A stretch of DNA of 64,000 nt, from assembly GCA_016618385.1 (NCBI GenBank), contig JABFOP010000159.1, positions 438,555 through 502,554 of the forward strand, read 5' to 3'. Source of the DNA: Nymphon striatum. Lineage: Eukaryota. The notes below the pieces were generated by a model. It worked only from the letters and a program-made list of their open reading frames with translations. It did not search any database and was not told the DNA's origin. The position numbers were made by a program, and so were the translations under genes. Numbering within the stretch: the first letter of the stretch is position 1; the number at the start of each line of letters is the position of its first letter. This document shows positions 1-64,000 of the stretch, piece after piece.

Positions 1-488
1 TCATGAAAATGTCAAGTCTTCTCAAAACTTCCTCTTCTGACATTTCATTGTCGTCAAAATCAGAATCAAAATCATCACTTTCATTGTCACAAACATTTTC
101 TGGATCATAAATTATTTCACGCACTTCAGATGCGTTGTCATCAAGTGACTCAAGCCTGGCTCTCTTCGGTTCCTTGCCATCCATGAAAGTTGGTCTTCGG
201 GAAGTTTTAGCCCCACCAATCCACTGATTTATTGCTGGTTCAGGGTCATAATTTTTTATATCAGCCGTAGACATCTGAATTGTTATGAGCTGATCCAGAG
301 TGGTTGTTTTAATCCTGGCTCTGTGGTCAGTCTTGATTTGCTTCATGTTACTGAAACCACGTTCATTTTCCGAACTGCTGGCCGGTAGTGTTCGAATCAA
401 ATCTATTAGAGGTAGGATATTCCGATGACCTTCTAAATAGGCGTTGTGCACTTCTGTCCAATCAAGCTCTTGAACTCCATCCTTGTAT
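1..488 (-). CDS. hAT-superfamily transposase gene, terminal exon (partial, runs off window start); encodes hAT C-terminal dimerisation domain and acidic tail
   Basis: Minus-strand translation '...RYKDGVQELDWTEVHNAYLEGHRNILPLIDLIRTLPASSSENERGFSNMKQIKTDHRARIKTTTLDQLITIQM...' carries the hAT dimerisation signature (PASS..ERxFS). Acceptor 'tattgtttttag' at 489-500 (minus strand) keeps frame with the upstream exon. Confidence 0.6.
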
Positions 489-603
489 CTAAAAACAATA
501 AAATATTTTACTAGATTAGATTTCTATGTAACAATTTTTTTTATAAAGAGACACAATGATTTTACATAAATATTTATCACTGCAGTGATTTGTTTATCTG
601 TAC

Positions 604-727
604 CTGTTGTAGAGATGGGATTTAAGCAGCAACCACTCCATTTCAGCCTCGGCCGTATCTACCTCTGCTTTTTCAAGTGTGTTTTTGAAGTGTAAACACA
701 GAGTTTGAACTTTGTCATTGCCAAAAT
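604..727 (-). CDS. hAT transposase gene, internal exon
   Basis: Encodes '(D)FGNDKVQTLCLHFKNTLEKAEVDTAEAEMEWLLLKSHLYN'. Flanked by acceptor 'ttttttgtacag' and donor 'AG|gta'. Phase is compatible with neighbouring exons. Confidence 0.5.
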
Positions 728-810
728 CTGTACAAAAAATAAATGTTATCCTAAGACTGGGTACTGATATTTAACAAGTATTCTTATTCGAGATATATGT
801 AATATTTACC

Positions 811-1042
811 TTGTCTTCCTGATACATTTTCATGTTTAGGCCACATATGAAAATTTGCAATTTCAGTAGCAGCAATTATACCAGCTTGGTCATGGAGATC
901 GGCATAGCGCTTTTTCAGGGCATCAAGGATTCTTTTAGCTAGGAGTGTTCTTGTAGAACCAAAATGATCTACGTTACCTCCAAGTTTGAAGCCTTGAAAT
1001 TTATCTTCCTCTTGCATAAACCTTGCAAGCGAAGGCCCGTCA
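811..1042 (-). CDS. hAT transposase gene, internal exon
   Basis: Encodes 'DGPSLARFMQEEDKFQGFKLGGNVDHFGSTRTLLAKRILDALKKRYADLHDQAGIIAATEIANFHMWPKHENVSGRQ'. Acceptor 'tttgcttcag|TGACGG', donor 'CAAG|gtaaat'. Confidence 0.55.
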
Positions 1043-1147
1043 CTGAAGCAAAAGAAATAAACACACAAATATGCATGTAGTTAAAAATTATATAATTACA
1101 GAAATAAAAAAGAATTACTTTAAATAAGGCAGTAAACAAATATGTAC

Positions 1148-1347
1148 CTGAGCTGGTAAGTATTGATCACCGAAGTACACACTTCCATCTTCTCCTTGAC
1201 ATCAGCCAAAGTAGTTTGGTTTGACTGTAGAATGACTGACAAAGTTTTTAATGGAGTAAGGATGTCTTTCATCAGATGGATGTAGGCCAAGGTGTCTTTA
1301 CGGTTAATCAGCCGGAGATAACCTCTTGCCTTATTTTGACTCTCTCC
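1148..1347 (-). CDS. hAT transposase gene, internal exon
   Basis: Encodes 'GESQNKARGYLRLINRKDTLAYIHLMKDILTPLKTLSVILQSNQTTLADVKEKMEVCTSVINTYQL'. Acceptor 'ttttaatag', donor 'CAG|gtacat'. Confidence 0.55.
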
Positions 1348-1871
1348 CTATTAAAATAAATTTAGATCAGACTTTTGTACAGTATACATATTGATACTAC
1401 TTTGTTATTTATTGTTAATTATTAGTATTTATATTTCCATCTGACTGAATGCAATGCTTCTCTGTTAGAACTACAACTACAAAAAAAAAAGATTTTAATT
1501 AAAAAAAAAATTTTAAAAAGAATTAAGAAATAAAAAAAAGGCTGGTATAAATACTATACAAAAATTATAAAAATAAAAATAAAAAATTATTTTATTTTAA
1601 TGTTGATGCTCATAGCATTGTGAATTACAACGAATACATTGATTGGGCGATTTTACACTGCTGTAAACAAGTAATTCACTCAAATTTTTGCCGCTCGGAT
1701 GGCAGTTAACATGCCACATGGGCCATGGCGGCGGCCATTTTTACACTTAGTAACACGAAATTGGAGGATAAATAAAAACATAGATTAGGTTTTTAATTAT
1801 TATAATAAATTTTCGAATTAATATTTTGATTACTAAACTAATAATAATAACTAATAATTACTAAGCCATAA

Positions 1872-2044
1872 GCATGGTGGCTGAGTGGTGCAAGATGTCG
1901 ACTCTGGGCTTGATTGGCCCAGGTTCGAACCCTCTACTTGCAGTTCTAAAAATCTTAACAGAGAAGTACTGCATAAAAGTCGGATTTGACAAAGGCACCA
2001 GTTTGCCATAAACGCATTTTTACAAGTTTAATGCAATAAAGTTA
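1872..2044 (+). mobile_element. Short SINE variant (tRNA-like head + SINE 3' tail), located in hAT intron 1
   Basis: 'ggtggctgagtggt...ggttcgaaccc' tRNA-like A/B-box head is followed by '...ttaacagagaagtactgcat...gccataaac...aatgcaataaagtt', which matches the tail of the full SINE at 6912-7352. Confidence 0.5.
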
Positions 2045-2145
2045 ATATACAGACAAACAAAATATATATAATTCTTGTAAAATATTTATAAAATATAATT
2101 ATTTTCAAGATGCAAAAGGTATAATAATCATCGAAAGTAACCAAC

Positions 2146-3219
2146 CTTTGTTGTCTGTGTAACACAGTCCTCCATTTGGGTCCGGATGGCCTTGTAGCCT
2201 TTCAAAAAGCAGTCGACTGCGAGGAGCACATGTCCAACCCAGCGGGTACCACCTACTCTTGTTGGCATGATGTTCTTCATTTTCAGGCTTGAGAATGCAT
2301 TTCTCAGGTTTTCTCGTTGTTTAGGCGAGTTTCTATAGAAATAATACACACCCATCAACAATACAATACAAGAGTCGTACAGCTTTATGTTTTTTATACT
2401 GTCCTTGAAAGAAAGCTCTAGTCTGTGAGCTAGACAGTGGACGATTGTGACAGATGGCTGAAGATTTTTAAAGAAAGTTGCCACACCACCTTTCTTGCCA
2501 ACCATCACACTGGCCCCATCACAACCAAATCCAACTAACTTGTCAGTGATGGTGCTTTCTGTAACTTTCACGTGAGACAAACTTTCCATGATCGAATTGA
2601 AGATTCCTTCCGCATCTGGGCTTTTAGGGGAAGTGATGCCAGCAAATTCTGTGTAGATCTTGCCACCTATCACAAATCGCACAAATACAATCTCTTGTTC
2701 TGTGTACGACGAATCGGTCGAACTGTCTGAAGTGATTGAAAAGAAGTTTGTTTTTGAAATTTGTCCAGTTAGATCTTGTTTAGCCGATTCCGCTATATAT
2801 TTGGTAAATGTCCTGCACGAGGTTTCGTTTCTGTAGGTTTTACCAAGGGTAAGGCCTTTGACCTCGTCAAGTTCACACAACCACAGATAGTCTCTGAAAG
2901 ATTTTCGGTGTTTCGCCAGTGCATGCGTATTCCTGAACAATAGTGTTAATTTCTCTGAATTAGCTTTATGTAGCTGTAGTTGCGCAATCTTTGCTGGAGC
3001 CGTTTCAGGATGTTCTTTCCTCTTGATAATTTTGGTGGCTTGTACATGCGCGGAAGACTTTTCATGAAGGCTTATGCTTTCAGCTTTATAGCTGACACAC
3101 CCGCTGATAAATGTCCTAGACTTCAAAAGTCCTTGCCTGGATAACGCATCTTTGTTGTCTGTGCAAAGCTTGCACACCATCCCTGCCGCACTATCAACCA
3201 CGGTCGTCCGATCTGCCAC
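2146..3219 (-). CDS. hAT transposase gene, first coding exon in window (RNase-H-like catalytic region)
   Basis: The 363-aa ORF contains hAT hallmarks 'FSITSDSSTD', 'GFGCDGASVMVG' and 'HCLAHRLEL'. A strong donor 'ACAAAG|gttggt' at 2146 suggests splicing rather than termination at the in-frame stop at 2128. Confidence 0.7.
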
Positions 3220-3440
3220 TTGGGCAGAAACTTACGCACTCGTTTCGTTTTGTTGTATTGTTTGTCATATTGACATTTCTTGGCTTCAGGTGATTCACTT
3301 TGAGGTTTGGCATTAGAATCCGGAGAAAAATAACGTAATAACGACATTTTGGAAATAATGAGAAGAAGTTGTAAGTTTAAAGTTGTTGCAAAGTAGGCAG
3401 TAGGCACTATAGTGTGATGCTTTATATGAAATGACCACTC

Positions 3441-3470
3441 TATATAGAGTTGCTGGTGACGTCATCACCT
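3441..3470 (-). promoter_or_regulatory. Candidate promoter elements upstream of hAT gene: TATATA plus TGACGTCA (CRE-type palindrome)
   Basis: 'tatataga' at 3441-3448 and 'ggTGACGTCAtcacc' at 3455-3469 lie about 220-250 bp 5' of the minus-strand ATG at 3219. These are motif matches only. Confidence 0.2.
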
Positions 3471-4516
3471 CCAACTTTTGTGTGATAATGCATTCCTCCA
3501 AGGAATGTTGGGTCTAAAACTCTATCATGGGAAAAACATTTTTTAATTAAAATTCATTCTTCAGAATACACTAAGTGCTGTAAAAAGGGAGAGAGGTGTG
3601 GAGGGAAAACCAAAATCGAAGTAATACATCATGTAAAGTTGATAAACAGCAAGACAGGGTTACAGGAGGTTACAGGGGTGTTGGTTGACCTAAACAGGTC
3701 AGAAACTTTACAGAGTAAACTGAAAAGCGATGAACAATGGGGATTAGGGATGGAAGAAGTACTGCAACCACTAACTGCAACAACATAGTCCATCAAGATT
3801 TAAAACGGCCGATAAGAAAATAGGCTTGGCTATAACAGTTTGTGCCGCTCGGGATCCTGAATGTTTATTTGTTAGCATATTGTGTGTGGCAGATGTTTGA
3901 TTGATAGCAAGCTATAAGTCATTGGTACATTTTTGACTAAATTTGAAATTCTGAATTGTTGTTTTCACTTAGACCGAATTAAAAAGCATTTTCGTCCAGA
4001 AAAAATTTCCAGAAAAATAAATCTTTTTAAAATTTTTTAATTTTTTTTTTTTTGTCGATGTTAGTAACCTAAACATTAGGCTAAATAAGCAGTCGCCCGG
4101 ACGGACCATTGGGGGAGATTTAAGAGTCGCCCGGCCGATTTATTAGTCGCATTGGCGACCGGACGACCGTCTGTTTTGTACCCTGCCCCGTACCCCCCAA
4201 AAAATTTTAAAGCGCCCTCGGCGCTATTTTCATCCGCCTTCGGCAGATGTCATTTCAACTTCACATTTTTTTCAGGATTTTTTTTTGTAATCCACTTTCA
4301 TCTCTGGAAAATATAACTTCTTAACTATGTTGTGATCGACAGAATACAATTTCTACTTTTCTTATTGACTTTTTGATTGTATTGATACAATCTTTGATTA
4401 TTTTATGACCAGCATATGTAAAATTTTTAATGACATTGCCAAAAGTCACCATTTAGTATGTTAGATTTTTGAAAATATTAATTTACTTGTTATTTTTAAT
4501 TATTACCATTATTTAG

Positions 4517-4721
4517 ACACCATACACAAGCAGTGCAATCAGCTTCTTTACGAGCTGTTGGCAATATAGTTACTGGAGATGATCTTCAAACACAAGTTAT
4601 TCTAAATTGCAATGCATTACCATATTTATTATCACTGTTATCAAATGATAAAGAATCGGTCCGAAAAGAAGCTTGCTGGACATTGTCCAACATAACTGCA
4701 GGAAATCGTCAACAAATACAA
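4517..4721 (+). CDS. Importin subunit alpha (karyopherin alpha, KPNA3/4-like) internal exon, ARM repeats
   Basis: '[63 protein letters not shown]' is the canonical importin-alpha ARM block (..[17 protein letters not shown]...KEA.W..SNITAGN..QIQ). Acceptor 'tatttag' at 4510-4516, donor 'CAA|gttggt'. Confidence 0.8.
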
Positions 4722-5397
4722 GTTGGTACAAATGTTTCTCCATCTCTTGTTGCTTATTTAAATATTGTGTGATTTTTTTTAATTCAAATCCGTTGATAAA
4801 ATTTCTGCTGTTTGTGTGTTTTTCTTTAAATTGAATTGTATTCCCGAAATATCATTAATATAATTGGAAGGTGTGTGAATAACTGCTGAGAACGGCTAAA
4901 CACATAAAAATTTTATTTTTGATGAGTGCAAAATAATTTTTCACTGGATACCGAGAGAATTTTTTTCTACCGGAGGGATATACTGCAAAGGTTGTAATAA
5001 CAAATGTATAATGGCTATCTGATAATTCATGGTGCCTTGAGATATTAACATGTATCGCAACACTTAACTTGATTCAACACTTAACTTGACCTACAGGTTG
5101 ACATTTTCTTATTTGATACATTATTCTTGTTTTAGTGCAATGGAAAGACAGGAATTAGTAATTTTAGCCATTGTGGTCATTCTTCAATTGTGGAATATAA
5201 AACCATGTTGGCTTGTCAGGGTTACCACTTATAGCGAACACATATGTTGCTAATAGTTATCGAAAGGTAATGTGTAGTTCATTGTTGCAACAACTGACTA
5301 CACAAAGAAGAGAGATGAGAAGCAAAATTTGACAGATGAAATGTTCTGTGGTGTATTTAAAAAAAACACAATGCTTATTTATATTTAGACAAGTGAC

Positions 5398-5958
5398 ATT
5401 ATAATGGGGTACCTTGTTAAATGATGAGTGTACAGATGGCGCTGCGAGACAGCCAAGTTAAGCCTCTGATAATTTAACACTGTTTAATGCTGGCGTTTTT
5501 GAGTTTATGGGTGTTTTTATCAATTTCACATCATGCCAACTGGATGTTGCGTTCCCATATGTAAGAACAGGCCTGGCCATTCATTTCCTCTTTCAAACCC
5601 TGCACGAGTTCAATCCTGGACGCTGGCAATTAATTAGTTAAGAGAGAGAAGTGGCAACCTACCAATTTATCAGGTCTCTCGTGATGTAATGTGTGAGGAA
5701 TCGGGTCTCTCGTGATGCGATGTGTGATGAATCAGGTCTCTCGTGATGTGATGTATCAGGTCTCTCGTGATGTGATCTTTAAATCATTTAAACTCTTTCC
5801 TTCGTATTTGTTCTTAGGCATTTGGAAAACGATTCATAAAAATCAAACCAAACAACAAACACAGTTGAAGGGTTGAAGATGACCGGGATTTTGCAACTTT
5901 ACCTTACCTATAAAATAGCGCCACCTGGATTTTTAGTTCCAAAGTACCCCATTATAAT
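5398..5958 (+). mobile_element. MITE family C copy 1 (TIR ATTATAATGGGGTACYTTG; internal 22-bp tandem repeats)
   Basis: Termini 'attataatggggtaccttg' and 'caaagtaccccattataat' are inverted. Internal 'caggtctctcgtgatgtgatgt' is tandemly repeated at 5668-5770. Homologous copies occur at 45247-45758 (-) and 54506-55013 (+). Confidence 0.6.
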
Positions 5959-6119
5959 CAAATAGAATAGAATAGAATAGAGAAAAGACCAAGGTGAGAG
6001 GGAAATTGAAAGCGAAGTCATCTTTGTGGAAACTTAATGCATGCCATTTATTCTTTCTTCATGTACAGTAAGTTCAAATCTTTAAAATTGTACTTGAAAA
6101 GTATTTACATTTTTTGCAG

Positions 6120-6424
6120 GCTGTAATTGATGCTAAGATATTCCCTACACTAATATCAATTCTAAGCGAAGCTGAATTTAAAACAAGAAAAGAAGCAGCA
6201 TGGGCTATCACCAATGCTACATCTGGTGGAACTGTGCAACAGATTCACTATTTAGTTGATAGTGGATGCATTCCGCCACTTTGTGCTCTACTAGACTACA
6301 AAGATGTCAAGATTGTACTAGTTGCTCTCAATGGATTAGATAATATACTTCGTATTGGAAAATTAGAAAGCGATTCAGAATCTGGCTCCAACCCATATGC
6401 TGTAAAGATTGAGGAATGTGGAGG
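6120..6424 (+). CDS. Importin subunit alpha exon (ARM 8-10)
   Basis: '[81 protein letters not shown]...IEECG' is near-identical in pattern to KPNA3/4 '[37 protein letters not shown]'. Acceptor 'ttttttgcag', donor 'GGAG|gtgagt'. The exon is contiguous in frame with 4517-4721. Confidence 0.85.
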
Positions 6425-6456
6425 TGAGTGTATTTGAGTGTATTTGAGTGTATTTG
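6424..6456. repeat. (TGAGTGTATT)n microsatellite at the importin exon donor
   Basis: 'gtgagtgtatttgagtgtatttgagtgtatttgag' is read directly in the sequence. Confidence 0.6.
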
Positions 6457-6493
6457 AGAATATTTTTAGATTCTTTCTCTCATTAATGCTGAT

Positions 6494-7566
6494 ATGTAAC
6501 CCGCCACAGCAAAATGAGTCGTAAGTCCCACAGTGACATACTGCGCTATAGCCGGTTAATGCAAAGAAAGCTTAAAACTTTCGATTTTTATGTATCTATA
6601 TAAAATAAAATCCGATATTTAATTTAATGTAAAGGTTCAGCTGATTAAATGACGCTAATTTAATTAAATTTATGTTTTCCGAGTTGATATTGTTATTATT
6701 TGCTAAAACAATGCATGAAATTAGTCAAATTACCCCATTTTCGATCATTAAATCTAAACACTTCTCCGCGGAAACCCCATGAAAATTTAACATGTACGGA
6801 CTCGTCTCGTTGTCTAGTTTCTAAATATAGAAGGCATGTTCAGGTTTTTCCCAATATAAACCAATCATCGCTCGGTACTTACAAATATGATGAACTTACA
6901 ATTATGATGGTATTTATTTTAACCTTATTGCACTAAACTCACATGGGTTTATGGCAAGCTGGAGGTCGTTTCCATCCGACTGAATGCAGTGCTTCTCTGT
7001 TAGAACTACAAGCCATGGTGGGCGAGTCCTATTTCTCACACCGCAGTCAAGAATAGGCGTTCCTCGCAGGTGCTACACTCCACCGGGATCACCCTACTCT
7101 TTATTCGAATAGTGAAGTGTGTTCTTTAGCGTGCAGAGGGTATGACTCTCCTTTACACGGGACCTCCATTTAACGTCCTATCCGAGGGACGGAGTATTTT
7201 CTCTCTAAAACCAGCCTGCATCCAGTATCAGAGAGGAGAGCACGAGAATACGCAACGTAGAGGGTGAAAAAGTGGTAGGGTACGAATGGGATTCGAACCT
7301 GGGTCTTTCAATCCCAGAACAGAGATCTTAACCACTCAGCCACCACGCCCTCTATTTAAGATCAATTATCTCAAAGTATTTTTCATTTTATCTCCGATAC
7401 CCTGAAATCTTTAAAATGTCATAATTCGGTAACCGATTGATGGATTGAAAAGCTGTTTGGATTTAATGAAAGCTGACATTCTTATCTTTCTATTGGTATT
7501 TATAACTCCATATCTCAATTTGGTGCATCACGACTCATTTTGCTGTGGTGGGTCACATATTTCATG
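6494..7566. mobile_element. MITE family B copy 1 (TIR TGTGACCCGCCACAGCAAAATGAGTCGTAAG, TA flanks), carrying a nested SINE
   Basis: 'tatgtaacccgccacagcaaaatgagtcgtaag' at the left end and 'cgactcattttgctgtggtgggtcacata' at the right end are inverted. The second copy at 26515-27476 shares termini and internal sequence but lacks the SINE. Confidence 0.6.
6912..7352 (-). mobile_element. Full-length SINE (tRNA-derived head, conserved central domain, 3' tail) inserted in MITE B
   Basis: The reverse complement begins 'gagggcgtggtggctgagtggttaagatctctgttctgggattgaaagacccaggttcgaatccc' (tRNA-like). It continues through a core 'ttagagagaaaatactccgtccctcggataggacgttaaatggag...cacttcactattcgaa' shared with six other copies in the window, then an A-rich end. 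Confidence 0.7.
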
Positions 7567-8370
7567 CCATCTGTTTTCATCAAGTACTTGGTTACTCTAT
7601 CAAAAGCTATGACCAGTTCCTTCCAGACTAATACAAAAATATAGGATTTTAGTTGTTTTTCTATTCAATGTGAAACTTGATCATGTTTAAATTTTATTTT
7701 ATTTAATCGCAACATCACTCATTATGAGAGAAAATATTTTGCTGTTTCTTAAGACAGGTGATGCAAGTGTACCACTTCACCAAGTGATGAAGTGAGTTCG
7801 TAAATATCAGAGTTTATGCTTCTATTCTTCTTAGAATCTTTATCAACATCATATTCAAGATATGAATTAGTTTTTCTCCTGCACCAGCCCTCGCCCGATT
7901 CAGAAAAGAAAGTATGATTATATACATCTTAGTGCTTATCTTTTCCTAGTGATACTTTCATCTTCCTCAACCATTCTAAAGTGCCACTCAAGTCAGGGTA
8001 TACCGTAAAGTAGGGGTGGTAACCACTTACATGCTCTTAGCCATATATAATGTTGAAATTAAATTGTCGTATTTTGTTTTTAACTTTACTTGTATCATGC
8101 ATGGCTTGGTGAGATGCATACAAATAAATATGTAGTTCGTAAAGTTCCTCGAATTTCATAAAATCTAGAGTTTCTAACATGGGATTTTCAAAATTACTAA
8201 ATGAAACAGCTAACCCATCATGCATAGGTACATTACCAACTTTAATTATGTGTTTATGGAGGAATTTTTGCTACCAGACATAAAATAAAAGCAGTATATT
8301 TAGCTTTAAACTTGATTTATAATATTTTTATGCATTGGCTCATTTTAATTGTTTATACATACCTCTGTAG

Positions 8371-8561
8371 GCCTGGACAAGATTGAGTACTTACAGTCTC
8401 ACAATAACACTGACATATATCACAAAGCATTTGACTTGATCGAGCAATACTTTGGCATGGAAGACGAAGATGAGCAGCTTGTGCCAGAAATAGCAGATGA
8501 CCAGTTTCAGTTTTCAACACAAGAAAACAATGATGTACCCCTTGGTGGTTATAATTTTTAA
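8371..8561 (+). CDS. Importin subunit alpha terminal coding exon (stop TAA at 8559-8561)
   Basis: '(G)LDKIEYLQSHNNTDIYHKAFDLIEQYFGMEDEDEQLVPEIADDQFQFSTQENNDVPLGGYNF*' matches the KPNA C-terminus '[29 protein letters not shown].EDED'. Acceptor 'acctctgtag'. Confidence 0.85.
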
Positions 8562-10161
8562 TCGATTCTCAATATTATATTTTATCCTTTTGTTTTTCTT
8601 TCAAATGAAGTCTTCCCTTCTTCGTAAAATGATGCTAGATAAATAAGGAAAATGCTCTCCTCCACATAAAGTTCAAGATTTTGGATAGTCTGAACTTTTT
8701 TCTGTTATTAGATTAGACATTATTTCATTCTATTTCACGATTATGTTATTCCAGGGAGCATAGTCTTTTTGATATACGGCTTGTGTTTCTATTTATTTTT
8801 TCATGAATTCATTTTCAATATTTTCTTTAATTAACAAATCTGAAACTTTAATTTAATGTCAGAATTTTACTTAGCCATTTAAATCCCCTTCCCTTCGATC
8901 CATCATATCCATCAATTAAATTCTTAGCTATTCTGCTTTGTACAGAAATCCCCTGAAAACTAAAGAAATGCCTATTTTTAACATTGGTTCTAATTCTGAT
9001 CCTTCACTTGTACATACATTTCTATGATTTGGGCAGTATCCTTTTTTCATATACTCCTAAACTATTTTTTTTTCCTTGCTCGAAGATAAGATCCTACTGC
9101 CTGTCGTTCGCTGTAGAATAACTTGAGTTTTGAAGTGTAGGATCTGTAATTACTGAACTTAGATAACTTCAAGCCTTATGAAATTTATTTTGGATTGTCA
9201 GCAGTTTGCAATATTTTTTTACTATAAATGTAATGTTTTTTTTTTTTGTAACTAGACCTTAAAATGTGCAGTCCTAGAATTAGCTGTCAATGTTTACATA
9301 TATTACATAGGAAAAAAAAGGCATTATTTCATGAAATCAAAATATACTAAATAATGAAACAATAAAAACAAAGAACTTTGTTTTTTGTCATGAATGGAAT
9401 TTAGAATTATTGAAGACATTATTAAAAAGTTTCATGAGCCAAATTTTTTTCCGTAATTTTTCATACAATGAAATATAATTATCAATAAGTCCGAAGATAT
9501 TTAAATGAAATAAACTATCATTGCTATATTGATCCTAATGTTGATAAGGGTATTCTCACTCAGCCATTTGAAGAAAAAATTTGAGTTATATTTAGTTTTC
9601 CCACTTAAAATTTGCGACATAGTCCTTTATTATGTCTGTAGCTGTTTCAATTCAAACAAGTCGTAAATACATCAAGTATTTAAAGTTTAATTTGCTAAAT
9701 CAATATTATTTACTGTTGCTTTGTGGTTGAGATTGCCCAAAATTACTTTTAAACAAGAGTCTTATAATAAATATGCACGTTGCCAAGAAAATTTGTAAAT
9801 GAATTGCTTTATTCATTCGTAAAATATGTACATATGATTTTACTTTACTTTCAATTTGAGGCACAAAGTAACATTAGGTGTAACTTCTAGTTTTAACTTC
9901 TAGTTTCTACAACTAGTTTTAAAATCACCTTTAGAATAAGAATGAGCTCCTGACAACTTCTGTCTCAAAAAATTTATTGGTTGAAAACTTTTCATTTTGA
10001 GATGTCTTTCAAATTTTTTTGAAATAACGCATTTGTATAAATGTAGATTGCCCAATTCTATTCAACTTGTGCTCACCTTGTTATTTTAAACTAAGATCCT
10101 GTCGCTATATTAACGAATTACGTATTCTTCATACCAAGATAATAGCTATCGGGTAGACACG

Positions 10162-10205
10162 GCCTCCAACTTGCCATAAACCCATGTGAGTTTAGTGCAA
10201 TATAT
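10162..10205 (+). repeat. SINE 3'-tail fragment
   Basis: 'gcctccaacttgccataaacccatgtgagtttagtgcaata' matches the SINE tail. Confidence 0.4.
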
Positions 10206-11776
10206 ATAAAAATAAAATAAAAGCTAATTGACTGATACAATTGATAATACGTGAATATAATATATCAAGTAATCAGAAAATAAAAGCATTAATTCTAGTG
10301 ATAGTTTAAACTGCAGAGTTTATGACACATGTTCTTATAAATAACTCGGTGAGCCCTGGTAGTTCATTTTTTTGAAGTTGGATCTTTCTTTTGAAAAAAT
10401 TCAGTTTTGATATTATTCTTAAAATGCTTGTTTAGAATAAAGCTTTAGATCACAATCATGTCTTGAATTTCAATTCACTTTTGAACATTGACAAAGTTGT
10501 TGAGAGTTTAAAATTTATTTTTTTCATTAGTTTAATGTTAATTTTTTTTTTGTAATTAGTCACTCATTTTAAAGAATGGTTTGGATGCATGTGAGTGTTG
10601 GGGGCATAACTTAATTGAACTTTTTCTAAGAAAAATTTGGATATGGAGTATATAACGTTCATTTATTTTAATGTGATCTGGACTCACACCAATATTTTCC
10701 TGTAAACATTTTCTATCGATATACTTTTTGTTTTTTGTATTTTTATCATTTAGAGTAGATGGTTATGCCTATTGACACTTCACATATATTATTATATCTT
10801 GTTTATGTACAATTTGGATGCAAAATATTTTCTAATTTTGTTGACTATTCTTAGCAGCTTCTTAGCTGCAGCAAGTTGACAAAATTTTGAACGAAGTTGA
10901 TAATTGCTTTCTGCAACACTTGTGATACATAATTATTCTTATTATAACAATACATATATACAACACAACATCTAATACAAGACACTATTCAAGTCCCAAT
11001 GATGTTGAGTGAAGTGAGAAATTATGAATTTGTTTAAGTTTTTTCGTTATACGTTATGTGTGTAATTTATTTTCTAAATTTTACTGATTGCTGATGATTA
11101 GCCTTATTATCAAAAGTGGAGCTGCTGATCTAACCAGAATTTTTGTAATCTTTATGAACTAAACTCCCATGTTTGTCAAAGTAACGGATTACAAATCGAT
11201 TATATTAATCATTCAAGTTACTTGAAGACATGGAGGTAAGTATGCTAAAATTCCCCCGTTTAGAGTTGATAGCTCTGCTAGAATGATTCTGTACATATGC
11301 CCTAGATTCTAAGTTTGTTTGTGTATGATCTAATGTCACCTAATCTTTGGAGACTTTGCATTATGAATATCCTGTGTGACAGATAGATTGATTTAAATGT
11401 GTTGTCTGCCCCCTTTTTTTTTTCTTTTTTTTTTTCTTCTTGGATATATATTATTTTCGTTTTCATTAATGTGTGCAAGATAATAATTGTGAAACTATAC
11501 CTTGAGGTTCCTAATATCAAGAATTCCTTCCCCAATCAGAGGAATATTTTTTCTTTTAATCTTTTTTAGAGGTCTTATTTAATAAGAATTGACGAAATCC
11601 CAAAAAATATAATGGTAACAACAACCTCCTAGAATTGAGAAAATTGCAACTGATCTGTGAATACTCATAAAATCGAATGAAAATATTTTATTTCATTATC
11701 CTTACTCTTAAAAATATTTAAATGTAAATGAAAAGTAGATGATAGCCATATTACACAGATGTAAATTATTTAGGAA

Positions 11777-11927
11777 CAGGGGTGCAAGTGTTCCGGTTTT
11801 TAAAAAATTTCAGGAGTCATTTTTCTGAATCGTGTAAATCCGTTGAGAAAACTAGGGGTACTTTCTCGGTCTCGATGAAAATAAATATTATTTTCAGGTT
11901 TTTGCTTTTTTACAACTTGCACCCCTG
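11777..11927. mobile_element. 151-bp MITE with CAGGGGTGCAAGT TIRs (hAT-like CAGGGG terminus)
   Basis: 'caggggtgcaagtg' at the left end and 'acttgcacccctg' at the right end are inverted. The direct repeat 'taggaac' flanks both sides. Confidence 0.55.
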
Positions 11928-13730
11928 TAGGAACCTCTATTATATATGTATGTATGTGTGTGTTTATATTGCATTTTCCCTGGGGAAAACACTTTTTTTT
12001 TTCTATCAAATGCCCAGAATGTATGAATTGTTTATTGGTTTTATTCAACTGGGGTGTCTTTCCCTCAAGAACAAAATAATTTTTTTCCTTGTTTCCCATT
12101 AAATTTATGTAAGTAAAGGCTGTTTGACATTGGTTAATACGCATATTTTGTAAAATTTTGATACTGTGAGAATCTATAACAAATAAACCGTATGTAAATA
12201 TATTTTTGGTAATCATATTTTTCTATTGACATATTCATTATTTTTGTTTGACAATGACAATATATTTTTATTGATGACTGTTTCAGCTTTTATTCCCGTT
12301 ATTCTTCCTTTATTTATAGACTTTAAATCATTTCCACCTTGAAGCGATTAGTACAGATTATCAAATTTGCAAAATATTCTCTTTTAGGATCTCCAACTAG
12401 CAAATTATCCCTAGACAAGAGACGTTGATAGAATTTAGTAAGATTATATTGGTAGGAGGGATTAGTTTAATTTCTGTCATTGCAGTCGATGCAAAGATAA
12501 GTACTTTCTCAGCTTTTTATGTACTTATGGAACTATTGTTTTATTCGCTGCATAAGCATGCACAGCAATACCAAATGTAGTTGACTACCTGCATGTAGTG
12601 TGCATTGGTTGTATTCTCAATTACTAATAGTAGTTTATTGTGTTGTAAATTTCAAGTTACTGCCAACAAATATAAAGCTATAATATGCCTCCTGTACGTG
12701 CCTCTGAACATGGCAGATGCAAGTCAAGTTAAATTTTATGAGTAATACTTTCTAGGCTGTTAATACCATATTTTATCTGTGCTAAAAAAAATGTGTGTTC
12801 ACAATTTTATTTGCTGCTAATAATGAATATGATTTCGTTATTTTATCACTATTTTATTTTTGTGTCTCACAAAATGTTGATTCTACTAGTCAGATTGCTG
12901 ATTCCTCCACAATCCTCTCCTTGATCAGCTGTAATTAACTCTTTGAATAAATCAATCGGTTCCTGATATATTCCTGATAAAGTCAAAATATGTTTTTTGT
13001 ATTGAATCAAACTGTGTGCGTGTAAGATGTATCTATTTCTCTCTTTAAGAATGTTATTTATTATTTTACCCTCCTCCTCCCCCCCCATTTTAATTTTGTC
13101 TCCCCTGTAAGTGTATTATTGTTAACTCCATTTACACTATTTATGATGTATGAATGAGACGCGAGATTGATTGAAAACTGATGTGTGAATTTGCTAGTAT
13201 AAATGGGATGAGTGATTTTTCCAGAATTTTTTAAAACAAAAGTTGAAAATTGGCTGATAATCCTGCTCAAATTGTTTAGTCAATGCAATAATAATTGTTT
13301 TACGAAGCTGTGTTTCTGCAAACAAAACGTAATTTCTTTTTCAAAATATTACATTTTAAAAAAATTTCTGAGTTGGAGTTGTAAAATTTTAATTCGCTGT
13401 TCATTATGAATTTGTAGACAACGAGTTTCATGAATGAAAATAAACACATAAGATTTTGTGTTATTTTCTCTGCTGGGGTTATTTTTAGTGTTTACTTGTA
13501 GAATTTTCTAATCTTTCCACTTGGACCTTTTTTGCTCTTTTGAAAAGAACAAAATCGAACAGCTGTTTCAGTAAGGGAGAGATTTTGAAAAGTCTATTTC
13601 AGATATTCATGAACACTTGACAAATCTCTACCAAGGAGCATGTTGTTGGGAAACACAAAAGTTACAAGTAAAACTAATTTATTTTATTAAAATGCCTAGG
13701 ATAGTTTATTTGGACTAATTCGGCTATTAA

Positions 13731-14234
13731 CCCTATCCAGGCCGGGCTTCTTTTTTAACCTTTTCTGGCCTGGGGGGCTCCTGGAGCCCCTCCAGGTTAT
13801 ATCCTGTTTGGATTGTTCAATGTACTTGAAATTTGATACGTAGGTAGTACTCATAACAGAATATTGAGAAAAAAAATCCATAATGACCAGCAAAATATGC
13901 TAAATTTTGACCGAAAACAGGTAAACTTCAGTCGTAGGTTAAGCATATAAAAAAAACATAATTTTACACAAGTATTTTCTTTATCAATGAGAAATATAAC
14001 ATGTGTATAAAACAAAATCTTGAAATAATTTCAGGAAAATTGTCCCGAAAAAAAATATGCAGGTAAAGGTGCGACAAAGTCCCTCTATCCGAAAAACCGC
14101 GCGAGTTATTAAAAAAATAATTCGGTCAAAATACCGTAGATGAATTCCAGAAAAGTCATAAAATTACAGCCGCCAATTTTAAGTGGTTTCAGAGTTATCG
14201 AACAAAGAGTTGGAAGGGGACTCCCTGGGTAGGG
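13731..14234. mobile_element. piggyBac-like MITE (TIR CCCTAYCCAGG, TTAA target duplication)
   Basis: Left 'TTAA|ccctatccaggccggg' (TTAA at 13727-13730) and right 'cctgggtaggg|TTAA' (14235-14238). The CCCTA terminus plus TTAA flanks are diagnostic of piggyBac. No ORF is present, so it is non-autonomous. Confidence 0.65.
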
Positions 14235-14923
14235 TTAAATGCATTTTTTGTCAGTCCATGATAAGTTTTGGACTTCTTTTATGTGTACATCTCCTTAATG
14301 TAAGGATCTTGAAGAAAAAAAATAATTTTTAATTAATGTTACATATTTTTAACCAAATTTTCCTATTGTAGCCTATTGCTTTAATTCAGGCTGTTTTGTA
14401 TTAGTTTCATACAGCTGTTTGCTTGAGACACAGCTTCTAGCCTGTGAAGGATGTAAATATAATGAGATTTTGTTGAGTGATGTTTTGAGTGTGAATTTGG
14501 CCCACAAACTGTACAGACAAACAATACAGAACACAACACAAAACACATTCACACAACATAAAAAATGTGACCAAATAGTTTGGTCAAAATAAATTTTTCA
14601 TTTATTTTATTTGAAATTAAGTAAATGACAATTGACACAATACATTAAGTGTTGTAGGCTAAGCTACTTGTAGAGTAGGTGAGAAACAAGAAATAATAAG
14701 TTCAATTTATTTATCTATGTTTTCTTCTCTGAAAATGTAAAAAATTTAGGACTCAATCATGAGCTCCTTTTGTTTTGTTTGTAATAAGTTGTAATGATTT
14801 AATTTAGATGGCATCCAAAGACATCACATGCCAATAAATATCCTGTTTTTTCTCTCATAATATTGTCTTCTTTCTGTTACTTGTCAGTTGCTCACACCTT
14901 TCTGACGTTGAGTTTGCCTATTT

Positions 14924-15528
14924 ACAAGGGTGAAAGTATTCCGGAACACACCGGATTCTCCGGTTTTTACGAGTCTTGAAGGGTCGTTTTTCCAAATTGT
15001 GTAAATCCGTTGAGATTTTTTTCAGAGAGGGGGGGAGGGGGAGAGAGAGGTATGACCCAACTCCTCAGATTTTCGATAATTAATTTCTCAAAGATACTGG
15101 ATTCAGGCTGGCTTTAGAGAGAAAATACTCCGTCCCTCTGATAGGACGTTAAATGGAGGTCCAGTGTAAAGGAGAGTCATACCCTCTGTACGTTAAAGAA
15201 CACACTTCACTATTCGAATAAAAGAGTAAAGTAATCCCGGTGAAGTGTAGCACCTGCGAGGAACACGCGGAACACCTATTCTTGACTTTTTTAAGGACCC
15301 ATACGAACCCTGAATTCCTACAAAATATGAATTACTAAGGATGTTAAGGTTATTTATAAAATGAAAACCTTAATTGCACTAACTCACAAATGGTTTTTTT
15401 GTGAGTTTAGTGCAATAAAGGTTAAAAAAAAAAATTATGAAAACACTCCCGTTTGAAGGTCCAGAGAAGATTGAAAGTTCTGAAAAAAATTTTTTCAGGT
15501 TTTTCAAAATTTTCAACTTTCACCCATG
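14924..15528. mobile_element. MITE (TIR CAAGGGTGAAAGT / ACTTTCACCCATG) related to the 11777 MITE, interrupted by a SINE
   Basis: The termini are inverted. Internal 'tccggtttttacgagtc...tgtgtaaatccgttgag' is homologous to 11795-11860. A 5'-truncated SINE sits at 15106-15432. Confidence 0.5.
15106..15432 (+). mobile_element. 5'-truncated SINE copy with poly(A) end
   Basis: Starts inside the conserved core 'ggctggctttagagagaaaatactccgtccctc'. Ends 'gtgagtttagtgcaataaaggttaaaaaaaaaaa'. Confidence 0.5.
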
Positions 15529-16169
15529 TATTTTAAAGTTCAATGGTTTATCAGGTGAATTTTATGTAAATACAATATTGAAATATGATTTGATGGCTTG
15601 TTTACTTCTACCAATGTAGCCAATGGCATTATTCACCATGTTTTTGTTTTATTCAGGACCCAATGCTTATTATTACACACAGTTCGCAAGCTGTAACAAT
15701 GAAGAGGCTTCAGAATTATGATCATCATCATGATTCTGTCTCTTTTTTTCTACTCTGGGCTAAATTCTTTTTCAGTTGTGAGGGGAGATCGTTTTTTACC
15801 CTAACAACATTCAAGTTAGTTCAACTTTTGAATGGCGAAAACAGCTTTTTTGTTCAGTATCAAATGGAATCAATTTTAAAAGCTATCTGTCAGTTGTGTG
15901 ATAAACAGAATATGAAATTCTTGACTGTTGGATATGATACATATGAAACTCATTCCATATCCTCTATATATACAGGGTGCGGTGTATACAATTACCGATT
16001 GATTTTTTAAAATTATTCACCTAGGATAAGAAAATGAAATTTGGTACACAGATTCAAATATATATTGCTAATGTATTACAGCAATCAGATTTCAAATTTA
16101 CCTCCTTTTGCCGTAACCATAACCGCCAAACGACTGGTGACTGAGTGGCATGAAATACGCACTACTTCA

Positions 16170-16466
16170 TCATGAAGCAAGAAGGGCTTCTTTCAAAGCA
16201 GCGACACTTGAGTAGGATTTAGCCAAGATATCACTTTTTAAGATGGACCAGATAGAAAAGTCCATTGGACTGATGTCTGGACTTGAGGAAGGCCACATGT
16301 TCTTGTCCCAAAATCCGCTGAAATGATCTTTGCACCGCTTTTGGTCAAATTCGATGTGTGGGATGGAGCACCGTAGAGTGAAGACGTAATGCTCTCTAAA
16401 CCTTTCAGTGATCCAGGGTAACACTTTTTCATGCAACATTTTGACGTCCACGGATGAACCCTTCAC
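16170..16466 (-). pseudogene. Tc1/mariner transposase C-terminal remnant
   Basis: '...KNMWPSSSPDISPMDFSIWSILKSDILAKSY...' is the Tc1/mariner 'SPDLNPIE..W' catalytic-domain tail. No upstream DDE N-terminal part is present. An adjacent local inverted duplication lies at 16335-16500. Confidence 0.5.
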
Positions 16467-16772
16467 TCAAGGCGGTGCTCCATCCCACACATCGAATTTG
16501 GGAGGGGTTTAAACAATATGTGTGCAAAGTGCTAATGAAGATGACACAGATAGTATATATATATTGATAGGCACCCGAAGTCCAGGATAGAAAAACACAT
16601 AGTTGGGTAAGACATATGTCCAAATTATATAAAAACTTGAACGTTATTTGTGTAAAATGCCATCCTAGACGGTTGAGAATGTATGTCGAATGGCACCGGA
16701 AGTCCAGTATAGAAAGACAAATATTTGTGCAATGAGCTAGACAAGCGGAATCTTTTCTATCTTTTCTAAAAA

Positions 16773-17172
16773 GCACGGGTGGCTGAGTAGTATAAGATTT
16801 TGGGCTTGATTGACTCAGGTTCGAATCTCATTCGAACCCTTAACTCATCACCATTTACGTTTTATATCTTCGTGCTTTACTCTCTGAAATCAGATGTATG
16901 GTGGTTTTAAAGAGTAAATTTTCGGACGTTAATGTAAATCACGTGTCGCACCCACTGCATGTTAAAGATCACGCTCCACTATTCGAGGAAAAAAAAGAAG
17001 TAGGGTAGATGGTGGTCTAGTCCAGGTAGATGGTGGTAATATGGAGCACCTGCAAGGTACGCAAATTATCTTGGCTGCAGCGTAAGAAACAGAATTTACT
17101 TGCCATAGCGTGAAGTTCTAACAGATAAGCACTGCTTTCAGTCAAAAGACACTGCCTCTATCCTAAAAACCT
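16773..17172 (+). mobile_element. SINE copy (tRNA-like head, core, alternative tail)
   Basis: 'gcacgggtggctgagtagtataagattttgggcttgattgactcaggttcgaatc' head, then core '...gcatgttaaagatcacgctccactattcgag', then tail 'gccatagcgtgaagttctaacagataagcactgc'. Confidence 0.55.
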
Positions 17173-17174
17173 AC

Positions 17175-20115
17175 TAGTAGTCCAGTAAATCTAGCGATAA
17201 TTAGGGCTGAACCTAGAACAAATTGCAATAGAAGGTTTTTTTGCTTTAACTTGTTTATTAGGTCCCTCTGATGAACATATAAAAAGTCTCCAACTTTTGG
17301 ACACCGGGAAATGGCTTAATTTGCATAAATTCAAGATGGCAGCCGTCCAAAGCTTCAATTTACAGATAACTTTTTTCTGGTTGCTCCTAGACCCTATAAA
17401 TGTATTACAATCAACGTTTTTTGGCTTTAACTTGTTCATTAGGTCCCTCTGATGAATATATAAAAAGTCTCCAACTTTTGGACACCGGGAAAGGGCTTAA
17501 TTTGCATAAATTCAAGATGGCCGTCGTCGAAAGCTTCAATTTACAGATAACTTTTTTTGCTCCTAGACCCTATAAATGTATTACAAACAACGTTTTTTGG
17601 CTTTAACTTGTTTATTAGGTCCGTCTGATGAACATATAAAAAGTCTCCAACTTTTGAACACCGGGAAAGGGCTTAATTTGCATAAATTCAAGATGGCAGC
17701 CGTCCAAGCTTCAATTTACAGATAACTTTTTTCTGGTTGCTCCTAAGACCCTATAAATGTATTACAAACAACGTTTTTTGGCTTAAACTTGTTCATTAGG
17801 TCCCTCTGATGAACATATAAAAAGTCTCCAACTTTTGGACACCGGGAAAAGGCTTAATATGCATAAATTCAAGATGGCCGCCGTCGAAAGCTTCAATTTA
17901 CAGATAACTTTTTTCTGGTTGCTCCTAGACCCTATAAATGTATTACAAACAACGTTGTTTGGCTTTAACTTGTTCATTAGGTTCCTGTGCTTAACATATA
18001 AAAAGTTTCCAATCTAATTCCAAAATTTGGGCGAGTTATAGCCATTCTTATATAATGTACCAAAAATAATTTTTTCGTTTGAATCTAATTTGTCGTTCGA
18101 TTAAAAAGTCGATTGTGAGTCGCCTATTGATCGTAATCGAATTTACATTGTAGGCAGGTTATAGAGCTTGAAGTAAGGAAGACAACTATGTGCGTCTTGA
18201 AACGCTATTCTAAAATGTTGGCCCGTTATAGCCATTCTTAGATCATGTACCAAAATGAAGGTTTTCGCTTAAATTTCATTAGTCATTTGATTAAAAAGTC
18301 GATTGTGAGTCGCCTATTGATTAGTAATTGAATTTGGATTGTGGGCAGGTTATAGAGCTTGAAGTAAGGAAGACAACAGTGTGTGTCTTGAAATCAAATT
18401 TCAAAATTTGGGCGAGTTATAGCCATTCTTATATCATGTACCAAAAATTAATTTTTTGTTTGAATCTAATTTGTCATTCGATTAAAATGTCGATTGTGAG
18501 TCGCCTATTGATCGTAATCGAATTTAAATTTGACGTATGTTATAGAGCTTGAAGTAAGGAAGACAACTATGTGCGTCTTGAAACGCTATTCTAAAATGTT
18601 GGCCCGTTATAGCCATTCTTAGATCATGTACCAAAATGAAGCGTTTTCGCTTAAATTTCATTAGTCATTTGATTAAAAAGTCGATTGTGAGTCGCCTATT
18701 GATCGTAATTGAATTTGGATTGTGGGCAGGTTATAGAGCTTGTAGTAAGGAAGACAACAATGTGTGTCCTGAAATAAAATTCCAAAATTTGGGCAAGTTG
18801 TAGCCATTCTTATATCATGTACCAAAAATAAAGTTTTTGTTAGAATCTAATTTGTCATTCGATTAAAAAGTCGATTGTGAGTCGCCTATTGATCGTAATC
18901 CAATTTGCATTGTAGGCAGGTTATAGAGCTTGAAGTAAGGAAGACAACTATGTGCTTCTGGAAACGCTACTCCAAAATGTTGGCGCGTTATAGCCATTCT
19001 TATATCATGTACCAAAAATATTTTTTTGTTTGAATCTAATTTGTCATTCGATTAAAAAGTCGATTGCGAGTCGCCTATTGATCGTAATCGAAATTGCATT
19101 GTGGGCAGGTTATAGGGCTTGAAGTAAGGAAGACAACTATGTGCGTCTTGAAACGCTATTCTAAAATGTTGGCGCGTTATAGCCATTCTTATATCATGTA
19201 CCAAAATGAAGGTTTTCGATTGAATTTCATTTGTAATTCGATTCAAAAGTCGATTGTGAGTTGCATATTAATCGTAATCGAAATTGGATTGTGGTCAGGT
19301 TATAGAGCTTGAAGTAAGGAAGACAACAATGTGTATCTTGAAATCAAATTCCAAAATTTTGGCGAGTTATAGCCATTCTTAGATCATGTACCAAAAATAA
19401 TTTTATTTTTTGAATCTAATTTGTCATTCGATTAAAAAGTCGATTGTGAGTCGCCTATTGATCGTAATTCCAATTTGCATTGTAGGCAGGTTATAGAGCT
19501 TGAAATAAGGAAGACAACTATGTGCTTCTGGAAACGCTACTCCAAAATGTTGGCGCGTTATAGCCATTCTTAGATCATGTACCAAAATGAAGATTTTTGC
19601 TTAAATTTCATTAGTAATTCGATTAAAAAGTCGATTGTGAGTCGCCTATGGATCGTAATTGAATTTGGATTGTGGGCAAGTTATAGAGCTTGAAGTAAGG
19701 GAAACAACAATGTGTGTCTTGAAATCAAATTCCAAAATTTGGGCGAGTTATAGCCATTCTTAGATCATGAAATTGAAGCTTCGGACGGCGGCCATCTTGA
19801 ATTTATGCAAATTAACCACTTTCCCGGTGTCGAAAAGTTGGTGACTTTTTATATGTTCATCAGAGGGACCTAATGAACAAGTTTACGTTGTTTGTAATAC
19901 ATTTATAGGGTCTAGGAGCAACCAGAAAAAAGTTATCTGTAAATTGAAGCTTTGGACGGCTGCCATCTTGAATTTATGCAAATTAAGCCCTTTCCCGGTG
20001 TCCAAAAGTTGGAGACTTTTTATATGTTCATCAGAGGGACCTAATAAACAAGTTTAAGCCAAAAAACCTTCTATTGCAATTTGTTCTAGGTCAAACCCTA
20101 CTTTTACTGGACTAT
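17175..20115. mobile_element. 2.9-kb composite non-autonomous element: long TIRs built from about 180-bp tandem subrepeats, enclosing an internal satellite array
   Basis: Left end 'agtccagtaaatctagcgataattagggctgaacctagaacaaattgcaatagaagg' equals the reverse complement of right end 20050-20113. There are 4.5 subrepeat units (+) at 17216-18000 and 1.5 units (-) at 19769-20075. The satellite lies at 18020-19768. Confidence 0.5.
18020..19768. repeat. Satellite array of about 185-bp monomers in alternating A/B variants (about 370-bp higher-order unit), roughly 9.5 monomers
   Basis: Recurring 'ttatagccattcttagatcatgtaccaaaa...gattaaaaagtcgattgtgagtcgcctattgatcgtaatcgaatt...ggttatagagcttgaagtaaggaagacaac'. 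The same satellite occurs at 57835-58702 and 63395-63700. Confidence 0.75.
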
Positions 20116-20908
20116 AGCCATATGGAAAATAATGGCTGAACTCCAAAATAATTTATACAAAAAGTTTTTTGGTTTTAAGTCTATCAGTGGATCATAAATT
20201 AGTCCAAAAGAGAAGTCTCCCAAAATTTGACCCCGGGAATGTGGTGGGAATTTGCATAAGTTCAAGATGGCGCCCTCCTAAAATGTCAATATACTACAAA
20301 CTTTTCACTGGCTCAATTTAGATCCTATAAATGTATTATCGAGGATCATTTAAAGTTTTGTTAACCTGAAGCCAAGCCAAGTTTGCTCAAAGGATATGAA
20401 AGCTTCTAGCCAGGACCATATTTAGGTCTTGTGCTTAAAAGGATTGGGTGTAAAAAATAAAATTTCCAAACCCATAGTACATATATCAAACAACAATTCC
20501 TGATACGCCATCATTTAATATCATCCTCGGCTCGAATCGATACGGTTAATAACTTCCATAATTATTAAAAGTATCCTCTCTCCACAAATCTATATAAGCG
20601 AGAGCAATCTGTTGGGGAAATGACGACATGACTGACGTGTCTGTCCACAATGGCAGCTCCAACGTAGTTGATACGTTTAAAAATATTAAATGAAGTAGAA
20701 AAAAAAATGTTAAAATCACGAATTGTTGTTTGATAATGTATAGGGTCCAATACCCATCCACCCTCTGCTGTGTTGAGGAAAAGTTCTCTCTCTCTCCCGC
20801 TGCATAATAGCATGCGACGTCATGTTCTGTGAGAAATTTTCCTCAACATAGCAGGGGCTGTACTATGGATTGGGAAATTATTTGTTTACTCTTATTGAGT
20901 GGATTATC

Positions 20909-21324
20909 AAGTCAAGTCAAGTTATATATATCAAGTCAAGTTATTGAGAGTCTTATCAAGTGCCCAACACAGTATGGAAAGGAAGATCCTAGGTGTGAGC
21001 TGGAGGGATAGAAAGACTAACAGTTGGGTGAGGACACACACAGGGTGTAAAGATTTGACCCAGACAGTGAAGTGTAGTAAGTGGAACTGGGCCGGACACT
21101 TGTCCCGTAGAACAAACGATAGGTGGACCACTAAATCCACAATGTGGATAACAGATAGGGGAGGAAGAAAACGGGGTAAACCGAAGAGAAGGTGGGTGGA
21201 TGATATAGCTAAGTTTGATAGGGATTGGGTGGAAAGAGCTGCCGATAGAGAGGACTGGAGATCTAGACGGGAGGCCTTTGCTCAGCAGTGGGCCAATATG
21301 GGCTGATGATGATGATGATGATGA
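20909..21324 (+). mobile_element. 5'-truncated RTE-clade LINE 3' fragment with (GAT)n tail and 14-bp target-site duplication
   Basis: ORF tail '...SMERKILGVSWRDRKTNSWVR...RGGRKRGKPKRRWVDDIAKFDRDWVERAADREDWRSRREAFAQQWANMG' is the conserved RTE ORF2 C-terminus. It ends in 'tgatgatgatgatgatgat'. The direct repeat 'ttgagtggattatc' lies at 20895-20908 and 21325-21338. Confidence 0.65.
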
Positions 21325-21540
21325 TTGAGTGGATTATCCCTTTAAGTGAAAGAAAAGCCTAATGTGGTTTTCTGATCTTGAAAAACGTGCAAAATTACTT
21401 GAAGATATGTTTAGAAATATTTTGTGTCTGCAATCAGTGAAATTTGAGAGCACTTCCAAAATTAAAAGTTAAAGAGAGAACTACTGACTGACTGGCTGAA
21501 ATAAATTAGCATTAAGTTGGCATACGGAGCTCCTCACTCT

Positions 21541-21547
21541 TATAAAT
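21541..21547 (+). promoter_or_regulatory. TATA box (TATAAAT) about 45 bp upstream of the TRIM-NHL ATG
   Basis: 'cactcttataaatcgctg' is positioned appropriately for a short 5'UTR. Confidence 0.3.
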
Positions 21548-21591
21548 CGCTGTCTTCTTTCTCCTTTTCATTCCCAAGCAAAGTACTGAAA

Positions 21592-22866
21592 ATGGCAAGT
21601 GTTGTTCACGAGGTCACATCTTCTCCTTGCATAGAATGTCAAAAACCCGTTGTGAAGGGGTGTCAAATTTTAACATGCAATCATATATCTTGCAGACAAT
21701 GTTTACGGAAGACAAGCACTCAGAAACACCCCCGGAGTCTACCAGTTGTTTTCTGCAAAACGTGCAAAAGATCTGTAGCAGCAATCGACGAAGAACGAAA
21801 AAGGTATGATTGCAACATTTGTGGCAAGAAGCAGACAGTTCTGTGCGAAAACTGTGCAATGTTTTTCTGCAATCGTTGTGTCTTGACGTTGCATGTCGAT
21901 CCAAGAACCAGAGACCATTTTTTCTTAAGTTTCACAACGAAGTCTGGAAATTCGGCAAATAAAGTTGCTGACACTGGTGTTATCCCAAAAGAATGTCCAG
22001 ATAAAAGCGTACGGTTCTTTGGGAGCTACGGTACCGCTGATGGAGAATTCGTCTGCCCAAAAGGAATTTGTTCAGATCACATGGGACGAATAATAATTGT
22101 GGAAACTTTTAATCACAGAATACAGGTCTTTGACAAGAATGGTAATTTCCTGCTCAAGTTCGGCAGCCTTGGCAACAAACCAGGGCAGTTCAAAACACCT
22201 ACTGGTGTTGCCAGTAACTCCGAAGCACACATAATTGTATCTGACAGTGGCAACAACAGGATACAGATCTTCAATGCATATGGTGATTTCATCCACGAGT
22301 TTGATGGCTGTGGTAGTGATGCAGACAAATTTAACAGGCCATTGGATGTTTGCGTGAACGAGAATGATCAAATTTTGGTTGCAGACTTTAAGAACCTGCG
22401 TGTCCAGTTGTTCACCAGAGACGGTATATACATTTACTCTTACGAATTTGATAAAACCTTCGCCGCATTTTCAAACTCTCCTTTTGAGCCTCAAGGTGTG
22501 TTCTCAAAAAAAGGCAAATTTTTCGTTACCGATGTTAGGAAAAGCCTGTACGTCGTACTAGACGAGAAGCTGGAAACTGCAAGATACTTTGGAAGACTTG
22601 TTTCTTGGAATGGGGCGTACATGAATCCAAACGGCATAACCGTAGACGAAAAGGGGCGCAGATTTTTAACCGATTGTATTAGCCGTGGTATACAAGTTTA
22701 TAGAGAGGATAATGAATATTTAGGCCTCATTAATACCGATATGGCTAGCCCATCTGGTATTTGTTTCACAGCAGAAGGCGATTTGATAGTCAGCGATTCT
22801 GGTTGCAACAGGATCGGAATATTCAGCGAAGAGTTCGTCTATAGAATATTGGAAAGTTTTAAGTAA
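21592..22866 (+). CDS. Single-exon RING / B-box / 6xNHL-repeat protein (TRIM-NHL-like E3 ligase family)
   Basis: RING: 'CIECQ...CQILTCNHISCRQC...VVFCKTC'. B-box: 'CNICGKKQTVLCENCAMFFCNRCVLTLH'. Repeated NHL blades: 'GQFKTPTGVASNSEAHIIVSDSGNNRIQIF', 'FNRPLDVCVNENDQILVADFKNLRVQLF', and so on. It is an uninterrupted 424-codon ORF. Confidence 0.75.
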   Translation: MASVVHEVTSSPCIECQKPVVKGCQILTCNHISCRQCLRKTSTQKHPRSLPVVFCKTCKRSVAAIDEERKRYDCNICGKKQTVLCENCAMFFCNRCVLTLHVDPRTRDHFFLSFTTKSGNSANKVADTGVIPKECPDKSVRFFGSYGTADGEFVCPKGICSDHMGRIIIVETFNHRIQVFDKNGNFLLKFGSLGNKPGQFKTPTGVASNSEAHIIVSDSGNNRIQIFNAYGDFIHEFDGCGSDADKFNRPLDVCVNENDQILVADFKNLRVQLFTRDGIYIYSYEFDKTFAAFSNSPFEPQGVFSKKGKFFVTDVRKSLYVVLDEKLETARYFGRLVSWNGAYMNPNGITVDEKGRRFLTDCISRGIQVYREDNEYLGLINTDMASPSGICFTAEGDLIVSDSGCNRIGIFSEEFVYRILESFK

Positions 22867-23236
22867 AGTCTGTTTCAAGCTTATTTTGCATGACTTTTTA
22901 AAAAAAAATCTTGTTTTATATAAACATCTTAATTATTTGTAATAATAATTTTATTTATCGTAAAATCAAAAAATAAAATTCCAATTTTTAGATAAATTTA
23001 TAATTCTAATTCACTGAACTCTCATCACTGCTTGCTGCAAACCCTAATCAATCTGGTCTTTAGGCTCCATTTCTCAAATCTTTTATTATTGTGCCATGAA
23101 CATTTTTTTCTGACATTCTTAAAAATCACTTAAACAACATCTCAATCCAAGTTTTCCAAAGTAAAAATGACGCTGACACGTTAATCACTTAAAGTTTTTT
23201 TCTAGATATCGCGAGAGAAGGTAAGGAGTATTAGTT

Positions 23237-23548
23237 TTGTTAGTTGCATCAAAAAGAAGTAAAGATGGAATGAAAATTAAAAATATTAAGTCAATTATAT
23301 CAAATATTGGAGAAAATGTAACAAATAATTTGCTATTTGCACACTCTTGGACAGGCTGTTGCACACAATATTCAATGTATGGTTATGGAAAGGGTTCCGT
23401 GTTAAAACTGTTTGATCAAAATATCAATATAGAAAAAACTCGTCAAATATTTTACAAAAGTAATGTGCCAAAAACAGAAATAGCTACAGCTGGCAACAAT
23501 ATATTTTCTGCATTGTTCAACTTGGCTGTTCCAGGAAAAAATGTCTAG
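23237..23548 (+). pseudogene. Fragment of the FEN-like/H3TH protein family (C-terminal H3TH-like part only)
   Basis: 'LLFAHSWTGCCTQYSMYGYGKGSVLKLF' aligns with 'ILSGCDSVSYPFKRGKKRTVKVAL' (59845 ORF) and 'IHTLSGCDSTSKVGPK' (56072 ORF). No upstream PIN part is present. Confidence 0.35.
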
Positions 23549-23925
23549 GGGGAGAGGAACGACGAGCTATTTTTATTCGGTGGGTGGGGGTATTTTTTAA
23601 TTAAAATTCTCTTGGTAGTGGGTAGGTTGATCGACATTTGTTGCATATGTATGTTGGAACTTTTTCATAGAGTAATTGGTTCATATACATAAAACATACA
23701 CATTTCCATGTCAAATTTATTAATATTGAACACATAAATGTGTTAAAAGTATAAACAAACATGAATAAAATTGTTAATGCAATATTTTAAATTTTTTAGG
23801 TGGGGGGTAAAATTGAAATCAAATTCTATGGGGAGTGTCCAAAAAATGATTAAAATTCGATAGGTGGTACCCTAAAAATAGCTCGTCGTTCCTCCCCCCT
23901 AGACATTTTTTCCTGGAACAGCCCT
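23525..23925. repeat. Inverted repeat (about 45-bp arms, about 290-bp loop) overlapping the end of the 23237 ORF
   Basis: 'ggaaaaaatgtctagggggagaggaacgacgagctatttttat' at 23530-23575 is the reverse complement of 'ataaaaatagctcgtcgttcctcccccctagacattttttcc' at 23868-23910. Confidence 0.5.
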
Positions 23926-24447
23926 TAGGTACAAATCACGATTTAAACTTACTTTGACTTAACTTTTATTTCCGTCTAATATCAACCACCAAAGGTATAA
24001 TTAACCAGAACGATTACCACCCTCACTGACTGCAGCGAAATATCATAGTTATCAAAATATCAAAATACCATATCATAGTAGAAAAAAAGATTATGAAAAA
24101 AAATATTTAAACCAAAAATCATATCCCAAAGTAAAATCATAGAGTAAAATTATTATTAAATGTATATCGTAATTAGCAATTGTTTCCGTGTGAATCTGTG
24201 TGGTTGTCATCACATGGAGTGAGTGATATATCCGTGTCCTATCTATTACAATACTACTGTCTGTCTGTCTGTTCGTCCGTTCGTGCGAAGTTTTCCACCC
24301 CACATTAGAGAGGAGAGAGGGGGGAAACATGCTCGTCGGCTAATTCATTCAACACTGAACTCAACCCCTTTTGGATTACTCTATTTTGAAATTAAGAAAC
24401 GTTTACCTCACTTCCTTTTTTTATGACTACACTGAAAGAAAATACTA

Positions 24448-24820
24448 AAGTGACTGAGTAATACTGGGTGGTTAAGATCTCTAGTCTGGGTTTAAATGGT
24501 CCAGGTTCGAATCTCATTCGAATCCCCCCTCTTTCATCATTTACGTTGTGTATTATAGCGCTCTCCTCTCTGATACTGGATACAGGCTGGTTTTAGAGAG
24601 AAAATACTCCGTCCCTCGGATAGGACGTTAATTGAGGTTCCGTGTAATGGAGAGACATGCCCTCTGCACGTTAAAGAACTCACTTCACTATTCGAACAAG
24701 AGTAGGGTGGAAGGTCCTGATGAAGTGGTACACTTGCATTATATAAAGATGATTTCCTCGCCAACAAGCAATTGGGCCAGCATAGCTAGTGTAACGCCCT
24801 ACTATCCCCAACTAGAGGTC
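24448..24820 (+). mobile_element. SINE copy (head + core, alternative tail)
   Basis: 'gggtggttaagatctctagtctgggtttaaatggtccaggttcgaatc' head plus core '...ttagagagaaaatactccgtccctcggataggacgttaa...cacttcactattcgaacaagagtagggtgg'. Confidence 0.6.
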
Positions 24821-24835
24821 CTCTAAATTAAAAAC

Positions 24836-24926
24836 AGCTGTTGATAGAGAGGACTGGAGATCTAGAAAGGAGGACTTTGCTCAGCAGTGGGCCTAGTTAA
24901 GTCTGATAATGATGATGATGATGACT
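24836..24926 (+). mobile_element. RTE 3'-end fragment (about 90 bp) with (GAT)n
   Basis: 'gatagagaggactggagatctagaaaggaggactttgctcagcagtgggcc...gataatgatgatgatgatgac' matches 21240-21324. Confidence 0.5.
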
Positions 24927-26514
24927 TAAATTAATAAATAAATTGGAGGAATTTCATAGTTATATTGTAATATTTTCAATCAACATACTCTTACTGTTGA
25001 ATTTAGTTATTCTTATTATCTTTTTTTCTATTTACGTATAAATATAATAATTTTTTTAAATTACCGAATTTTCTTTCTGTTACGTCTTTCATTGAATACA
25101 GTTTGGAGTTTCAGAATTTATTTTGATACTTAAAGGGATACTCCACTCATTGGGTGTAAAAAAAAAAATATTCCCAATCCATAGTACATATCAAACAACA
25201 ACTCCTGATTTAAAAATATTTTTTTTTTCTAGTTCTTTTAATATCTTTAAACGTATTTTAAAATAAACTACGTTGGGTCGATCCATGACCTCATATTACA
25301 TTATAGCTTGTACCATCAAAAGCAATTGCGTTATTCTCATTAACTTTGTTTTAGATCTGAATGGTCCCCGGGTAGAAAATTAGGATTCTAAAGAGACACA
25401 TTTTAAAAAGGGTAGAGTAAAACAATTGGGTCTAGTAATTTGTGGGGATCACAGATTTAAATAATAATAATAACAAAAATAATGGTGATGATAATATTTA
25501 TTCTTTTTTTTTAGTGCATCACAATATACAGTAATTTCAATGTCATTTAAATATCTTTACACAGATATTTCAACTGAATACTTCATAAAATGTATCTTTA
25601 TTTATTTATTTCAGAAATATTGATTAGACAATAAAGAAAAATTATAGTTTTGATAGAAAAAATAGCAAAGCAAACATTTTTAATTGATTATTTTAATAGT
25701 GATTAGACTATAAAAAATAACTATAGTTTTGATAGAAATAATAGCAAAGCAAACATTTTTTAAAAAGCATAATGATATATATTTTGGTCTATATATATAC
25801 CCTTCTCTAGTTACTCTAGTTACCGCTAACCTTACTGGTACAATATTTATATTTATCTTCCCAGATATAGTATATATTCTGAGTAGATATTATGTTGCAT
25901 TGGAAATTTCCACTCACTTCTTTTTTTTTATTCTTAGTTATATTTGAAAATTATGATATACCACCATCAAATAAGTTTTATTTAACTTTATTTCCGTTTC
26001 TTTATTAATGTCTAAAAAATAAAACTTTAAGGGATTCGACATAGCAAATATTTTTGGTCACCAACTCAAATCATATTATATTTCAAAGCATTCTTATTCT
26101 AAACATATTTTATTGGTTTTTTTATAGTTTTTTATAGTTATATTTTATCCGTTTGGTTTAATCTGTTATTTCCAGTGAAACGAATTCAAGTAACTAAACT
26201 ACGCCAACATTCACTAAAACTAAAAAAAAAAACATTATTTTATTGTTACATCGTTACAATCAAGTTTGGGTAGTTTTTCTTCAAGTGATGTTTTCTCAGT
26301 TTTATATCAGTTCACACAAAATCTACAGATTAATGTATTTCTACAGAATTAGGTAACGTTTTGTACTCTAAGTATCATGTATCAATCTATCAATCTATCA
26401 CAAATGTTCACGTAAGGGTCACCAATATAGTTGTGGAAAATATTGATTTTAAACATTATTGCCCGCATAAAATTAAACATATAAAATAACTGAAAAATAT
26501 CCAATATATAAATA

Positions 26515-27476
26515 TATGTGACCCGCCACAGCAAAATGAGTCGTAAGTCGCCAAATTGAGATTTGGAGTTATAAATACCAATAGAAAGATAAGAATGTCA
26601 GCTTTCATTAAATCCAAACAGTTTTTCAATCCATCAACCGGTTACCGAATTATGACATTTTAAAGATGTCAAGGTATCGGAGATAAAACGAAAAATATTC
26701 TGAGATAATTGATCTTAAACATCATCATAATTGTAAGTTTAAAAATCCATAGCAACTATTAAGCTATCTTCACCAAATTTTGCATGGTTATTCATATGGA
26801 TGTTGTCAAAGAGTTCTGAAAGTTATATGTACCTATCTTGGGTCCTTCCCTAAAAATTGGGTTTCAATAAGAAAAGTTCCAATCCATAATTCAAAACGAA
26901 AATACGGCCGTACTTTCAATGTAAACAAACGTGTGTGAATTCAGCGAGAAATGTCGTCTGCCATCAATGAACATGGCATAGTAAGCGATACTCGTCACGT
27001 GGGCCACGGGAGCCAATCAGCGATGGCGAATGGTGTAATCCTAGCAACAAGCGTCATTTTTTTATGGAATACCGGTGGAAATACCGAGCGATAATTGATT
27101 TATATTGGGAAAAACCCGAACATGCCTTATACTATTTAGAAACTAGACAAAGAGACGATTCCGTACATGTTAAATTTTCATGGGGTTTCCGCGGAGAAAT
27201 GTTTAGATTTAATGATCGAAAATGAGGTAATTTGACTAATTTCATGCATTGTTTTATATTATAGTTTCAATATCAACTCGGGAAAACATAAATTTAAGTA
27301 AGTTAGAGTGGTTTAATCAACTGAACCTTTACATTAAATTAATTATCGGGTTTTATTTTATATAGATACGTAAAAATCGAAAAATCGAAAATGTTAAGCT
27401 TTCTTTGCTTTAATCGGCTATAGCTCAGTTCGTACATGTGCGACTTACGACTCATTTTGCTGTGGCGGGTCACATA
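26515..27476. mobile_element. MITE family B copy 2
   Basis: 'tatgtgacccgccacagcaaaatgagtcgtaagtcg' ... 'cgacttacgactcattttgctgtggcgggtcacata'. 'ta' flanks both ends. It is inserted into one copy of a segmentally duplicated sequence and is absent from the paralogous copy at 37780-38230. Confidence 0.6.
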
Positions 27477-28249
27477 TGATAAAATTGTTATCAAGTAGTG
27501 ATCTCCCCAAAAGTTTATCATTTGTTACCTTGACAGAAAATTGGTGTTTATTTGACTTGTCTGCATGAAGATAAAAAGATGCTGGATTGTAACCCGACAA
27601 CTTTATAGTCTCATATATAAATACAGAAAAACGCGGGTTGGTATCATTAATTATTTTGACAATTTTTCTTTACATTCCATCTCCACCATAAATAGACATC
27701 AAACCATCGGTTTGGATACACTTTTACTCTTAAAATAATTCTTAGTTTATTGAAAACGCTAAATTTTTGGAACTAATTCAAAACTATACTTGCTTACAAT
27801 ACAAAAACAGTTGTAACCATAGCCCACGCGAGCTATCATACTCAATTGGCTTACATATTAATTATTTGTAAAAAAATGCATCCCATTTAGCAAAGTTTTA
27901 AATAATAAAGCCCGTCCATGTCTTTCTCTCATAAAATACACAGTTAATATAACATATCTTTATCCTAATCTTTATATTATATAACAGAAAAGTCTCCGTA
28001 CATTAGTTGATTTTTCACCGTATGATAACATTTGCGTGACTATGATTTGCTTCTGTGCGAAGCAAAAAAACCGTGAGTTTGGGAGGAGTAAACCCTCCAT
28101 GAAGGCTTGCTGGTCCCAAGTAGCGAAGCACAAAAACAGGGGGATTATTTAATAAATGAAAGCCCGCAAGTACCGTATAACCGCGAAACACTGGATCAGT
28201 CACTTTAAGATAAAAACAAGAAAAATGTTATGTAAATATCGACTCATAT

Positions 28250-29175
28250 TTTTTATTTTTTTTTTTTTAGTTATATTTGAAAATAATGATATTCCACCAT
28301 CTTAATTTTATCTAAATTTATTTTTGTTTCTTTATTAATGTCTAAAAAACAAAACTTAAATAATTTCGGTCACCAACTCAAATCATATTATATTTCAAAG
28401 CATTCATGTTCTAAAATAAACTTTTTATTTCCCTGGGTATTATCAGTTAAATCTGGCATTTCCAGTAAACCACATATAAATGCAGATAACTAAACTACGC
28501 CAACGTCCACTAAAATTTAAACAAAAAAAAACATTACTTTTTGTCACATCATGCATTCCAATCAGGCTTGGTTAATTAATTTCACTATATCGTCCCTCAA
28601 AACTTCAAGACTGAGAAAGAATCCAAAATACGGAGATTTATTAACACAAAAGAAATTTAAGAACAAGCTAACAACATTTAAAATACGTCAGTCTTGAAGG
28701 CCACATGCTCCTACCAACGCATGCAACGATGACGTGCAACCACTTTTTGACCACAATTACGGACAGTTCCTCAGTGCAAATTGCCTGTTGCCCAAGCAAT
28801 AAACCCCAAGGGCCAGCCACCATTTATATACAATCCTACGGTGCAAGTTGCTTGTTGCCCAAACAGTGGTTTCATTCTAAAATTCTCCGCCTCGTCTCTT
28901 CAACCTCCGCGTCCTCGCTTGAGGGTGGGCTCCTGTAGAATGGTTAATTAATATCGCTTTTTCTTCATATGATTTTTCTCAGCTTTACACAGATTCATGA
29001 GGTCTTCTGTACAAGTAAATACAAAAATTGTTAGTTGTAGTATCAAATTAAATTATTAGACTTTACTATTTTTATTATGCAAAGAATCCAGTGAAAAAAT
29101 TGTAGCAGTTCACACAACATCTGCAGATTAATATATTTCTACCAAAGTAAGTAACGTTTTGTACCTTAAGCCTCA
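28250..29175. repeat. Dispersed/segmental duplicate of 25900-26390
   Basis: 'agttatatttgaaaat.atgatat.ccaccatc...ctttattaatgtctaaaaaa.aaaactt...ggtcaccaactcaaatcatattatatttcaaagcattc' is shared by both. The tail 'gttcacacaa.atctgcagattaat.tatttctac' is shared at 26300 and 29110. Confidence 0.5.
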
Positions 29176-30061
29176 GTCACACATTCAGGATTTTTACTGC
29201 CGTCCTTGATAGGACCATTCCCGATTAAAATTTGCTAAAAGGCTGATCAAGAGATCTTGTGATTCGTGGCTGGAAATTCAAACTTTATTAAAATTTGTAA
29301 AACCATTTATTAAATCACGACAACAACAAGATATTGTTCAGGAAGCGTCCCGATTCAGCCGTTTCTAGCCGAATTCGTCCCAATTATCCCGTTCTTAATC
29401 CGATTCTAATGCAATTTGTATCTTTCGCATGGTAAAATACGACCGAATCTGTCAGCGTCCCGATTCTCCCGAATGCAATCCCACAGAGATAAGACGGTGA
29501 ATCGACGCTGACGGAAGACAGAAATGTCTCCAGATCATGCCCGTTTTACAGGACACCGTCCCGACACATTTACGATATTGATCCGATACGGCAGGATATG
29601 TCACGACATAGTCACGATTGTAATCCAACTAGACCGAATCGGCTGAGTTTCCCAAATGTTCCGGGACGCACCTAACTGTCGGGCCGAGCTCGTCGGACCA
29701 TTCCCGATCCGTTGGACTTGGTTACGAACGTATACGACTGCGTTCAAACAATGATAAGACATTCCAGCTCATTGAGGATAGTAATCCGGCTTTTTCATTG
29801 TTCGTGTCGTAGCGCTGTATGATCCCAGACGGCAACCATGATCGACGCTGTTTGAACGCTGTCTAACTGTCGGGGGTGCTTGGCCAACTTTGTCATATCC
29901 TCAAATATGACCCAACTAAACAAGTTAGCCAAAGGATTCTCAGCCCCATCATAGAGATGTTATAGAGTCGGACATAGCTAACAAACGACTCCGAATGAGC
30001 CTTAAAGGTATCGGTGGGTCGTAGTTATGCCTCAGCAACGACTGAACCCCATAAGAAAACC

Positions 30062-30245
30062 CGCAATTGGGGGAATTATTCCCAATCATTTCACACCTAG
30101 TAAAATTCCCACACAAAAAACGAAGATGGAACCGGACCCTTCATAGCCAGACTAGGCAAATAAAACCCCATAAAAGAACCCGCAATTGGGGGAATTATCC
30201 CCAATAACTTCACATCTGGTAAAAATCTCCATAAAAAACTTTCAT
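30062..30245. repeat. About 120-bp tandem duplication
   Basis: 'ccataa.aaaacccgcaattgggggaattat.cccaat.a.ttcaca.ct.gtaaaa' occurs twice. Confidence 0.5.
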
Positions 30246-32389
30246 AAAACATTTCCATAATTCTATATTCCGTGTACCCACACCAACCCCACGCCAACCC
30301 ACGTGACATATCCGGTTTAAGCCAGTATGCCAAGAACAAGAAAAGGAAGTTATCAAAGTCCTATATATACCCTAAAAAAATCTTTGAATTATTATCTGAT
30401 CTCCAGACCTAAGAGTGAAAGTCACTTTCACTTTTGTTGAACTCTACTATCGAATTCTCGACGATGTAAGTAAATTCTTTTTTCTTTGGAGTATCTCTTC
30501 TGTCTTGGAAGAACTCTACTATAGGGACTCATCCCTCTTACCATATTCACAAACCCCCTTTTATGACAAACCTTGAAACCACCCATAACCCCTGCTTAGA
30601 CTCCGGATTAACTCTGGAACGGACTAAAACGTCCATAAGATCGGACCCTGAACCGAGAATCACTTTGGGTTAACCATCCCTATTAATTCACCCATTTATG
30701 TATTTATCAAGTAACCACCTATCACTATAATCATTTTGAAATTGTTGAATTATATCTTTAGTAGAATTTTATCACTTATGTATGTAACCAAATTTTCAAC
30801 TATTAAACCAATCATTAAAATGTCACACTAACTCTTTCATTCCGGGCAGTAATGAAGAAGTTCATAGATCCATATTAGACTGTGGGGCAAGAGCAAATTA
30901 ACCATTCAGAAAACAAGTTTCGTAGTCCCATCAACGGCAGAGAAAACTAACTATACTAATTGATTGTGATGAAGCTGCTGATGAGAAAAAACCTTTGTTC
31001 TCCAAATTTCGTGCACCCGTTAATGAGATAATCCGCTAATTAGTTTTTAGCATTTTAACAAGAATTCCTTGAAAAAGACTAGCCTTCTCATGCCCGTAGC
31101 CAGGATTTTTTATGGGGGGGTGCCTTTTTTCGAATATAGGGACCAGTTTCAAGATGAAAGTATATAGAGAATACGATGTGGTCGTGTTTGGTATCCTGTT
31201 TATCACATAATCAATAGATAGCTTTAAAAATTAAGTAAAATTAATTTAAAATAGATTCAGTTTGAACAAATGTATAAAGAAAATTGTAAGGTTTTATCAA
31301 AGAGCCCTCCGGCCAAATTATTATAAACATTTTCCGATCTGTCACCTCTTTAAAATGCTCGTAAATAAGTTAAATTACACTGTTGAAACCCCCCGGTCAA
31401 ACCATTAAAATGGGGACCTGGTCAAGTCAAATTCAATAAAAGCATCTGAGTAAAATGGAAAACCATTAAGAAAACTAATAGATAAGAGCCATTTGACATT
31501 TTTCAAGATTATTGCCACTTTAAATCGGTTACCCATTAAAAACATCTCTCACCGTTAAGAAGTTAATCGTTTTATAACACGTTTTTATACATGTGTTTAT
31601 ACCATTTTTAGGTCCACTGAGATCGGTAGAATAACCGCCCTATTATGTGATAAACATTATTATCTGCAATGATGACAAGGTCGAGGGACAAAATTGCAAC
31701 TGCAGCTCAACTGGGCAAGCAAGCTCTCTACAGGAAATTAAAATTGCCCAGAAACACAAAAATGAGCGAGAATCTAAAAATATTTATTTTTGAAAAATTT
31801 TTTAAAAGTGCATATTCAAGTGTAATTTTTCAAAGTGGACCTTTGGCTGTTTTGTGGGGGGGGGGGTGCCCAGGCACCCTAAACACCCCCTCTGGCCACG
31901 GGCATGCTTCTTCTTTTCAAAAAATGGTACAAGTTTTTCCTCAGGAGCCTGTAGAGTGCGCTCTCTGGTCTTTTTTTACTGTCTTTTGCCTGTCGTTTGT
32001 CGAGTCCATAATGGGACGAGAACTTGCAGCTGATCTGTGCTGAATTGCGATGCCGTTGGTATTGTGTGTAGTGCCTCTTCCTGAGAGTGTCTCCTCACCA
32101 AAGTCATTGTTATCCCACACAAGTGTTGTAAAAACACTTTCTTGGAGGCATGACGGCAACTTGGATCCACCAGTACGGATTTCCTGCTTGGCCAATGCAG
32201 TGTCATCTTCCAGTGCCAAAGTATGAGACGTTGCATGATTAAAACCATTAAGAAGACCAATCAGATGGGCCGAGCCGGTGAGATGTCGAACAGCCATGGC
32301 AAGAGAGGTGAGTTTTGGCATTGGTTTTCTTCCCTTTGAAGCTAAGTATATCACGTCTTGAGATATCGAAAGAGATATCAAAAATTTCA

Positions 32390-32960
32390 GATAGCTTTGG
32401 AGTCTTTTCAAATTTCTCTAAAATGTTTCGAAAACAAAATTTATATTAAAAGTTGGCGATAGCTTCGCCGTCATTTCAAAAATTTCAGATAGCTTTGCCA
32501 TCTTTTCAAATTTCTCTAAAATGTTTCAGAAACTAAGTCCACACTAAAAGTTGGCGATAGCTTCGCCGTCATTCCGAAAATTGCAGATAGCTTCACCGTC
32601 ATTTTAAAAATTGGCGTGAGCTTCGCTGTATTTGTTAATTTCTATGAAAAATTTCAAAAATGAAGTCGACTTACGGCAGCCCCAAAACGTTAATTTTCTT
32701 GGACAAAATGTCAATATAAAAATTGGCGATAGCTTCACCATCATTTTAAAAATTGGCGAGAGCTTCGGTATATTTGTTAATTTCTCAGAAGAACTTAAAT
32801 AACCAAGTCGACCTACGGCAGCTACAGAACCAACAACTTAATTGTTTTGGAAAAAATGTCAACGTAGAAAGTTGGTGATAACTTTGCCGTCATTTCAAAA
32901 ATTGGCTATAGCTTTGCAGTCTTTTCTTTAAAAAAGTCCACATTAAAATTGGTGATAGCT
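32390..32960. repeat. Satellite-like tandem array (about 65/130-bp periodicity)
   Basis: Recurring 'aattggcgatagcttcgccgtcatttcaaaaat' / 'tcagatagctttgccatcttttcaaatttctctaaaatgtttc' units. Confidence 0.55.
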
Positions 32961-33136
32961 TGACTCAGGCTGCCACTTCTGTGCCAGTTCTATTTTTATG
33001 TTAAAAAAGTGCCCCTTGTCTAAATAATGCCTTGTATTTTGAGGCCTGGGCTAGGCTGGGCACAGGTGTAAGCCTATATAAAATATAATATACACGCTGA
33101 TTTTAAAAATGTAAACAACACATCACACGTCACACC

Positions 33137-34612
33137 CAGGGGCGGATCTAGGAATTTTGAAAGGGGGGTGGCTAGGATAGGAATTTTCCTTCACCTATCG
33201 GCGTGCGTTTTTGAGAAACAGATCATATTTTGGTTTCTAAATTTTACTCAAAATTAAAGATAAACCATTTCGATTTTGTAGCTAGATTACAATAAAAAAC
33301 ATAATAATAATATTTAAAAAATAACACACAAAAATATACCATTGCTATAAGTATAATTCATTACTTCAAGTATACTGTTGCGTCTAAATCCTTAAGTTCA
33401 AAATTAATGGTAGTCTAGTAGTCACAAAAAGCATGATGTTGCAGTTTGACAAAAGTAGGCCTACTACAACGAGAAAAGACTTTGTCCCTGCTGTCCATGG
33501 ATGTAATGTAATGAAGCGGTTGACAATTTCCTCAGTGGAAACAAGGATATTACCATGCATGGCAATCACACAAAGGTCTGATAATCTATCTGTGGACATA
33601 AATGACCGAAGCCATGAGTGAATACGCCGCACACAAGAAAAGGACCTTTCGGCTTCACAGCTTCCAAGTGGCAATACTGCAAGAATGCTCAGCAACTCCC
33701 TGATATTTGGGAAAAATGTAGTGTCTGCATGATGCTGAATCAAATATGTAACTCATGAAGATGAAGAAACCTTTTTGAGGTTGTTGCTCAAATGCTGCCA
33801 TCTAAGAAGTTCATTCATACTAGTAGTAATAAAATATATGTATTTTATTGGTATAAACATATCAGGTTTTCTCTATGAGCAGGGCGACATCTAGTTCAGC
33901 TGCCGGCCGCCGCGAAATTTTTTCTCCAAAACGAAAATTAGGTCGTCTGGAGCAAACCTCACGTGATTGGATGCCGTGAGGTTTGCTCCAGACGACTTAA
34001 TTTTGATGAAATCGTATGGGAAAAAAAATTTCGCGGCCGGCAGCTGAACTAGAAGTCGCAATTATCATAGAGAAATCCTGATAGGCACTAAAATCCACTT
34101 TCCCAAGCGAAATTGTGGTCAATTTTGAAGATTTTATTTGCAAAATGACGACTGTTTCCCCCTCTATCGGAAATTGAATGAACAATTACTGTTCACTCGT
34201 CCAAATCGAGCCAAAACTGGGATTTCCGGAGACGCGCGAAAATCGTCGCTCAATTTGGTATCAGAAAAGGAAAAAACACACCAACTTCAAAATCGTTTTC
34301 CCAAACGAAGAAAAGAGGAAAGTTAATGAAATGTTTTTCTTCAGAAAGAGGAAAGCGCAGTTGTTCCGAAAATGAATGAACAATATGTGTGAAGTAACGG
34401 ACAGTTTCTCAGTTTACACTTGAAAATTTCCGTAATAGAGTTTCCCATTGATCTTTTGGGATGCTGAATCAGCCGAAATGAACGTTCGTTTCATCGATGC
34501 TGCCGTATGTTCCCATAAAATCTGATATGAAAAATACTATAAAAAAAATATATTTTTGGGTTGCAAGGGGGGGTGGCTAGCCACCGAATCCACCCCCCTA
34601 GATCCGCCCCTG
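33137..34612. mobile_element. Non-autonomous hAT element (TIR CAGGGGCGGATCTAGG) retaining only a hAT dimerisation-domain remnant
   Basis: Termini 'caggggcggatctaggaattttgaaaggggggtggctag' and 'ctagccaccgaatccacccccctagatccgcccctg' are inverted. The internal minus ORF 33384-33743, '...ILAVLPLGSCEAERSFSCVRRIHSWLRSFMSTDRLSDLCVIAMH', is a hAT C-terminal domain. Confidence 0.65.
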
Positions 34613-34687
34613 CACACCGTCACACCCCAGCAGTAAATATAAGCCAGTTTAAAATAATGCTGATTTGGCCATGAGCCAACATAATAT

Positions 34688-35285
34688 TTTTTTTTTTAAA
34701 ACCTTATTGCACTAAACTCGCATGGGTTTATGGCAAGCTGGAGGCCGTTTCCATCCGACTGAATGCAGTGCTTCTCTGTTAGAACTGCAAGCCATAGTGG
34801 GCGAGTCCTATTTCCCACACCGCAGTCAAGAATAGGTGTTCCTCGCAGGTGCTACACTGTTAACAGGATATGGTCGGGCGACCAGAAAATATATAGTATA
34901 GACGTGACTAACCATAAGTTTAATGGTTGCTACGACCATTAAACTTATGGTTAGTCACTAGCATATGTTTTCTGGTCGCCCGACCATATCCTGTTAACAG
35001 TGTACACTCCACCGGGATCACCATACTCTTTATTCGAATAGTGGAGTGTGTTCTTTAACGCGCAGAGGGCAAGACTCTCCTTTACACGAGACCTCTATTT
35101 AACGTCCTATCCGAGGGACAAAGTATTTTCTCTCTAAAACCAGCCTGCATCCAGCCTGCATCCAGTATCAGAGAGGAGAGTACGAGAATACACAACGTAA
35201 AGGGTGAAAAAGTGGTGGGGTTCGAATTGGATTCGAACCTGGGTCATTCAAGCCCAGAACAGAGATCTTAATTACTCAAATGATA
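34688..35285 (-). mobile_element. SINE copy carrying a nested 134-bp palindromic MITE
   Basis: Co-linear with the 6912-7352 SINE except for an insertion at 34869-35002. Confidence 0.65.
34869..35002. mobile_element. 134-bp near-perfect palindromic MITE with TACACT target duplication
   Basis: 'gttaacaggatatggtcgggcgaccagaaaa...ttttctggtcgcccgaccatatcctgttaac'. 'tacact' occurs at 34863-34868 and 35003-35008. The uninterrupted SINE copy at 7060 reads 'gctacactccacc'. Confidence 0.65.
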
Positions 35286-36172
35286 GTGATTAACGACGTT
35301 TGTGAAGCCTGAAAACAGCTCCGACAGGGCCTTATTAATTTCTGCTGGGTTATCATGGTTATTGCAAACAAAGAGGTTGAAACTCATCTTCAGATTTAGT
35401 TTTGTCAGAATCTTGAGGTATTTTACGTTTTCTCTGTGCTTGTTCGAGCTTCCTTTTGTCCGTAAATTTCTGATAACATTGTCGGTGAAAACGTGCATGA
35501 GACGGCGGCGTTGCTATCAATACATTTGCATTGGCAAGTAAATCCGTCGCAATTTTGCACTTTTCTCCGTCCGAATTTTTCAAAATCTCAGCAGAAGCCA
35601 AAGCTTTGGACCATGTTGTGTCTGTAAATTTTTTCAATACAACATCATTCACAGTCGAAAAATGAAGAAAACACTTCTTTATCTCTGGTATCGATGACGA
35701 AACGGGATCGGAGTCAGCCGACATTGTTGTTGTCAGCTGTTATTATGTAGCGAACGAAGACAATGACGTAACGAAAATTCTGCCTCGTGATTAGTTGAAT
35801 TAGACGCGCCTTCGATTTCCCGGCACATATTACCCGCGAATTCAGAGGCAAAATAATTATTTATTTTAATTAATTTCTCAAAAACGCGCAAATAAAACGA
35901 GGAGAACAAACTGTAAATATGTTTGTAATAATTGTCTGTACATGTTCATACTGGTTTGGTCTACTGCCACTGATGGGACTACGAAACTTCACAATAAAGT
36001 GACTTGCCCTACTGTCTATATCAGCTATGAAAGGGCTGACACCGATAGGTTTGCTCCGGGCGGTCAGGATGATCGAACCATAAGATGAAGGACGAACTAG
36101 GACCATAGACCATATTATTGTTATTAAGATTATTATTATTACTATTGCTTTTATAACCTTGTATGCATAGTT

Positions 36173-36229
36173 AACGGAAGCCTTTGCTCAGCAGTGGGCC
36201 AGTACGGCTGAGGATGATGATGATGATGA
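36173..36229 (+). mobile_element. 57-bp RTE 3'-terminal fragment with TAGTTAA target duplication
   Basis: 'cggaagcctttgctcagcagtgggccagtacggctgaggatgatgatgatgatgat' is flanked by 'tagttaa' at 36166-36172 and 36230-36236. Confidence 0.55.
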
Positions 36230-38998
36230 TAGTTAAGAATAACTTGTGCTAAGAACCGCATATCTCAGAAGTAGATCAGGCAATTTGGAGGTTGCCCGAT
36301 CACGCCGGTGCTTAGGAGACTCAATCCTCACATTATTATTATTGTAAGCTTATTACTATTGGACCGTATATCTCAAAGTAGATCATGCATGGAGGTTGCC
36401 CGATCACGCCAGTACTTAGGAGAATTAAGCCTCAACCCATATTTAAGATATCCCCAGAATGTGAGAACGCTACGACACGAATTCATCCCATTGTCCGCAC
36501 CTCAATATAGAGAAGGGGGTTAACTGTATATCACTCAAGTAAGTTCAAGTTGCCCAGAAACAAACCAGATTTCACGACTAGGACCATCTAAGCCAGTCCG
36601 AAGCATTCCACCCAATCTGAACCCAATAGACCTATTTTTCAAAATGGGCCTACAGCCCATTATGATCCGATCGGGTCAAGATGTTGCTAACCTGTTGTCA
36701 GCACACCCCCCATCATTACTCCCTAGCAAAACTTCCAAAAAGGCATCCCCATCGTAGTGAATTTTCCTTTGACCCGACTCGTGGAATTCTGCCCGCTTGA
36801 CTGAAGTCAATATGCTCAGAACTTCACCAAAAATTATGTCTAACTCAGGAAGACTTAAACTAAGATACCCACTAAATCTGAGGCGGATAGGCCAGACTCA
36901 GAAATTATAGGCCGAAAATCCGGTCGTCTCAACTCGACCAAATTTACACAGGATATGATTAAGAGGCTAACTAGCACACGCCGCGACTTTAGAAGCCGAT
37001 GAGAAGGCCTCATCAACCCCATTAAGTTAAACACGATTAAGATAGAATATAGATATTACTTATTTAAGGTAAACTAAGTGACCACAACAATTGACTGTAG
37101 TAATCTGATTAGACTGTAAATCGGTGCTAAAATAAACTCGAACCCACTAAAACCAGTAAGCGCTACACATTATAGGGTACTTCGAAGTATATTTGGGAGA
37201 GGGTCTGGACTGGAACAACGGGTTGTCATTTACCCATTAGATTAATATAGTAATTAAATTATATATTTGATTATATATTTAACTCTTTTAAATGACTGGT
37301 GGCAGCTATTGTAGTGAAGGTATTAAGGTATTAAGGTTACTAAAGTGAAGCATTAAGTGAGCAACGAGAGATTGCAAACAGAGACCCTGGATTAAGAAGG
37401 TCCAGGCACTATTTATTAGAGACATAAGAGAGCCTTATGTATATTTAATCTAGCTAGACCAAGAAAGGTAATTAACCGAAAGAATCAACATAGGATATTA
37501 ACAACTCCCCGGTCCTGATCTTGTCCCCTTGCTGTAGACTGGTCCGTACCCTAACCAGAAGGATAAATCTAAGTAAGGTAGGCAGGACAACTTTTCCGGA
37601 CCATTTCTGATCCGTAGGACTTTTTTTTACGAACGTATACTACTGTGTTCAGACAATAGTAAGACTTCCAGATCATTGAGGATAGTAATCCGAGTTTTTC
37701 ACTTTTCGTGTTGTAGCGCTATCTGATCTCAAACGGGTGAGCCTTAATCGGCACTGTGTGACCGCAGCATAAAGTAGCATATGTCATGTAATACAAACTT
37801 TCATATAAGCAACCCATATACTTCTAGAAAATACTTATTTTAAACAATATTGCTATAAAATTAAACAAATAAAATAACTGAAAGATATACTAAATTTAAA
37901 TATATGTTAACATTTTTCTCAAGTAGTGATCTCCCTAACAACTTTATCATTTGAACTAGACTGTCTTATATTGGCAGCAATTGCTATTTATTTGACCTGT
38001 TTGTATGAAGACAAGAATACGCTGGATTGTCTTTTCATCAGAATAATCACTCGACAACCTTAGCCTCATATAAAGACAGACATACGTGACTTCGATATTC
38101 TGATTGGCTACTACGCGAAGCACTAAATCGGGGGAATTTGAAAGATGTACCCTTCCATGAAGGCCCGCAGGTACTGTTTAACCGCCAAACACTGAATCAG
38201 TCACTTTAAGACAAAAACAACAAAGAACAAAATTTTAAACCGCCATGTTTCATTACTGAAAAATGTTGTTAAATAGGTAAGATATTTGCATCGAAACCAA
38301 TTTCTAATATGATTTTAATTTAAATTTTGTAGCAGTAAAGAAAAGCAACACAAAAACGAATTAACCAAAGCCTCCTGTGTTTCAGGGTTTAAAACAATTT
38401 ATTAAATAGGTAACGATATACTATATTTACAAATGAACAAATTTGTGTGGCAATTTCCTGTAAGTATAGGCGCTGCAGGTATTTTTTACAACTAGATATT
38501 TGATTTGAAGCCATTACACATTATAATTCATTATATTTATTTTTACTTTTAACCGGCAATGACCAGTAATTCTTTTAACACATATTATTTTCAGTATTTT
38601 CCACCAATAATTTTCCTCTAAAACCCTAACGCTGCATAACGTGCACGTAGTGTGCGAGTTCCTACCTCGTTTCAGTTACTTTATCTACTCTATCTATCTA
38701 CTTTCTGTTTATTTTTAAGTTTCCTTTTTTTTTAATAAGTTAAACTGACAGATTTTTTTTTTTTATTATAGATTTGCAATTTCAATCGAACAACTGTTTT
38801 GTCTTTGTCAAAATGTCATGCATTTTTTTTTTGTCCAGTTCGATGTGTCGTAGCGCCGCAAAGCTCTATAGTTTGTGGGAGAACACAAGACGTTCGCTTT
38901 TGAGAGCGATTCATTAAATAGTTAAATTAAATGCATTGTATGCTTGTATTTTTTATATATTTATACCTTATGGTGACATTTTCTACAGTTTGCTTGAG

Positions 38999-40326
38999 AG
39001 GCATGTAGTGACTTGTATTGCTTTTATTATTATACAAAATAGTGTGACGTCACTGCTTATGCTACCCTCCCAAATAACCAACCTATACATGTATGTTCTT
39101 AATAAACTTAAGAGCAGTCGTCGTCTAGCTTCTCACTTCTATTAAGAATATATAGAAGATATCAAATTGGAACGAATTACATATCCTTTATATCACATAA
39201 TATCTTTAAAAGATTTAAAATAATTAAAAAACAACTTATGGATTTAATTTCCATTTAAACATTTTTATATGTGACCAAACGACTCAATTTGTAGCATTGG
39301 TGTATAGTATAGATTACAATAATCCGCATAAAAATAGTCTCATTAATTAAGAGATATTTAGCAGTTCTGCAAGAAAATATGTTAATATGAAATATATTTT
39401 GAAATTGGTAATATCAATAACAATTATGCCTGAAACATATAATATTTAACAAATAATTGAACAAACAATTTATAAAATTCATAGTTAAAAGCTTGACCAT
39501 TCATTCATTCATTCATTCATTCGTGAGTGTAAAATTCTTTGTCATTTCCCTCGCTTTCCTATTGGCTTAGAACCCGAACATATTGTCGTCTGCTTTAAGC
39601 ATTTTCAAAACAGATCAAAAAATCAAGGTGAATTAAATACTTCTTTTATTATAATAAATATTATAAATAATATGAATGTTTATATTAGCCAGTAAAACGT
39701 GGCATATAAATAAGTGTGTGTCGGTGTATAAGAAATTCAATTAAAATGTAAACGCCAACCAAGTAATCAATTAATAAACAAAGTATTTTTAGTGCATAGA
39801 AGCATTCAAATCTAGCACATAGCATAGATCGTAGCCCATAGCATAGGCCATAACCGTTGTAATTCTTTCGTTTTAACTCATTCAGATTTTCGGTTTAATA
39901 TTCATCCAAAATGTTATAACAAAATGAATTCCCATTTAATATGAGATTTATAAAACTAGCCAACATTATATTTCAGCATAATTACATGCATAAATACGTA
40001 CGCCCATATTATGCCAATACATAATAACAAAATAACAAAATGGCTGTTCTTTTACTGTGCGCGGAAGAATATTTTATTCCTTTTCTTCATCAGCATTCTG
40101 TCTAGAGAGAGAGAGAAAAGAATTTATATTACACTCTTCCATAGGATTAACCTTGTTTTTTTTTCCATTTTATTTTTATTACACACGTTCACTATTATTA
40201 AACCGTAAACACGCCCATATTATGTGATATACATGTATAAAGTATGTTATTTGGGAGGGTAGCATCAGCAATGACGTCACAATATTTAATATAATAATAA
40301 TAACAATACAAGTCACTGCAGGCATT
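38999..40326. mobile_element. 1.3-kb element with about 95-bp TIRs containing TGACGTCA palindromes, internal (CATT)n
   Basis: 'gcatgtagtgacttgtattgcttttattattatacaaaatagtgtgacgtcactgcttatgctaccctcccaaataac' is the reverse complement of 40231-40326. (cattcatt)n lies at 39503-39530. The right TIR is absent from the duplicated copy at about 50300, where (AAT)n occurs instead. Confidence 0.45.
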
Positions 40327-41256
40327 CACCTCAATTTACCGAATAGGTTCATTAATTAGAACTGATTTATATAAGGTAGGTTGAGATTGAAAGATGCCGA
40401 TGATGCCATTTACAGGATGATATGGAGACAAATAATAAACTGCTCTATTCCCTCAAATGAAGGAGGAAATACAAATGGTATTTACAATGCTTTGATAAGA
40501 ATTCAACATGAATCAACAAGAAAAAAAAGAAGAAATATCTATAGCTTCCCAAAACCCCGTTTTAAAATTTATATTTTTAGTTCATATAAAAAATAATAAA
40601 AACTATTTTTACCTGCTAATCCCACGTGAGACATCTCTCTCAATTTAGTGGCCAAAGTTGGGATCCATTGACTTTTATCTATGGTTTTACTCCAGTGTTC
40701 AATAAATGTCCTCAAAAACAATGAAGGTATTTGATATTGTCCCCATATATCTTTTCATCTTGTTTCTCTTTTTGGCTATTTCTGTAAACTCTTGTATATG
40801 TGACTCATTCATATTCAGCTTTTTTGGCAATTCATTCGATATTTGCTTAACATAGAAATTCTTTCCTATTGTTCTGATGATATCCTGAAGAGTGAATTCT
40901 GAAAATTTAATAACATATAAACAAGTTTATGTTTGTATTTTTAAACGATTTACTTATTCTTAAACAAATTGGATTTTATCTTATAATTAAATTGGTTGAT
41001 GTTTATGCATTGGGTCCACCAATACCTTTTAACACGAATTTTGAGTTGCAATCAACAAGATTGATGAAAAGACGTAAATATGAGATGGCAATCGGTCATT
41101 TTTCAGAGTTCAATATGATGAGACAAAATCAAAGAGTAGTTAATATTGTAATTATTAGCCAAAAGATAATTATAAGAAAATGAATTTAATGATATAAAAT
41201 GTGAATATTATTATGTTATATTATAGATTATATATTACATATATTATATTTATTAT

Positions 41257-44200
41257 TTAACTGACATTATAATTATTAATAGAAAAAAATAGTGAAAGTG
41301 CTTTACCTCCTTCTGGTTTCAGACATTCAATAATCTTACTGACGGAGTAAAGAGATATTTTATTTCCACATTTTGTGCATACAATTTCCATATGATCTTT
41401 CCAAGCTATGTAAAATGCATCATGTTTACATTTGTAACAAATGAAGTAACAATCTTGTCTCAAACCGGGAACAGTTTCGATTGATTCAGAAATCATCTGG
41501 TATATTTCAAAAAGAACGTTCCTAAGTTCTTTTTTGTTCCCTTTTTTTAAGAAGAAAACTTCCATGCTGACACACATTGTTCCATAATCACATTCGCTCA
41601 TTGTTATCATTGCTTTCATACAGTTGAGATGCATAATGATTCCTGCTCGCCATGTAATGGTCAATTGACAGTCATTACAGCTTATAAGACCATAAAGTCT
41701 AACGATGATTTTAGACATAATTTCTGGGCATGAAGGTATATTTCTAAAACGAATTTCATATGTGAAATAACCCTGTTCTACAGATTCTTTAAATACTTTA
41801 AATTTGAGGTCATTTTTTAAATCTTTCTTTTGATAACATGGGAAAACATATTGTCGTCTTTCACACAAAATACTTGTTTCGTCCTTGAATTTTAATCTAT
41901 AACAACATTCTATCTTTTCCAAGAAGCCCAAAAGATGCTTTGTTTCCATTTCATTTTGGAGGTAATTTTGGATAAGCACTTCTAGTATAAGTTCAGATAA
42001 AACTCCTTCCTTAAGTAAATCCAGCATTTTATGTAGTGTTTCCGGATCTATATTCAGTTTATTTGCCTTTTCGTTTAGTGTTTCTAAAAGACCTTTAGTC
42101 AATGAAAATAATTTAAAGAAGGTTTTTTCTTTTGAGAACAAAGCTTCCAAATCATGGTGGAAAAGACTTCTAAGGTATGATATAAGAACTGCAGGACGAT
42201 GAAATATGACTTCTTCATGTTCTCTGGGTCGATGACGAATAATTTTTCCAATTTCTTCCAAGTATGTTAAAGTGACTTCCACATCGCTTAAATTCACTAT
42301 CTTTGCATAATCGCATGCCATTTCTTTTAGAAATATAAAATGAACAACTATTTTCTTTCATAACAATTTCTTCAAATCTATTCCATGAAACTGGTGTTCT
42401 TCTTAGAATTTTCTGCTCATCACTCATATAAAATTTTTGAACTATATCTTTGACTTTTTTAACGCTGATATGCATGGTATTCAAGCAATTAATTGGTAGA
42501 ACGTCTATAATTACTGGCATTAACATTTTCGGATGGTCCTACACATCTCTTTATTTCTATATACTCATTCCATCTAATTTTTAACCAATTAATTCTTATT
42601 TCAAGTAATGTTTATATTCAATCTTGTCAACATGCGATGCCAGTATTATAACGTGTGCATTTGAAACGTAAGAAGTCAACATATCACACCACCTACCAAC
42701 CTGAGTATGAAAAGACTGTTTTGAATAAATGGATATGTCCACAACTAGTATGTAGATAGAATTTTTTGAAAAGAAGAGGCAATGTGTTGATTCGTAGATA
42801 TCCTGTCCAGCTAGATCGTAGAATTTCATATTCATTTGGATCTCCGACAAATACACTTCATAATATCCGATCCACTCGTGTTCTTTCGGGTGATCTCGTG
42901 AAATGGCCGAGCATGATAGTTATGCATGAAACTTGTCTTGCCTGACAGGCTTTTCGCCCAGCATGACGATTCTAGCTTCAGGTTCTTTGTAGATTATTTC
43001 ATATGAATCATGTAAGTATTTTTTAATACCATGAAGTCCCAAGTTTAAAATACTCTCTTGTGGATAGATAAAAGGATTACCTTCATACAAAAAAGTATGC
43101 ACGCTATCTGGAACCGCTTCAAAGCAAAATGTTTTCAATTCTATTCTTCGAAATGTCCAATGATAGTTAACGTTTCTGTGATAACAACTGATTCAATGTT
43201 GTCGATCTGAAGTATAGCGTTCTGCTGCATTGATAAGAATTTCAACAATTTCAATACCAAATATTTTATGTGATACACTGTTTCATTCTATTATTGGACA
43301 CATCAATGTTTTCCTAAAAGGATTAAATTATAGATACTATCTGGAATTTTTTCTATTTTATTTTGGCTTAGATTTATTTGTTCGAGGTTTTTCAGAGAAT
43401 CAAATAAAGCCTCTGATACATTAGTGATCCCAGTTTTACTCATATCCAAAACTTTGAGATTTGGCAAGTCCACATTATATTGTTCTAAATTTGGGAGATA
43501 ACAACACGACAAATTTAATTCCTGTTAAACTTTTCATCCGAAAAATATACTCAGGAACATAATAATTACTTCCTTTTAGAGAAAATTTTTTCAGTCTGGT
43601 TAAATTAGTTGGAGGAGGAACAGCAATGATTAAAAGATGATTAGAATAGCCGTCAACAATCTTATCCTGCAGAGACAGGTTTTCGACAATTTCCATTAAT
43701 TTGGTACAATCAGCCAATTTTAACTTATTTCCAGACAAATTAACGTACTTTAAGCTATCAGGAAATATTATACTTGAAATTGAGTCAATGATCATTGTGA
43801 TCTAGCACATAAATTAATTAAGTTTTTTAATTCAGATATTTCATCTGGAATAATTTTGATTGCATTTCTTGATATATATAAATTTTGAAGCTTTTCCATG
43901 TATTTTATATCGGAAGGAAGCTTTTCAATCATATTTTTTGATAGATCTAAGTGAAAAATATTCGTTAACTTGAACAGATCATTAGGAATTTGCTCCAATC
44001 TATTATCATATGCAATAAGCTCCTGCATATCTTTCATATTTAATAAAGTTTCAGGTAGATGTTCTAGATAGCAACATGAAATATTTAAGTGCGTGATTCT
44101 AAATGAACTAGGTGAGTTAAAAACGTTGGCTTTGACTTAAAAGACTATGATAAATGGTATCAGAATTAGTATCGAACAATCCGTAACTTTGGAAATTAGC

Positions 44201-44700
44201 TTTGAAATTTCCCGAATATATTAAATTATTTGAAGCATCTAATTTCTTTAAATTTGGCATTTCGAGAAACTTATCGATAAGTAATACAAGTTCACACCCT
44301 GCCATGTTCAGCTCCTCAACTTGTTGGAAACTTAAAACAATTGAGGTCACATTAATATCTTCTGTGTACGCTTTGAAACAGAGATATATTCTTTTAGTTA
44401 GGAACTCAAATGATGATAAATATGGTTTAAATGTTGGATGATCGCTTTTACAAAATTCGACAAAGTCACTTGCTTCGTACAGTGAGGAAATGTTTTTCCA
44501 AATCTCTTTACAACATTCTGATGCATACGCCTCTGAGATATTTAACTTTTCTTCATCGATTGTGAATATCTTTCCAATTTTATGTTCATAGAAATTACAT
44601 TTATTATTTGAGATCTCTTGTTCAAATTTTTTCACTTCTTTTACTGAATGTTTTGCTGAACAAATACGTCCATATTGACATCTTAAGAGTATTTTATGGT
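41257..44700 (-). pseudogene. ROCO-family gene copy A (LRR / Roc GTPase / COR; MFHAS1-like architecture), disrupted
   Basis: COR-like 354-aa ORF 41257-42321. Roc switch-II 'KFYDLAGQDIYESTH' and G4 'IILASHVDKI' in 42596-42856. The P-loop region is degenerate ('RIVMLGEKPVRQDKFHA*'). LRR segments ('LDLSKNMIEKLPSDI', 'LNLSQNKIEKIPDSI') lie in several frames at 43303-44037. The N-terminus 44117-44635 is homologous to copy B. Confidence 0.6.
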
Positions 44701-45246
44701 ACTAAATAACTTTAGAAGATTTTAATTGATGATAATGTTGTTGCCTAAATTACTATCACATATCACAAAGAAGATATGCAAACTTCCCACACGTAGATAA
44801 AAAGCACAGTATTTGAAAGTGTGTGAAGGTTCACTATTTCATTCTAGCAGATAGAAATTCAAGACTCAGAAGTAAGCCCTTGTCATTTGAATGTAGAAGC
44901 ATACTGCTGTCAATCGAAATTAATAAATTATTGAAAACGATAATGGAATTCAATGGACACATTTGATACTTACTTTGTATCAGCTGATAAATCTTGAAAT
45001 AATCACTAAATCAAAGTATATGTGAACTTTTATATAGAAAACGAATACGGAATTATATTCCAACACAAGAGATTGGTATACACATTGGAAATAATGTTAT
45101 CAGATAGGGTGAAGAAATATTAGAAAGCTAAGTGTCTCAACAATTCTTATTGCAAATAATGAACCATGTTGACATAGGTTGTGTATTTTAACATACAATG
45201 AAATAAACACACAAATGCTGGTATGTATGCATATTTGAAAACACAG

Positions 45247-45758
45247 ATAATGGGGTACTTTGGAACTAAAAATCCAGATGGCGCAATGTAGCTGTTCAGG
45301 TCATTTTGAAAAATCCAGGAACTTCAAGTCTTCAACTGTGTTTGTTGTGTTGTTCGATTTTACGCAGGTTATAAGCATTTTTTTCAAAATCAAAATCAAT
45401 TTCTTCAAAATGCCAAAGAACAAATACGAACGAAAGAGTTTAAATGATTTAAAGATCACATGTTTCCGAGAGACCTTATAAATTGATAGGTTGCCACTTC
45501 TCTCTCTTAATTAATTAATTGCCACCTTCCACGATTGAAATCGTGCATGGGTTGACCACGGAAATAAATGGACAGACCTGTTCTTGCACATAGGCACGCG
45601 ACATTCGGTTGGCATGATGTGAAATTGACAAAAACACCCATAAACTCAGTAACGCTAGCACAACACAGTGTTAAATTATCAGAGGCTGACCTGATCTGCG
45701 TCGCAGCGCCATCTGTACAATCATCATTTAACAAGGTTGGATGGTAAACATAAAATAT
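45247..45758 (-). mobile_element. MITE family C copy 2 (abuts the 5' flank of ROCO copy A)
   Basis: Reverse complement of the 5398-5958 element. The terminal 'ataatggggtactttggaactaaaaatccagatggcgc' lies at 45247-45285. Confidence 0.55.
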
Positions 45759-45818
45759 TATTTAAACATGGCGCTTATTTCCATGTCATATTAACATTAT
45801 TATCTACTCTATTAAATA

Positions 45819-48162
45819 CAGGGGCGGATACAGGGGGGGGGCGGATTGGGTGGATGTCCACCCCCCTCTTTCGAGGTGCCAACAATAAAAAATACACACA
45901 TTTTAAAGAAATGAAAAGAATAAATCTGATTGCATGTCGTCTCTCTTTCATAAAATATGTATATGTTAAATTATTCAACTCATAACTCATCGATTCATAT
46001 TGAATTCTGACTGTTTGCACATTTAGACAGACATCTTGAGCCGTTTCTCATGCAGCGGCGCTGGCCAACAGGGACAAATGTACGCATTTAATGTAGAATT
46101 TGCTTAAATACCCAAGGAAAATTAAAACAAGTTCATCACCATTTTATGTCTTGTTGCAGAAACCAACCTTGATCTTAAAAAAACATCTCATATCTGGACC
46201 AGTAAATGCATACTACACAAGCAAAAATGTAAAAAATGAAATTATACACAAGTAATGGCTGACTTTTCTGAATATTTCGAATATTTCCGTATTGAAGCTA
46301 ATCCATTGAAGCTAATCCCCACTTTGCATTGATTGCCGACGAAACAACAGCACAGGGTCGTAAGATTTTGTCAGTGTGTCTTCGAATGACTTTTGTGACC
46401 TGCCTAGAACAATTGGATCAGTTATAGCCACCACAATACTGGACAGTTTACGAAGACATAAGATCGACGTAGCAAATTGTTGTGGCCAGGCGTACGACAC
46501 AACTGCGTCTATGAGCTCCGACTAGAAGGGAGTTCAAGGAACAATTGCAAAGTATGCACCAGACACAGAGTATCACGGTTGCGCCCTTCAGTCACTAAAT
46601 CTGGTCATCTTCCATGCCTGTAAGATCAAATAAATTCAGAATATGATGGATAGTTGCCGTGAACTGTACATTTTCGTTGAAAATTCTCCAAAAAGACAGA
46701 GAGCAAAAAACGAAAGTTGAAGAATCTATGCAAAACAATCGTGTAAAACAAGACGACACTCCACATTTAAAACCATATTTGATTTGTACGGGTAGCCTAT
46801 ATCGTCATCAAGCTAAATGAAATCTGTGATCCAACCAATAATGCTCATTTTTACCCAAATGATGAAGAATGTAGCTGGAATCCAAAAACTAAGTCACATT
46901 GGCAAATAGACTGCAACATACCATGACAAACTTTGACCATATTTTCAACTTGGTCTGTGCGAAGGAAATGGTGGAACCAATTTGACCACCTGTTTATTTC
47001 CTTCATGGCCGCCATGTAGAATTATATTTTGGCTATACAAAATTGAAGACACCACGAGCTTGACAATACCTGTTCTAGACATAATATGTTCAGAACTAAA
47101 ATGCCAATTCAGCAAGAATGTGCGAGTACGCCATGAGCTGTGTGCTCTCATTCCTACAGTAAGTGTCACTAAGTCTTCTGAAAGCATGACTGAACTTGCC
47201 AACGTACTGCAAGAGAAATGGGATCACGTACTTCCAGTCTCATCAGCCTTTGGACACGAAATGTTTTGCTGGAACAGTTACTGTAAGCGACAGGCCTTAG
47301 GCGAAACCTCTGTAACGTGACTTTTGGCCAAACATGCTGATAGCATATTATTTTCGAACATCCGAGAGTTACTCAAGATTCTTGCTGTATTGCCAATTGA
47401 TAGCACGGAAGCTGAGCGATCGCTCTCCTGTGTAAAGAGAATACGCACGTGGCATAGGAGTACCATAACAACAGAAAGACTTTCAAACGTTTCTCTTATT
47501 GCGATGCACAGCCACTTTGTCTGCATTACTAGAGGACAGGTATGTGAAAGATATCCGAAAGATATATGGCAATGCATCAGAGGAGTGTATAATTCTTGAT
47601 AACATCTTACGCCAATTGCGTTCGATTTCTTCTCTGTTGGTCACTATTTCGACATCTGCGTTTTTTAATCTATTACCTATACAGTTAATCTTTTCTTGGC
47701 CGTCTTATATCCTTTCTCTTCTATAAGTGTGTGGTGAAGATGCACACAGAGTGTAAAGATTTGACCCAGACAGTGAAGAGTAGCAAGTGGAACTGGGCTA
47801 GACACGTGACCTGTAGAACAGACGATAGATGGACCACTAAAACCACAATTTAGATAACAGATAGGGGAGGAAGAAAACGTGGGAACCGAAGAGAAGGTGG
47901 ATGGATGATATAGCTAAATTTGACAGTTATTGCGTAGAGAGAGCTGCCGATGAAGAGAACTGGAGATCGAGAAAGGAGGGAGGCCTTTGCTCAGCAGTGG
48001 GTCTAGTTTGGGGCTGATGATGATTTATTTCCAGGTGTCAATAATACCAGGATTCGATAACTACCATTTCTGGACGCTCATGTAGAATAAATACCTTGAA
48101 GTGTTGAAGGAGTTTTGAATAATAATATCCACCTCCCTTTTTAAAATCCTGGATCCGCCCCT
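45819..48162. mobile_element. Degenerate autonomous-type hAT element (TIR CAGGGGCGGATMCAGG), same family as 33137-34612
   Basis: 'caggggcggatacaggggggggg' at the left end and 'cctggatccgcccctg' at the right end. Internal + strand frames give 'FALIADETTAQGRKILSVCLR', 'GQAYDTTASMSS', 'YHGCALHSLNLV' and a C-terminal 'ILAVLPIDSTEAERSLSCVKRIRTWHRSTITTERLSNVSLIAMH' with stops. An RTE tail fragment is nested at 47727-48025. Confidence 0.6.
46260..47600 (+). pseudogene. hAT transposase pseudogene (internal to the 45819-48162 element)
   Basis: RNase-H-like motifs and the hAT dimerisation domain are recognisable, but interrupted by stops and frameshifts. Confidence 0.5.
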
Positions 48163-50325
48163 GAAATACTATAGAAATCCACAATTTTAATCAATTAATC
48201 GTTAGAAAAAGAAATAAACTCACGACTTAGCTCAATCATTATCACCATTCACTAATAGTATGGCAAAGAATATGGCGGATTTTAAAATCAAATTGTTCGT
48301 AACCAAATTGATCATGGGGAAAGTACTTAGCAACAGTCACGAACCCGTCACATCCCTACCAATTTTACGTCACAGTCATGTTAAAACACAAAGTTAAAAT
48401 TAATAATTAAAGAAATTCTTACCTGGATTCGAATATGAAACATTTCGATGAAGTAAACGCGCGATAGCCTAATCACTGGGCCACCGAGAATATTAATAAT
48501 AGTTAGGTCTAAAATTTCAATTCCGTGACCATTCTCTGGCTAAGATGGTTTGACAATTGATTTGACTTTTTTTTTTGACATGCCGACAGCGACCATCCAC
48601 CAGTTCCCAGCCATGTTCGATTGGTGAGAGATGGTGTTTCAAGGAGGGATTCCGCACAGAATATGCCAGGTAGTTTGCACGAAGGCAGTATTGGCGTAGG
48701 CTATCTGCATCTGGAGAGAGACGTAACTTGTTCTTCATGCTCTTCCACTTTTTGGCGCGGGCCTTATCCATGGTCTTACTCTTGTGGTCGCCGTCGATGG
48801 TATGATATCATGTTGTGTAAACTCGAAGAGATCCTCTACCACCTCTTGATCAAGATCAACGTTGTCCTTCCGCCCTTAGTTAGATGACTTCAGCCAAGAG
48901 GGCAGAATTCCACGAGTCGGGTTAAAAGAAATTTACTACGATGGAAATGCCTTTTGGGGGTTTTTGCTAGAGAGTAATGATGGGGAGGCTGCTGACAACA
49001 GGTTGGCAACATCTTGGCCCGATCGGCTCATAATGAGCCTTAAGCCCATTTTGAAAGTCGGTCTATTGGGTTCAGATTAGGGGAGTGCTTTGCACTGGCT
49101 TAGATGGTCCTAGTCGTTAAATCTGACTTGTTTCTGGGTAACTTGAACTTACTCGAGTGATGTACAGTTAACCCCTTCTCTGTATTAAGGTGCGGACATA
49201 TCGTAGCGGATCGTGCGGATCATATCGTAGCGTTCTCACATTCTGGGGATATCTTAATTCTGGGGTGACGCATAATTCTCCTAAGTACTTTAGTACCTAA
49301 GTACCTAAGTACTTAACTACTTTACATATCCTTTATATCACATAATATCTTTAAAACATTTAAAATAATTAAAAAACAACTTATGGATTCAATTTCCATT
49401 TAAACATTTTTATATGTGACCAAATGACTCAATTCGTAGCATTGGTGTATGGTATAGATTACAATAATCCACGTAAAAATAATCCCATTAATTAAGAGAT
49501 ATTTAACAGTTCTACAAGAAAATATGTTAATATGACATATATTTTGAAATTGGCAATATCAATAACAGTTATGCCTGAAACATATAATATTTAATAAATA
49601 ATTTAACAAACAATTTATCAAATTTCTACATTCATAGTAAAAAGCTTGATCATTCATTCATTCGTATGTGTAACATTTTTTGTCATTTCCCTCGCTTCCC
49701 GATTGGCTTAGAACCATTGATGCATGTTTTCGTCTGCTCTAAGCATTTTCAAAACTGATCAACAAATCAAGGTGAATTAAATACTTCTTTTATTATAATA
49801 AATATTATAAATAATATGAATGTTAGTAAGCCAGTAAAACGTGGCATATAAATAAGTGTGTGTCGGTGTTTAAAAAATTCAATTAATAAACAAAGTACTT
49901 TTAGTGCATAGTATTAGTAGCTTTCAAACCTAGCACATAGCATAGGCGAAAACCGTGATAATTCTTTCGTTTTAACTCATTCAGATTTTCGGTTTAACAT
50001 TCATTCAAAATGTTATAACAAAATGAATTCCCATTTGATATGAGATTTATAAAACTAGCCAACATTGTATTTCAGCATGCTAGTAATAAATTCGTACTCC
50101 TAATGCCAATGCATAGTATTTCGCTAGCATTATCAAGAAACAAAATGGTTGTTCTTTAACTGTGCGCGGAGGAATATTTGATTAATTTTCTTACTTTAAT
50201 CATCAGCTTTCTCTCCAAAGAGAGAGAGAAAGGAATTTATATTACACACATTCACTATTATTAAACCGTAAAAACGCCCATATTATGTGATATAAGGTAA
50301 TACATAATAATAATGATAAAAAGGA

Positions 50326-50333
50326 TAATGATG

Positions 50334-50382
<49 letters not shown>

Positions 50383-50390
50383 AAATAATA
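50326..50390. repeat. (AAT)n microsatellite
   Basis: 'aataataataataat...' is read directly. It generates the spurious poly-Leu ORF 50242-50454. Confidence 0.8.
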
Positions 50391-50503
50391 ATATAAATAA
50401 TAATAATAATAGTGAATATAATAATTGGTAAATGTATCTTATTGTACTTTCCAACTATTTAAATGAATTTCTAAGTATTAATAGAAACAAATAATTGAAT
50501 AAT

Positions 50504-53500
50504 TCAAAGTGCCTTACCTCCTTCTGGTTTCAGACTTTCAATAATCTTACTGACAGAGTAAAGGGATATTTTATTTCCACATTTTGTGCATACAATTTCC
50601 ATGTGATCTTTCCAAGCTATGTAAAATGCATCATGTTTACATTTGTAACAAATGAAGTAACAGTCTTGTCTCAAACCGGGAACAGTTTCGATTGATTCAG
50701 AAATCATCTGGTATATTTCAAAAAGAACGTTCCTAAGTTCTTTTTTGTTCCCTTTTTTTAAGAAGAAAACTTCCATGCTGACACACATTGTTCCATAATC
50801 ACATTCGCTCATTGTTATCATTGCTTTCATACAGTTGAGATGCATAATGATTCCTGCTCGCCATGTAATGGTCAATTGACAGTCATTACAGCTTATAAGA
50901 CCATAAAGTCTAACGATGATTTTAGACATAATTTCTGGGCATGAAGGTATATTTCTAAAACGAATTTCATATTTGAAATAACCCTGTTCTACAGATTCTT
51001 TAAATACTTTAAATTTAGGGTCATTTTTTAAATCTTTCTTTTGATAACATGGGAAAACATATTGTCGTCCTTTCACACAAAATACTTGTTTCGTCCTTGA
51101 ATTTTAATCTATAACAACATTCTATCTTTTCCAAGAAGCCCAAAAGATGCTTTGTTTCCATTTCATTTTGGAGGTAATTTTGGATAAGCACTTCTAGTAT
51201 AAGTTCAGATAAAACTCCTTCCTTAAGTAAATCCAGCATTTTATGTAGTGTTTCCGGATCTATATTCAGTTTATTTGCCTTTTCGTTTAGTGTTTCTAAA
51301 AGACCTTTAGTCAATGAAAATATTTAAAGAAGCTTTTTTCTTTTGAGAACAAAGCTTCCAAATCATGGTGGAAAAGACTTCTAAGGTATGATATAAGAAC
51401 TGCAGGACGATGAAATATGACTTCTTCATGTTCTCTGGGTCGATGACGAATAATTTTTCCAATTTCTTCCAAGTATGTTAAAGTGACTTCCACATCGCTT
51501 AAATTCACTATCTTTGCATAATTGCATGCCATTTCTTTTGAAATATAAAATGAACAACTATTTTCTTTCATAACAATTTCTTCAAATCTATTCCATGAAA
51601 CTGGTGTTCTTCTTAGAATTTTCTGCTCATCAGTCATATAAAATTTTTGAACTATAGTCTTTGAACTTTTTAACGCTGATATGCTTGGTATTCAAGCAAT
51701 TAATTGGTAGAACGTCTATAATTACTGGCATTAACATTTTGGATGGTCCTACACATTTCTTTATTTCTATATACTCATTCCATCTAAATTTTAACCAATT
51801 AGTTCTTATTTCAAGTATGTTTACATCAATCTTGTCAACATGCGATGCCAGTATTATAACGTGTGCATTTGAAACGTAAGAAGTCAACATATCACACCAC
51901 CTACCAACCTGAGTATGAAAAGACTGTTTTGAAAAAATGGATATGTCCACAACTAGTATGTAGATAGAATTTTGTGAAAAGAAGAGGCAATGTGTTGATT
52001 CGTAGATATCCTGTCCAGCTAGATCGTAGAAGTTTCATTTTCATTTGGATCTCCGACAAATACACTTCATAATATTCAACCTACTCGTGTTCTTTCGGGT
52101 GATCTCGTGACATGGCCGAGCATGATGTTATGCATGAAAGTTGTCTTGCCTGACAGGCTTTCGCCCAGCATGACAATTCTAGCTTCAGGTTCTTTGTAGA
52201 TTATTTCATATGAATCATGTAAGTATTTTTTAATACCATGAAGTCCCAAGTTTAAAATACTCTCTTGTGGATAGATAAAAGGATTCCCTTTATACAAAAA
52301 ATCATGGACGCTATCTGGAACAGCTTCAAAGCAAAAATGTTTCATTTTATTCTTTGAAATGTCTAAAGATATTAACGATTTCTGTGATAACAACTGATTC
52401 AATGTTGTCGATCTGAAGTATAGCGTTCTGCTGCAGTGATAAGAATTTCAACAATTTCAAACCAAATATTTTATGTGATACACTGTTTATTCTATTATTG
52501 GAAACATCAATGATTTCCAGAAGATTTAAATTATAGATACACTCTGGAATTTTATCAATTTGATTTTGGCTTAGATTTATTTGTTCGAGGTTTTTCAGAG
52601 AATTAAATAAGGCCTCTGATAGATTAGTGAGCCCAGTTTTACTCATATCCAAAACTTTGAGATTTGGCAAGTCCACATTACATTGTTCTAAATTTGGGAG
52701 ATAACAACACGACAAATTTAATTCTGTTAAATTTTTCATTCGAAAAATATACCCAGGAACATTATAATAATTACTTCCTCTTAGAGAAAATGTTTTCAGT
52801 CTGGTTAAATTAGTTGGAGGAGGACCAGCAATGTTTAACATATGATTAGCATCGACGTTAAATATCATATCCTGCATCGACAGGTTCTCAACAATTTCCA
52901 TTAAATTGGTACAACCTGCCAATTTTAACTTATTTCCAGACAAATTAACGTACTTTAAGCTATCAGGAAATATAATACTTGAAATTGAGTCAATGATATT
53001 GTGATCTGCACATAAATTAGTTAAGTTTTTTAATTCAGATATTTCATCTGGAATAATTTTGATTGAATTTCTTGATATGTACAAATTTTGAAGCTTTTCC
53101 ATGTATTTTATATTGGAAGGAAGCTTTTCGATCATATTTTTTGATAGATCTAAGTGAAACATTTTCGTTAACTTGAACAGATCATTAGGAATTTGCTCCA
53201 ATCTATTATCATATGCAATAAGCTCTTGCATATCTTTCATATTTAATAAAGTTTCAGGTAGATGTTCTAGATTGCAACATGAAATGTTTAAGTGCGTGAT
53301 TCTAAATAAGCTAGGCGAGGTAAAATGATGGCTTTGCATGAGAAGGGTTTGAACAGGTGAATTATAACGTAATCCGATATATGTAAAAGATTGGTCGAAT
53401 GCTATATCAGAAAATATTAAATTATTTGAAACATCTAATTTCTTTAAATTTGGCATTCTAAGAAACTTATCAATAAGTAAAACAAGTCTACACCCTGCCA

Positions 53501-53874
53501 TGTTCAGCTCCTCAACTTGTTGGAAACTTAAGACAATCGATGCATCATCATTTACTGCATTTCCTTTGAAACAGATATGTATACTTTTAGTCAGGAACTC
53601 AAATGATGATAAATACGGTTTGAATGTTGGATGATCGCTATTACAAAATTCGACAAAGTCACTTGCTTCGTATAGTGAAGAAATGTTTTTCCAAATCTCT
53701 TTACAACGTTCTGATGCATACGCCTCTGAGATATTTAACTTTTCTTCAGTCGATTGTGAATATCTTTCCAATTTTATGTTCATAGAAATTACATTTGTTA
53801 TTTGAGACCTCTTGTTCAAATTTTTTCACTTCTTTTACGAATGTTTTGCTGAAAAAATACGTCCATATTGACAT
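50504..53874 (-). pseudogene. ROCO-family gene copy B (LRR / Roc GTPase / COR), more complete but frameshifted
   Basis: LRR ORF 52347-53819 has about 15 LxxLxLxxNxIxxLP repeats. Roc P-loop 'RIVMLGESLSGKTTF' is present. Switch-II 'FYDLAGQDIYES' is present only in a shifted frame. 'VGRWCDMLTSYVSNAHVIILASHVDKI' follows. COR-like ORFs lie at 50504-51637. Probable ATG is at 53872-53874 ('MSIWTYFFSKTFVKEVKKFEQE'), followed by a 1-bp insertion that creates a TGA. Confidence 0.6.
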
Positions 53875-54505
53875 CTTAAGAGTATTTTATGGTACTAAAT
53901 AACATTAGAAGATTTTAATTGATGATAATGTTGGTGTCAAATTATATCACATATCACAAAAAAGATAGCGAAACTTCCACACGTAGATAAAAAGCACAGT
54001 ATTTGAAATGTGTGAATGTCACTATTTCATTCTAGCCGATAGAAATCAAGACTCAAAAGAAGCCCTTGTCATTTGAAGGAGAAGCATACTGCTGTCAATC
54101 GAAATTCATAAATTATTGAAAACGATAATGGAATTCAATGGACACATTTGATACTTACTTTGTATCAGCTGATAAACCTTGAAATAATCACTAAATCAAA
54201 GTATATGTGAACTTTTATATAGAAAACGAATACGGAATTATAGTCCAACAAAAGAGATTTTCATACACATTAGATGTAATGTTAACAGATAGGGTGAAGA
54301 CATATTAAAAATATAAGTGTCTCGACAATAGTTGTTGTAAGTATACTATCTGGATCATGTTGACATATGTTGTGTATTTTAACATAAAATGAAATAAACA
54401 CACATACACTCGTACGTATGCATATTTAAATATACAGATAATTGAAGGATAGGAATAAAACATTATCTAATTCACGGCTGTTTGACGCTCCATTGAAATG
54501 TCCTC

Positions 54506-55013
54506 ATTAATGGGATACCTTGTTAAATGATGAGTGTACAGATGGCGCTAGCGACGCAAGGAGGTTCAGCCTCTGATAATTTAACGCTGTGTTGTGCTAG
54601 CGATACTGAGTTTATGTGTGTTTTTGTCCATTACACATCATGCCAACCGAATGTCGCGTGCATATGTGCAAGAACAGGTCTGTCCATTTATTTCCATGGT
54701 CAACCCATGCACGATTTCAATCGTGGAAGGTGGCAATTAATTAATTAAGAAAGAGAAGTGGCTACCTACCAATTTATCAGGTCTCTCGGACACAAGTGAA
54801 AATATTTGTGAGGTTTTATTATAATTATAATGTGATTATAATTAATAATAATATAATTATAATTAGGTTAGGTTTTATTATAAATTATAACATAACCTAA
54901 TCTAATTAAGATTTGTCCGAGAGACTTAAAAGAACCTTACTTAAAAATTTAAAAATTAAAAGAACCTACTTGCAGCCACAACGCCACCAGGATTTTTAGT
55001 TCCAAAGTACCCT
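54506..55013 (+). mobile_element. MITE family C copy 3 (66 bp from the 5' flank of ROCO copy B), with an AT-rich palindromic internal segment
   Basis: Ends 'attaatgggataccttgttaaatgatgag' and 'gatttttagttccaaagtaccc'. Internal palindrome at 54785-54925. Confidence 0.55.
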
Positions 55014-55126
55014 ACTTATTCATGTATTTTACTATTTTTTTCTTATATTTTTTACCAATTTATATTTTAGTTTATTATTAACTTAATTAATTCTAAAACT
55101 ACGTAGGTCCTCAAATAAATAGAGGA

Positions 55127-55722
55127 TATAGATGACTTCCAAAACTGGCGCCTTCTACAGAGAAAAATACAGCACTATTGCATCATTAGGAGTAGAAAAC
55201 TCAGTTTAAGCAGCTAGCTATACAAGGTGACTCAGAATTAACTATCTATTTCAATGAAATTGAAGAAATCTTTAAAAAAGACACTTTTATTTATGTTTAT
55301 CATGTTTAATATGTGTTAAAAATGTATAAATTTTAAAAATTTTAAATAATTTTATGAAGTTTTCAATTTTTTAATTTTTTTCATAATTTTATTTTCATAA
55401 TTTTTTCATAGTTTTCATAGTTTTCATAGGTGGTTAATGTCAATTTTCGGGAAACTTGCTTGCGGGACAGATACGAATTTAGTTGTTAAAATAGGCATAT
55501 TATACTTTACCTTGACTATAACGCTTCTAGATAGTCTTCACTGTGATTGTGTGAATTTTGGTAGAAATGGTGACATTATTTCTGTGTTTATTTTGTAATT
55601 TAAATGTTGTTGATTTTTGTTGGCTATTGATCGAGTACTGTGTGTCGATACGACTTATGCTTGAATTTTTCTCCTAGTGACGTCATTCCCTGTAGAGGGC
55701 GCCAGTTTCGGAAGTCATCTAT
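55127..55722. mobile_element. About 600-bp MITE with 33-bp TIRs (TATAGATGACTTCCAAAACTGGCGCC)
   Basis: 'atagatgacttccaaaactggcgccttctacag' at 55128 is the reverse complement of 'ctgtagagggcgccagtttcggaagtcatctat' at 55689. Confidence 0.55.
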
Positions 55723-55744
55723 AGAATGAAATTTCCTTTTTATT

Positions 55745-56190
55745 TTAGGTGAAATTTCCTTTTTATTTTAGAATTTAATTATTTGGATTTCTACACTGTT
55801 TGCCTTTACTACAACTACAAAATGTCACACATGTTATGTTCCTTTCTCTGCAAGTGCACGTTTTGATACTCATACATGATGTTGGGCATTTGCATGGAGA
55901 GGGCAGGTCATCGGGCCTACACGATACTGGCAGTAACTGGTGCTATGCCAACATCCGTTGCTTCATATCCATACTGGAGTGGATCTGGTTTGGTGACTGC
56001 TGGAGTTGGAGCTTGCTACCACATTTTACACTGCAGATATGATCGCTTTATGTGTTCTCGTAGCGTTGATGCTATGAGCAACACACAAGCTGGTTGAAGT
56101 CAAGCTCTTGTTTGGAGTTGTGGTACTGCTCCCATCGATATTCATCGAAAGTTGAACAGTCGGTCTTCTTTAATCCAGACACAAGGAACT
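55745..56190. repeat. Left arm of a large inverted duplication (partner at 56760-57195)
   Basis: 55801-56190 is the reverse complement of 56760-57150 at about 93% identity. The flanks 55745-55800 and 57151-57195 are also inverted matches. Confidence 0.7.
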
Positions 56191-57150
56191 TTTCAGCATT
56201 GTTTGTTATCTCTGGTGACAGTTCTTCTACACCAAATACTTCCAGTAGTGAGATATCCATGGATGTTCTCAGGCCAGACAGCTTTGGACCCACCTTGCTG
56301 GTACTGTCGCAACCACTGAGAGTATGAATGGCTGGGAGACACGACACCAAACTGTTGTCAAGTTGATCAACCAACAGGTAGACTGGAACAGTTTTCTTTG
56401 TTTTCCGGTTACCAAGCTTCACGTACAGCTTTTGTAGTTGCCAGGATTTGTTGAAGTAGAAGATGAGGTTAACAAAGACATCTGTGTCAGGTGAGTCAAC
56501 CAAGACTGATTGGACCCCGTGTTTCACAGCACCATCGTTAATATGGAACATGATTCTGTCGTCGGCTTCTTCTTGGTTGCTTGCGAGCTCTGCGATCTGT
56601 GTTTCAGTGCCAGCCTAACAGTTTCCTGCATTCTCTCCCCATATACTCCTCCAAAGAAGATCTCTTTGTTCGACTCGACATTCTGCAGCATCCATTTGAA
56701 GACATACTCCTGCAACCGAACTTTGTTCAACGTTGAGCTCCAGAACATATCAAGATCGACAGGGTTCCTTGTGTCTGGATTAAAGAAGACCGACTGTTCA
56801 ACTTTCGATGAATATCGATGGAAGCAGTACCACAACTCCAAACAAGAGCTGGACTTCAACCAGCTTGTGTGTTGCTCATCAACGCTACGAGAACACATAA
56901 AGCGAGCATATCTGCAGTGTAAGATGTGGTAGCAAGCCCCAACTCCTGCAGTCACCAAACCAGATCCACTCCAGTATGGATATGAAGCAACGGATATTGG
57001 CATAGTACCAGTGATACTGCCAGTATCGTGTAGGCCCGATGACCTGCCCCCTCCATGCAAATGCCCAACATCATGTATGAGTATCAAAACGTGCACTTGC
57101 AGAGAAAGGAACATAACATGTGTGACGTTTTGTGGTTTTAGTAAAGGCAA
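56072..57150 (-). pseudogene. Second member of the FEN-like/H3TH family, frameshifted, embedded in about 450-bp inverted duplication arms
   Basis: Minus-strand 'QIAELASNQEEADDRIMFHINDGAVKHGVQSVLVDSPDTDVFVNLIFYF...CLPAIHTLSGCDSTSKVGPKLSGL' parallels 'NHEEADTRIFAHIA...VIQATDTDIIFLAMYHF...ILSGCDSVSYPFKRGKK' of the 59845 ORF. There is a frame break near 56540. Confidence 0.5.
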
Positions 57151-57224
57151 AAAGTATAAAAATCCAAATAATTAAATTCTAAAATAGGAACAATATGCAA
57201 AAGGTACAACAGGTAATATGATGA

Positions 57225-57760
57225 AGTACACATATGTAGTGCGTAACATGCTGAAATCGGTTTTTGGTAATTATCTTAATTAAAAACCATTGACATTTGG
57301 ATATGAAAATGTATTACTGACTCCATAATGTGGCCATTAATATTAATGTTAATTTAATAAATTTATATCATTTATTACATTTATATTAATTATTTATTAA
57401 TATTAATATTATTAAACATTTTGAGTGGCCGGGCAACCTCCTAGGTCCAACAGTTCTGTAGATACAGTCACGGCAAAAAGGGGGCATATGGCACATAAGC
57501 ACTAAGAATTTGTGACATGCTGAAATGCTGAAATCGGTTTTTGGCCATTATCTTAAAAACCATTGACATTTGGATATGAACATGTATTACTGACCCCCCA
57601 TAATGTGGCCATTGCGCACATTTTGAGTGGTCGGGCAACCTCCTAGGTCCAACGGTTCTGTAGATACAGTCATGGCAAAAAAAAGGGTATGACCCAAAAA
57701 GGGGTGTGGCCATTTCAGCTATTTCGCCGTCAGTGGGAAATGTGTCACCAATCAAATATT
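57225..57760. repeat. Tandem duplication of an about 270-bp unit
   Basis: 'catgctgaaatcggtttttgg..attatcttaa...ccattgacatttggatatgaa.atgtattactgac...gagtgg.cgggcaacctcctaggtccaac.gttctgtagatacagtca.ggcaaaaa' occurs twice. Confidence 0.6.
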
Positions 57761-57834
57761 GTTCCTGGACCTTCAATTAGTGGATTTTTGAAAAGTTTAG
57801 CTCTGGACATAAAGTTGCATACAAAACCACCATG

Positions 57835-58701
57835 AGCTACTCTAGTATATGAGTGTCTTGAAGCGCTATTCCAAAATGTTGGCGTGTTATAGCCATTCTT
57901 ATATCATGTACCAAAATGAAGGTTTTCACTTGAATTTCATTTGTCATTAGATTAAAAAGTCAATTGTGAGTTGGCTATTGATCGTAATCGAATTTTGATT
58001 GTAAGCAGGTTATAGAGCTTGAAGTAAGGAAGACAACAATGTGCGTCTTGAAATCAAGTTCCAAAATTTGGGGGAGTTATAGCCATTCTTAGATCATGTA
58101 CCAAAAATAATTTTTTCGTTTGAATCTAATTTGTCATTCGATTAAAATGTCGATTGTGAGTCGCCTATTGATCGTAATCGAATTTGGATTGAGGGCAACT
58201 TATAGAGCTTGAAGTAAAGAAGACAACTATGAGTGTCTTGAAGCGCTATTCCAAAATGTTGGCGTGTTATAGCCATTCTTATATCATGTACCAAAATGAA
58301 GGTTTTCACTTGAATTTCATTTGTCATTAGATTAAAAAAGTCAATTGCGAGTTGGCTATTGATCGTAATCGAATTTTGATTGTAAGCAGGTTATAGAGCT
58401 TGAAGTAAGGAAGACAACAATGTGCGTCTTGAAATCAAATTCTAAAATTTGGGGGAGTTATAGCCATTCTTAGATCATGTACCAAAAATAATTTTTTCGT
58501 TTGAATCTAATTTGTCATTCGATTAAAAAGTCGATTGTGAGTCGCCTATTGATTGTAATCGAATTTAAATTTGACACATGTTATAGAGTTTGAAGTAAGG
58601 AATACAACTATGTGCGTCTAAAAACGCTATTCTAAAATTTAGTGCGTTATAGCCATTCTTAGATCATGTACCAAAATGAAGGTTTTCGCTTAAATTTCAT
58701 T
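57835..58701. repeat. Satellite array (same 185-bp family as 18020-19768), truncated by an insertion
   Basis: Monomers 'ttatagccattcttagatcatgtaccaaaa...gtcgattgtgagtcgcctattgatcgtaatcgaatt'. The array stops at '...aaatttcatta' at 58701. Confidence 0.7.
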
Positions 58702-59385
58702 AGGCCAAACAAAAAAAAGGCTGTGTTTCCGGTAACGGTCTTGACAGACGGGAGGGTCGGTAGGTCGGTTTTATTTTTTTTTTTATTTATTATTTTTTTT
58801 TTTTATATAAAAATTATAAAAGTTAATAATATTAACTTTTATAATTTTTATATTAATTTTTTATTTAATATTTTTTATTTTATTCCCTTCACCCACCAAT
58901 TATACCATTTACTTCATTTGAAGGGCTATCTACATTTGATTCAAAGAAATACAAGTGTTTAAATCATTTAATTTAGACAAACATCATAGAGAAAAGAGAA
59001 GAATAAAAATCCAATTAACACTTAGCTTAATATATCCAGATTTTCACACCCAGAATATGTTCTTTGCATCTCTCTAATGTTTTTGGGAAAGTAATGCCCC
59101 GATTGAACTTCAATTACTGGCATGAATGTCACTTTAACTTTTCATAAATTAATAAAAAATCACCAAAATCCGGCATTTGACTATATATCCCATAATAAAG
59201 AGGTGAATGCAACAAATTACCACTCATTCTTTTTGTTATAAGCTTGGCTCTTATATGAAACAAGATTCAATGCAATTGGACCATCCATGAGGTCACCAGA
59301 GGTCAAAAGGTCACGAAAAGTGGGTTAAGCTGAAAATGTAACGCCTTTATCAAATAATTCACATTTTTACTACTTTGTAGTCTTT

Positions 59386-59690
59386 GGAGTCGCGGTGGCT
59401 GAGTGTTTAAGATCGTTATTCTGGGCCTGTAGGACCCAGGTTCGAATCTTATTCGAACCCCGCCACTTTTCACCGTTTTACGTTGTGTATTCTCGTACTT
59501 TCCTCTGATATTAGATGTAAGCTGATTTTAGAGAGAAAATACTCCGTCCCTCGGATAGAACGTTAAATGGAAGTCCCGTGTAAAGGAGAGCCATACCCTC
59601 TACACGTTAAAGAACCCACTTTGCTATTCGAACAAAAGTAGGGTGACAATTCCCGGTGAAGTGGTACACTTTCATTACATCAATTAGGAC
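59386..59690 (+). mobile_element. SINE copy nested in the composite element
   Basis: 'ggagtcgcggtggctgagtgtttaagatcgttattctgggcctgtaggacccaggttcgaatc' head plus conserved core. Confidence 0.6.
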
Positions 59691-59916
59691 CGCAATGGAA
59701 ATAAGTCTTTGGACTTTCTTGCGTCATCTTAGTTGAACATACTGTTTACCTAATAAACTCAAATCAAATCAAAGTAGTTGATGTATCCACATTTTCACAC
59801 CCAAAATATGTTCTTTGCATCCCTCTAATGTTTTTTAACTTTCTTTGCTTTCGTCTCTACTTGAAAGTGTTAGAACTGCATTTGAGAGGAAAGAGAAGGG
59901 CGAATCTGCTGCACTC

Positions 59917-61650
59917 ATGGAGGAAGTCATGAAATGCCTCGAGTCACTGGAGTCGCTCTGGGGAGATTTTGAGAGTGAATTAGGAGTAACAGCCCGTCTT
60001 TGGAGCATGTACATAGACATGATGCTTATTCTAAGGCGTTACATCCATGCTGAGAGAGCTGGGCTATGGCAACAACACTTACAAGAGGTACGGAATATGC
60101 TACCCTATACCATTGCTTCCGGTCATAGTAAGTATATGTCCTGCCTTCCGATCTACCTAAATGAAATGCAAAAGCTTCCAGAAACAGCACCAGAAGTGCA
60201 CGAGGAGTTTGCAGCTGGCAAATTCACAGTTCACCAGACTGCAGGAGACTTCAATGGTGTGTGGACAGACCTTGCAATGGCATTCATCCAACGGTTCAAC
60301 ACACTTGGTTCGAGTACATTTGGCCAACTTCAGGAAAGATACAGGGACAAACTCTTGAACATGAAACCCAGACATTGCACTGAAGTGCATTTCGTGGGCG
60401 ATCAATATGATTTTGAGTTGAAGAGTCTAAAGTCCGATGAACGCCAGAGACAGGAGTCAAATATCAACTTGCCAGAGTATGTTCCAGCGGACAGCATGAA
60501 AATCCCTGATTGGAAGACATTGCTATCAAACCCTTGTAACAGGACCAATATGCTGTCTTATCTTGCTTCACGTTGGTCTCAGGAGGCATCCTGGCCTGCT
60601 GGCTTCTGCCTGGTTCTTGGAGTGAACGCCCAGGCAACTCGTGTGACGCAGACGGAACATACCGATGTTGATGAACTGTATTGCCCTAACCACGAGGAGG
60701 CTGACACCAGAATCTTTGCTCACATTGCTAGTTGTGACGACAACAACGTATTTGTCATTCAGGCTACAGATACAGATATCATCTTCTTGGCAATGTATCA
60801 TTTCCCTCGATTGCCAAACGTTGTTGAGTTATGGGTGGAGAAGAATGATCTGTTCCTCTCCATCCATGATTTAGTGAATGAGTTGGCCAAAGCAGTTGGA
60901 AAGGACGGGTTAGCACTCACAGACACACTGCTCATCTCATACATTCTGTCCGGTTGTGATTCGGTGAGCTATCCTTTCAAACGAGGTAAGAAGAGAACAG
61001 TGAAAGTCGCACTCGAGCATGTTGACAAACACCCAACTTTGTCCAATTGCATCCGACACGAATCCGGTCCTTCTGCACATGATCAGGTGATAACTGAAGC
61101 ACGAAGCTTCTTTTGTGATCTTTACGGAAAGCCAGGGTATTTATCCCTGGATAAGCTACGCGCCCACTTGTTTGCATCTAGCAAACTAGATCTGCGCTCC
61201 CTTCCTCCAACAGAAGATGCGTTTCACTTCCATGTTCTCAGGAGCCTTTGTCAGATCTGCTTATACAAGCAAGCCTCACTCAGCAATCCAGTGCTTCTTC
61301 CACCTGAAGAGTATGGCAGAATTGTGGATGGTGACAGGTTAATTCCTGTCATGAAGAGCAAGCCATCAAAGCCTTCTGCTGCGAAGTTAAAGTACTGTAA
61401 ATGCAAGAAGAAACCGAACTGCCTGAGGAACTGCCCTTGTGCGAAAGCTGCAGTACCATGCATAATTGCATGTGCCTGCAATGGCGACAGAGAAAAATGT
61501 GGACGGCTTCTGACTGATCATTATGATGATGATGATGATAATGATGATGATGATGATGATGATGAGGAAATAGTGCTAATGACACTTTTGTACCGCACAA
61601 TTAAAAATGAAATATATGTAGTTAAATTCCTGATTTTAGTGATTTTTTAA
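59917..61650 (+). CDS. Uncharacterised protein: putative PIN/FEN-like 5'-nuclease core + H3TH-like motif + C-terminal CxC cysteine cluster + poly-Asp tail
   Basis: Open frame 59839-61650 (601 aa from TTG; first ATG at 59917, giving 577 aa). 'NHEEADTRIFAHIA', 'VIQATDTDIIFLAMYHF', 'LISYILSGCDSVSYPFKRGKKRTVKVAL', 'CKCKKKPNCLRNCPCAKAAVPCIIACACNGDREKCGR', 'DHYDDDDDNDDDDDDDEE'. There are no internal stops. Confidence 0.6.
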   Translation: MEEVMKCLESLESLWGDFESELGVTARLWSMYIDMMLILRRYIHAERAGLWQQHLQEVRNMLPYTIASGHSKYMSCLPIYLNEMQKLPETAPEVHEEFAAGKFTVHQTAGDFNGVWTDLAMAFIQRFNTLGSSTFGQLQERYRDKLLNMKPRHCTEVHFVGDQYDFELKSLKSDERQRQESNINLPEYVPADSMKIPDWKTLLSNPCNRTNMLSYLASRWSQEASWPAGFCLVLGVNAQATRVTQTEHTDVDELYCPNHEEADTRIFAHIASCDDNNVFVIQATDTDIIFLAMYHFPRLPNVVELWVEKNDLFLSIHDLVNELAKAVGKDGLALTDTLLISYILSGCDSVSYPFKRGKKRTVKVALEHVDKHPTLSNCIRHESGPSAHDQVITEARSFFCDLYGKPGYLSLDKLRAHLFASSKLDLRSLPPTEDAFHFHVLRSLCQICLYKQASLSNPVLLPPEEYGRIVDGDRLIPVMKSKPSKPSAAKLKYCKCKKKPNCLRNCPCAKAAVPCIIACACNGDREKCGRLLTDHYDDDDDNDDDDDDDEEIVLMTLLYRTIKNEIYVVKFLILVIF

Positions 61651-62413
61651 AAATTTATGTAAATCTAAAGTGACATTCATGCCAGTAATTTAAGTTCAGT
61701 CGGGGCATTACTTTCCTAAAAACATTAGAGGGATGCAAAGAACATATTCTGGGTGTGAAAATCTGGATATATTAAGCTTAAAGTAGGAAAAATGTGAAAT
61801 GTTTGATAAAGGCGTTAAATTTTCAGCTTGACTCACTTTCCGTAACCTTTTGACCTCTGTTGACCTCATGGATGGTCCAATCAAATTGAATCTTGTTTCA
61901 TATAAAAGCCAAGCTTATAACAAAAAGAATGAGTGGTCATTTGTTGCATTCACCCTTTTATTATGGGATATATGGTCAATTGAATTTCCCCTACCCCTCA
62001 ATTTCTTGTTTTTTACAATTGACGCTCCATGTTAAAAAAACGTCCCTACAGAATTCGTGCAATTCAAACCACCTTGCTAACGTCACTTTTCTGATGGCTA
62101 ACACCCCCACAGACATGATCTAGGGGTCAAAAATTTTATATTAGGGGTGTCACATAAAAATCAAATTTTGAGGTCTCGGATCCCAGACTATCAATACTAA
62201 AGAGAATCCGTTGACACGACATATTTGTTGCACTGATCTATATAGTAGTCTGCACTGTTCAGGGTGCCATGATAGATTTACCATCAGAATTATCACTTGT
62301 CAGTCAACGGCACTGGTCAACGGGCTATCTGATGAGTACGAGAACCATATTATATATATATTTATCGCACAACCTTGACTTTATTGCATGCATTTGGAGT
62401 TCTTATATTTCCT

Positions 62414-62488
62414 GTATAAGGACACGTCCCTATATATATCGTATAAGGACACGTCCCTATATATATCGTATAAGGACACGTCCCTATA
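62414..62488. repeat. 26-bp tandem repeat x3 (gtataaggacacgtccctatatatatc)
   Basis: Read directly in the sequence. Located inside the composite element. Confidence 0.7.
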
Positions 62489-63394
62489 TTGGTGTTGATT
62501 ACAGACACAGGGAGTCTGAGATTGTGAATGTTGCCTACCACAAATTTATTGTTCCTTTGTTATATTCCAAACACGCCGTTTACTTAACAAGTCAGTTCTC
62601 GAGTTTCAATTATGTTCAGTTGCGTCATTTCTATTTTGTTGAATTGAAGAAATCGGATATTTTCTAACCGACTTCTCGGAATTCATTGAAGTGTTTAAAC
62701 TTTTCCCCCTCCCGTTCTCACCCTCTCACCCTCTCAGCAATTTATATTCTTTTTTTTAGCTTGACTGGCACAAAACGAATCAATTTTAAAATCTATTTTA
62801 ATTAATAAATTCATTTTCAAAGCTACCTGCCGGTTGTGCAATAAACAGAATATAAAATTCGTGCCCGTTGCCACGAGATATATGGAACTCGTCAACTTAG
62901 TTTTAATTTCAGCTCGCCAAGGCTCGCCAAGGCTCGCTGAAATAAAAACAAAGTTGACTCGTTCCATATATTTCGTAAGCAACGATCACTCATTCTATAT
63001 CCTCTATTTATATATTTTTTATATTTACGAGAACCATATACCCATCACTGAGCGGAAGTTTAAAATCGAAATCGAAAGTGCAGTTAAACTGTACTTTCGA
63101 TTTCGATTTTAAACTTCCGGTTAAACTGTACTTTCGATTTCGGTTTTAAACTTCCGCTCAACTACGCACGTGCGCACAAGGAGGTGTAATGACACGAAAG
63201 GAATGGCCGTAGTTTGTAACAGATTTTTACTATTTAACGCATTTTAAGAGGTAGTTTTGTGACGTTTTTTCTTTACCATTTCATGCTTTTTACTATGTTT
63301 TTCCCGAATCATCATAAAAACTTTTCAGTCGGCGGTAAAATAACACGGTCGGTCGGGTTACCGGAAACACAACATTTTTTTTTTTTGGCCTTAG

Positions 63395-63700
63395 TAATTC
63401 GATTAAAAAGTCGACTGTGAATCGCCTATTGATCGTAATCCAATTTAAATTTGACGTATGCTATAAATCTTGAAGTAAGGAAGACAACTATATGTGTGTC
63501 TTGAAATCAAATTCCAAAATTTGGGTGAGTTATAGCCATTCTTAGATCATGTACCAAAAATAATTTTTTCGTTTGAATCTAATTTGTCATTCGATTAAAA
63601 AGTCGATTGTGAGTCGCCTACTGATCGTAATCGTATTTGGATTGAGGGCAAGTTATAGAGCTTGAAGTAAGGAAGACAACATGTGTGTCTTTGTAGCTCC
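63395..63700. repeat. Satellite array resuming after the insertion (about 1.7 monomers)
   Basis: 'taattcgattaaaaagtcgactgtgaatcgcctattgatcgtaatccaattt...' continues the monomer interrupted at 58701. Confidence 0.7.
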
Positions 63701-64000
63701 CCAGGTTAAAAAGATATGGGGAACCAACAGTATTGGAGAAATTGAGCCCTCAATATGAATTTTTGTGGCCATATTTAATAAGACTAATTAGGCCCTTTCC
63801 CGAGGTCAGAATTTTGGTGGATTTTATGTATTTACAATCCTGAGAACCTATAGAATCAGAATCAGCAAACAGAAATTCTTTTTCAATTTTTTCTAGGTCA
63901 AATATTAAATTGACTGGACTACTTCTCCGATTGCAAATTTATGACAAAATTTGAAATTGGCGGCCATTTTGGACGTTTTAAACCTCTAAATAATGATTTT

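Follow-up and report, generated by a model that had tools for sequence, protein, structure and literature searches.

A foldback-like, satellite-carrying non-autonomous Academ transposon in the sea spider Nymphon striatum

We analyzed a window of 64,000 nucleotides from Nymphon striatum (contig JABFOP010000159.1, positions 438,555 to 502,554) and found that window positions 17178-20114 hold a 2,937-bp non-coding element, here called copy 1. It is a non-autonomous Academ element with a foldback-like layout and a satellite cargo. The explanation that we consider quite probable is that copy 1 is a non-autonomous member of the AcademX lineage in which a satellite has taken the place of the coding interior, and that a second satellite array in the same window is the interior of an older copy of the element.

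Structure of the complete copy

Copy 1 reads 5'-TAGTCCAGT...ACTGGACTA-3', and its outermost termini, TAGTCCAGTAAA, lie at 17178-17189 (+) and 20103-20114 (-). Its parts are as follows, with the evidence for each in brackets.

17175-17177, no strand: left target-site duplication (TSD), TAG (direct reading)
17178-17234, + strand: left terminal domain, the "A-type" end, beginning 5'-TAGTCCAGTAAATCTAGCGATAATTAGGG... (terminus match)
17235-18013, + strand: left arm, 4.3 tandem 181-bp units (TRF, unit alignment, profile hits)
18014-19769, + strand: satellite interior, 9.2 x 190 bp, non-coding (TRF, monomer alignment, identity matrix)
19770-20067, - strand: right arm, 1.65 inverted units (inverted pair, profile hits)
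20068-20114, - strand: right terminal domain, the "B-type" end, ...CTAGGTCAAACCCTACTTTTACTGGACTA-3' (terminus match)
20115-20117, no strand: right TSD, TAG (direct reading)

The TAG on both flanks is a 3-bp TSD and is identical to the first three bases of the terminal inverted repeat (TIR). Two points weigh against the explanation here: agreement of three bases by chance has a probability of 1/64, and N. striatum has contributed only a single complete copy. No 7-10-bp match was found between the flanks, and the 8-10-bp TSD of hAT, MULE or P elements was rejected on this ground. Open reading frames longer than 82 aa are absent throughout copy 1, and no RNA gene turned up when the window was scanned for Rfam families and tRNAs.

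The left arm was resolved by TRF as a 181-bp unit repeated 4.3 times (17235-18012, 92% matches, score 1351) with a second period of 357 bp, equal to two units, and two unit variants alternate along it. Profile searches placed the starts of units L1 to L4 at 17235, 17416, 17592 and 17773 and a 60-nt partial fifth unit that ends at 18013. The inverted units of the right arm are a full one, R1 (19887-20067), and a partial one, R2 (19770-19886). Because R1 resembles L1 and L3 while R2 resembles L2 and L4, the two arms mirror each other. The TIR measures about 0.35-0.84 kb, and the longest inverted pair (17199-17417 and 19885-20103) covers 219 nt with 96% complementarity.

The interior is a 190-bp monomer repeated 9.2 times (18016-19769 by TRF) with a higher-order A/B period of 381 bp. 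Its monomers follow the order A B A B A A B A B; types A and B are 83% alike, and monomers of the same type are 89-93% alike. The window has two satellite arrays, both of head-to-tail monomers with A/B types, and copy 1 has no satellite beyond its arms. Where arm meets satellite, the two sides of copy 1 differ: the arm unit breaks off at position 60 on the left and at position 127 on the right. A kinship between satellite and arm unit had been suspected from look-alike junction words and was dropped, as monomer and unit have no significant homology in either orientation (z <= 2.4).

The original prediction of a transposon-like unit with long, subrepeat-built TIRs and a satellite interior is borne out by TRF and the profile units, including its claim that the right arm is the same subrepeat inverted. 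Its left-arm array exists, though the figures of 17175-18000 and 4.5 units of 180 bp give way to those above; likewise, the 1.75-kb center is an A/B array as proposed, with a monomer of 190 bp in place of 185 bp. The terminal word that it had matched at both ends, ctagaacaaattgcaatagaagg, does occur on both sides (17214-17236, and inverted at 20067-20089), but the true termini lie further out.

Relatives in metagenome contigs of other hosts

An arm 21-mer matched more than 120 metagenome contigs, which, to judge by JGI sample ranges, may come from gutless oligochaete worms. Arm copies are present on more than 100 metagenome contigs, and the match covers the arm including its terminal domain. 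We derived consensus sequences from 41 A-type and 31 B-type ends of metagenome copies. The left end of copy 1 (17178-17434) is 93.4% identical to the A-type consensus over 259 nt and the right end is 96.1% identical to the B-type consensus over 230 nt; the metagenome copies have a median identity of 96-97% to their own consensus. The satellite, searched for as a two-anchor monomer pattern, had no match in metagenome or viral contigs, and the 421 kb of contigs from other hosts that bear arms do not contain it.

TSDs were also looked for at other copies. Five independent complete relatives have perfect 3-bp TSDs (ATC, TTA, CAT, CCA and CAA), and in each of the five, just as in copy 1, an A-type end is paired with a B-type end. 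A related element at locus L116 has the TSD ACC. From the window alone, TA could have been the TSD, as in Tc1/mariner-like elements; this candidate was rejected because complete copies show 3-bp TSDs and because, across 44 distinct insertions, every flanking position beside TAG is variable.

Most relatives carry the roughly 180-bp subterminal segment once per arm. Copy 1 differs from them in having it amplified 4.3-fold on the left and 1.65-fold on the right, and a locus from another host (L007) has a 3.4-unit tandem array of the arm unit. In single-unit relatives a 24-nt direct repeat, GTTTTTTGGCTTTAACTTRTTTATT, brackets the unit, as seen in the consensus. Four loci (L021, L041, L044 and L086) have relatives of 203-260 bp. 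These are MITE-sized (below about 800 bp) and count as MITEs, whereas copy 1 itself, which had been likened to a MITE, is too long for that class.

Assignment to the Academ superfamily

Copy 1 belongs to a family of cut-and-paste DDE transposons in the AcademX lineage, which is part of the Academ superfamily (Kapitonov & Jurka, 2010; Kojima, 2020, PMC7165386). AcademX elements of animals have 3-bp TSDs and termini that open on a pyrimidine at the 5' side and close on a purine at the 3' side, typically 5'-TAG(T/A)C...G(A/T)CTA-3' in the published families (PMC7165386); for instance, Academ-6_ADi of Acropora digitifera reads TAGTCCAGTCATTTT...AAATGACTGGACTA between two copies of TTA (PMC7165386, suppl. 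1). Copy 1 has the termini 5'-TAGTCCAGTAAA...TTTACTGGACTA-3', and 3-bp TSDs are found in copy 1 (TAG/TAG) and its five complete relatives.

Protein-coding remnants in the relatives of other hosts agree with this assignment. Reference Academ transposase domains (PMC7165386, Data S3) matched just inside the arms at L091, L015, L013, L029, L030 and L073, with E-values down to 1e-20, so that fragments of an Academ-type DDE transposase are present. Fifteen family loci, among them the complete copy L108, have inside their arms sequence homologous to the C-terminal, XPG-like/Cys-rich part of a 601-aa Academ ORF of the window; L076 matched as well, as the sixteenth, but bears no arm. The Academ gene fragments inside arms are all partial, with zero intact autonomous copies recovered, and their orientation relative to the A-type and B-type ends is not consistent.

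The 601-aa ORF had no domain in searches against Pfam and PDB sequences, and the XPG search by PDB sequence gave a weak match to EXO1 (E 0.07). The AlphaFold model of P0202, a relative 55% identical to the 601-aa protein, has a mean pLDDT of 79.8 and matched EXO1, FEN1, Rad2/XPG and GEN1 (43 PDB chains at E <= 1e-3, all of them 5'-nuclease folds). Eight C-terminal cysteines are nearly invariant in the protein alignment. Judged on the proteins of relatives, copy 1 being non-coding, the family protein is predicted to combine an XPG-type nuclease with a Cys8 zinc finger.

As points against the explanation, no autonomous partner with the ends of copy 1 was found in N. striatum, and there is no Nymphon protein among the best 120 homologues of the family protein. 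The window's other Academ elements belong to different families from copy 1. As a separate observation, an Academ ORF has found its way as a contaminant into many gene models of N. striatum.

The original prediction had pointed instead to a Helitron-like vehicle. A rolling-circle Helitron or Helentron with a central satellite, like the bivalve elements, would have one likeness to copy 1, namely central tandem repeats in a non-autonomous mobile element (PMC7492417). Helitrons have TC...CTRR ends and a hairpin, with neither TIR nor TSD. Copy 1 has TAG...CTA ends, the 219-nt TIR and the 3-bp TSD, no hairpin is predicted in its final 70 nt (MFE -1.8 kcal/mol, z +1.4), and its relatives have a DDE transposase and no Rep/helicase. 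We therefore give a rolling-circle origin practically no credence and retain the AcademX assignment.

A second, older copy and a third fragment

The other satellite array of the window and the arm-like sequences near it and near copy 1 are made up of the following features.

20124-20338, + strand: "copy 3" fragment, one diverged unit in left-arm orientation, adjoining copy 1 (profile hit)
57848-58702, + strand: array 2, part one, 4.5 A/B satellite monomers of the copy 2 interior (TRF, junctions, break at satellite coordinate 272)
58703-63390, + strand: 4.69-kb TIR element within array 2 (junctions read, TIR search)
63394-63691, + strand: array 2, part two, 1.6 monomers (junction, monomer alignment)
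63692-63921, - strand: right end of copy 2, B-type, with a single arm unit, diverged and inverted, that closes on ...TTGACTGGACTA (terminus match, local alignment)

The original prediction had correctly seen satellite blocks at 57.8 and 63.4 kb but took them to be free-standing. They are separated by an inserted element with 35-nt TIRs (GGCCAAA...) and the TSD TTA (58700-58702 and 63391-63393), and past this insertion the satellite restarts in register at coordinate 269, so the two blocks are a single array. The inserted element carries a truncated Academ transposase/XPG/Cys-rich ORF (59845-61650) that matched reference Academ transposase domains at E-values of 1e-13 to 1e-20.

On its right, array 2 is bounded by a diverged inverted unit at 63768-63921, which includes the terminus TAGTCCAGTCAA at 63910-63921 (-); such a unit had been predicted at 63890-63960, rightly as to its presence and not as to its position. 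The alignment of the copy 1 left end to the reverse complement of 63768-63921 begins at the first terminal base and scores 51 against 18 +/- 2.5 for shuffles (z = 13), and the arm identity of copy 2 by blastn is 69%. The stretch 63692-63767 has no confident alignment to the arm. The satellite is oriented as in copy 1, and the right end is of B-type in both. With a diverged arm and the family terminus at its right edge, the array at 57.8-63.7 kb belongs inside another copy of the element, one that is older than copy 1 and into which a different transposon later inserted. No left arm was recognized for this copy at 57150-57847, which resembles neither any arm nor the inverted right arm and is a separate local repeat. 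The original prediction hung on there being a second terminal structure; one does adjoin the other satellite array, which makes the copy 1 element a plausible satellite vehicle.

A further diverged unit, expected at about 20200-20340, is real (profile hit 20167-20338, E 8e-18). It is 73-78% identical to the copy 1 units and the metagenome consensus and extends weakly to about 20124 (z 5.5). When we reconstructed an "empty site" with copy 1 inside the terminus of copy 3, the terminal part gave no significant alignment.

Arm identity between copies 1 and 2 is no more than 62-69%, against 89-90% for the satellites. This discordance means that simple descent of one unit is insufficient without later homogenization or chimerism. 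The arm/satellite junction also lies at a different position in each copy. Turnover within array 2 is recent and visible in the 98% identity of its monomers a2_1 and a2_3.

One could argue from the unlike junction positions between copies, the asymmetric junctions within copy 1 (unit position 60 versus 127), the discordant divergence and the local clustering of family fragments, such as copy 3 abutting copy 1, that arms and array were never one mobile unit. A satellite array already in place would then have become enclosed, either by two independent, truncated insertions of one transposon family in opposed orientation or by an inversion or palindromic rearrangement. Against this, no satellite lies outside the copy 1 arms, the arms mirror each other variant by variant, and copy 1 has the A-type and B-type ends of every complete relative together with a 3-bp TSD. 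Copy 2 repeats the layout, with its B-type right end and its satellite in like orientation. We consider this account unlikely and continue to treat copy 1 as a single mobile unit.

Within that main explanation, a variant concerns origin: copy 1 could be a chimera of young, possibly horizontally arrived Academ arms and the satellite interior of an older resident element, joined by template switching in gap repair or by recombination. Its ends match the consensus of a family that abounds in other hosts at 93-96% identity, and the resident older copies 2 and 3 match copy 1 at only 62-78%. The satellite is nevertheless about 90% identical between copies, and neither the 421 kb of contigs from other hosts nor the scans of metagenome and viral contigs contain it. 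Concerted evolution of two nearby arrays, however, explains the discordance with no need of a chimera, and recent turnover can be seen in array 2. A chimeric origin is thus a somewhat improbable refinement of the preferred reading, namely a non-autonomous AcademX element with a satellite interior.

Proposed mechanism and implications

In the mechanism that we propose, an AcademX protein (DDE transposase, XPG-type nuclease and Cys8 finger) would recognize the ends of copy 1 in trans, excise the whole unit and reinsert it with a 3-bp duplication, and the internal satellite would move to new loci along with the element. At a new locus, unequal exchange and conversion could make the array grow, shrink and become homogeneous. 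Amplification of the arm units may have come about through slippage or unequal exchange between copies of the 24-nt repeat GTTTTTTGGCTTTAACTTRTTTATT. The two linked copies suggest that arrays may be seeded through transposition.

Copy 1 is a fully delimited case of how a cut-and-paste transposon can move satellite arrays: its termini, TSD, amplified TIR units and higher-order central satellite are all present, and a decayed second one lies in the same window. Arrays born inside transposons may be sought genome-wide with three keys, namely TAGWCCAGT as the terminus, the unit of 181 bp and the monomer of 190 bp. The arms are nearly identical to the consensus of a family that abounds in other hosts, which also makes copy 1 a candidate for having passed horizontally between marine invertebrates. 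More tentatively, an AcademX lineage might have been exchanged horizontally between the sea spider and unrelated marine invertebrates, become coupled to a resident satellite and acted as an active vehicle that seeds lineage-specific arrays. We regard this as possible rather than likely; if true, the coupling of a horizontal AcademX element to a satellite would let the dispersal of a satellite by a transposon be dated and traced.

Comparison with known systems

We know of no Academ family on record for Pycnogonida, of no description of any transposable element or satellite from this group, and of no earlier link between the Academ superfamily and satellites. The account of Academ elements in PMC7165386 likewise describes no link to satellite DNA. 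Copy 1 resembles the AcademX elements Academ-6_ADi and Academ-7_ADi of Acropora digitifera in its 3-bp TSD and ends (5'-TAGTCCAG...CTGGACTA-3'), and Academ-6_ADi (TAGTCCAGTCA...TGACTGGACTA), Academ-7_ADi and Academ-4_ADi have termini as in copy 1 (PMC7165386, suppl. 1). The likeness extends to the arm relatives, which bear fragments for the Academ DDE domain, the XPG-type nuclease and the eight conserved cysteines. Unlike these elements, copy 1 encodes nothing, builds its TIR from tandem 181-bp subterminal units and has a satellite interior.

In layout, copy 1 resembles foldback elements, whose TSDs measure 9 bp in FB and 7 bp in Galileo. Tetris of Drosophila virilis has a terminal flanking domain, unequal arms of tandem subrepeats of about 200 bp and a non-coding middle, with clustered, rearranged copies and a role in satellite birth and spread (PMC4079207). 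Subrepeat-built, unequal TIRs are equally present in copy 1 (4.3 versus 1.65 units of 181 bp), which would allow it to be a classical foldback element, either of the Drosophila FB/Tetris (MULE) type or like Galileo of the P superfamily. Such an element would be expected to have a MULE- or P-type transposase and a TSD 7-10 bp long, whereas the TSD of copy 1 is 3 bp (8-10 bp in Tetris; PMC4079207) and the termini and associated protein genes, transposase included, are those of Academ. Membership in these classical groups is accordingly very improbable, and copy 1 is foldback-like in layout within a different superfamily. The satellite of Tetris is the TIR subrepeat itself; in copy 1 the 181-bp TIR unit is unrelated to the 190-bp satellite.

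The bivalve pearl/CvA-type elements and the Helentron-associated Cg_HINE are non-autonomous elements with central short satellite-like arrays and offer a comparable route of array dispersal (PMC7492417). They are rolling-circle elements that lack long TIRs and TSDs, whereas copy 1 is a DDE cut-and-paste element. Satellite-carrying transposons are therefore already known; what is new here is their occurrence in the Academ superfamily and in sea spiders, and copy 1 extends satellite carriage to this little-studied superfamily and to Pycnogonida.

Structure of the element

The original prediction described subrepeat arms around a satellite interior, and this layout was recovered using TRF, an inverted-repeat search and a profile built from the arm units:

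17235-18012, + strand: left-arm unit, 181 bp x 4.3 by TRF (92% matches, score 1351)
18016-19769, + strand: satellite interior (array 1), 190 bp x 9.2 by TRF, with a 381-bp higher-order period
17199-17417 / 19885-20103: inverted pair of 219 nt, 96% complementary (inverted-repeat search)

The profile resolved four full units (L1-L4) and a 60-nt fifth in the left arm, and a full unit (19887-20067) and a partial unit (19770-19886) in the right arm. Two variants alternate among the left units, and the right arm is their mirror (R1 resembles L1/L3; R2 resembles L2/L4). The terminal word quoted earlier was present, but the true ends lie about 35 nt further out. The terminus TAGTCCAGTAAA was found at 17178-17189 and inverted at 20103-20114, with TAG flanking both, and the element (copy 1) thus spans 17178-20114 (2,937 bp). 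No ORF longer than 82 aa was found within these limits; copy 1 is a non-coding derivative within the AcademX family.

Relatives in metagenome contigs and the target site duplication

More than 120 metagenome contigs, a lower bound, were matched in a scan with a 21-mer from the arm. Their similarity to the arm extends for more than 180 nt around the 21-mer and takes in the terminal domain. They have nothing else in common with the window and have a mean GC of 43% compared with about 35% in the window, so they derive from hosts other than N. striatum. Their JGI sample ranges are, we presume, those of gutless marine oligochaete metagenomes. The contigs carry two end types, the counterparts of the left (A-type) and right (B-type) ends of copy 1, which are 93.4% (259 nt) and 96.1% (230 nt) identical, respectively, to the consensus of the metagenome copies (median identity of these to their own consensus, 96-97%). 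Because the ends are 93-96% identical while the contigs are otherwise unrelated and differ in GC, these sequence comparisons make the arm lineage a candidate for horizontal transfer, with the sea spider and the contigs' hosts as the two parties. The ends compared were window 17178-17434 and 19885-20114 against loci L001-L120 (JGI contigs, e.g., sample 3300027544).

TSDs were found at other copies. Five complete elements, always with one A-type and one B-type end, each have a perfect 3-bp duplication (ATC, TTA, CAT, CCA, CAA), and the flanks of 44 distinct insertions show a mild A/T preference only. The TSD of copy 1 is thus 3 bp, TAG; TA was ruled out by the duplications of the complete relatives and the variable flanks of the 44 insertions. 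Another AcademX-type family is present in the same host as the arm-bearing contigs:

L116 2297-5124: 2.8-kb element with ends TAGACAGGTC...CCCGTCTA, TSD ACC and an XPG-like fragment inside

Assignment to the AcademX lineage

[quoted passage not shown] The terminus of Academ-6_ADi (TAGTCCAGTCATTTT...AAATGACTGGACTA, bounded on each side by TTA; PMC7165386, supplement) is essentially equal to that of copy 1. Just inside the arms, 15 family loci carry sequence homologous to the C-terminal part of a 601-aa Academ ORF in the window (59845-61650). Five reference Academ transposase domains (Data S3 of PMC7165386) aligned along their full length with proteins homologous to this ORF (E 1e-25 to 1e-59), and also matched window 59866-60279 (E 1e-13 to 1e-20) and the DNA immediately inside the arms at six metagenome loci. 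The AlphaFold model (mean pLDDT 79.8) of P0202, a relative 55% identical to the arm-adjacent protein, matched EXO1, FEN1, Rad2/XPG and GEN1, with 43 PDB chains at E <= 1e-3, and eight C-terminal cysteines are nearly invariant in the protein alignment. With its termini, TSD, transposase, XPG-fold model and cysteines, the family has all defining features of AcademX.

A second copy and a split array

The satellite at 57.8 and 63.4 kb had been described as free-standing; its blocks are instead the interior of a second copy, bounded by an inverted arm. The stretch 63768-63921, inverted, aligns with the outermost 160 nt of the copy-1 left end from the first terminal base onward (score 51 vs 18 +/- 2.5 for shuffles; about 62-69% identity) and terminates in TAGTCCAGTCAA. 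Judged by length and sequence, this right end is B-type, as is that of copy 1, and in both copies the satellite is oriented alike relative to the B-type end. Comparison of 57150-57847 with the arms revealed no left arm for copy 2, whose left side seems to have undergone rearrangement. Two further features bear on these copies:

20167-20338: third related unit, fragmentary (copy 3), directly outside copy 1 (unit profile)
58703-63390: 4.69-kb TIR element in array 2, TSD TTA at 58700-58702 / 63391-63393

The satellite stands at coordinate 272 where the first block ends (58702) and at 269 where it restarts (63391). The blocks are thus in register, and the 4,688-bp element between them has TIRs of 35 nt (GGCCAAA...) and duplicates TTA; they represent a single array that a later insertion interrupted. 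In this 64-kb window, on which everything said here of N. striatum rests, two of two arrays are associated with these termini.

Origin and divergence of the repeats

Most relatives carry the 181-bp segment once per arm (a single unit match in 105 of 118 loci with any match). In the consensus of these single-unit relatives a direct repeat of 24 nt, GTTTTTTGGCTTTAACTTRTTTATT, borders it on both sides and would be a ready substrate for unit amplification by unequal exchange or slippage. A locus from another host (L007) has a 3.4-unit tandem array of the arm unit, and R2 of copy 1 retains the consensus state (GAAAGTGGTTAATTT), lost from the outer units. The satellite showed no significant relationship to the arm unit. 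Identity among monomers of one type is 92-93% in array 1, 90-91% in array 2 and 89-90% from one array to the other; type A shares 83% identity with type B. Both types, and a distinctive variant segment (AATTTGAC...), are common to the two arrays, so the A/B organization is older than either.

Divergence between copies 1 and 2 is 31-38% in the arms but just about 10% in the satellites. This may reflect continued turnover and sequence exchange between arrays: two monomers of array 2 (a2_1 and a2_3) are 98% identical, and the arrays lie in the same orientation 38 kb apart. Alternatively, copy 1 may be a chimera in which young arms enclose the satellite interior of a resident element.

Other elements and genes in the window

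The 601-aa ORF of the 58703-63390 element encodes an Academ transposase/XPG/Cys-rich protein in truncated form. Two separately inverted repeats (165 and 203 nt; 59024-59376 vs 61614-61982) flank the ORF in non-TIR order. The outer TIRs begin with GGCC, whereas TAG is usual for Academ; they may be either the Academ element's own or those of a carrier transposon. This ORF is contained, at 86-98% identity, in 40 or more gene models of N. striatum (among P0121-P0199), several of them named as host genes (solute carrier 23 member 2, CCR4-NOT subunit 6, sorting nexin-12, protein O-mannose kinase, greatwall kinase). A transposon that was active recently contaminates the public annotation.

An Academ transposase N-terminal fragment at 32037-32123 (-), 79% identical to Academ-2_SP over 29 aa, has as neighbours a 98-bp x 2.2 tandem repeat (32378-32593) and an ORF (33384-33743 (-)) with a weak hAT dimerisation-domain match. 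An intronless TRIM/NHL ORF (21517-22866) is 100% identical to an annotated N. striatum protein encoded on a contig of 1.0 Mb; this match and the gene models above mark the window as sea-spider DNA. Between copy 3 and the TRIM/NHL ORF, the translation of ORF 20899-21306 (+) resembles a LINE reverse transcriptase at its C terminus; it had no domain in Pfam, and a second copy (47726-48024) is 86% identical. A local repeat of about 200-370 bp (57248-57720) abuts array 2 on the left, the expected place of the copy-2 left arm, and XPG-like ORFs (56072-56551, 56524-57150) are surrounded by an inverted duplication of 94.9% identity (55764-56189 vs 56764-57186). Further left, 41295-45251 and 50506-54442 are the two copies of a 3.9-kb direct segmental duplication (93.7% identity), which contains LRR and COR-like ORFs of a ROCO/LRR-type gene family, and its flanking pieces (39177-40134 / 49322-50247) are likewise duplicated.

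The arm unit contains a 25-nt motif, ATTTGCATAAAT(T/C)CAAGATGGCCGCC (e.g., 17311-17336), with an octamer-like and a YY1-like box, which may be a promoter module. The motif recurs in 155-158-bp tandem repeats of MOXH01 contigs (L010 1114-1445; L085 689-1031) that have no other relationship to the arm unit, and a GGCGGCCAT box is located immediately beyond the end of copy 2 (~63955-63975).

Proposed mobilization and comparison with known systems

An AcademX protein would mobilize copy 1 in trans, and the satellite would be carried to new loci by the element and then expand locally. No autonomous partner in N. striatum was identified among the best 120 homologues of the family protein, and the Academ elements of the window (58703-63390 and the fragment at ~32.0-32.1 kb) belong to families other than that of copy 1.

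The Helitron-like affinity once proposed for copy 1 was not upheld, as it lacks Helitron ends and a 3' hairpin and, unlike Helitrons, has TIRs and a TSD. Tetris combines a flanking domain, ~200-bp subrepeats whose number is unequal, a middle part that is non-coding and a link to satellites (PMC4079207). Copy 1 works like such foldback elements in layout and satellite link, but departs from them in TSD and transposase, and shares the layout alone with bivalve satellite-carrying elements. Its termini, its TSD and the proteins that its relatives encode make it a member of AcademX. Satellite vehicles of such a kind were already known; their occurrence in the Academ superfamily and in sea spiders is new.

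Follow-up and report, generated by a model that had tools for sequence, protein, structure and literature searches.

The Tandem ROCO Genes of Nymphon striatum

The window, a 64,000-nucleotide stretch of contig JABFOP010000159.1 of the Nymphon striatum draft genome, contains two copies (A and B) of an LRR-Roc-COR (ROCO) gene, both on the minus strand (Table 1). The duplication at this locus is real. The gene bodies (41295-45251 in A and 50506-54442 in B) are co-linear and 93.7% identical over 3978 aligned columns, and the 3' flanks (39177-40231 in A and 49322-50294 in B) are 80-95% identical, which bears out the tandem, co-linear duplication of 3' flank, gene body and 5' flank that had been proposed from the letters alone. 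The repeat had been described as a duplication of about 10 kb; its tandem arrangement stands, but the duplicated DNA amounts to 5.1-6.1 kb, repeated at a spacing of 9.2-10.1 kb, and the 4.07-kb spacer is not duplicated. Co-linearity of A and B is broken by a 1.06-kb block found only in A (40232-41294). The two copies of the dispersed element X, one adjoining copy A and one by the 5' end of segment B, are 93% identical and in opposite orientation.

Table 1. Positions of the features at the ROCO locus, counted from the first letter of the window.
Feature	Position	Strand	Content or basis
Duplicated segment, copy A	39177..45251	.	3' flank, A-only block, gene body, 5' flank; blastn and repeat search
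Copy A exon 2, C-terminal tail	40569..40898	-	tblastn match and frame map
Copy A intron, phase 1	40899..41306	-	GT at 41306, AG of acceptor TTTTCAG at 40899
Homogenised (gene-conversion-like) tract, copy A	41295..43074	-	LRR end, Roc, COR; identity profile
Copy A exon 1	41307..44681	-	ATG 44681 to donor GAG|GTAAAG; MAFFT A/B alignment and frame maps
G4 motif SHVD, copy A	42626-42637
Switch-II DLAGQD, copy A	42800-42817
Shared frame break 2, copy A	42863..42875	-	GTGGAT[C]GGATAT, between P-loop and switch II
Shared frame break 1, copy A	43188..43203	-	one extra base, GACAAC[A]TTGAATCAG, in last LRRs
Unduplicated spacer, 4.07 kb	45252..49321	.	repeat and transposon debris
Element X in spacer, adjoining copy A	45252-45737		dispersed element
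hAT-like transposase tail in spacer	47324-47599
Other dispersed repeats in spacer	47726-48024, 48885-49289
Duplicated segment, copy B	49322..54442	.	blastn and repeat search against copy A
Copy B site without most of intron and all of exon 2	50295..50505	.
Homogenised tract, copy B	50506..52281	-	identity profile
Copy B exon 1	50518..53874	-	ATG 53874 to donor GAG|GTAAGG
G4 motif SHVD, copy B	51834-51845
Switch-II DLAGQD, copy B	52008-52025
Shared frame break 2, copy B	52072..52084	-	GTAGGT[T]GAATAT; TAG off coding path
P-loop GESLSGKTTF, copy B	52143-52159
Shared frame break 1, copy B	52394..52409	-	sequence identical to copy A
Element X, second copy, by 5' end of segment B	54508..55030	.

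The assembly was built from PacBio sequencing of 40 pooled individuals (PMC12220506) and some parts of the copies reach 100% identity, as might be seen if two divergent haplotypes of a single locus had been placed side by side by the assembler. Such a false duplication is nevertheless very improbable: the spacer aligns co-linearly neither with the sequence preceding A nor with that following B and shares only inverted dispersed repeats with them, the window contains neither Ns nor gaps, the copies differ structurally in the A-only block and in the orientation of element X, and the LRRs, with a Ks of 0.17, lie far beyond the allelic range.

The gene encodes an N-terminal region, about 15 LRRs, a Roc GTPase domain, COR-A/COR-B and a short C-terminal tail. 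Pfam recognizes LRR_8 (2e-27), Roc (1e-13) and COR-B (0.0086) in an A/B composite, the best PDB sequence match of Roc-COR is the RocCOR of the M. barkeri Roco protein (4wnr), and the PDB matches of a COR-only profile are limited to ROCO COR structures. These matches uphold the LRRs, Roc and COR predicted on the minus strand of both copies, and the predicted GESLSGKTTF, DLAGQD and SHVD motifs are likewise present. The COR domain also has a conserved CxxC..C motif.

In copy A, exon 1 encodes everything from the N-terminal region to COR, and the donor and acceptor of the intron are in phase with the flanking ORFs; GenBank models in copy B use the same donor. Exon 2 and the C-terminal end of the paralog KAG1650822.1 are homologous (pairwise BLASTP E=2e-4); the exon contains one further +1 frame break at ~40705-40755 and ends with a stop codon at 40569-40571, with a possible alternative donor at 40613|40612. 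This second exon, present only in A and deleted in B, was missed in the original prediction. Copy B is really or apparently without it: 211 bp, including a (TAA)n stretch at 50298-50425, replace positions 40232-41294 of A, and a search of the rest of the window found no second match to exon 2. If exon 1 of copy B is left unspliced, its ORF continues to a TGA at 50504-50506. The GenBank gene model at the locus is a B-to-A chimera named 'hypothetical protein', and the annotated proteins there are 98-99% identical to the query.

Relatives of the ROCO Genes

Two sea-spider proteins, the N. striatum paralog KAG1650822.1 (a fused model annotated as 'Granulin') and the Pycnogonum litorale ortholog CAM1298609.1 r2_g828, are 38-50% and 23-42% identical to the window copies, respectively, and are co-linear with them through the CKxIW..FCKxDHP N-terminal motif, the LRRs, Roc, COR and the tail. 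Both are annotated as uninterrupted, whereas the window copies are frame-broken and B is without the tail exon. Outside the sea spiders, the closest named homologs are 'MFHAS1 homolog' proteins of Branchiostoma and Glandiceps. MFHAS1-type proteins have the same order of LRR, Roc and COR-A/COR-B, are likewise kinase-free and share the COR motifs VFHxP, LR..F.HD, KFxxCY, FPxY, W..G and C.xC, but their identity to the N. striatum gene is only ~20-25%, and any orthology to vertebrate MFHAS1 is hypothetical. The N-terminal region of ~110 aa and the C-terminal tail exon are common to the sea-spider relatives only. Older surveys, as quoted in a later paper, restricted MFHAS1 to deuterostomes (Marin 2008 quoted in PMC4104024); the N. 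striatum gene is from an arthropod.

The amphioxus LRR-Roc-COR-Death protein P0011 (Branchiostoma belcheri) has the same core followed by a helical C-terminal module of ~100 aa, and the sea-spider tail aligns at the corresponding position with the last helices of its Death domain. A Death domain was not detected in the sea-spider tails by Pfam (no match) or by hhalign (E=0.037, 1.4% probability), and the AlphaFold2 model of the tail has a pLDDT of 54. The structures matched by the COR profile are all prokaryotic Roco RocCOR structures (C. tepidum 3dpu/6hlu and M. barkeri 4wnr), which are from unrelated organisms, only remotely similar (E 1e-5 to 1e-3) and without the tail.

Frame Breaks in the Two Copies

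The coding frames are broken by 21 insertions and one deletion, all of a single base. Fifteen insertions are private to exon 1 of copy A (44645, 44123, 43804, 43793, 43522, 43315, 43284, 43255, 43130, 42954, 42918, 42618, 42608, 42530 and 42329), which also contains one in-frame TAA near 43170; four insertions (+C 53749, +C 52032, +C 51657 and +G 51070) and the deletion (a T lost at 51322/51323) are private to copy B, and two insertions are shared. One-base corrections alone yield 1135 codons with one stop in A and 1121 codons with no stop in B. Two of the lesions foreseen in copy B were confirmed, as +C 53749 creates GAC TGA after codon 42 from the ATG and +C 52032 directly precedes FYDLAGQD of switch II. 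By contrast, copy A had been thought to have lost most LRRs and the P-loop, which is not so: it is co-linear with B throughout, and all these parts are present but out of frame, including intact P-loop codons (..SLSGKTSF..) whose frame is shifted by +A 42954.

A shared break had been predicted at the LRR/Roc junction and assigned an age before the duplication. There is indeed one in the last LRRs, where deleting a single base brings back the 17-residue NAI..LDIS spacing of the paralog P0124, but a second follows in a region where TRV-D-G-YYEV aligns with TRVIEFYEL of P0124. Because one of the two lies inside the homogenised tract and the other ~120 bp outside it, the occurrence of the breaks in both copies is no proof that they are older than the duplication.

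Homopolymer indel errors, as the original prediction had it, are the wrong description, since the extra base matches neither neighbor in 17 of 28 indels. Apart from single bases, the length differences between A and B inside the ORF are three indels of 3, 6 and 3 bp, all multiples of 3, while flank indels include those of 2, 4, 14 and 22 bp. With the same aligner, mismatches per gap number 9.8 in other repeats of the window and 3.1 in the ROCO pair. A synonymous allele beside the reference base is possible for 9 of 19 inserted bases (5.1 expected, P=0.04).

Coding Constraint and the Homogenised Tract

Both copies carry a signature of coding constraint. In the LRRs, Ka/Ks is 0.49 when the true frame is read (p=3e-4) and 0.94 and 1.53 in the two others. 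Not one nonsense change occurs among the 134 substitutions of the LRRs; chance alone would give 8.0, and zero was reached in none of 2000 simulations (P<5e-4). Downstream of shared break 1, Ka/Ks is 0.32 in the segment's own frame (p=0.02) and >4 in the others, and after one-base corrections Roc-COR is free of stops over 520 codons in either copy. The lesions listed in support of independent, long-term decay of the copies are mostly present, but such decay is disfavored by the LRR Ka/Ks, the lack of nonsense substitutions, the in-frame multi-base indels and the 21:1 excess of insertions.

This constraint also bears on a product truncated at the LRR/Roc junction, in which that break would be real and old, selection would have kept an LRR-only protein of ~500 aa, and the similarity of an untranslated Roc-COR would be maintained by gene conversion alone. 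The LRR part does show the strongest and best-supported constraint, and copy B has an uninterrupted 490-aa LRR ORF (52347-53819) that stops just past shared break 1. However, the frame-specific Ka/Ks and the open frame beyond the break, the retention by Roc and COR of all motifs with 40-50% identity to the paralog, and the +C at codon 42 that parts ATG 53874 from the LRR ORF make a truncated product improbable.

The 3' 1.8 kb of the two gene bodies is 98-100% identical, with a longest identical run of 309 bp, and its Ks of 0.024 differs from that of 0.168 in the LRRs (p=1e-8). Within this tract there are 10 private indels vs. ~27 substitutions (2.7:1), whereas the substitution-to-indel ratio of ~11:1 in the LRR region is normal for the window.

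Origin of the Frame Breaks

We favor, at a probability of about 50%, a genuine tandem pair of young, coding-constrained paralogs of a two-exon ROCO gene overlain by consensus errors. Both copies would have evolved as protein-coding sequence after the duplication, the 3' 1.8 kb would have been homogenised later via gene conversion or read mixing in the assembly, and most or all of the ~22 coding frame breaks would be extra bases from consensus building of a long-read draft of pooled individuals. Assembly error had also been named, as the alternative, in the original prediction. The single-extra-base pattern resembles sequencing or assembly error in otherwise functional genes more closely than it resembles pseudogenes that died long ago; the frame breaks are probably not evolutionary decay, and we infer that the insertions are artifacts. 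In favor of this explanation are the near-exclusive insertion of single bases, the coding constraint, the low number of mismatches per gap in the ROCO pair, the many private indels of the homogenised tract and the inserted bases that could be synonymous alleles. A precedent for an intact gene is KAG1650822.1, an intact-looking paralog whose annotation elsewhere in this assembly is uninterrupted.

Several observations run against consensus error. The reads are termed HiFi (PMC12220506); if they are, insertions outside homopolymers would be an unexpected type of error. The share of single-base indels that match a neighboring base does not differ from that in other repeats (30% vs. 39%). Other ORFs in the window, encoding a RING-B-box-NHL protein (1.3 kb) and products of 601 and 363 aa, are unbroken, so the error rate would need to be locus-specific. 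Independent errors are also insufficient for two breaks at the same codon in both copies unless reads were mixed between near-identical copies. In the LRR region, where A has eight insertions and B one, the copies are only ~90% identical and read cross-mapping is unlikely; such an imbalance is consistent with a true pseudogene in A. The missing exon 2 of B is a structural lesion and not a one-base error.

A serious though less probable account is that the copies are genuine pseudogenes, inactivated recently and unequally after the pair had been functional for most of its divergence. A would have decayed before B, in which exon 2 then disappeared and five frameshifts arose. Once both copies were dead, ectopic gene conversion would have made their 3' halves alike and passed the two shared frameshifts between them. 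Apart from the later time of death, this matches the main reading of the original prediction. It accommodates the many, mostly non-homopolymer breaks in both copies, the pair at identical codons, an exon 2 that is absent in B and frame-broken in A, an LRR asymmetry that is hard to explain by cross-mapping, an LRR substitution-to-indel ratio matching the window baseline of 9.8:1, and a locus at which only a chimeric model could be built. The non-coding flanks have an indel density 2-5x that of the ORF, which is what protection of the ORF for part of the time would predict, and a model in which the genes have been dead for the last ~1/3 of the time since duplication agrees with Ka/Ks and gives a P of ~0.05-0.3 for the nonsense count.

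Natural small-indel spectra are usually deletion-biased, and even under equal likelihood the 21 insertions against one deletion have a binomial probability of ~5e-6. Also speaking against pseudogenes are the Ka/Ks below 1 past the first shared break, the private indels of the nearly identical tract, the total lack of multi-base frameshifting indels in 2 x 3.4 kb, and the nonsense codons, of which A has at most one vs. ~5 expected if neutral since duplication (P ~0.03) and the B coding path none.

With young paralogs plus consensus errors as the preferred explanation, the error-like, single-base pattern makes the finding a fairly ordinary one. Judging from what is known of the family, the N. 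striatum ROCO protein would be an LRR-guided GTPase switch: its LRRs would recognize a partner, Roc would alternate between GTP- and GDP-bound states, COR would mediate dimerisation and the C-terminal tail would couple the protein to its downstream partners.

Layout of the Duplication

The two ROCO (LRR-Roc-COR) genes in this window of the Nymphon striatum draft assembly belong to a known gene class, and their tandem duplication is real. Copies A and B lie on one strand as direct repeats, spaced 9.2-10.1 kb apart, and the duplicated DNA amounts to 6.1 kb in A and 5.1 kb in B. By blastn and repeat search they are co-linear, with 93.7% identity over 3978 columns in the larger block and 80-95% identity in the smaller one (see table), which bears out the tandem duplication of the original prediction. 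The window has no Ns. False duplication in the form of two haplotypes laid side by side was rejected, since the spacer between the copies shares no co-linear homology with the outer flanks; false duplication and a truncated product made of LRRs only share between them the slim probability left by the two readings weighed below.

Identity varies along the gene. The LRR half is approximately 90% identical between A and B, the tract from A 43074 to 41295 (in B, from 52281 as far as exon 1 extends) is 98-100% identical, and 3' of exon 1 identity is back down to 76-90%; the longest run without any A/B difference is 309 bp. Ks is 0.168 in the LRRs vs 0.024 in Roc-COR (p = 1e-8). Direct repeats with such a sharp internal drop in divergence between more diverged flanks are the pattern of a tandem segmental duplication with gene conversion, and this signature suggests that the Roc-COR half was homogenized by gene conversion or during assembly.

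Near its N-terminus the LRR region contains a hypervariable patch (44071-44321/53274-53517) with 76% identity, Ks of 0.40 and Ka of 0.26 between flanks that are 90-96% identical. Local misalignment, diversifying change or an independent conversion from another paralog could each explain it. A dispersed element of approximately 0.5 kb is found at 5411-5950, 45252-45737 and 54508-55030. Its copies beside A and B are opposite in orientation, 93% identical to each other and each at, or no more than about 65 bp from, the 5' end of their own duplicated segment, a placement suggesting that the boundary of the duplication arose through an inversion or was repeat-mediated. An inverted repeat with arms of approximately 90 bp (39001-39094 and 40229-40323, 88% complementary) brackets the duplicated 3' flank of copy A, and the start of its right arm coincides exactly with the end of A/B homology.

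Positions of features in the window
Feature	Position	Strand	Details
Duplicated block, larger	A 41295-45251; B 50506-54442		co-linear
Duplicated block, smaller	A 39177-40231; B 49322-50294		co-linear
Unduplicated spacer	45252-49321		4.07 kb; dispersed repeats including hAT-like transposase tail
A-only block breaking A/B co-linearity	40232-41294		1.06 kb; in B, 211 bp with (TAA)n microsatellite
ORF start ATG	A 44681; B 53874	-	
Shared break 1	A 43188-43203; B 52394-52409		extra base, GACAAC[A]TTGAAT
Shared break 2	A 42863-42875; B 52072-52084		one extra base, A GTGGAT[C]GGATAT; B GTAGGT[T]GAATAT
Exon 1 end and donor, after ..KPEG	A 41307; B 50518		A GAG/GTAAAG; B GAG/GTAAGG
Copy A exon 2 start	40898		phase-matched acceptor TTTTCAG/
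GenBank model GQR58_010077 (P0121, P0122)	41257-44681 + 50504-51637		N-terminal half of A + C-terminal half of B
RING-B-box-NHL (TRIM-like) ORF	21592-22866	+	intact, 424 aa; Pfam NHL 1e-32, B-box
Satellite arrays	17235-20091; 57848-58701; 63391-63691		190/381-bp family at three places
hAT-like transposase relics	2128-3219; 33384-33743; 47324-47599	-; -; +	
ORF with poly-Asp tail	59845-61650	+	601 aa; no Pfam family

Protein Identity and Relatives

On a 1114-aa composite of A and B, Pfam identified LRR_8 (2e-27), Roc (1e-13; 52 bits vs the cut-off of 27) and a weak COR-B (E = 0.0086; 16 bits, under the cut-off of 27) and no other domain, and none was added by exon 2. The P-loop GESLSGKT, the switch II DLAGQ (DxxG) and the G4 motif SHVD of a Roc domain are all found, both assembled copies being frame-broken there, and the best-scoring PDB entry by sequence is the Methanosarcina barkeri Roco protein, matched in its Roc domain (RocCOR; 9e-7). 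Regular-expression counts of LRR core motifs inside the LRR region are 10 for copy A and 12 for copy B. Directly C-terminal to Roc, the COR region is co-linear with COR-A/COR-B of r2_g828, a 1159-aa relative in the sea spider Pycnogonum litorale whose COR-B scores 39 bits. LRR proteins dominated the PDB matches of a full-length family profile, and the search was repeated with a COR-only profile of 10 sequences, which matched nothing but ROCO COR structures (4wnr, 3dpt, 3dpu, 6hlu, and 8r4b; E 2e-5 to 2e-3), so that the ROCO identity originally proposed holds. Roc-COR is invariably a tandem unit in ROCO proteins, of which kinase-less LRR-Roc-COR is the simplest arrangement (PMC4104024). N-terminal LRRs followed by Roc-COR, with neither a kinase nor another catalytic domain, constitute the MFHAS1-type architecture.

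An exhaustive HMMER search with the 354-aa COR ORF of copy A among 1.84 billion representatives returned only ten relatives at E < 1e-3, r2_g828 among them. It alone recovered KAG1650822.1, which is a further N. striatum gene, lies on a different contig (189 kb) and has 38-50% identity; a word-index protein search missed this 38%-identical paralog. KAG1650822.1 is the one candidate for the intact paralog whose existence had been raised as a check on the decay of A and B. It is named "Granulin" because its model fuses three granulin repeats to a full LRR-Roc-COR protein, and its residues from about 662 to 786 are unlike LRRs, which might be an out-of-frame translation and could be another single-base problem of the assembly.

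Kinase-less LRR-Roc-COR proteins form a small sea-spider family, with three N. striatum loci and a single P. litorale locus, and the exhaustive search, which recovered only a pair of clusters in N. striatum and one gene in P. litorale, gave no sign of a large family expansion. The closest named matches are amphioxus and hemichordate "MFHAS1 homolog" proteins with approximately 20-25% identity, a likeness by search hits rather than by phylogeny. A 2014 review, where it cites Marin (2008), places MFHAS1 genes in deuterostomes only (PMC4104024). These arthropod genes extend the LRR-Roc-COR architecture into a protostome.

Gene Structure and the GenBank Model

In both copies the coding region up to the donor is a single long exon, and the same donor is used in the GenBank models. 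The product of exon 2 in copy A resembles the C-terminal tail of KAG1650822.1 (tblastn; pairwise BLASTP E = 2e-4; frame map); the exon has a frame break of its own at 40705-40755. Copy B is without exon 2, as A/B homology reaches approximately 100 bp past the donor and ends at the (TAA)n microsatellite of the intron; the exon and its absence from B were overlooked in the original prediction. A C-terminal Death-fold module, to which this tail might correspond, is a feature of P0011, an LRR-Roc-COR-Death protein of the amphioxus Branchiostoma belcheri. Pfam Death had no match in the exon-2 peptide, KAG1650822.1 (P0124) or P0125; hhalign placed the sea-spider tails on the Death domain of P0011 with E = 0.037 at 1.4% probability, and in P. 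litorale the tail was modeled by AlphaFold2 as five helices, at a pLDDT of 54.

The GenBank proteins of the locus, P0121 and P0122, are chimeras. Their path runs from the COR of B, via the exon-1 donor of B, into the N-terminus of A, skipping the frameshifts of A, and they end in the shifted P-loop of A, ..GEKPVRQDKFHA. The entry "hypothetical protein GQR58_010077 [Nymphon striatum]" is 98-99% identical to the Roc-COR query. Exact look-ups with P0121, KAG1650822.1 (P0124), the 354-aa COR ORF and the TRIM-like ORF matched no contig, and thus yielded neither a second copy of the locus nor the DNA of the paralog.

Frame Breaks in Copies A and B

In global alignment A and B differ by 278 substitutions, with about 30 single-base indels besides. 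Frame maps place 15 private single-base insertions in exon 1 of copy A, at 44645, 44123, 43804, 43793, 43522, 43315, 43284, 43255, 43130, 42954, 42918, 42618, 42608, 42530, and 42329. In copy B they show one private deletion (T at 51322/51323) and four insertions not shared with A (+C 53749, +C 52032, +C 51657, and +G 51070). For all of these the polarity is unambiguous because the other copy stays in frame through each private site. The first two insertions in B are the lesions that had been named for that copy. In copy A, said to have lost most LRRs and the P-loop, all LRRs and the P-loop codons SLSGKTSF are kept and are merely shifted by insertions. The indels are mostly outside homopolymers, the extra base being unlike both neighbors in 17 of 28 cases, which rules out the homopolymer-length errors that were suggested as an alternative to decay.

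With every private indel removed, two frame switches shared by A and B are left, one in the last LRRs (break 1) and the other between the P-loop and switch II (break 2), so that the single shared break predicted at the LRR/Roc junction is present as one of a pair. With the sequence of the paralog as a ruler, removal of the extra base at break 1 restores the same 17-residue spacing from ..NAI to LDIS.., and removal of that at break 2 gives TRV(D/G)(G/E)YYEV vs TRVIEFYEL in the paralog. The windows of the shared switches are at most 100 bp and, for break 2 in copy B, a few bases only. Introns behind the switches were excluded, because there is no GT..AG pair of workable size or phase and the LRR/Roc similarity is unbroken with the residue spacing of the paralog.

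Coding Constraint and the Spectrum of Indels

One-base corrections alone yield 1121 codons without a stop in B and 1135 codons with a single TAA in A. Across the 486 codons of the LRR part, with their 134 differences, Ka/Ks is 0.49 (Fisher p = 3e-4), vs 0.94 and 1.53 when the same columns are read in the two wrong frames, and in the 100 codons past break 1 it is 0.32 (p = 0.02) in the proper frame and >4 in the others. None of the 134 LRR substitutions is nonsense, vs a mean of 8.0 in random placements, zero being reached in 0 of 2000; nonsense codons number 0-1, vs 8-10 under full neutrality. Multi-base indels in the ORF are 3, 6, and 3 bp, all multiples of three; those in the flanks are 2, 4, 14, and 22 bp. 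All frame-breaking events are of one base, with 21 insertions vs 1 deletion (about 5e-6 even without deletion bias). Neither the Ka/Ks near 1, nor the nonsense changes, nor the indels of every length and both signs of a pseudogene pair were found, and the nearly stop-free corrected ORFs, Ka/Ks, nonsense deficit, multiple-of-three indels and insertion excess together argue against long neutral decay.

The density of indels argues likewise: the near-identical 3' tract has 10 private indels vs about 27 substitutions, and with the same aligner mismatches per gap are 9.8 in the other repeats of the window vs 3.1 in the ROCO pair. Other comparisons discriminate poorly. Single-base indels matching a neighbor make up 30% vs 39% in other repeats, which is not different; single-base gaps are already approximately 88% of gaps in those repeats, so that the missing 2-, 4-, and 5-bp frameshifts are weakly informative; and a control on satellite monomers, where singleton insertions number 4 and deletions 2 beside 23 substitutions, holds too few events for calibrating the error spectrum.

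Origin of the Frame Breaks

In its abundance of random single-base insertions and near lack of spurious substitutions, the overall spectrum resembles the error profile expected of noisy long reads and of a mixed-haplotype consensus. We put at about 0.5, or even odds, the probability that the frame breaks are mainly artefacts laid over coding-constrained paralogs, in which long reads would have contributed noisy single-base insertions or a consensus would have been built over mixed haplotypes. According to PMC12220506, the assembly derives from 40 pooled individuals, PacBio reads and mate-pair scaffolding, and in the view of the authors of that paper pooling harmed its quality. A possible synonymous alternative allele of the adjacent base accounts for 9 of 19 inserted bases vs 5.1 expected (P = 0.04), a weak excess that a consensus writing both alleles of polymorphic sites would yield.

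Genuine, recent and unequal pseudogenization of A and B is a possible reading to which we give somewhat less than even odds. Other ORFs in the window (the 424-aa RING-B-box-NHL, 601 aa, and 363 aa) are unbroken, and any errors would therefore need to be local; the TRIM-like ORF in particular indicates that errors are not spread evenly through the assembly. The LRR region has eight insertions in A and one in B at only approximately 90% identity, an asymmetry that is natural if A is truly dead, and its substitution-to-indel ratio of about 11:1 is normal for the window. The flanks carry indels at 2-5 times the density seen in the ORF, in keeping with an ORF that was protected for part of the time, and a model that puts the death of the genes about one-third as far back as the duplication accounts for Ka/Ks, with the nonsense deficit as a mild strain (P about 0.05-0.3). 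The absence of exon 2 from B is structural and thus more than a one-base change. The reads are also termed HiFi, from which such errors would not be expected (PMC12220506).

The two shared breaks also count against artefact, as which they would demand mixing of reads between near-identical copies. Break 2 is inside the homogenized tract. Break 1 is separated from it by approximately 120 bp and falls in a stretch of 80 bp with one A/B difference, so that their sharing is no proof of an origin before the duplication; the constraint past break 1 argues against such an origin. The claim that a shared lesion predates the duplication is thus not sustained, and the preferred picture of two independently decaying copies is half right at most and could for the most part be an artefact of assembly.

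Other Features of the Window

The window is AT-rich (about 30-40% GC), with abundant satellites and transposon relics. The 190-bp array is bracketed by a 181-bp array (17235-18012) and its inverted partial copy (19764-20091). The hAT-like relics at 33384-33743 and 47324-47599, the latter within the ROCO spacer, are 53% identical over 74 aa. An ORF fragment (56072-56551, minus strand) between the arms (55764-56189/56764-57186) of a 428-bp inverted duplication with 95% identity is possibly related to the 601-aa ORF via an LSGCDS motif, compared by eye, and these elements are probably an uncharacterized mobile element.

Implications

The value of the finding is mostly practical: a pooled-animal long-read draft can disguise young paralogs as decaying pseudogenes, which an annotation pipeline then fused into one chimeric "hypothetical protein" (GQR58_010077). 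The locus is also an example of LRR divergence alongside homogenization of the GTPase half. Specialists would find none of these points surprising. In a further reading that we consider unlikely, the extra bases would be real and would point to an unusual, insertion-biased mutational process; the natural small-indel spectrum would then be almost purely +1 (21:1) and mostly not of neighbor duplications, beside clean coding constraint, and the bias would belong to the sea-spider genome or be targeted at the ROCO locus. In a milder, also unlikely reading, the copies would be functional members of a protostome MFHAS1-type ROCO lineage, possibly Death-tailed ROCO receptors whose LRRs diversify while Roc-COR is kept alike by gene conversion.

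Follow-up and report, generated by a model that had tools for sequence, protein, structure and literature searches.

A probable AcademX-type transposon remnant with two right-end pieces fused head to head in Nymphon striatum

In the literature on the Academ superfamily (Kapitonov & Jurka 2010; Kojima 2020, Mob DNA, PMC7165386), arthropods are among the published hosts, and AcademX elements are described as carrying one large ORF for a DDE transposase, an XPG-type nuclease and a C-terminal Cys8 finger (PMC7165386). In animals these elements make 3-bp target duplications (TSDs); their D-D spacing is 138-192 residues, and a G/A/E/QxxH motif follows the second D (PMC7165386). Two systems described in maize bear on rearranged transposon copies. 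Alternative transposition of Ac yields inverted fractured copies of one transposon end, and the resulting 'fractured Ac' composite insertions are attributed to sister-chromatid or reversed-ends transposition (Wang et al. 2020, bioRxiv 10.1101/2020.01.07.897926). In Mu killer, a partial inverted duplication of MuDR gives rise to a hairpin RNA, and the family is silenced (PMC3440606).

We analysed a window of 64,000 nucleotides of the Nymphon striatum genome (contig JABFOP010000159.1, positions 438,555 to 502,554), in which a first-pass annotation had noticed a FEN-like gene core between two long inverted arms. Three readings had been offered there: TIRs of a deletion derivative, a foldback-type rearrangement, or overlapping antisense coding. 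It is the foldback-type rearrangement that our results support: the locus (Table 1) is probably what is left of a cut-and-paste DNA transposon of AcademX type, now dead and rearranged, with two right-end pieces fused head to head.

Table 1. Features of the locus, in positions of the window; element positions (nt) are those of the reference copy L005.
Feature	Position	Strand	Description
Copy A	56763→55764	-	element nt 3284-4279
Copy B	56764→57849	+	element nt 3858-4660; ends in the true right TIR
Left flank	left of left junction		unrelated DNA, including a MITE at 55127-55723
Left junction	55727..55771		arm stops abruptly 20 nt past the stop codon; 8 nt CTAAAATA common to the arm end and to a 22-nt unit TGAAATTTCCTTTTTATTTTAG that is tandemly duplicated there; string, reverse complement: AATTAAATTCTAAAATAAAAAGGAAATTTCA
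Left arm	55764..56189	-	C-terminal coding end (helical region and Cys8 finger), stop codon, about 20 nt of 3' UTR; element nt about 3858-4279; TAG stop in common with right arm; private 5-bp insertion and private 2-bp deletion
Spacer	56190..56763	-	contiguous upstream part of the same gene copy as left arm; XPG/FEN-like nuclease core; motifs in order PVDLDMFW, EEADDRIMFH, SPDTDVF, SGCDSTSK, NAEK; element nt 3284-3857; -1/+1 frameshift pair near 56600-56640
Central head-to-head junction	56763/56764 (region 56754..56773)	+	…GATCGACAGG/GTTCCTTGTG…; string across the junction: GATCGACAGGGTTCCTTGTG
Right arm	56764..57186	+	second C-terminal coding end; one frame, one TAG stop
3' untranslated and subterminal region	57187..57528	+	part of the element
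Partial tandem duplication	57252-57338 and 57416-57479	+	inner part of the TIR, duplicated in the 3' region
AT-rich insert	57340-57415		within the 3' subterminal region of the element
Right TIR, AcademX-type element	57529..57849	+	terminus …GAGCTACTCTAGTA at 57849
Right flank	beyond 57849		TAT, then a 190-bp satellite array
ORF	56524-57150	-	208 aa
ORF	56072-56551	-	159 aa; genuine truncated remnant of the nuclease frame (EEADDR … DTDV … SGCDSTSK … LVCCS)
ORF	55800-56042	+	80 aa
ORF	56094-56327	+	77 aa
ORF	56510-56932	+	140 aa

The complete element of this subfamily measures about 4.7 kb and encodes one protein of about 1,300 aa, in which a DDE transposase is followed by a FEN/XPG-like nuclease and a C-terminal Cys8 finger, the same layout as in AcademX. 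In four relatives (L001, L002, L005 and L009) the gene lies between TIRs of 320-360 bp that are 93-97% alike, and the 3-bp TSDs, also in common with AcademX, are TAA/TAA, ATA/ATA, CAT/CAT and CTA/CTA, respectively; the window copy has one end alone (flank TAT), and the TSD is thus a feature seen in its relatives. All copies, including the right end in the window at 57849, have the termini 5'-TACTCTAGTAGC … GCTACTCTAGTA-3', with the 5' terminal T and 3' terminal A of AcademX TIRs. L005 is a near-complete copy of 4,660 bp, which in one direction reads about 1,320 aa, interrupted by a single stop and a single frameshift, and in P0063 and P0109 the transposase-like and nuclease parts are joined in one ORF. 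The D-D spacing (DNFD…WSDE) is unusually long, as in the published elements (174 residues in P0060 and 170 in L005), and a GxxH motif, GGFH or GPFH, stands 26 residues past the second D; the third catalytic residue of the DDE transposase was not located. In the RNase H-like fold, β2 and β3 are separated by an insertion, and an all-α insertion domain follows β5, again as in AcademX. The assignment to AcademX rests on these published diagnostic features. Among the relatives sampled, most (2.6-3.4 kb) derive from internal deletions and retain the nuclease/Cys8 part.

Compared with such an element, the window copy is a fragment: it has no left TIR, no transposase domain and no N-terminal nuclease part, and what remains of the right-hand side includes an inverted duplicate. 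When L005 is compared with the window by blastn, two segments are found and nothing else, nt 3284-4279 (inverted) and nt 3858-4660 (direct), so that the right-hand 1.4 kb or so of the element is retained, and no more. The overlap of these two pieces (nt 3858-4279) makes the two inverted arms, and the part of copy A missing from copy B makes the spacer. A left TIR or a transposase part in the left flank was considered and rejected, blastn and tblastn having found none in the whole window; the 22-nt duplicated unit and the adjoining MITE were likewise rejected as parts of the element, since neither is homologous to any family copy.

The description of the gene core as 'FEN-like' is borne out at the level of fold. 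In an AlphaFold model of a full-length relative, the nuclease domain matches Xrn1/Rat1, T5 5'-exonuclease/FEN, mycobacterial FEN, Rad2/XPG and GEN1 (Foldseek, E 1e-4 to 1e-2, probability about 1.0), and acidic motifs (D…DIIFD…EEADDR…DTDV…GCD) lie at places equivalent to those of the PIN-like 5' nucleases (FEN1/XPG/Rad2, T5 5'-exonuclease, Xrn1). It differs from these enzymes in being embedded in a transposase polyprotein with a Cys-rich finger after it, and in having no sequence-level match to Pfam or PDB profiles: Pfam scans of the reconstructed protein, of the chimeric ORF described below and of full-length relatives gave none above threshold (a sub-threshold match to Tesmin/TSO1 CXC was seen in P0048), and a profile search of PDB sequences returned nothing meaningful. 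The domain is predicted, on its modelled fold, to be FEN/XPG-like.

The inverted repeat itself is real. A repeat search recovers it as three gapless blocks with 96-98% complementarity, and a gapped alignment delimits arms of 426 nt (left) and 423 nt (right) around a spacer of 574 bp. Complementarity ends at 55764 and 57186, and the earlier extension of the arms to 55745 and 57195 is not supported; the identity of 93% given for them was an underestimate. They differ by 15 substitutions (10 transitions and 5 transversions), a 5-bp indel and a 2-bp indel, which corresponds to 96.4% identity without gap columns and about 95% with them. Either arm is 77-89% identical to every other sampled copy; about 10 states are common to both arms and absent from every other sampled copy, and derived states, relative to outgroup copies, are present in both arms. 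In the true coding frame both arms have a TAG stop (KMW*QAP), to which the left arm adds two frameshifts, and the substitutions between arms are 5 synonymous and 10 non-synonymous. The source copy, given the stop in both arms, was already a pseudogene before the duplication, and both arms have decayed neutrally since. At the central junction, we searched for inverted microhomology and for a fold-back priming site, and found neither; the gene segment has a single 9-nt direct repeat, AAAGTTCCT, and the two breakpoints fall in its two copies, for which the chance is about 2e-4.

All the ORFs quoted in the first-pass annotation exist, and both strands are stop-free over more than 100 codons, as it reported (the joint stretch, 56524-56932, is 136 codons). 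What the arms encode had been misread, however: translated in the frame that homologues conserve, they give the protein's C-terminal tail (…FLVSGLKKTDCSTFDEYRW…HIKRAYLQCKMW.QAP…PCKCP..C..C.C…NPNN*), not its N-terminus, and the real N-terminal sequence of the family (…RIDIIFDVYQKSSIKQMER…SDNQKL/PVDLDMFW) is absent from this locus. The sense frame of the arms aligns with homologues from Nymphon striatum, Hydractinia and many assemblies, down to 35% identity, over the conserved HIKRAYLQ..W and the C-rich tail, and its dN/dS between the window and L001 is 0.09. At the level of sequence, these comparisons show what the locus derives from and which reading frame is the real one. The 208-aa ORF, said to read into the PIN motifs, stops short of the catalytic ones, since it departs from the family frame at the frameshift pair of the spacer, before EEADDR. 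Over codons 1-129 it runs antisense to the frame that really codes in the right arm; from there to a frameshift it follows the genuine frame of the family (PVDLDMFW…GGVYG). This chimeric ORF exists only because of the head-to-head junction, and searches for relatives found no protein spanning the junction elsewhere.

Could the frame antisense to the real one (peptide MPLLKPQNVTHV…) be a genuine overlapping protein-coding gene of the subfamily? It has no stop across the whole right arm (129 codons), an outcome seen in about 0.4% of codon shuffles; in the window, L005, L006 and L007a it stays open for 129-181 codons, and several assemblies have it annotated as a gene (P0179-P0183). However, it contains 5 stops in L001 and many in L003, the two relatives with an intact sense gene, and it is broken by stops and frameshifts in L008 and L009, copies that were found via the sense protein; L005-L007 entered the sample because of their open antisense frame, so that ascertainment is biased. 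Pfam gives no match for the frame, and at this locus it meets the two left-arm frameshifts, with 7 non-synonymous against 5 synonymous substitutions between arms. The first-pass annotation had proposed to compare dN/dS per strand among copies. The values are 0.09 for sense and 0.26 for antisense, and since the wobble positions of the two frames coincide, the low apparent antisense value mirrors the constraint on the sense frame. Homologues conserve one strand and the other frame is lineage-specific, which is the outcome named there as speaking against antisense coding. An antisense gene is, in our view, highly improbable; to judge from these copies, the open frame is a chance by-product, stop-free in one sub-lineage and partly brought out by ascertainment. 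With the 'second gene' of the opposite strand reduced to a chance open frame, the locus is ordinary.

Two independent insertions of the same subfamily, adjoining or nested in opposite orientation and later truncated, would leave as arms the part kept by both; each half is indeed a natural contiguous piece of the element, and the family does insert into its own copies (L007). Yet cut-and-paste elements do not insert with a truncated 5' end, and this account would therefore require at least three deletions, each separate; nor are the inner ends TIR termini. The arms are, moreover, far closer to each other than to any other sampled copy, with their common stop and private states, and a single coupled event is suggested by the location of both breakpoints in one 9-mer repeat; we hold two insertions to be distinctly unlikely. 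A chimeric or foldback long read could also have made a false palindrome, inverted duplications being a known class of assembly artefact. Such an error is hard to reconcile with an asymmetric spacer, with a left arm that ends in unrelated sequence, and with 15 substitutions but 2 indels only between the arms; this pattern, with derived states in both arms, is what divergence in evolution would leave, and does not fit read errors or a duplicate made by polishing. Neutral divergence of the arms, frameshifts included, argues against an artefact too, which we regard as very improbable.

The least credible account is that the arms are functional TIRs of a mobile foldback-type deletion derivative. 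They are about 425 bp long with a gene fragment between them, and some Academ families have TIRs of more than 500 bp, but the termini of this family are known and different (TACTCTAGTAGC…), its real TIRs being another sequence, one of which is present at the right end of the locus. Family sequence goes 660 bp past the right arm to that TIR, the outer end of the arm being no boundary; no 3-bp TSD is found at 55764/57186, and the left arm ends at a junction marked by microhomology and duplication. In relatives the sequence of the arms is coding and under purifying selection, and the junction-spanning protein was not found elsewhere. We hold this role to be extremely unlikely.

How could two pieces of one transposon end have been joined head to head? 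Most likely, the structure goes back to aberrant repair of a break or to alternative transposition, with a subsequent deletion on its left side. A single event would have generated the inverted duplication, either by template switching or end joining during the repair of a break in or beside the element, or by alternative transposition and subsequent fusion of two broken ends, comparable to the composite insertions of maize Ac. A deletion, or the second step of the same event, would then have taken the outer 380 bp of copy A, which would have been joined to unrelated DNA via the 8-nt microhomology and a templated 22-nt duplication. The right arm runs unbroken into the natural 3' sequence of the element, and the left arm does not.

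The likeness to the Ac composite insertions is that two copies of one transposon end, unequal and broken internally, are fused head to head, and that alternative transposition can be demonstrated in this family as in Ac. L007 is a clean product of reversed-ends transposition, an inversion in which the internal ATG is the 3-bp TSD in inverted orientation; an inverted 3' piece is present in L004 as well, and family copies thus repeatedly carry such pieces. The host and the transposon superfamily are different, and Ac composite insertions have transposon termini and one TSD at both borders, whereas here the right border alone is a terminus (57849) and the left copy ends 380 bp short. Because the left copy is without TIR and TSD, the composite-insertion model needs an extra deletion. 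Nor would random fork collapse predict the coincidence of the breakpoints with a 9-nt repeat. No microhomology marks a template switch at the central junction, yet both its breakpoints lie in that repeat. Simple fold-back priming, SDSA with template switching, MMEJ of two resected ends and a staggered 3-nt cut were tried as models, and none is asserted, since none explains the inverted joint and the coincidence with a direct 9-mer together. Twin priming of the L1 type was rejected, the element being a cut-and-paste transposon with TIRs and TSDs.

By itself the locus is of little weight, as one more decayed, rearranged transposon copy. Its analysis disposes of two tempting but mistaken readings, that of a gene whose N-terminus is palindromic and that of an antisense gene in overlap, and it provides a worked example for a poorly characterised superfamily, in the form of an AcademX subfamily defined by its termini, 3-bp TSDs and a 4.7-kb reference copy, with fold-level support for both enzymatic domains.

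Any read-through transcript across 55764-57186 would pair with itself to give about 425 bp of dsRNA; in the predicted fold the stem is uninterrupted over about that length, with an MFE of -908 kcal/mol. By analogy with maize, the locus might be a natural source of hairpin RNA (endo-siRNA) silencing its AcademX family in an arthropod, although we consider this unlikely. It has in common with Mu killer that part of a DNA-transposon gene has naturally become duplicated in inverted orientation; Mu killer spans the TIR and the 5' part of the transposase gene (PMC3440606), whereas in Nymphon striatum the 3' coding end is duplicated. If the hairpin reading were true, the locus would be an animal counterpart of both Mu killer and the Ac composite insertions, and a case of an animal transposon silenced by its own rearranged copy. 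The hypothetical dsRNA would correspond to the 3' coding end, which is conserved in the AcademX family.

The large inverted repeat at 55.7-57.2 kb of the window, which is eukaryotic, AT-rich (about 35% G+C) and filled with repeats, was recovered both by a repeat search, giving three gapless blocks with 96-98% complementarity (172, 136 and 116 nt), and by a gapped alignment that merges them into two arms separated by a 574-bp spacer. The arms are 96.4% identical, with one 5-bp and one 2-bp indel and 15 substitutions, of which 10 are transitions and 5 transversions. Complementarity ends at 55764 and 57186, so that the extension to 55745 and 57195 in the first-pass annotation does not hold; the ORFs it quoted are all present. 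When L005, a reference copy of the related transposon, was compared with the window by blastn, two pieces only were found, in opposite orientations, and the natural 3' sequence and right terminal inverted repeat (TIR) continue from the right arm only. The locus is therefore made of two fractured copies of the element's right end, fused head to head; the arms are the overlap of the two copies, and the spacer is the surplus length of the longer one. Neither a left TIR nor transposase sequence was found anywhere in the 64-kb window.

Coordinates of the features in the window and in related copies
Feature	Position	Strand or orientation	Remarks
Left arm	55764-56189		426 nt
Right arm	56764-57186		423 nt
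Central joint	56763|56764
L005 nt 3284-4279	window 56763→55764	inverted	blastn
L005 nt 3858-4660	window 56765→57849	direct	blastn
Chimeric ORF	56524-57150	-	208 aa
Tandemly duplicated unit, left junction	55727-55771		22-nt unit
MITE-like element	55127-55723		597 bp
Match to L001/L002 inverted repeats	57529-57849
Inner right-TIR tandem duplicates	57252-57338 vs 57529-57613		89%
Inner right-TIR tandem duplicates	57416-57479 vs 57618-57681		95%
AT-rich insert	57340-57415
190-bp satellite arrays	57850-58701, 63392-63681, 18017-19781
Insertion	58702-63391		4.69 kb
Second AcademX-like copy	59024-61982
Its inverted repeats	59024-59376, 61614-61982		about 360 bp
Its ORF	59845-61650	+	601 aa
Other long ORFs	21517-22866	+
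	52347-53819, 41257-42321, 2128-3219	-
Reference copy	L005:3584-8243		ENA ERZ26052287 ctg76188; 4,660 bp
TIR joins	L007:6957-6958, L007:7694-7695		ENA ERZ25071447 ctg86508
Inverted 3' piece	L004:4805-4993		ENA ERZ26052287 ctg78184
Termini TACTCTAGTA (examples)	window 57840-57849, L001:3990-3999, L001:7112-7121, L009:1091, L009:4384

The element belongs to an already known superfamily. In L001 and L002, two other loci carrying related copies, inverted repeats flank the gene (359 nt at 97% and 321 nt at 93%) and match the end of the window copy. The termini are TACTCTAGTAGC… and …GCTACTCTAGTA in every copy, and 3-bp target-site duplications (TSDs) flank L001 (TAA), L002 (ATA), L005 (CAT) and L009 (CTA). 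AcademX, a lineage of the Academ superfamily, duplicates 3 bp of its target in animals and has a GxxH motif, a D-D spacing of 138-192 residues, insertion domains between β2 and β3 and after β5, a pyrimidine/purine pair at the element ends and, in some cases, TIRs longer than 100 bp (Kojima 2020, PMC7165386). The family's features are these published diagnostics, and the assignment rests on them. L005 is near-complete for the window's subfamily; its ORF is about 1,320 aa long and carries one stop and one frameshift. L001, L002 and L009, at 2.6-3.4 kb, are derived by internal deletion and retain the nuclease/Cys8 part. With the termini known and the right arm continuous with family sequence, the proposal that the arms are functional TIRs is excluded. 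At both ends of all family copies, TACTCTAGTA makes up the last 10 nt as read on the gene sense strand; the TIR is therefore asymmetric at positions 5-6, a fixed two-base difference in every copy examined. Pieces of the inner right TIR occur twice in tandem, with an AT-rich insert between the duplicated pieces.

On the plus strand, one frame of the right arm reads GFLVSGLKKTDCSTFDEYRWKQYHNSKQELDFNQLVCCSSTLREHIKRAYLQCKMW*QAPTPAVTKPDPLQYGYEATDIGIVPVILPVSCRPDDLPPPCKCPTSCMSIKTCTCRERNITCVTFCGFSKGKKYKNPNN*. Joined to the minus-strand spacer frames and searched against the protein collection, this peptide matched 58 homologues, including Nymphon striatum hypothetical proteins (75-92% identity) and a Hydractinia protein. 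Their alignment identifies it as the family's conserved C-terminus, in the order HIKRAYLQ..W, YGY, and a C-rich tail with NP at its end; the family's real sequence before PVDLDMFW is …RIDIIFDVYQKSSIKQMER…SDNQKL, which is missing from the window. The supposed N-terminal peptide MPLLKPQNVTHV… is thus the C-terminal coding region read antisense. The 208-aa minus-strand ORF is a chimera of 129 antisense codons of the right arm followed by genuine coding sequence (PVDLDMFW…GGVYG), and it leaves the family frame before the EEADDR motif through a -1/+1 frameshift pair. Pfam and PDB sequence profile searches with the gene gave no match. The AlphaFold model of P0027, a 563-aa relative (pLDDT 79.6), resembles Xrn1/Rat1, T5 5'-exonuclease/FEN, mycobacterial FEN, Rad2/XPG, GEN1 and ExoIX, so that the label 'FEN-like' is correct at the level of the predicted fold.

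Genuine antisense coding had also been considered, and failed the conservation test. When the window right arm is compared with its L001 counterpart, 77% identical at the nucleotide level, dN/dS is 0.09 in the sense frame, the real coding frame of the transposon gene, with no stop in L001, versus 0.26 and five stops in the antisense frame. Stops occur throughout all three antisense frames of L003, a distant, full-length relative, and L008 and L009, two copies found via the sense protein, have the antisense frame broken by stops and frameshifts. In L005, L006, L007a and the window the frame stays open for 136-181 codons, the first three loci having been picked up through that openness; several assemblies annotate it as a 'gene' (P0179-P0183). 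Antisense third codon positions coincide with sense third positions, and sense constraint is therefore mirrored in the antisense frame, whose stop-free run hinges only on the wobble base preceding each Tyr, His or Gln codon. An open run of 129 codons arises in about 0.4% of codon shuffles; it is uncommon, yet was inherited once by one sub-lineage. Since the duplication neither frame has been protected: read in the sense frame, the arms differ by 5 synonymous and 10 non-synonymous changes, and read antisense by 5 and 7, respectively, and the left arm has two frameshifting indels.

Both arms share a premature TAG, where L001, L005 and L006 have Leu, as well as about 10 further states seen in no other sampled copy. 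The source copy was therefore already defective before duplication. An inverted repeat produced by the assembly is unlikely, as each arm has private derived changes relative to outgroups and the differences between arms are mostly substitutions, transition-biased and unlike read error; this pattern argues against an artefact, though it does not replace read evidence. The duplication is real and old, with about 1.8% change per arm.

How was the head-to-head joint formed? It shows no inverted microhomology. Both breakpoints lie, with an offset of 3 nt, inside the two copies of AAAGTTCCT; no other direct repeat within the 1-kb gene segment reaches 9 nt. The chance of such a coincidence is about 2e-4, which points to a single coupled event over random breaks. 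Two independent insertions of the transposon could also place two copies here, but would require several deletions and leave unexplained the close kinship of the arms and their common breakpoint repeat. None of the mechanisms tried yields an inverted joint from a direct repeat. Two known routes could have produced the architecture: aberrant break repair with strand or template switching, or alternative transposition after which two aborted or broken ends were fused. In maize, the second route generates composite insertions with inverted 'fractured Ac' copies (bioRxiv 10.1101/2020.01.07.897926).

The alternative-transposition route gains plausibility from two related copies. In L007, two TIR termini abut the two sides of one internal ATG of a family copy, and the piece of about 740 bp between the joins (the element 3' end) is inverted, with ATG repeated in inverted orientation: the textbook signature of reversed-ends (alternative) transposition with a 3-bp TSD, showing that this AcademX family was active and generates inversions. 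In L004, the coding sequence is broken after …LQCKM; what follows is an inverted piece that extends from the inner TIR/3' UTR into the C-terminal coding region. Inverted 3' pieces thus occur in about 3 of 10 sampled copies (window, L004, L007). By either route, a deletion would be needed for the absent outer 380 bp of the left copy. The left arm ends 20 nt past the stop codon, with unrelated DNA beyond, and 8 nt (CTAAAATA) are common to its end and the tandemly duplicated unit; this junction resembles a product of microhomology-mediated joining with templated duplication. The right TIR directly adjoins a satellite array at 57850, whereas the left side of the locus has none, which fits a left-side deletion or rearrangement. 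Just left of the junction lies a MITE-like element whose terminal inverted repeats are 38 bp long (TATAGATGACTTCC…); it is flanked on each side by TA (Tc1/mariner-type TSD).

The rearrangement is of a known kind, an inverted partial duplication of a DNA transposon, as are the maize Ac composite insertions and Mu killer (PMC3440606). RNA across the locus is predicted to fold into dsRNA with a stem of about 425 bp (MFE -908 kcal/mol), and the locus might, like Mu killer, act as a source of small RNAs. Overall, the locus is ordinary transposon debris: the first-pass annotation rightly noticed it and over-interpreted its coding aspects.

The second, distant AcademX-like copy (23% identity to the family) has inverted repeats on both sides, and its ORF runs from the last part of the transposase domain through the nuclease domain and a Cys-rich tail to an acidic run. 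It is contained in an insertion that splits one 190-bp satellite unit and is bounded by terminal inverted repeats of 35 bp (AGGCCAAAC…GGTAAC). The four other long ORFs support an animal origin of the window through their metazoan-type domains: B-box and NHL repeats (TRIM-like), leucine-rich repeats, weak Roc-COR-like matches and a C17orf113-type zinc finger.

Follow-up and report, generated by a model that had tools for sequence, protein, structure and literature searches.

A probable Harbinger-like carrier with defective AcademX cargo in satellite DNA of Nymphon striatum

Introduction

In a 64,000-nucleotide window of the Nymphon striatum genome (contig JABFOP010000159.1; all positions are those of the window) a satellite is interrupted by DNA that contains an ORF for a FEN-like nuclease, and the locus raises the question of what kind of element this is and whose enzymes moved it. 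The original prediction saw in it a candidate undescribed transposon, either a nuclease-encoding transposon nested in a Harbinger-like element or a non-canonical element that relies on the FEN-like protein itself. The former is favoured here, in the form of a non-autonomous Harbinger-like carrier with a dead AcademX cargo, moved in trans, a reading to which a probability of about 0.7 is given.

An in-register insertion in a satellite monomer

The two blocks of one satellite around ~4.7 kb of foreign DNA are confirmed, with a monomer of 190 bp and a higher-order unit of 381 bp by TRF and repeat family analysis. The left block, the insertion target, spans 57848-58702 (TRF, repeat families and monomer alignment), and the array continues in phase at 63394-63706 (repeat families and monomer alignment). 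Excision in silico of 58703-63390 together with one TTA yields a monomer of 192 bp, which at the junction shows no gap in alignment with its neighbours, and retention of both TTAs leaves an insertion of exactly 3 nt relative to the neighbouring monomers. This in-register empty site confirms the predicted 3-bp TTA duplication (TSD), whose copies lie at 58700-58702 and 63391-63393; judged on the window copy alone, TTAG may alternatively be read as a 4-bp duplication with asymmetric ends.

The outer TIR consists of a left arm, GGCCAAACAAAAAAAAGGCTGTGTTTCCGGTAAC, at 58703-58736 on the forward strand and a right arm at 63357-63390 on the reverse strand. The predicted length of about 35 bp holds, the arms 58702-58736 and 63357-63391 being 35 nt long and 91% complementary with a GGCC start. 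The 15-mer TGTGTTTCCGGTAAC has two sites only in the 64 kb (chance expectation 0.09), which are the outer TIR arms, and no further copies of the outer TIR are found in the window. The segment 58703-63390 is a transposon insertion of 4,688 bp, bounded by TIRs and TSDs and in register within the satellite. Rearrangements are generally frequent in satellite DNA, and nothing else favours the notion that no transposition occurred and that two independent satellite arrays flank unrelated DNA by chance; with an empty site that is in phase and without a gap, a duplication of exactly 3 nt, a unique 35-bp TIR and the same composite at many other loci, this notion retains practically no probability. Independent arrays with no reconstructable empty site had been named earlier as what would overturn the prediction; this was looked at, and is itself refuted by the empty site and the other loci.

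An ORF descended from AcademX

The ORF lies on the forward strand, from 59845 (TTG) or 59917 (ATG) to 61650, and encodes 601 or 577 aa. It holds a transposase insertion-domain remnant (~59992-60276), a deletion junction (60262-60291), an XPG/FEN-like domain (~60274-61230, with GDQYD at 60397, HEEADTR at 60691, DTD at 60766 and GCD at 60952) and a Cys-rich CXC finger (61393-61506), with an acidic tail after it; a nuclease fold of FEN/XPG type and, behind it, a CXC-like module rich in Cys are as originally described. The nearest cellular counterparts are the structure-specific 5' nucleases with a PIN-like domain and H3TH (FEN1, XPG, EXO1, GEN1 and XRN). The acidic motifs DA(M/S), E-x-E/D, D-x-D and G-x-D would follow the order of the FEN1 active-site residues, and no sequence similarity to these nucleases is detectable by Pfam, PDB phmmer/hmmsearch or Foldseek. 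Unlike the FEN1/XPG nucleases, the window module is transposon-borne rather than a cellular repair enzyme, and it is N-terminally clipped.

The association of a transposase with an XPG nuclease and a Cys8 finger characterizes the Academ/AcademX superfamily (Kojima 2020, PMC7165386), and no pycnogonid Academ family is mentioned in that paper. ORF residues 52-145 match a published transposase segment of Academ-3_BF with 39% identity (E=5e-27), so that a FEN-nuclease transposon of this type is not undescribed, AcademX having already been published. Such transposons were reportedly also assigned to Academ by Kapitonov and Jurka in 2010. The full-length relative L002 matches the N-terminal part of the Academ transposase, DN(L/N)D and (C/F)D(Q/L)AIY included (E=3e-8); the Academ motifs DNLD, CDQAIY, GGFH and ALEQ are present in full-length relatives, and relatives of ~1,600 aa match DUF6589 and the TCR/CXC domain. 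The window ORF itself has no Pfam match; the relative P0147 matches Pfam TCR/CXC PF03638 above cutoff, and the alignment shows conservation of the pattern CKCKKxxCLRxCxCAxAxVxCxxxCxC...KC of Cys residues. In the inner element, as in AcademX, an XPG-type nuclease is found C-terminal to the transposase. Demonstrably, only part of an AcademX protein of 1,500-1,600 aa is left in the ORF.

Aligned to the second reading frame of L002, the ORF begins at about residues 115-148 and skips residues 290-496. Missing from its N-terminus are ~800 aa of L002's two reading frames (691 + ~110 aa), including the zinc-finger and DDE region, and missing internally are ~210-260 aa, the catalytic Glu (ALEQ) among them; it begins past both catalytic Asp and retains no DDE residues. 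The deleted stretch is still present in the N. striatum paralogues P0009, P0011 and P0018, and at the junction the nuclease domain has lost its first strand, with a changed context of its first Asp (WTDLA|MAFIQ versus VVDAMAFIQ). Because of the loss of the N-terminal zinc-finger and DDE portion, the catalytic Glu and the first nuclease strand, the ORF is unable to transpose anything. On its sequence, the window copy is AcademX by descent and non-functional.

These defects bear on the proposal that the transposon is of a new kind, with the FEN-like/CXC protein itself as the mobilizing enzyme. In its favour, the frame is open over 601 codons and 95-98% identical among many copies, with the acidic motifs GDxYD, HEEAD, DTD and GCD kept, but the ORF is only a piece of the AcademX protein, the nuclease module always lies C-terminal to a DDE transposase domain in full-length relatives, the junction has cut into the nuclease at its first strand and first Asp, and the copies are so young that intact ORFs are expected by chance. 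The proposal is therefore highly improbable, and the non-canonical element considered in the original prediction is abandoned with it.

Inner inverted repeats and the SINE

Around the ORF the inverted repeats pair as X (59024-59188 with 61614-61778, 92%) and Y (59174-59376 with 61780-61982, 91%), with a partial X' at 59778-59835 (93%), in the permuted X-Y order and with the partial X upstream of the ORF as described earlier. They do not represent a further type of element: the internal repeats of ~350 bp are AcademX's own, the remains of its TIR of ~577 bp. The right long TIR occupies 61614-62190 on the reverse strand and comprises rcX (61614-61778), rcY (61780-61982) and a terminal 208 bp (61983-62190). 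It was overlooked earlier that the right arm extends by these 208 bp to an AcademX terminus at 62190, where a motif scan finds ...GGATCCCAGACTA, the reverse complement of which, TAGTCTGGGATCC, agrees with the termini of the relatives L003, L004 and L005 and with published A. digitifera AcademX termini, TAGTC[ACT]GGG. The right internal repeat also aligns over 550 bp with the 400-500-bp TIRs of these three relatives.

Segment Y at 59174-59376 (forward strand), aligned to the same TIRs, is the left long TIR without its outermost 208 bp, terminus included, and a search for the missing segment in the rest of the element and of the window is negative. The flanking triplets of the relatives are TAT/TAT in L005 and ATG/ACG in L003; since the inner left terminus is lost, the cargo has no TSD pair for its own insertion into the carrier. 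At 59024-59188 on the forward strand stands an extra copy of X, the inner segment of the long TIR, which joins Y via the microhomology GAC[CT]ATATAT at a junction read from the sequence and is a rearrangement product. X', the first 58 bp of X on the forward strand, adjoins the truncated ORF at the 5' deletion junction and is separated from Y by a SINE with a tRNA-like head (59391-59772, forward strand, 3' limit approximate), recognized by alignment with five other window copies; ARAGORN finds no tRNA in this head. The extra X copy begins a few bp from the SINE insertion point. The SINE had been overlooked, as had the origin of the ORF by deletion from one for a far longer protein.

The inner element shares with AcademX (Academ-3_BF; Academ-4 to -9_ADi) one large protein with DDE transposase, XPG-type nuclease and Cys-rich finger, the terminus TAGTCNGGG..., and long TIRs, which exceed 100 bp in some known AcademX families; its close relative L005 also has a TSD of 3 bp. 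It differs in that the window copy is a remnant with an internal deletion and no catalytic DDE residues, that the left terminus is absent and the left TIR rearranged and SINE-interrupted, and that the inner element in the window is no longer the mobile unit.

Carrier DNA and genomic copies

Carrier-specific DNA flanks the cargo at 58737-59023, which is A/T-rich with a palindrome at 58802-58856, and at 62191-63356, which in other copies from N. striatum runs co-linear with the ORF; both are without a coding remnant. In the right part, a 27-bp tandem repeat of 2.8 copies lies at 62414-62489, followed by a foldback MITE-like unit at 62841-63011 and by a hairpin at 63049-63160. The carrier's own ORFs have no Pfam match, Rfam gives only sub-threshold miRNA-like hairpin matches on the palindromes, and the Pfam scans find neither a DDE_4 transposase nor a Myb/SANT/MADF partner, as ORF or remnant, in the element, in agreement with the original prediction.

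The same composite is present at at least about 20 N. striatum loci. In gene models at other loci the ORF is joined to the left outer TIR (P0008, where the TIR is exonised as aa 49-67) and to 62263-63390 (clusters P0003, P0004 and P0005), and the right outer TIR is read through in gene models at six other loci. What has been amplified is the whole composite and not just its AcademX part. Affected gene models include CNOT6, SLC23A2, SNX12, POMK, RRP36 and Erlin-2; in CNOT6 and other host genes the exonised TIR would be spliced at a predicted acceptor ttAG|GCC and a predicted donor CG|GTAGGT.

Superfamily of the carrier

The triplet 3' of the right outer end at the six other loci, deduced from translated gene models by read-through and not from DNA, is a stop in three and Leu in three; with the window TTA, the target triplet at this protein-model level is compatible with TAA/TTA in 7/7 loci. 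A 3-bp TWA TSD is a hallmark of PIF/Harbinger elements (PMC6850418; bioRxiv 10.64898/2026.05.26.728016), and the PIF/Harbinger signature predicted for the outer ends gains support from it. From the TSD and the form of the terminus, the best reading is that the outer ends behave as PIF/Harbinger-like. A copy that is non-autonomous is expected to have no transposase or Myb ORF, and for the same reason Harbinger membership is probable rather than proven. AcademX likewise makes 3-bp A/T-rich TSDs, a point counted against the Harbinger assignment.

Such TSDs are made by animal AcademX elements, and the 3-bp duplication would be explained if the whole 4.7-kb unit, the cargo of which is itself AcademX, were a non-autonomous AcademX with acquired non-canonical GGCC termini, mobilized by an AcademX transposase; the outer TIR also bears a loose likeness to subterminal sequence in the TIR of L002 (A-run ... 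TCCGG). This is unlikely, since the canonical AcademX terminus is internal, at 62190, the outer ends are G...C, contrary to the pyrimidine...purine rule for termini in Academ, the likeness between the TIRs lacks significance, and TWA-compatible triplets at all seven loci contrast with AcademX TSDs in the literature, which vary (ATT, AAA, TAT, TAC, TTA). A candidate likeness of the outer TIR to subterminal L002, L001 and A. digitifera AcademX TIRs (GCCAGAC..AAAAA..TCCGG) was rejected by shuffle test (p=0.02-0.2, 12 comparisons). Very unlikely, too, is that the GGCC-ended, TWA-targeting unit is no passive passenger of Harbinger but a new lineage derived from Academ, or a hybrid whose retained XPG-CXC ORF aids excision or repair in trans; if true, such a role of the nuclease would account for the open ORF across at least 20 young copies.

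The link to Harbinger consists of the TSD and a GG-initial TIR only, and the carrier might belong to another superfamily with 3-bp duplications, such as Zator or an uncharacterised group; this is unlikely in view of the TWA target specificity, which is characteristic of PIF/Harbinger, and the absence of CACTA-type termini from the outer ends. With non-autonomous PIF/Harbinger elements (Tourist-like MITEs such as mPing/mJing; Harbinger-1M_cIno derivatives) the carrier shares the 3-bp TWA (TTA/TAA) duplication, GG-initial TIRs, the lack of a transposase or Myb/MADF ORF, and many copies, often intronic. It differs in an unusual A-run in its TIR, its membership being based on end features only, and in its length of 4.7 kb, which is not MITE-sized because 3.2 kb are foreign cargo (AcademX + SINE).

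Proposed history and implications

In the favoured Harbinger-like carrier reading, the mobile unit would be the outer one, 58703-63390, with 35-bp GGCC... TIRs and integration at TWA with a 3-bp duplication. Since the carrier has no transposase of its own, it would be mobilized by a Harbinger-type transposase which, with its DNA-binding partner, is probably encoded elsewhere in the genome and would excise and insert it. Its cargo would be a dead AcademX in which the long TIR on the right survives up to the canonical TAGTC terminus at 62190, and the left TIR in pieces, into which the SINE would later have inserted. The composite would then have multiplied to at least about 20 N. striatum loci, one copy entering the satellite monomer of the window.

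The analysis removes a false lead toward a new transposon class, since transposons with FEN/XPG nucleases are the known AcademX lineage, a lineage that goes unrecognised by Pfam and sequence searches. The analysis also adds an AcademX lineage with long TIRs, the sequence of which shows conservation across species. In N. striatum, about 20 or more gene models contain the transposon ORF as a contaminant or as part of a chimera. The locus would be a clean case of the corpse of one transposon being amplified via the machinery of another family.

The insertion site

The satellite at 57848-58701, with a 190-bp monomer and a 381-bp higher-order unit, resumes at 63394-63706, and the 4,688 bp that separate the two blocks are bounded by a 35-nt terminal inverted repeat (TIR; 58702-58736 and 63357-63391, 91% complementary) with TTA at either end. 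The core 15-mer of this outer TIR, TGTGTTTCCGGTAAC, is absent elsewhere in the 64-kb window (chance expectation 0.09). With 58703-63390 removed and one TTA kept, a 192-bp monomer is restored that is gap-free at the junction against its neighbours; with both TTAs kept, the reconstructed monomer carries exactly a 3-nt insertion. The 35-nt TIR, flanking TTA and gap-free empty site thus bear out the original prediction of a satellite interrupted by an insert with TIRs and a target site duplication (TSD), and the insertion is of the cut-and-paste type. The inner inverted repeats, the permuted order of their X and Y segments and the long ORF (601 aa) were also present as described there.

The AcademX cargo

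Pfam and PDB sequence searches with the ORF (59845 or 59917 to 61650) gave no match. Homologue searches found dozens of copies in Nymphon striatum, 77-98% identical, and relatives of 850-1,010 aa with 40-59% identity in other assemblies. An exhaustive search gave 6,035 representative clusters, many of them of 1,400-1,640 aa and matching within their last ~430 aa; some of these long relatives match DUF6589 (transposase region) or, at the C-terminus, a TCR/CXC domain. In the window ORF nothing corresponds to the protein of a full-length relative before residue ~115-148 of its second reading frame, and an internal deletion joins GVWTDLA to MAFIQRF where relatives have WTDLALEQTYN, ~210-260 aa and VVDAMAFIQRF; both breaks were confirmed by tblastn, and the deleted stretch is still present in the N. 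striatum paralogues P0009, P0011 and P0018.

Full-length loci recovered from other assemblies, L002 (ORFs of 691 and 930 aa) and L001, extend further, with a zinc-finger region at the N-terminus and the motifs CAFDNLDF, TCDQAIYD, GGFH and DLALEQ, which are those conserved in the Academ transposase in the supplementary alignment of Kojima 2020 (PMC7165386). By BLASTP, residues 52-145 of the window ORF are 39% identical to a segment of the published Academ-3_BF (E=5e-27), and the N-terminal part of L002 matches Academ-3_BF in a stretch that spans the first and second catalytic Asp motifs (E=3e-8). The cargo is a triply defective AcademX element.

An AlphaFold2 model of the nuclease region (60274-61530), built with 30 homologues, reached a pLDDT of 85.5 and a pTM of 0.86, and a Foldseek search of it against the PDB gave no match. 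The motifs GDQYD, HEEADTR, DTD and GCD are all kept, but at the deletion junction the first strand of the nuclease domain is replaced and the surroundings of the first Asp are changed, which probably impairs the nuclease too. The earlier call of a FEN-like + H3TH + CxC protein was right, this being exactly the AcademX XPG module, but the proposal of an undescribed FEN-nuclease transposon is not supported, as that module belongs to the known AcademX.

A scan with the published AcademX terminus pattern TAGTC[ACT][AG]G found one such terminus within the insert, at 62190, where the minus strand reads TAGTCTGGGATCCGAGACC...TGACACCCC. TIRs with the same beginning, 400-500 bp long, occur in the closest relatives, L003, L004 and L005 (protein identity to the window ORF 56-59%), of which L005 is flanked by TAT/TAT. 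The right arm (reverse complement of 61614-62190) aligns over ~550 bp with these TIRs, its segments being ordered T(208)-Y(203)-X(165), so that X and Y together make up the inner two-thirds of an AcademX TIR of ~577 bp. The terminal T segment was looked for on the left side and is absent; there a SINE (59391 to ~59772; five further copies in the window) separates Y (59174-59376) from X', a mere 58 bp of the X segment, which is fused with the truncated ORF. Upstream of Y, and joined to it via short microhomology, lies an additional copy of X (59024-59188).

The long TIR contains a motif of three AGGTCA half-sites, AGGTCAccagAGGTCAaaAGGTCA, at ~59290-59315 and ~61840-61865, which hardly varies between these two sites and the TIRs of L003, L004 and L005 (columns 360-385 of alignment A1), species whose transposon proteins share only 56-59% identity, and which could be a transposase-binding or regulatory site. 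L001 (7030-14071) and L002 (120-7305) are apparently full-length AcademX elements of ~7 kb with TAGTCAG termini, whose flanking triplets are mismatched (ATT/TAT and TTT/AGA), unlike those of L005.

The outer carrier

The outer ends begin with G and finish with C, unlike Academ termini, which follow a pyrimidine...purine rule. The carrier's own DNA (58737-59023 and 62191-63356) has small foldback repeats and no coding remnants. An apparent resemblance of the outer TIR to that of L002 was not significant and was dropped.

That the repeated unit is the composite and not its AcademX part is shown by gene models from elsewhere in N. striatum. In P0008, a CNOT6 model in which an intronic copy is exonised, the left outer TIR (58704-58760) is spliced to the ORF, and in clusters P0003, P0004 and P0005, whose member listing gives at least ~20 distinct composite loci, the ORF is joined to 62263-63390. 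In six of these loci translation continues past the right terminus (...GLPETQHFFCLA, that is ...TTTGTTTGGCC) into a codon that is a stop in three and Leu in three, so that with the window's TTA a TAA/TTA-compatible triplet is found at 7/7 loci. A 3-bp TWA duplication is the hallmark of PIF/Harbinger (PMC6850418; bioRxiv 10.64898/2026.05.26.728016), whereas published AcademX TSDs vary (ATT, AAA, TAT, TAC, TTA). Mainly on this ground the carrier is assigned, as a putative member, to a Harbinger-like family, which supports the alternative originally offered, nesting in a Harbinger-like MITE.

GGTCGG repeats adjoin both outer TIRs (58755-58770 and 63340-63352), both (+) and not inverted. The carrier also holds a foldback MITE-like unit of ~170 bp (62841-63011), with a 78-92% similar piece at 15873-15972, and an adjoining near-perfect hairpin (63049-63160) whose Rfam miRNA-precursor matches are sub-threshold.

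Host gene models and other features of the window

Numerous annotated host proteins, P0002, P0008, P0010, P0012, P0014, P0015, P0069, P0076, P0232 and P0234 among them, are gene models chimeric with the transposon ORF; the chimeric models include SLC23A2, CNOT6, SNX12, POMK, RRP36, a zinc-finger protein, greatwall kinase, a lipase-related protein and Erlin-2. A cryptic acceptor recurs immediately 5' of ...VRTAFDRKEKGE, and the exonised outer TIR of CNOT6 uses the acceptor ttAG|GCC and the donor CG|GTAGGT.

Just upstream of the satellite lies an inverted duplication (55764-56189 / 56764-57186; ~425 nt, 96-98% complementary, 574-nt spacer) whose arms encode, on opposite strands, a very divergent AcademX XPG-like fragment (22-26% identity); with it the window holds a second Academ family, an older one. 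A third Academ remnant, at 32037-32372 (-), shares 38% identity with the AcademX transposase region (first ORF of L002, aa 417-528). The dispersed SINE family (59391-59772, 7076-7347(-), 24464-24747(+), 34999-35278(-), 15093-15247 and 16778-16919) has a tRNA-like head (GGTGGCTGAGTGGTTAAG...GGTTCGAATC), in which ARAGORN calls no tRNA, and a conserved core of ~200 bp; some N. striatum gene models (P0011, P0018) include parts of it as exons. Host-type ORFs at 21517-22866(+), 52347-53819(-), 41257-42321(-) and 50504-51076(-) comprise a B-box + NHL-repeat (TRIM-NHL-like) kind, a leucine-rich-repeat kind and two with weak COR-B (Roc-COR) similarity.

Proposed history

The AcademX element may first have inserted into, or been captured by, the carrier, with its left end lost later and the SINE arriving after that loss; a PIF/Harbinger transposase, together with its DNA-binding partner, would have mobilised the composite in trans. 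The composite was amplified as one unit. Its AcademX TIR arms differ by 8-9% and its copies by 2-5% at the protein level, values consistent with a cargo older than the amplification burst. Real, and with a well-resolved anatomy, the insert is nevertheless ordinary: a new member, at family level, of two known kinds of transposon, one nested in the other.

Follow-up and report, generated by a model that had tools for sequence, protein, structure and literature searches.

A very probable non-autonomous AcademX transposon derivative with a predicted FEN/XPG-like nuclease domain in the sea spider Nymphon striatum

The window analyzed here, a 64,000-nucleotide stretch of Nymphon striatum DNA, contains a 601-codon open reading frame (ORF) at 59845-61650 on the plus strand, which opens at TTG and ends with a stop codon at 61648-61650; its first ATG, at 59917, is the start used in an earlier note on this DNA. 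All motif strings quoted in that note for 59917-61650 were found in the ORF, while its first 145 residues had been overlooked. These residues form a remnant of an Academ DDE transposase (59857-60279, +), recognized by profile match and BLASTP as the helical stretch that immediately precedes the catalytic Glu (ARLWSMYIDMM..HAERAGLW..HL..MLPY..KF.V..FNGVWTD). The remnant is followed by a putative FEN/XPG-like 5'-nuclease domain (60280-61395, +), composed of a PIN core without its first strand, an H3TH and C-terminal helices, by a Cys-rich cluster (61396-61500, +) and by a poly-Asp or acidic tail encoded by (GAT)n (61525-61569, +). Homologs have acidic tails as well.

Within the nuclease domain, the second acidic motif is VGDQYD (60394-60411, +), whose Asp follows strand 2 and is invariant as D53 in alignment A3 (numbered after the P0032 domain segment) and as D1236 in alignment A4. 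A Glu/Glu/Asp cluster at a helix N-terminus, NHEEADTRIFAHIA (60688-60729, +), contains H158, E159, E160, A161 and D162, all invariant in A3, and a DxD cluster after a strand, VIQATDTDIIFLAMYHF (60754-60804, +), contains the likewise invariant D187, T188 and D189. The last putative metal-site Asp lies in an H3TH-type helix-loop-helix, LSGCDSVSYPFKRGKKRTVKVAL (LSGCDSVSYPFKRGKK...; 60946-61014, +), with G247, D249, S252, G258 and K259 invariant; in the domain model, this region is formed by helices 232-246 and 258-268. D10 is nearly invariant in A3, and in A4 D1194, D1236, E1341, D1343, D1372, D1374 and D1436 are invariant and E1340 nearly so. The earlier note had aligned the acidic residues by eye to the FEN active site, and these residues are indeed invariant or nearly invariant across distant homologs (HEEADTR, TDTD, SGCD); the β-1 Asp and the Asp of GDRYD are two further conserved acidic sites that it did not list. 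Judged by sequence conservation, the motifs are far beyond chance, being (nearly) invariant among homologs that share only 20-50% identity.

The assignment to FEN/XPG-like nucleases is supported by predicted structure together with this motif conservation, in agreement with the nuclease call of the earlier note. The domain model is of high confidence (pLDDT 92.3, pTM 0.92) and shows a predicted PIN-like core plus H3TH, and a Foldseek search agrees with a FEN-like fold, with 11-14% identity to the structural matches. All seven carboxylates expected for such an enzyme are (nearly) invariant in the family and lie, in the predicted model, where they should, at the ends of strands and the beginnings of helices; the first of them, the β-1 Asp, is missing from the window copy. 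At the sequence level, the Pfam models XPG_N, XPG_I, 5_3_exonuc_N and 5_3_exonuc were run against the ORF, 16 homologs (full or partial) and 18 domain sequences and gave no match up to an E-value of 10, so that the XPG and 5'-3' exonuclease models by which the earlier note had proposed to check its call detect no family member; the sole related Pfam match in these scans was one PIN_4 (E 0.11), and phmmer and a domain sequence profile found nothing relevant among PDB chain sequences. Taken with the low identity of the structural matches, this lack of a FEN/XPG match in Pfam and PDB could mean that the PIN/FEN resemblance is fortuitous and that the domain has another fold or function. We regard this as scarcely credible, given the high-confidence model, the conservation and placement of all seven carboxylates, and the fact that Kapitonov and Jurka, as cited in Kojima 2020, reached the same assignment independently. 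In intact members of the family, this part of the protein is predicted to be a 5' nuclease that uses two metal ions and has the FEN/XPG/Xrn fold, with a PIN core joined to an H3TH.

The Cys-rich cluster CKCKKKPNCLRNCPCAKAAVPCIIACACNGDREKC, which reads CKCKKKPNCLRNCPCAKAAVPCIIACAC...C in the ORF, corresponds to the AcademX "Cys8 zinc finger" described by Kojima 2020, and its eight Cys are nearly invariant in A4. It had been called tesmin/TSO1-like in the earlier note. This description holds for one homolog, P0105, which passes the PF03638 cutoff (26.5 vs 23.5 bits), but the window ORF gives no match and most homologs stay below the cutoff, among them P0108 (17.5 bits) and P0027 (15.5 bits). The CxC...CxC...C spacing is alike in tesmin/TSO1 CXC domains (PF03638) and in the Nymphon family, yet the CXC modules of tesmin/CPP proteins are paired, whereas the Nymphon family has a single cluster at the extreme C-terminus.

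A profile spanning the transposase end, the nuclease and the Cys cluster matched 30,378 cluster representatives, among which the full-length members measure 1500-1690 aa. In full-length relatives, N-terminal Cys/His motifs are followed by a DDE transposase, into which a long helical domain is inserted, the nuclease and the C-terminal Cys8 cluster, and their consensus comprises, in this order, DNxDxxEETLDG, FDQALY, RxGxFH, DQAxE, IIDGMA, VFDxY, HEEADTR, DTD, TGCD..GK and eight Cys. The motifs DNxD, FDQALY, RLGGFH and DQAxE of the full-length homologs also occur in the published Academ transposase alignment (Kojima Data S3). The remnant in the window ORF corresponds to profile positions 780-924 of 1588 (115 bits), and residues 47-145 of the ORF align with eight Academ fragments from the literature, including Academ-3_SP, Academ-3_BF and Academ-1_CGi, with 34-45% identity, 51-90 bits and E-values of 1e-20 to 4e-7 (BLASTP, computed for a database size of 1e8). 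The match to Academ is confined to the C-terminal end of the transposase domain, as nothing more of this domain survives in the window copy.

Within the Academ superfamily, the AcademX lineage goes back to Kapitonov and Jurka 2010, as cited by Kojima 2020. AcademX elements encode a polyprotein of transposase, XPG nuclease and C-terminal Cys8 zinc finger, generate target-site duplications of 3-4 bp and are found in animals including Arthropoda (Kojima 2020). In the Nymphon family, the predicted XPG/FEN-type nuclease follows the transposase within a single protein, a putative Cys8 zinc finger ends the protein, and 3-bp duplications are seen as AAG in the inner element described below (one copy), as TAA in the full-length relative L002 and as TTA in the outer unit. 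Very probably, the ORF descends from an AcademX DNA transposon of N. striatum and became non-autonomous through deletions. The earlier note's suspicion of a mobile-element enzyme was therefore well placed, as the protein is the XPG-nuclease and Cys8-finger part of an AcademX transposon polyprotein; among transposons of this known kind, the ORF is a new but ordinary member, and the family is not new.

The same note had spoken of an intact copy, but the ORF is a dead derivative. It lacks profile positions 1-779 and 925-1167, i.e. about 780 N-terminal positions and an internal block. What remains is the final helical segment of the transposase, the bulk of the nuclease, the Cys cluster and the tail of acidic residues. 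The internal deletion is in frame, with its junction TDLA|MAF at 60265-60285 (+), and removed 237 aa relative to same-species relatives, of which P0023, P0014 and P0009 are undeleted. The residues lost at the junction include the Glu of the DDE triad (DLALEQ) and the nuclease β-1 Asp (vvDAMAF). Because the two deletions took all three DDE residues (D, D and E), the window copy cannot transpose itself, and because the first nuclease Asp is deleted, its nuclease activity is, judging from the sequence, probably absent. The junction TDLAMAFIQ is identical in 12 cluster representatives, and N. striatum proteins 96-98% identical to the ORF are encoded by dozens of gene models.

One may ask whether the truncated ORF has been kept open for a useful protein, either a nuclease-dead DNA-binding regulator acting as repressor or competitor on Academ ends, in the manner of the P-element repressor KP, or a host factor that arose by domestication. 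Both deletions leave the 601-codon frame open, the deletion form is the commonest among the N. striatum matches, and the putative DNA-binding parts, H3TH and Cys8, are intact; a KP-like regulator, if real, would explain why this form is the most abundant in the sea-spider genome. However, the copies are 96-98% identical, and open frames are therefore expected from their youth alone; in addition, truncations and fusions occur at varying points in many of the related copies, and TIRs and duplications are present as in any transposon copy. We thus consider a useful truncated protein very unlikely and keep to the reading of the ORF as a deletion derivative.

The ORF lies in an inner Academ derivative spanning 59775-61780 (5'-TAGTTGATG...AAGCTTA-3'), with a left TIR at 59775-59840 (5'-TAGTTGATGTATCCACAT...) and a right TIR at 61715-61780 (...ATCTGGATATATTAAGCTTA-3'), the similarity of which extends inward to 61614 and overlaps the end of the ORF. 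The 5'-TAG and TCCAGAT of the left TIR also occur in the termini of the full-length relatives L001 and L002. The element is flanked by AAG as target-site duplication (59772-59774 and 61781-61783); these boundaries and the duplication come from one copy and 3 bp only. L001 and L002 have TAGT...ACTA termini, L002 with a TAA duplication and L001 without a perfect one. For L001, a TIR candidate at 3129 / 9983 was superseded by the ends obtained from the comparison of L001 with L002.

This inner element is carried by an outer repeated unit of 4,688 bp (58703-63390) with 34-bp TIRs, GGCCAAAC...TGTGTTTCCGGTAAC, at 58703-58736 and 63357-63390 and a TTA duplication at 58700-58702 and 63391-63393. The outer unit interrupts a 190-bp satellite, in which a gap-free reconstruction of the empty site confirms TTA; ends reading TAGGCC...GGCCTA, or a 4-bp TTAG duplication, were discarded as giving asymmetric ends or a poorer empty-site alignment. 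Its termini, GGCC...GGCC, are unlike the Academ termini of the inner element, L001 and L002 and do not show a 5' pyrimidine and 3' purine. An extra A+B repeat block at 59024-59376, inverted block by block relative to 61614-61982, accounts for the "long inverted repeat" of the earlier note; the two regions do not make up one TIR of ~370 bp, as the two blocks keep their order rather than mirror it. The statement that family members are always next to long inverted repeats is correct only in part: these repeats are the element's own TIRs plus nested structure, and the second copy in the window is itself a fold-back rearrangement. A search for tRNAs found none, so that nothing points to a tRNA-SINE origin of the 290-bp repeat.

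The recent spread of the window copy is in part directly shown, and in part we infer it: the copy may have been moved in trans via its own TAG...-type TIRs, but carriage within the 4.7-kb TIR unit is the likelier route. In the latter case, the amplified unit might be another TIR transposon, possibly PIF/Harbinger-like, with a captured Academ fragment as passive cargo, to which we give slightly less than an even chance. The outer unit has its own GGCC-starting TIRs and TTA duplication, and PIF/Harbinger elements, mPing among them, typically combine GGCC... ends with TTA/TAA duplications. This superfamily has short GG-rich TIRs and 3-bp TWA duplications, and its autonomous copies encode a transposase together with a Myb-like gene. 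In other copies, the similarity reaches both ends of the outer unit, with 58704-58760, 62263-62664 and 62849-63390 matched by the tails of further N. striatum gene models, and B-type flanks recur beside the ORF in other gene models. Yet the boundaries of these copies, and the linkage of ends to ORF in them, are taken from gene-model tails only; an exact-protein look-up of P0004 and P0005 for other N. striatum loci returned no record. Moreover, AcademX too makes 3-bp duplications, such as TAA in L002 and the cases in Kojima 2020. A passenger role would render the copy number of the ORF uninformative on Academ activity, but it would change only the mover of the ORF and not its identity as an AcademX derivative.

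Further members of the family are scattered over the window. The earlier note had placed it at three loci, and the two other copies, both weaker than the main ORF, were recovered at 56105-56605 (-) and 23261-23428 (+). The former scores 113 bits against the profile of full-length homologs, and the recurrence of motifs noticed at about 56072-56600 is real, since NQEEADDRIMFHI, LVDSPDTDVFVNLIFYF and IHTLSGCDSTSKVGPK share one frame on the minus strand. It is part of a fold-back, palindromic fragment at 55764-57186, with arms 96-98% complementary, which contains the C-terminal half of the nuclease and the Cys cluster and comes from a different, more divergent Academ family. At the third locus, described earlier as H3TH-only (near 23237-23548), the match is confined to the H3TH region (30 bits) of a short decayed fragment, in which the Asp is replaced (TGCC instead of TGCD). 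The profile of full-length homologs revealed more fragments that were absent from the earlier note, at 31965-32375 (-), 35389-35688 (-) and 48568-48783 (-), the first of which covers the region of an Academ transposase that surrounds its first catalytic Asp (VWDNNDFGEETLSGRGTTHNTNG).

These findings explain a large set of "hypothetical" and chimeric N. striatum gene models as transposon contamination; models named solute carrier, CCR4-NOT subunit 6 and sorting nexin, for example, contain the ORF. They also point to a gap in Pfam, in which no model detects the predicted FEN-fold nuclease domain of a very large family (30,378 cluster representatives). Why a DDE cut-and-paste transposase carries a fused FEN/XPG-like nuclease is a question that concerns AcademX as a whole and has already been raised in the literature; a defective copy cannot answer it. 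For intact elements, we infer a role: cleavage and joining of the 3' ends would be expected of the DDE domain, and the fused FEN-like domain would most plausibly handle the other strand or a branched intermediate, possibly by cleaving the 5' strand or by processing flaps or hairpins at the ends of the transposon.

Compared with FEN/XPG/Exo1/Xrn1 and T5-type 5' nucleases, which form the FEN-like branch of PIN domains, the Nymphon domain likewise has a predicted α/β core followed by an H3TH and seven carboxylates in canonical order. It differs from them by its low identity of 11-14%, its location behind a transposase and ahead of a Cys8 cluster, a Cys before the H3TH Asp (SGCD) and the distinctive HEEADTR motif. 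With AcademX, the Nymphon family shares one large protein of DDE transposase, XPG-type nuclease and C-terminal Cys8 finger, transposase motifs, 3-bp target duplications and a distribution in animals including arthropods; the inner element also has the 5' pyrimidine and 3' purine (TAG...TTA) and long TIRs, which are permitted in AcademX. The window copy is unlike AcademX in its double deletion, with neither DDE triad nor first nuclease Asp, and in its nesting inside a larger repeated unit with GGCC ends that do not look like Academ. AcademH shares with the Nymphon family a homologous DDE transposase domain but lacks the nuclease and the Cys8 finger, and its separate RecQ-like helicase gene and 9-10 bp duplications are absent here; a second-strand role of the nuclease would fit this difference between the two lineages, in which AcademX pairs a nuclease with duplications of 3-4 bp and AcademH a helicase with those of 9-10 bp. 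Such a split between nuclease and DDE domain would resemble the division of labour between TnsA and TnsB in Tn7, a functional analogy in which a DDE enzyme is paired with an unrelated second nuclease that possibly cuts the other strand, although TnsA has a restriction-enzyme fold and is a separate, bacterial protein.

The ORF at 59845-61650(+) encodes a known kind of transposon protein. It comprises 601 codons, its first ATG at 59917 being the start given in an earlier note on this sequence, and its best database matches, at 96-98% identity, are proteins of the source species, the sea spider Nymphon striatum. The motifs quoted there are all found at 60688-61569 on the plus strand, namely NHEEADTRIFAHIA (60688-60729), VIQATDTDIIFLAMYHF (60754-60804), LSGCDSVSYPFKRGKK... 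(60946-61014), the Cys cluster (61396-61500) and the (GAT)n-encoded poly-Asp tail (61525-61569). A Pfam search of the ORF gave no match. According to the lineage description in Kojima 2020 (PMC7165386), which refers to Kapitonov & Jurka 2010, AcademX of the Academ superfamily joins a transposase to an XPG nuclease and a presumed Cys8 zinc finger within a single large protein, produces target duplications of 3-4 bp and is found in animals of seven phyla, Arthropoda among them. The family studied here has the same single-protein architecture. Moreover, the transposase alignment in Data S3 of that paper displays the same DNxD..EETLDG, FDQALY, RLGGFH, FIRAER.G.W and DQA.EQ motifs, and ORF residues 47-145 match eight of the Data S3 sequences (34-45% identity, 51-90 bits). 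Taken together, the homology of the transposase remnant, the domain order, the Cys8 cluster and the target duplications therefore show that the protein belongs to AcademX, which bears out the proposal of a mobile-element enzyme.

A family profile built from 21 sequences, covering the C-terminal 900 residues of full-length members (~1500-1690 aa), matched 30,378 cluster representatives in a library of 1.84 billion proteins, of which 2,088 reached E <= 1e-30. In the alignment of 21 full-length homologs (20-37% identity), N-terminal Cys/His motifs precede an invariant DNxD..EETLDG..H.T motif, FDQALY and RxGxFH, followed by a long helical stretch (FIRA.R.GNW.LHL..MLP.FFAYD..NYAR) and DQAxE. The motifs IIDGMA, VFD.Y..SIK..ER.RR, HEEADTR, S.DTD and H..TGCD.TS.F.G.GK come next, and eight nearly invariant cysteines close the protein.

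In the predicted structure of P0032, an intact homolog of 1010 aa, pLDDT exceeds 90 over most of the stretch 560-950, and the isolated nuclease domain is predicted with a mean pLDDT of 92.3 and a pTM of 0.92. Foldseek against the PDB returned FEN-superfamily enzymes only (Xrn1, Rat1, T5 flap endonuclease, Exo1, plastid exonuclease and Rad2/XPG; probability 0.94-1.0). Structure comparison scored Xrn1 at 14.8, human XRN1 at 13.9, Exo1 at 13.6, Rat1 at 13.1, T5 exonuclease at 12.9, mycobacterial FEN at 12.3, T4 RNase H at 10.9, FEN-1 at 10.6, ExoIX at 10.4, XPG at 10.3 and GEN1 at 10.0, the best non-FEN match being an NYN/PIN-type protein at 8.5. The earlier reading of a PIN/FEN-type nuclease withstood the search for an unrelated fold or unconserved acidic residues. 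In homolog alignments, the seven carboxylates expected of the FEN superfamily are invariant or nearly so, and the predicted model places them where strands end and helices begin. This structural inference was correct; the Pfam 5'-nuclease profiles suggested as a check (XPG, 5'-3' exonuclease) did not match the nuclease domain, nor did PDB sequences detect it at the sequence-profile level.

The window copy itself is a defective, recently amplified transposon copy. It covers positions 780-924 and 1168-1585 of the 1588-position full-length profile, lacking the N-terminal half and thus the first two catalytic Asp of the transposase. Also missing, in-frame, is a 237-aa segment that holds the catalytic Glu (DLALEQ) and the nuclease beta-1 Asp, so that ...FNGVWTDLA is fused to MAFIQRF.... 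The copy is non-autonomous and most likely enzymatically dead. Since the identical junction occurs in 12 cluster representatives while undeleted relatives (P0023, P0014, P0009) persist in N. striatum, one deletion derivative has been amplified. In the genome of this species, the defective AcademX copy is annotated as hypothetical or chimeric genes. Gene models P0002, P0008, P0010, P0012, P0014 and P0069 contain the transposon ORF under host-gene names (solute carrier 23 member 2, CCR4-NOT subunit 6, sorting nexin-12, protein O-mannose kinase, rRNA processing protein 36, greatwall kinase) and are likely annotation chimeras.

Inverted repeats at 59775-59840 and 61715-61780 bracket the ORF in a 2.0-kb inner element, whose left end reads 5'-TAGTTGATGTATCCACAT... 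and whose right end, as reverse complement, reads TAAGCTTAATATATCCAGAT...; AAG adjoins the repeats at both flanks. Full-length AcademX copies of ~7.0-7.2 kb, L001 (3028-10073) and L002 (6104-13312), were recovered from one ENA assembly, ERZ25069866. They are ~87% identical in coding regions and ~73% near the ends, and share TAGT...ACTA ends and a TCCAGAT motif; L002 is flanked by a TAA duplication, whereas that of L001 is imperfect (ATT/TAT).

The inner element is nested in an outer unit (58703-63390) that is flanked by a TTA duplication and has terminal repeats of 34 bp (GGCCAAAC...TGTGTTTCCGGTAAC). This 4.7-kb unit splits a 190-bp tandem satellite (57764-58700 and 63394-63706), which allows the empty site to be reconstructed: joining the flanks with a single TTA restores a gap-free satellite unit, and other duplication lengths align worse, so the duplication is 3 bp. 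The entire unit is repeated, since sequence matching 58704-58760 and 62263-63390 recurs in the tails of further N. striatum gene models. Its GGCC ends differ from those of Academ and resemble PIF/Harbinger ends, so the Academ fragment may be the cargo of another transposon, a reading to which we give slightly less than an even chance and which leaves the identity of the ORF unchanged. The right part of the unit also contains a 27-bp tandem repeat (three copies, 62399-62489) and a nearly perfect palindrome of ~110 bp (63049-63160), the latter present in the P0003 tail as well.

The window is strewn with Academ debris of several families. Both further loci of the earlier note, at 56105-56605 (minus strand) and 23261-23428, are real and weaker relatives than the ORF. 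The former lies in copy 2 (55764-57186), a fold-back rearrangement of a different, ~24% identical Academ family; its palindrome is made from the C-terminal half, with arms 96-98% complementary and Cys-cluster coding sequence on both strands. Minus-strand fragments correspond to the first catalytic Asp region (31965-32375, VWDNNDFGEETLSG), the N-terminal Cys/His region (35389-35688) and a C-terminal helical piece (48568-48783). The claimed long inverted repeat is present at 59024-59376 and 61614-61982, but it consists of two blocks, each inverted with their order kept, which a simple TIR fails to explain; a 15-nt motif is common to the block junctions. Upstream of the ORF lies a ~290-bp dispersed repeat unrelated to Academ (59391-59683), with copies at 7076-7347(-), 24464-24747, 34999-35278(-), 15093-15247 and 16778-16919, in which no tRNA-like part was detected; further N. 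striatum gene models (P0011, P0018) likewise have it beside the ORF.

The analysis shows the predicted nuclease fold, the conserved metal-ligand residues, the fusion to a DDE transposase, the TIRs and the 3-bp duplications. In intact elements, the DDE domain would perform 3'-end cuts and strand transfer, and the FEN-like domain would probably cleave the complementary strand or else trim flap or hairpin intermediates. Kojima 2020 (PMC7165386) offered a speculative connection with repair and described nuclease (3-4 bp duplications) and helicase (9-10 bp) as mutually exclusive between the two Academ lineages. For the pairing of a FEN-like with a DDE domain, TnsA/TnsB of Tn7 offers an analogy, which is ours rather than Kojima's.
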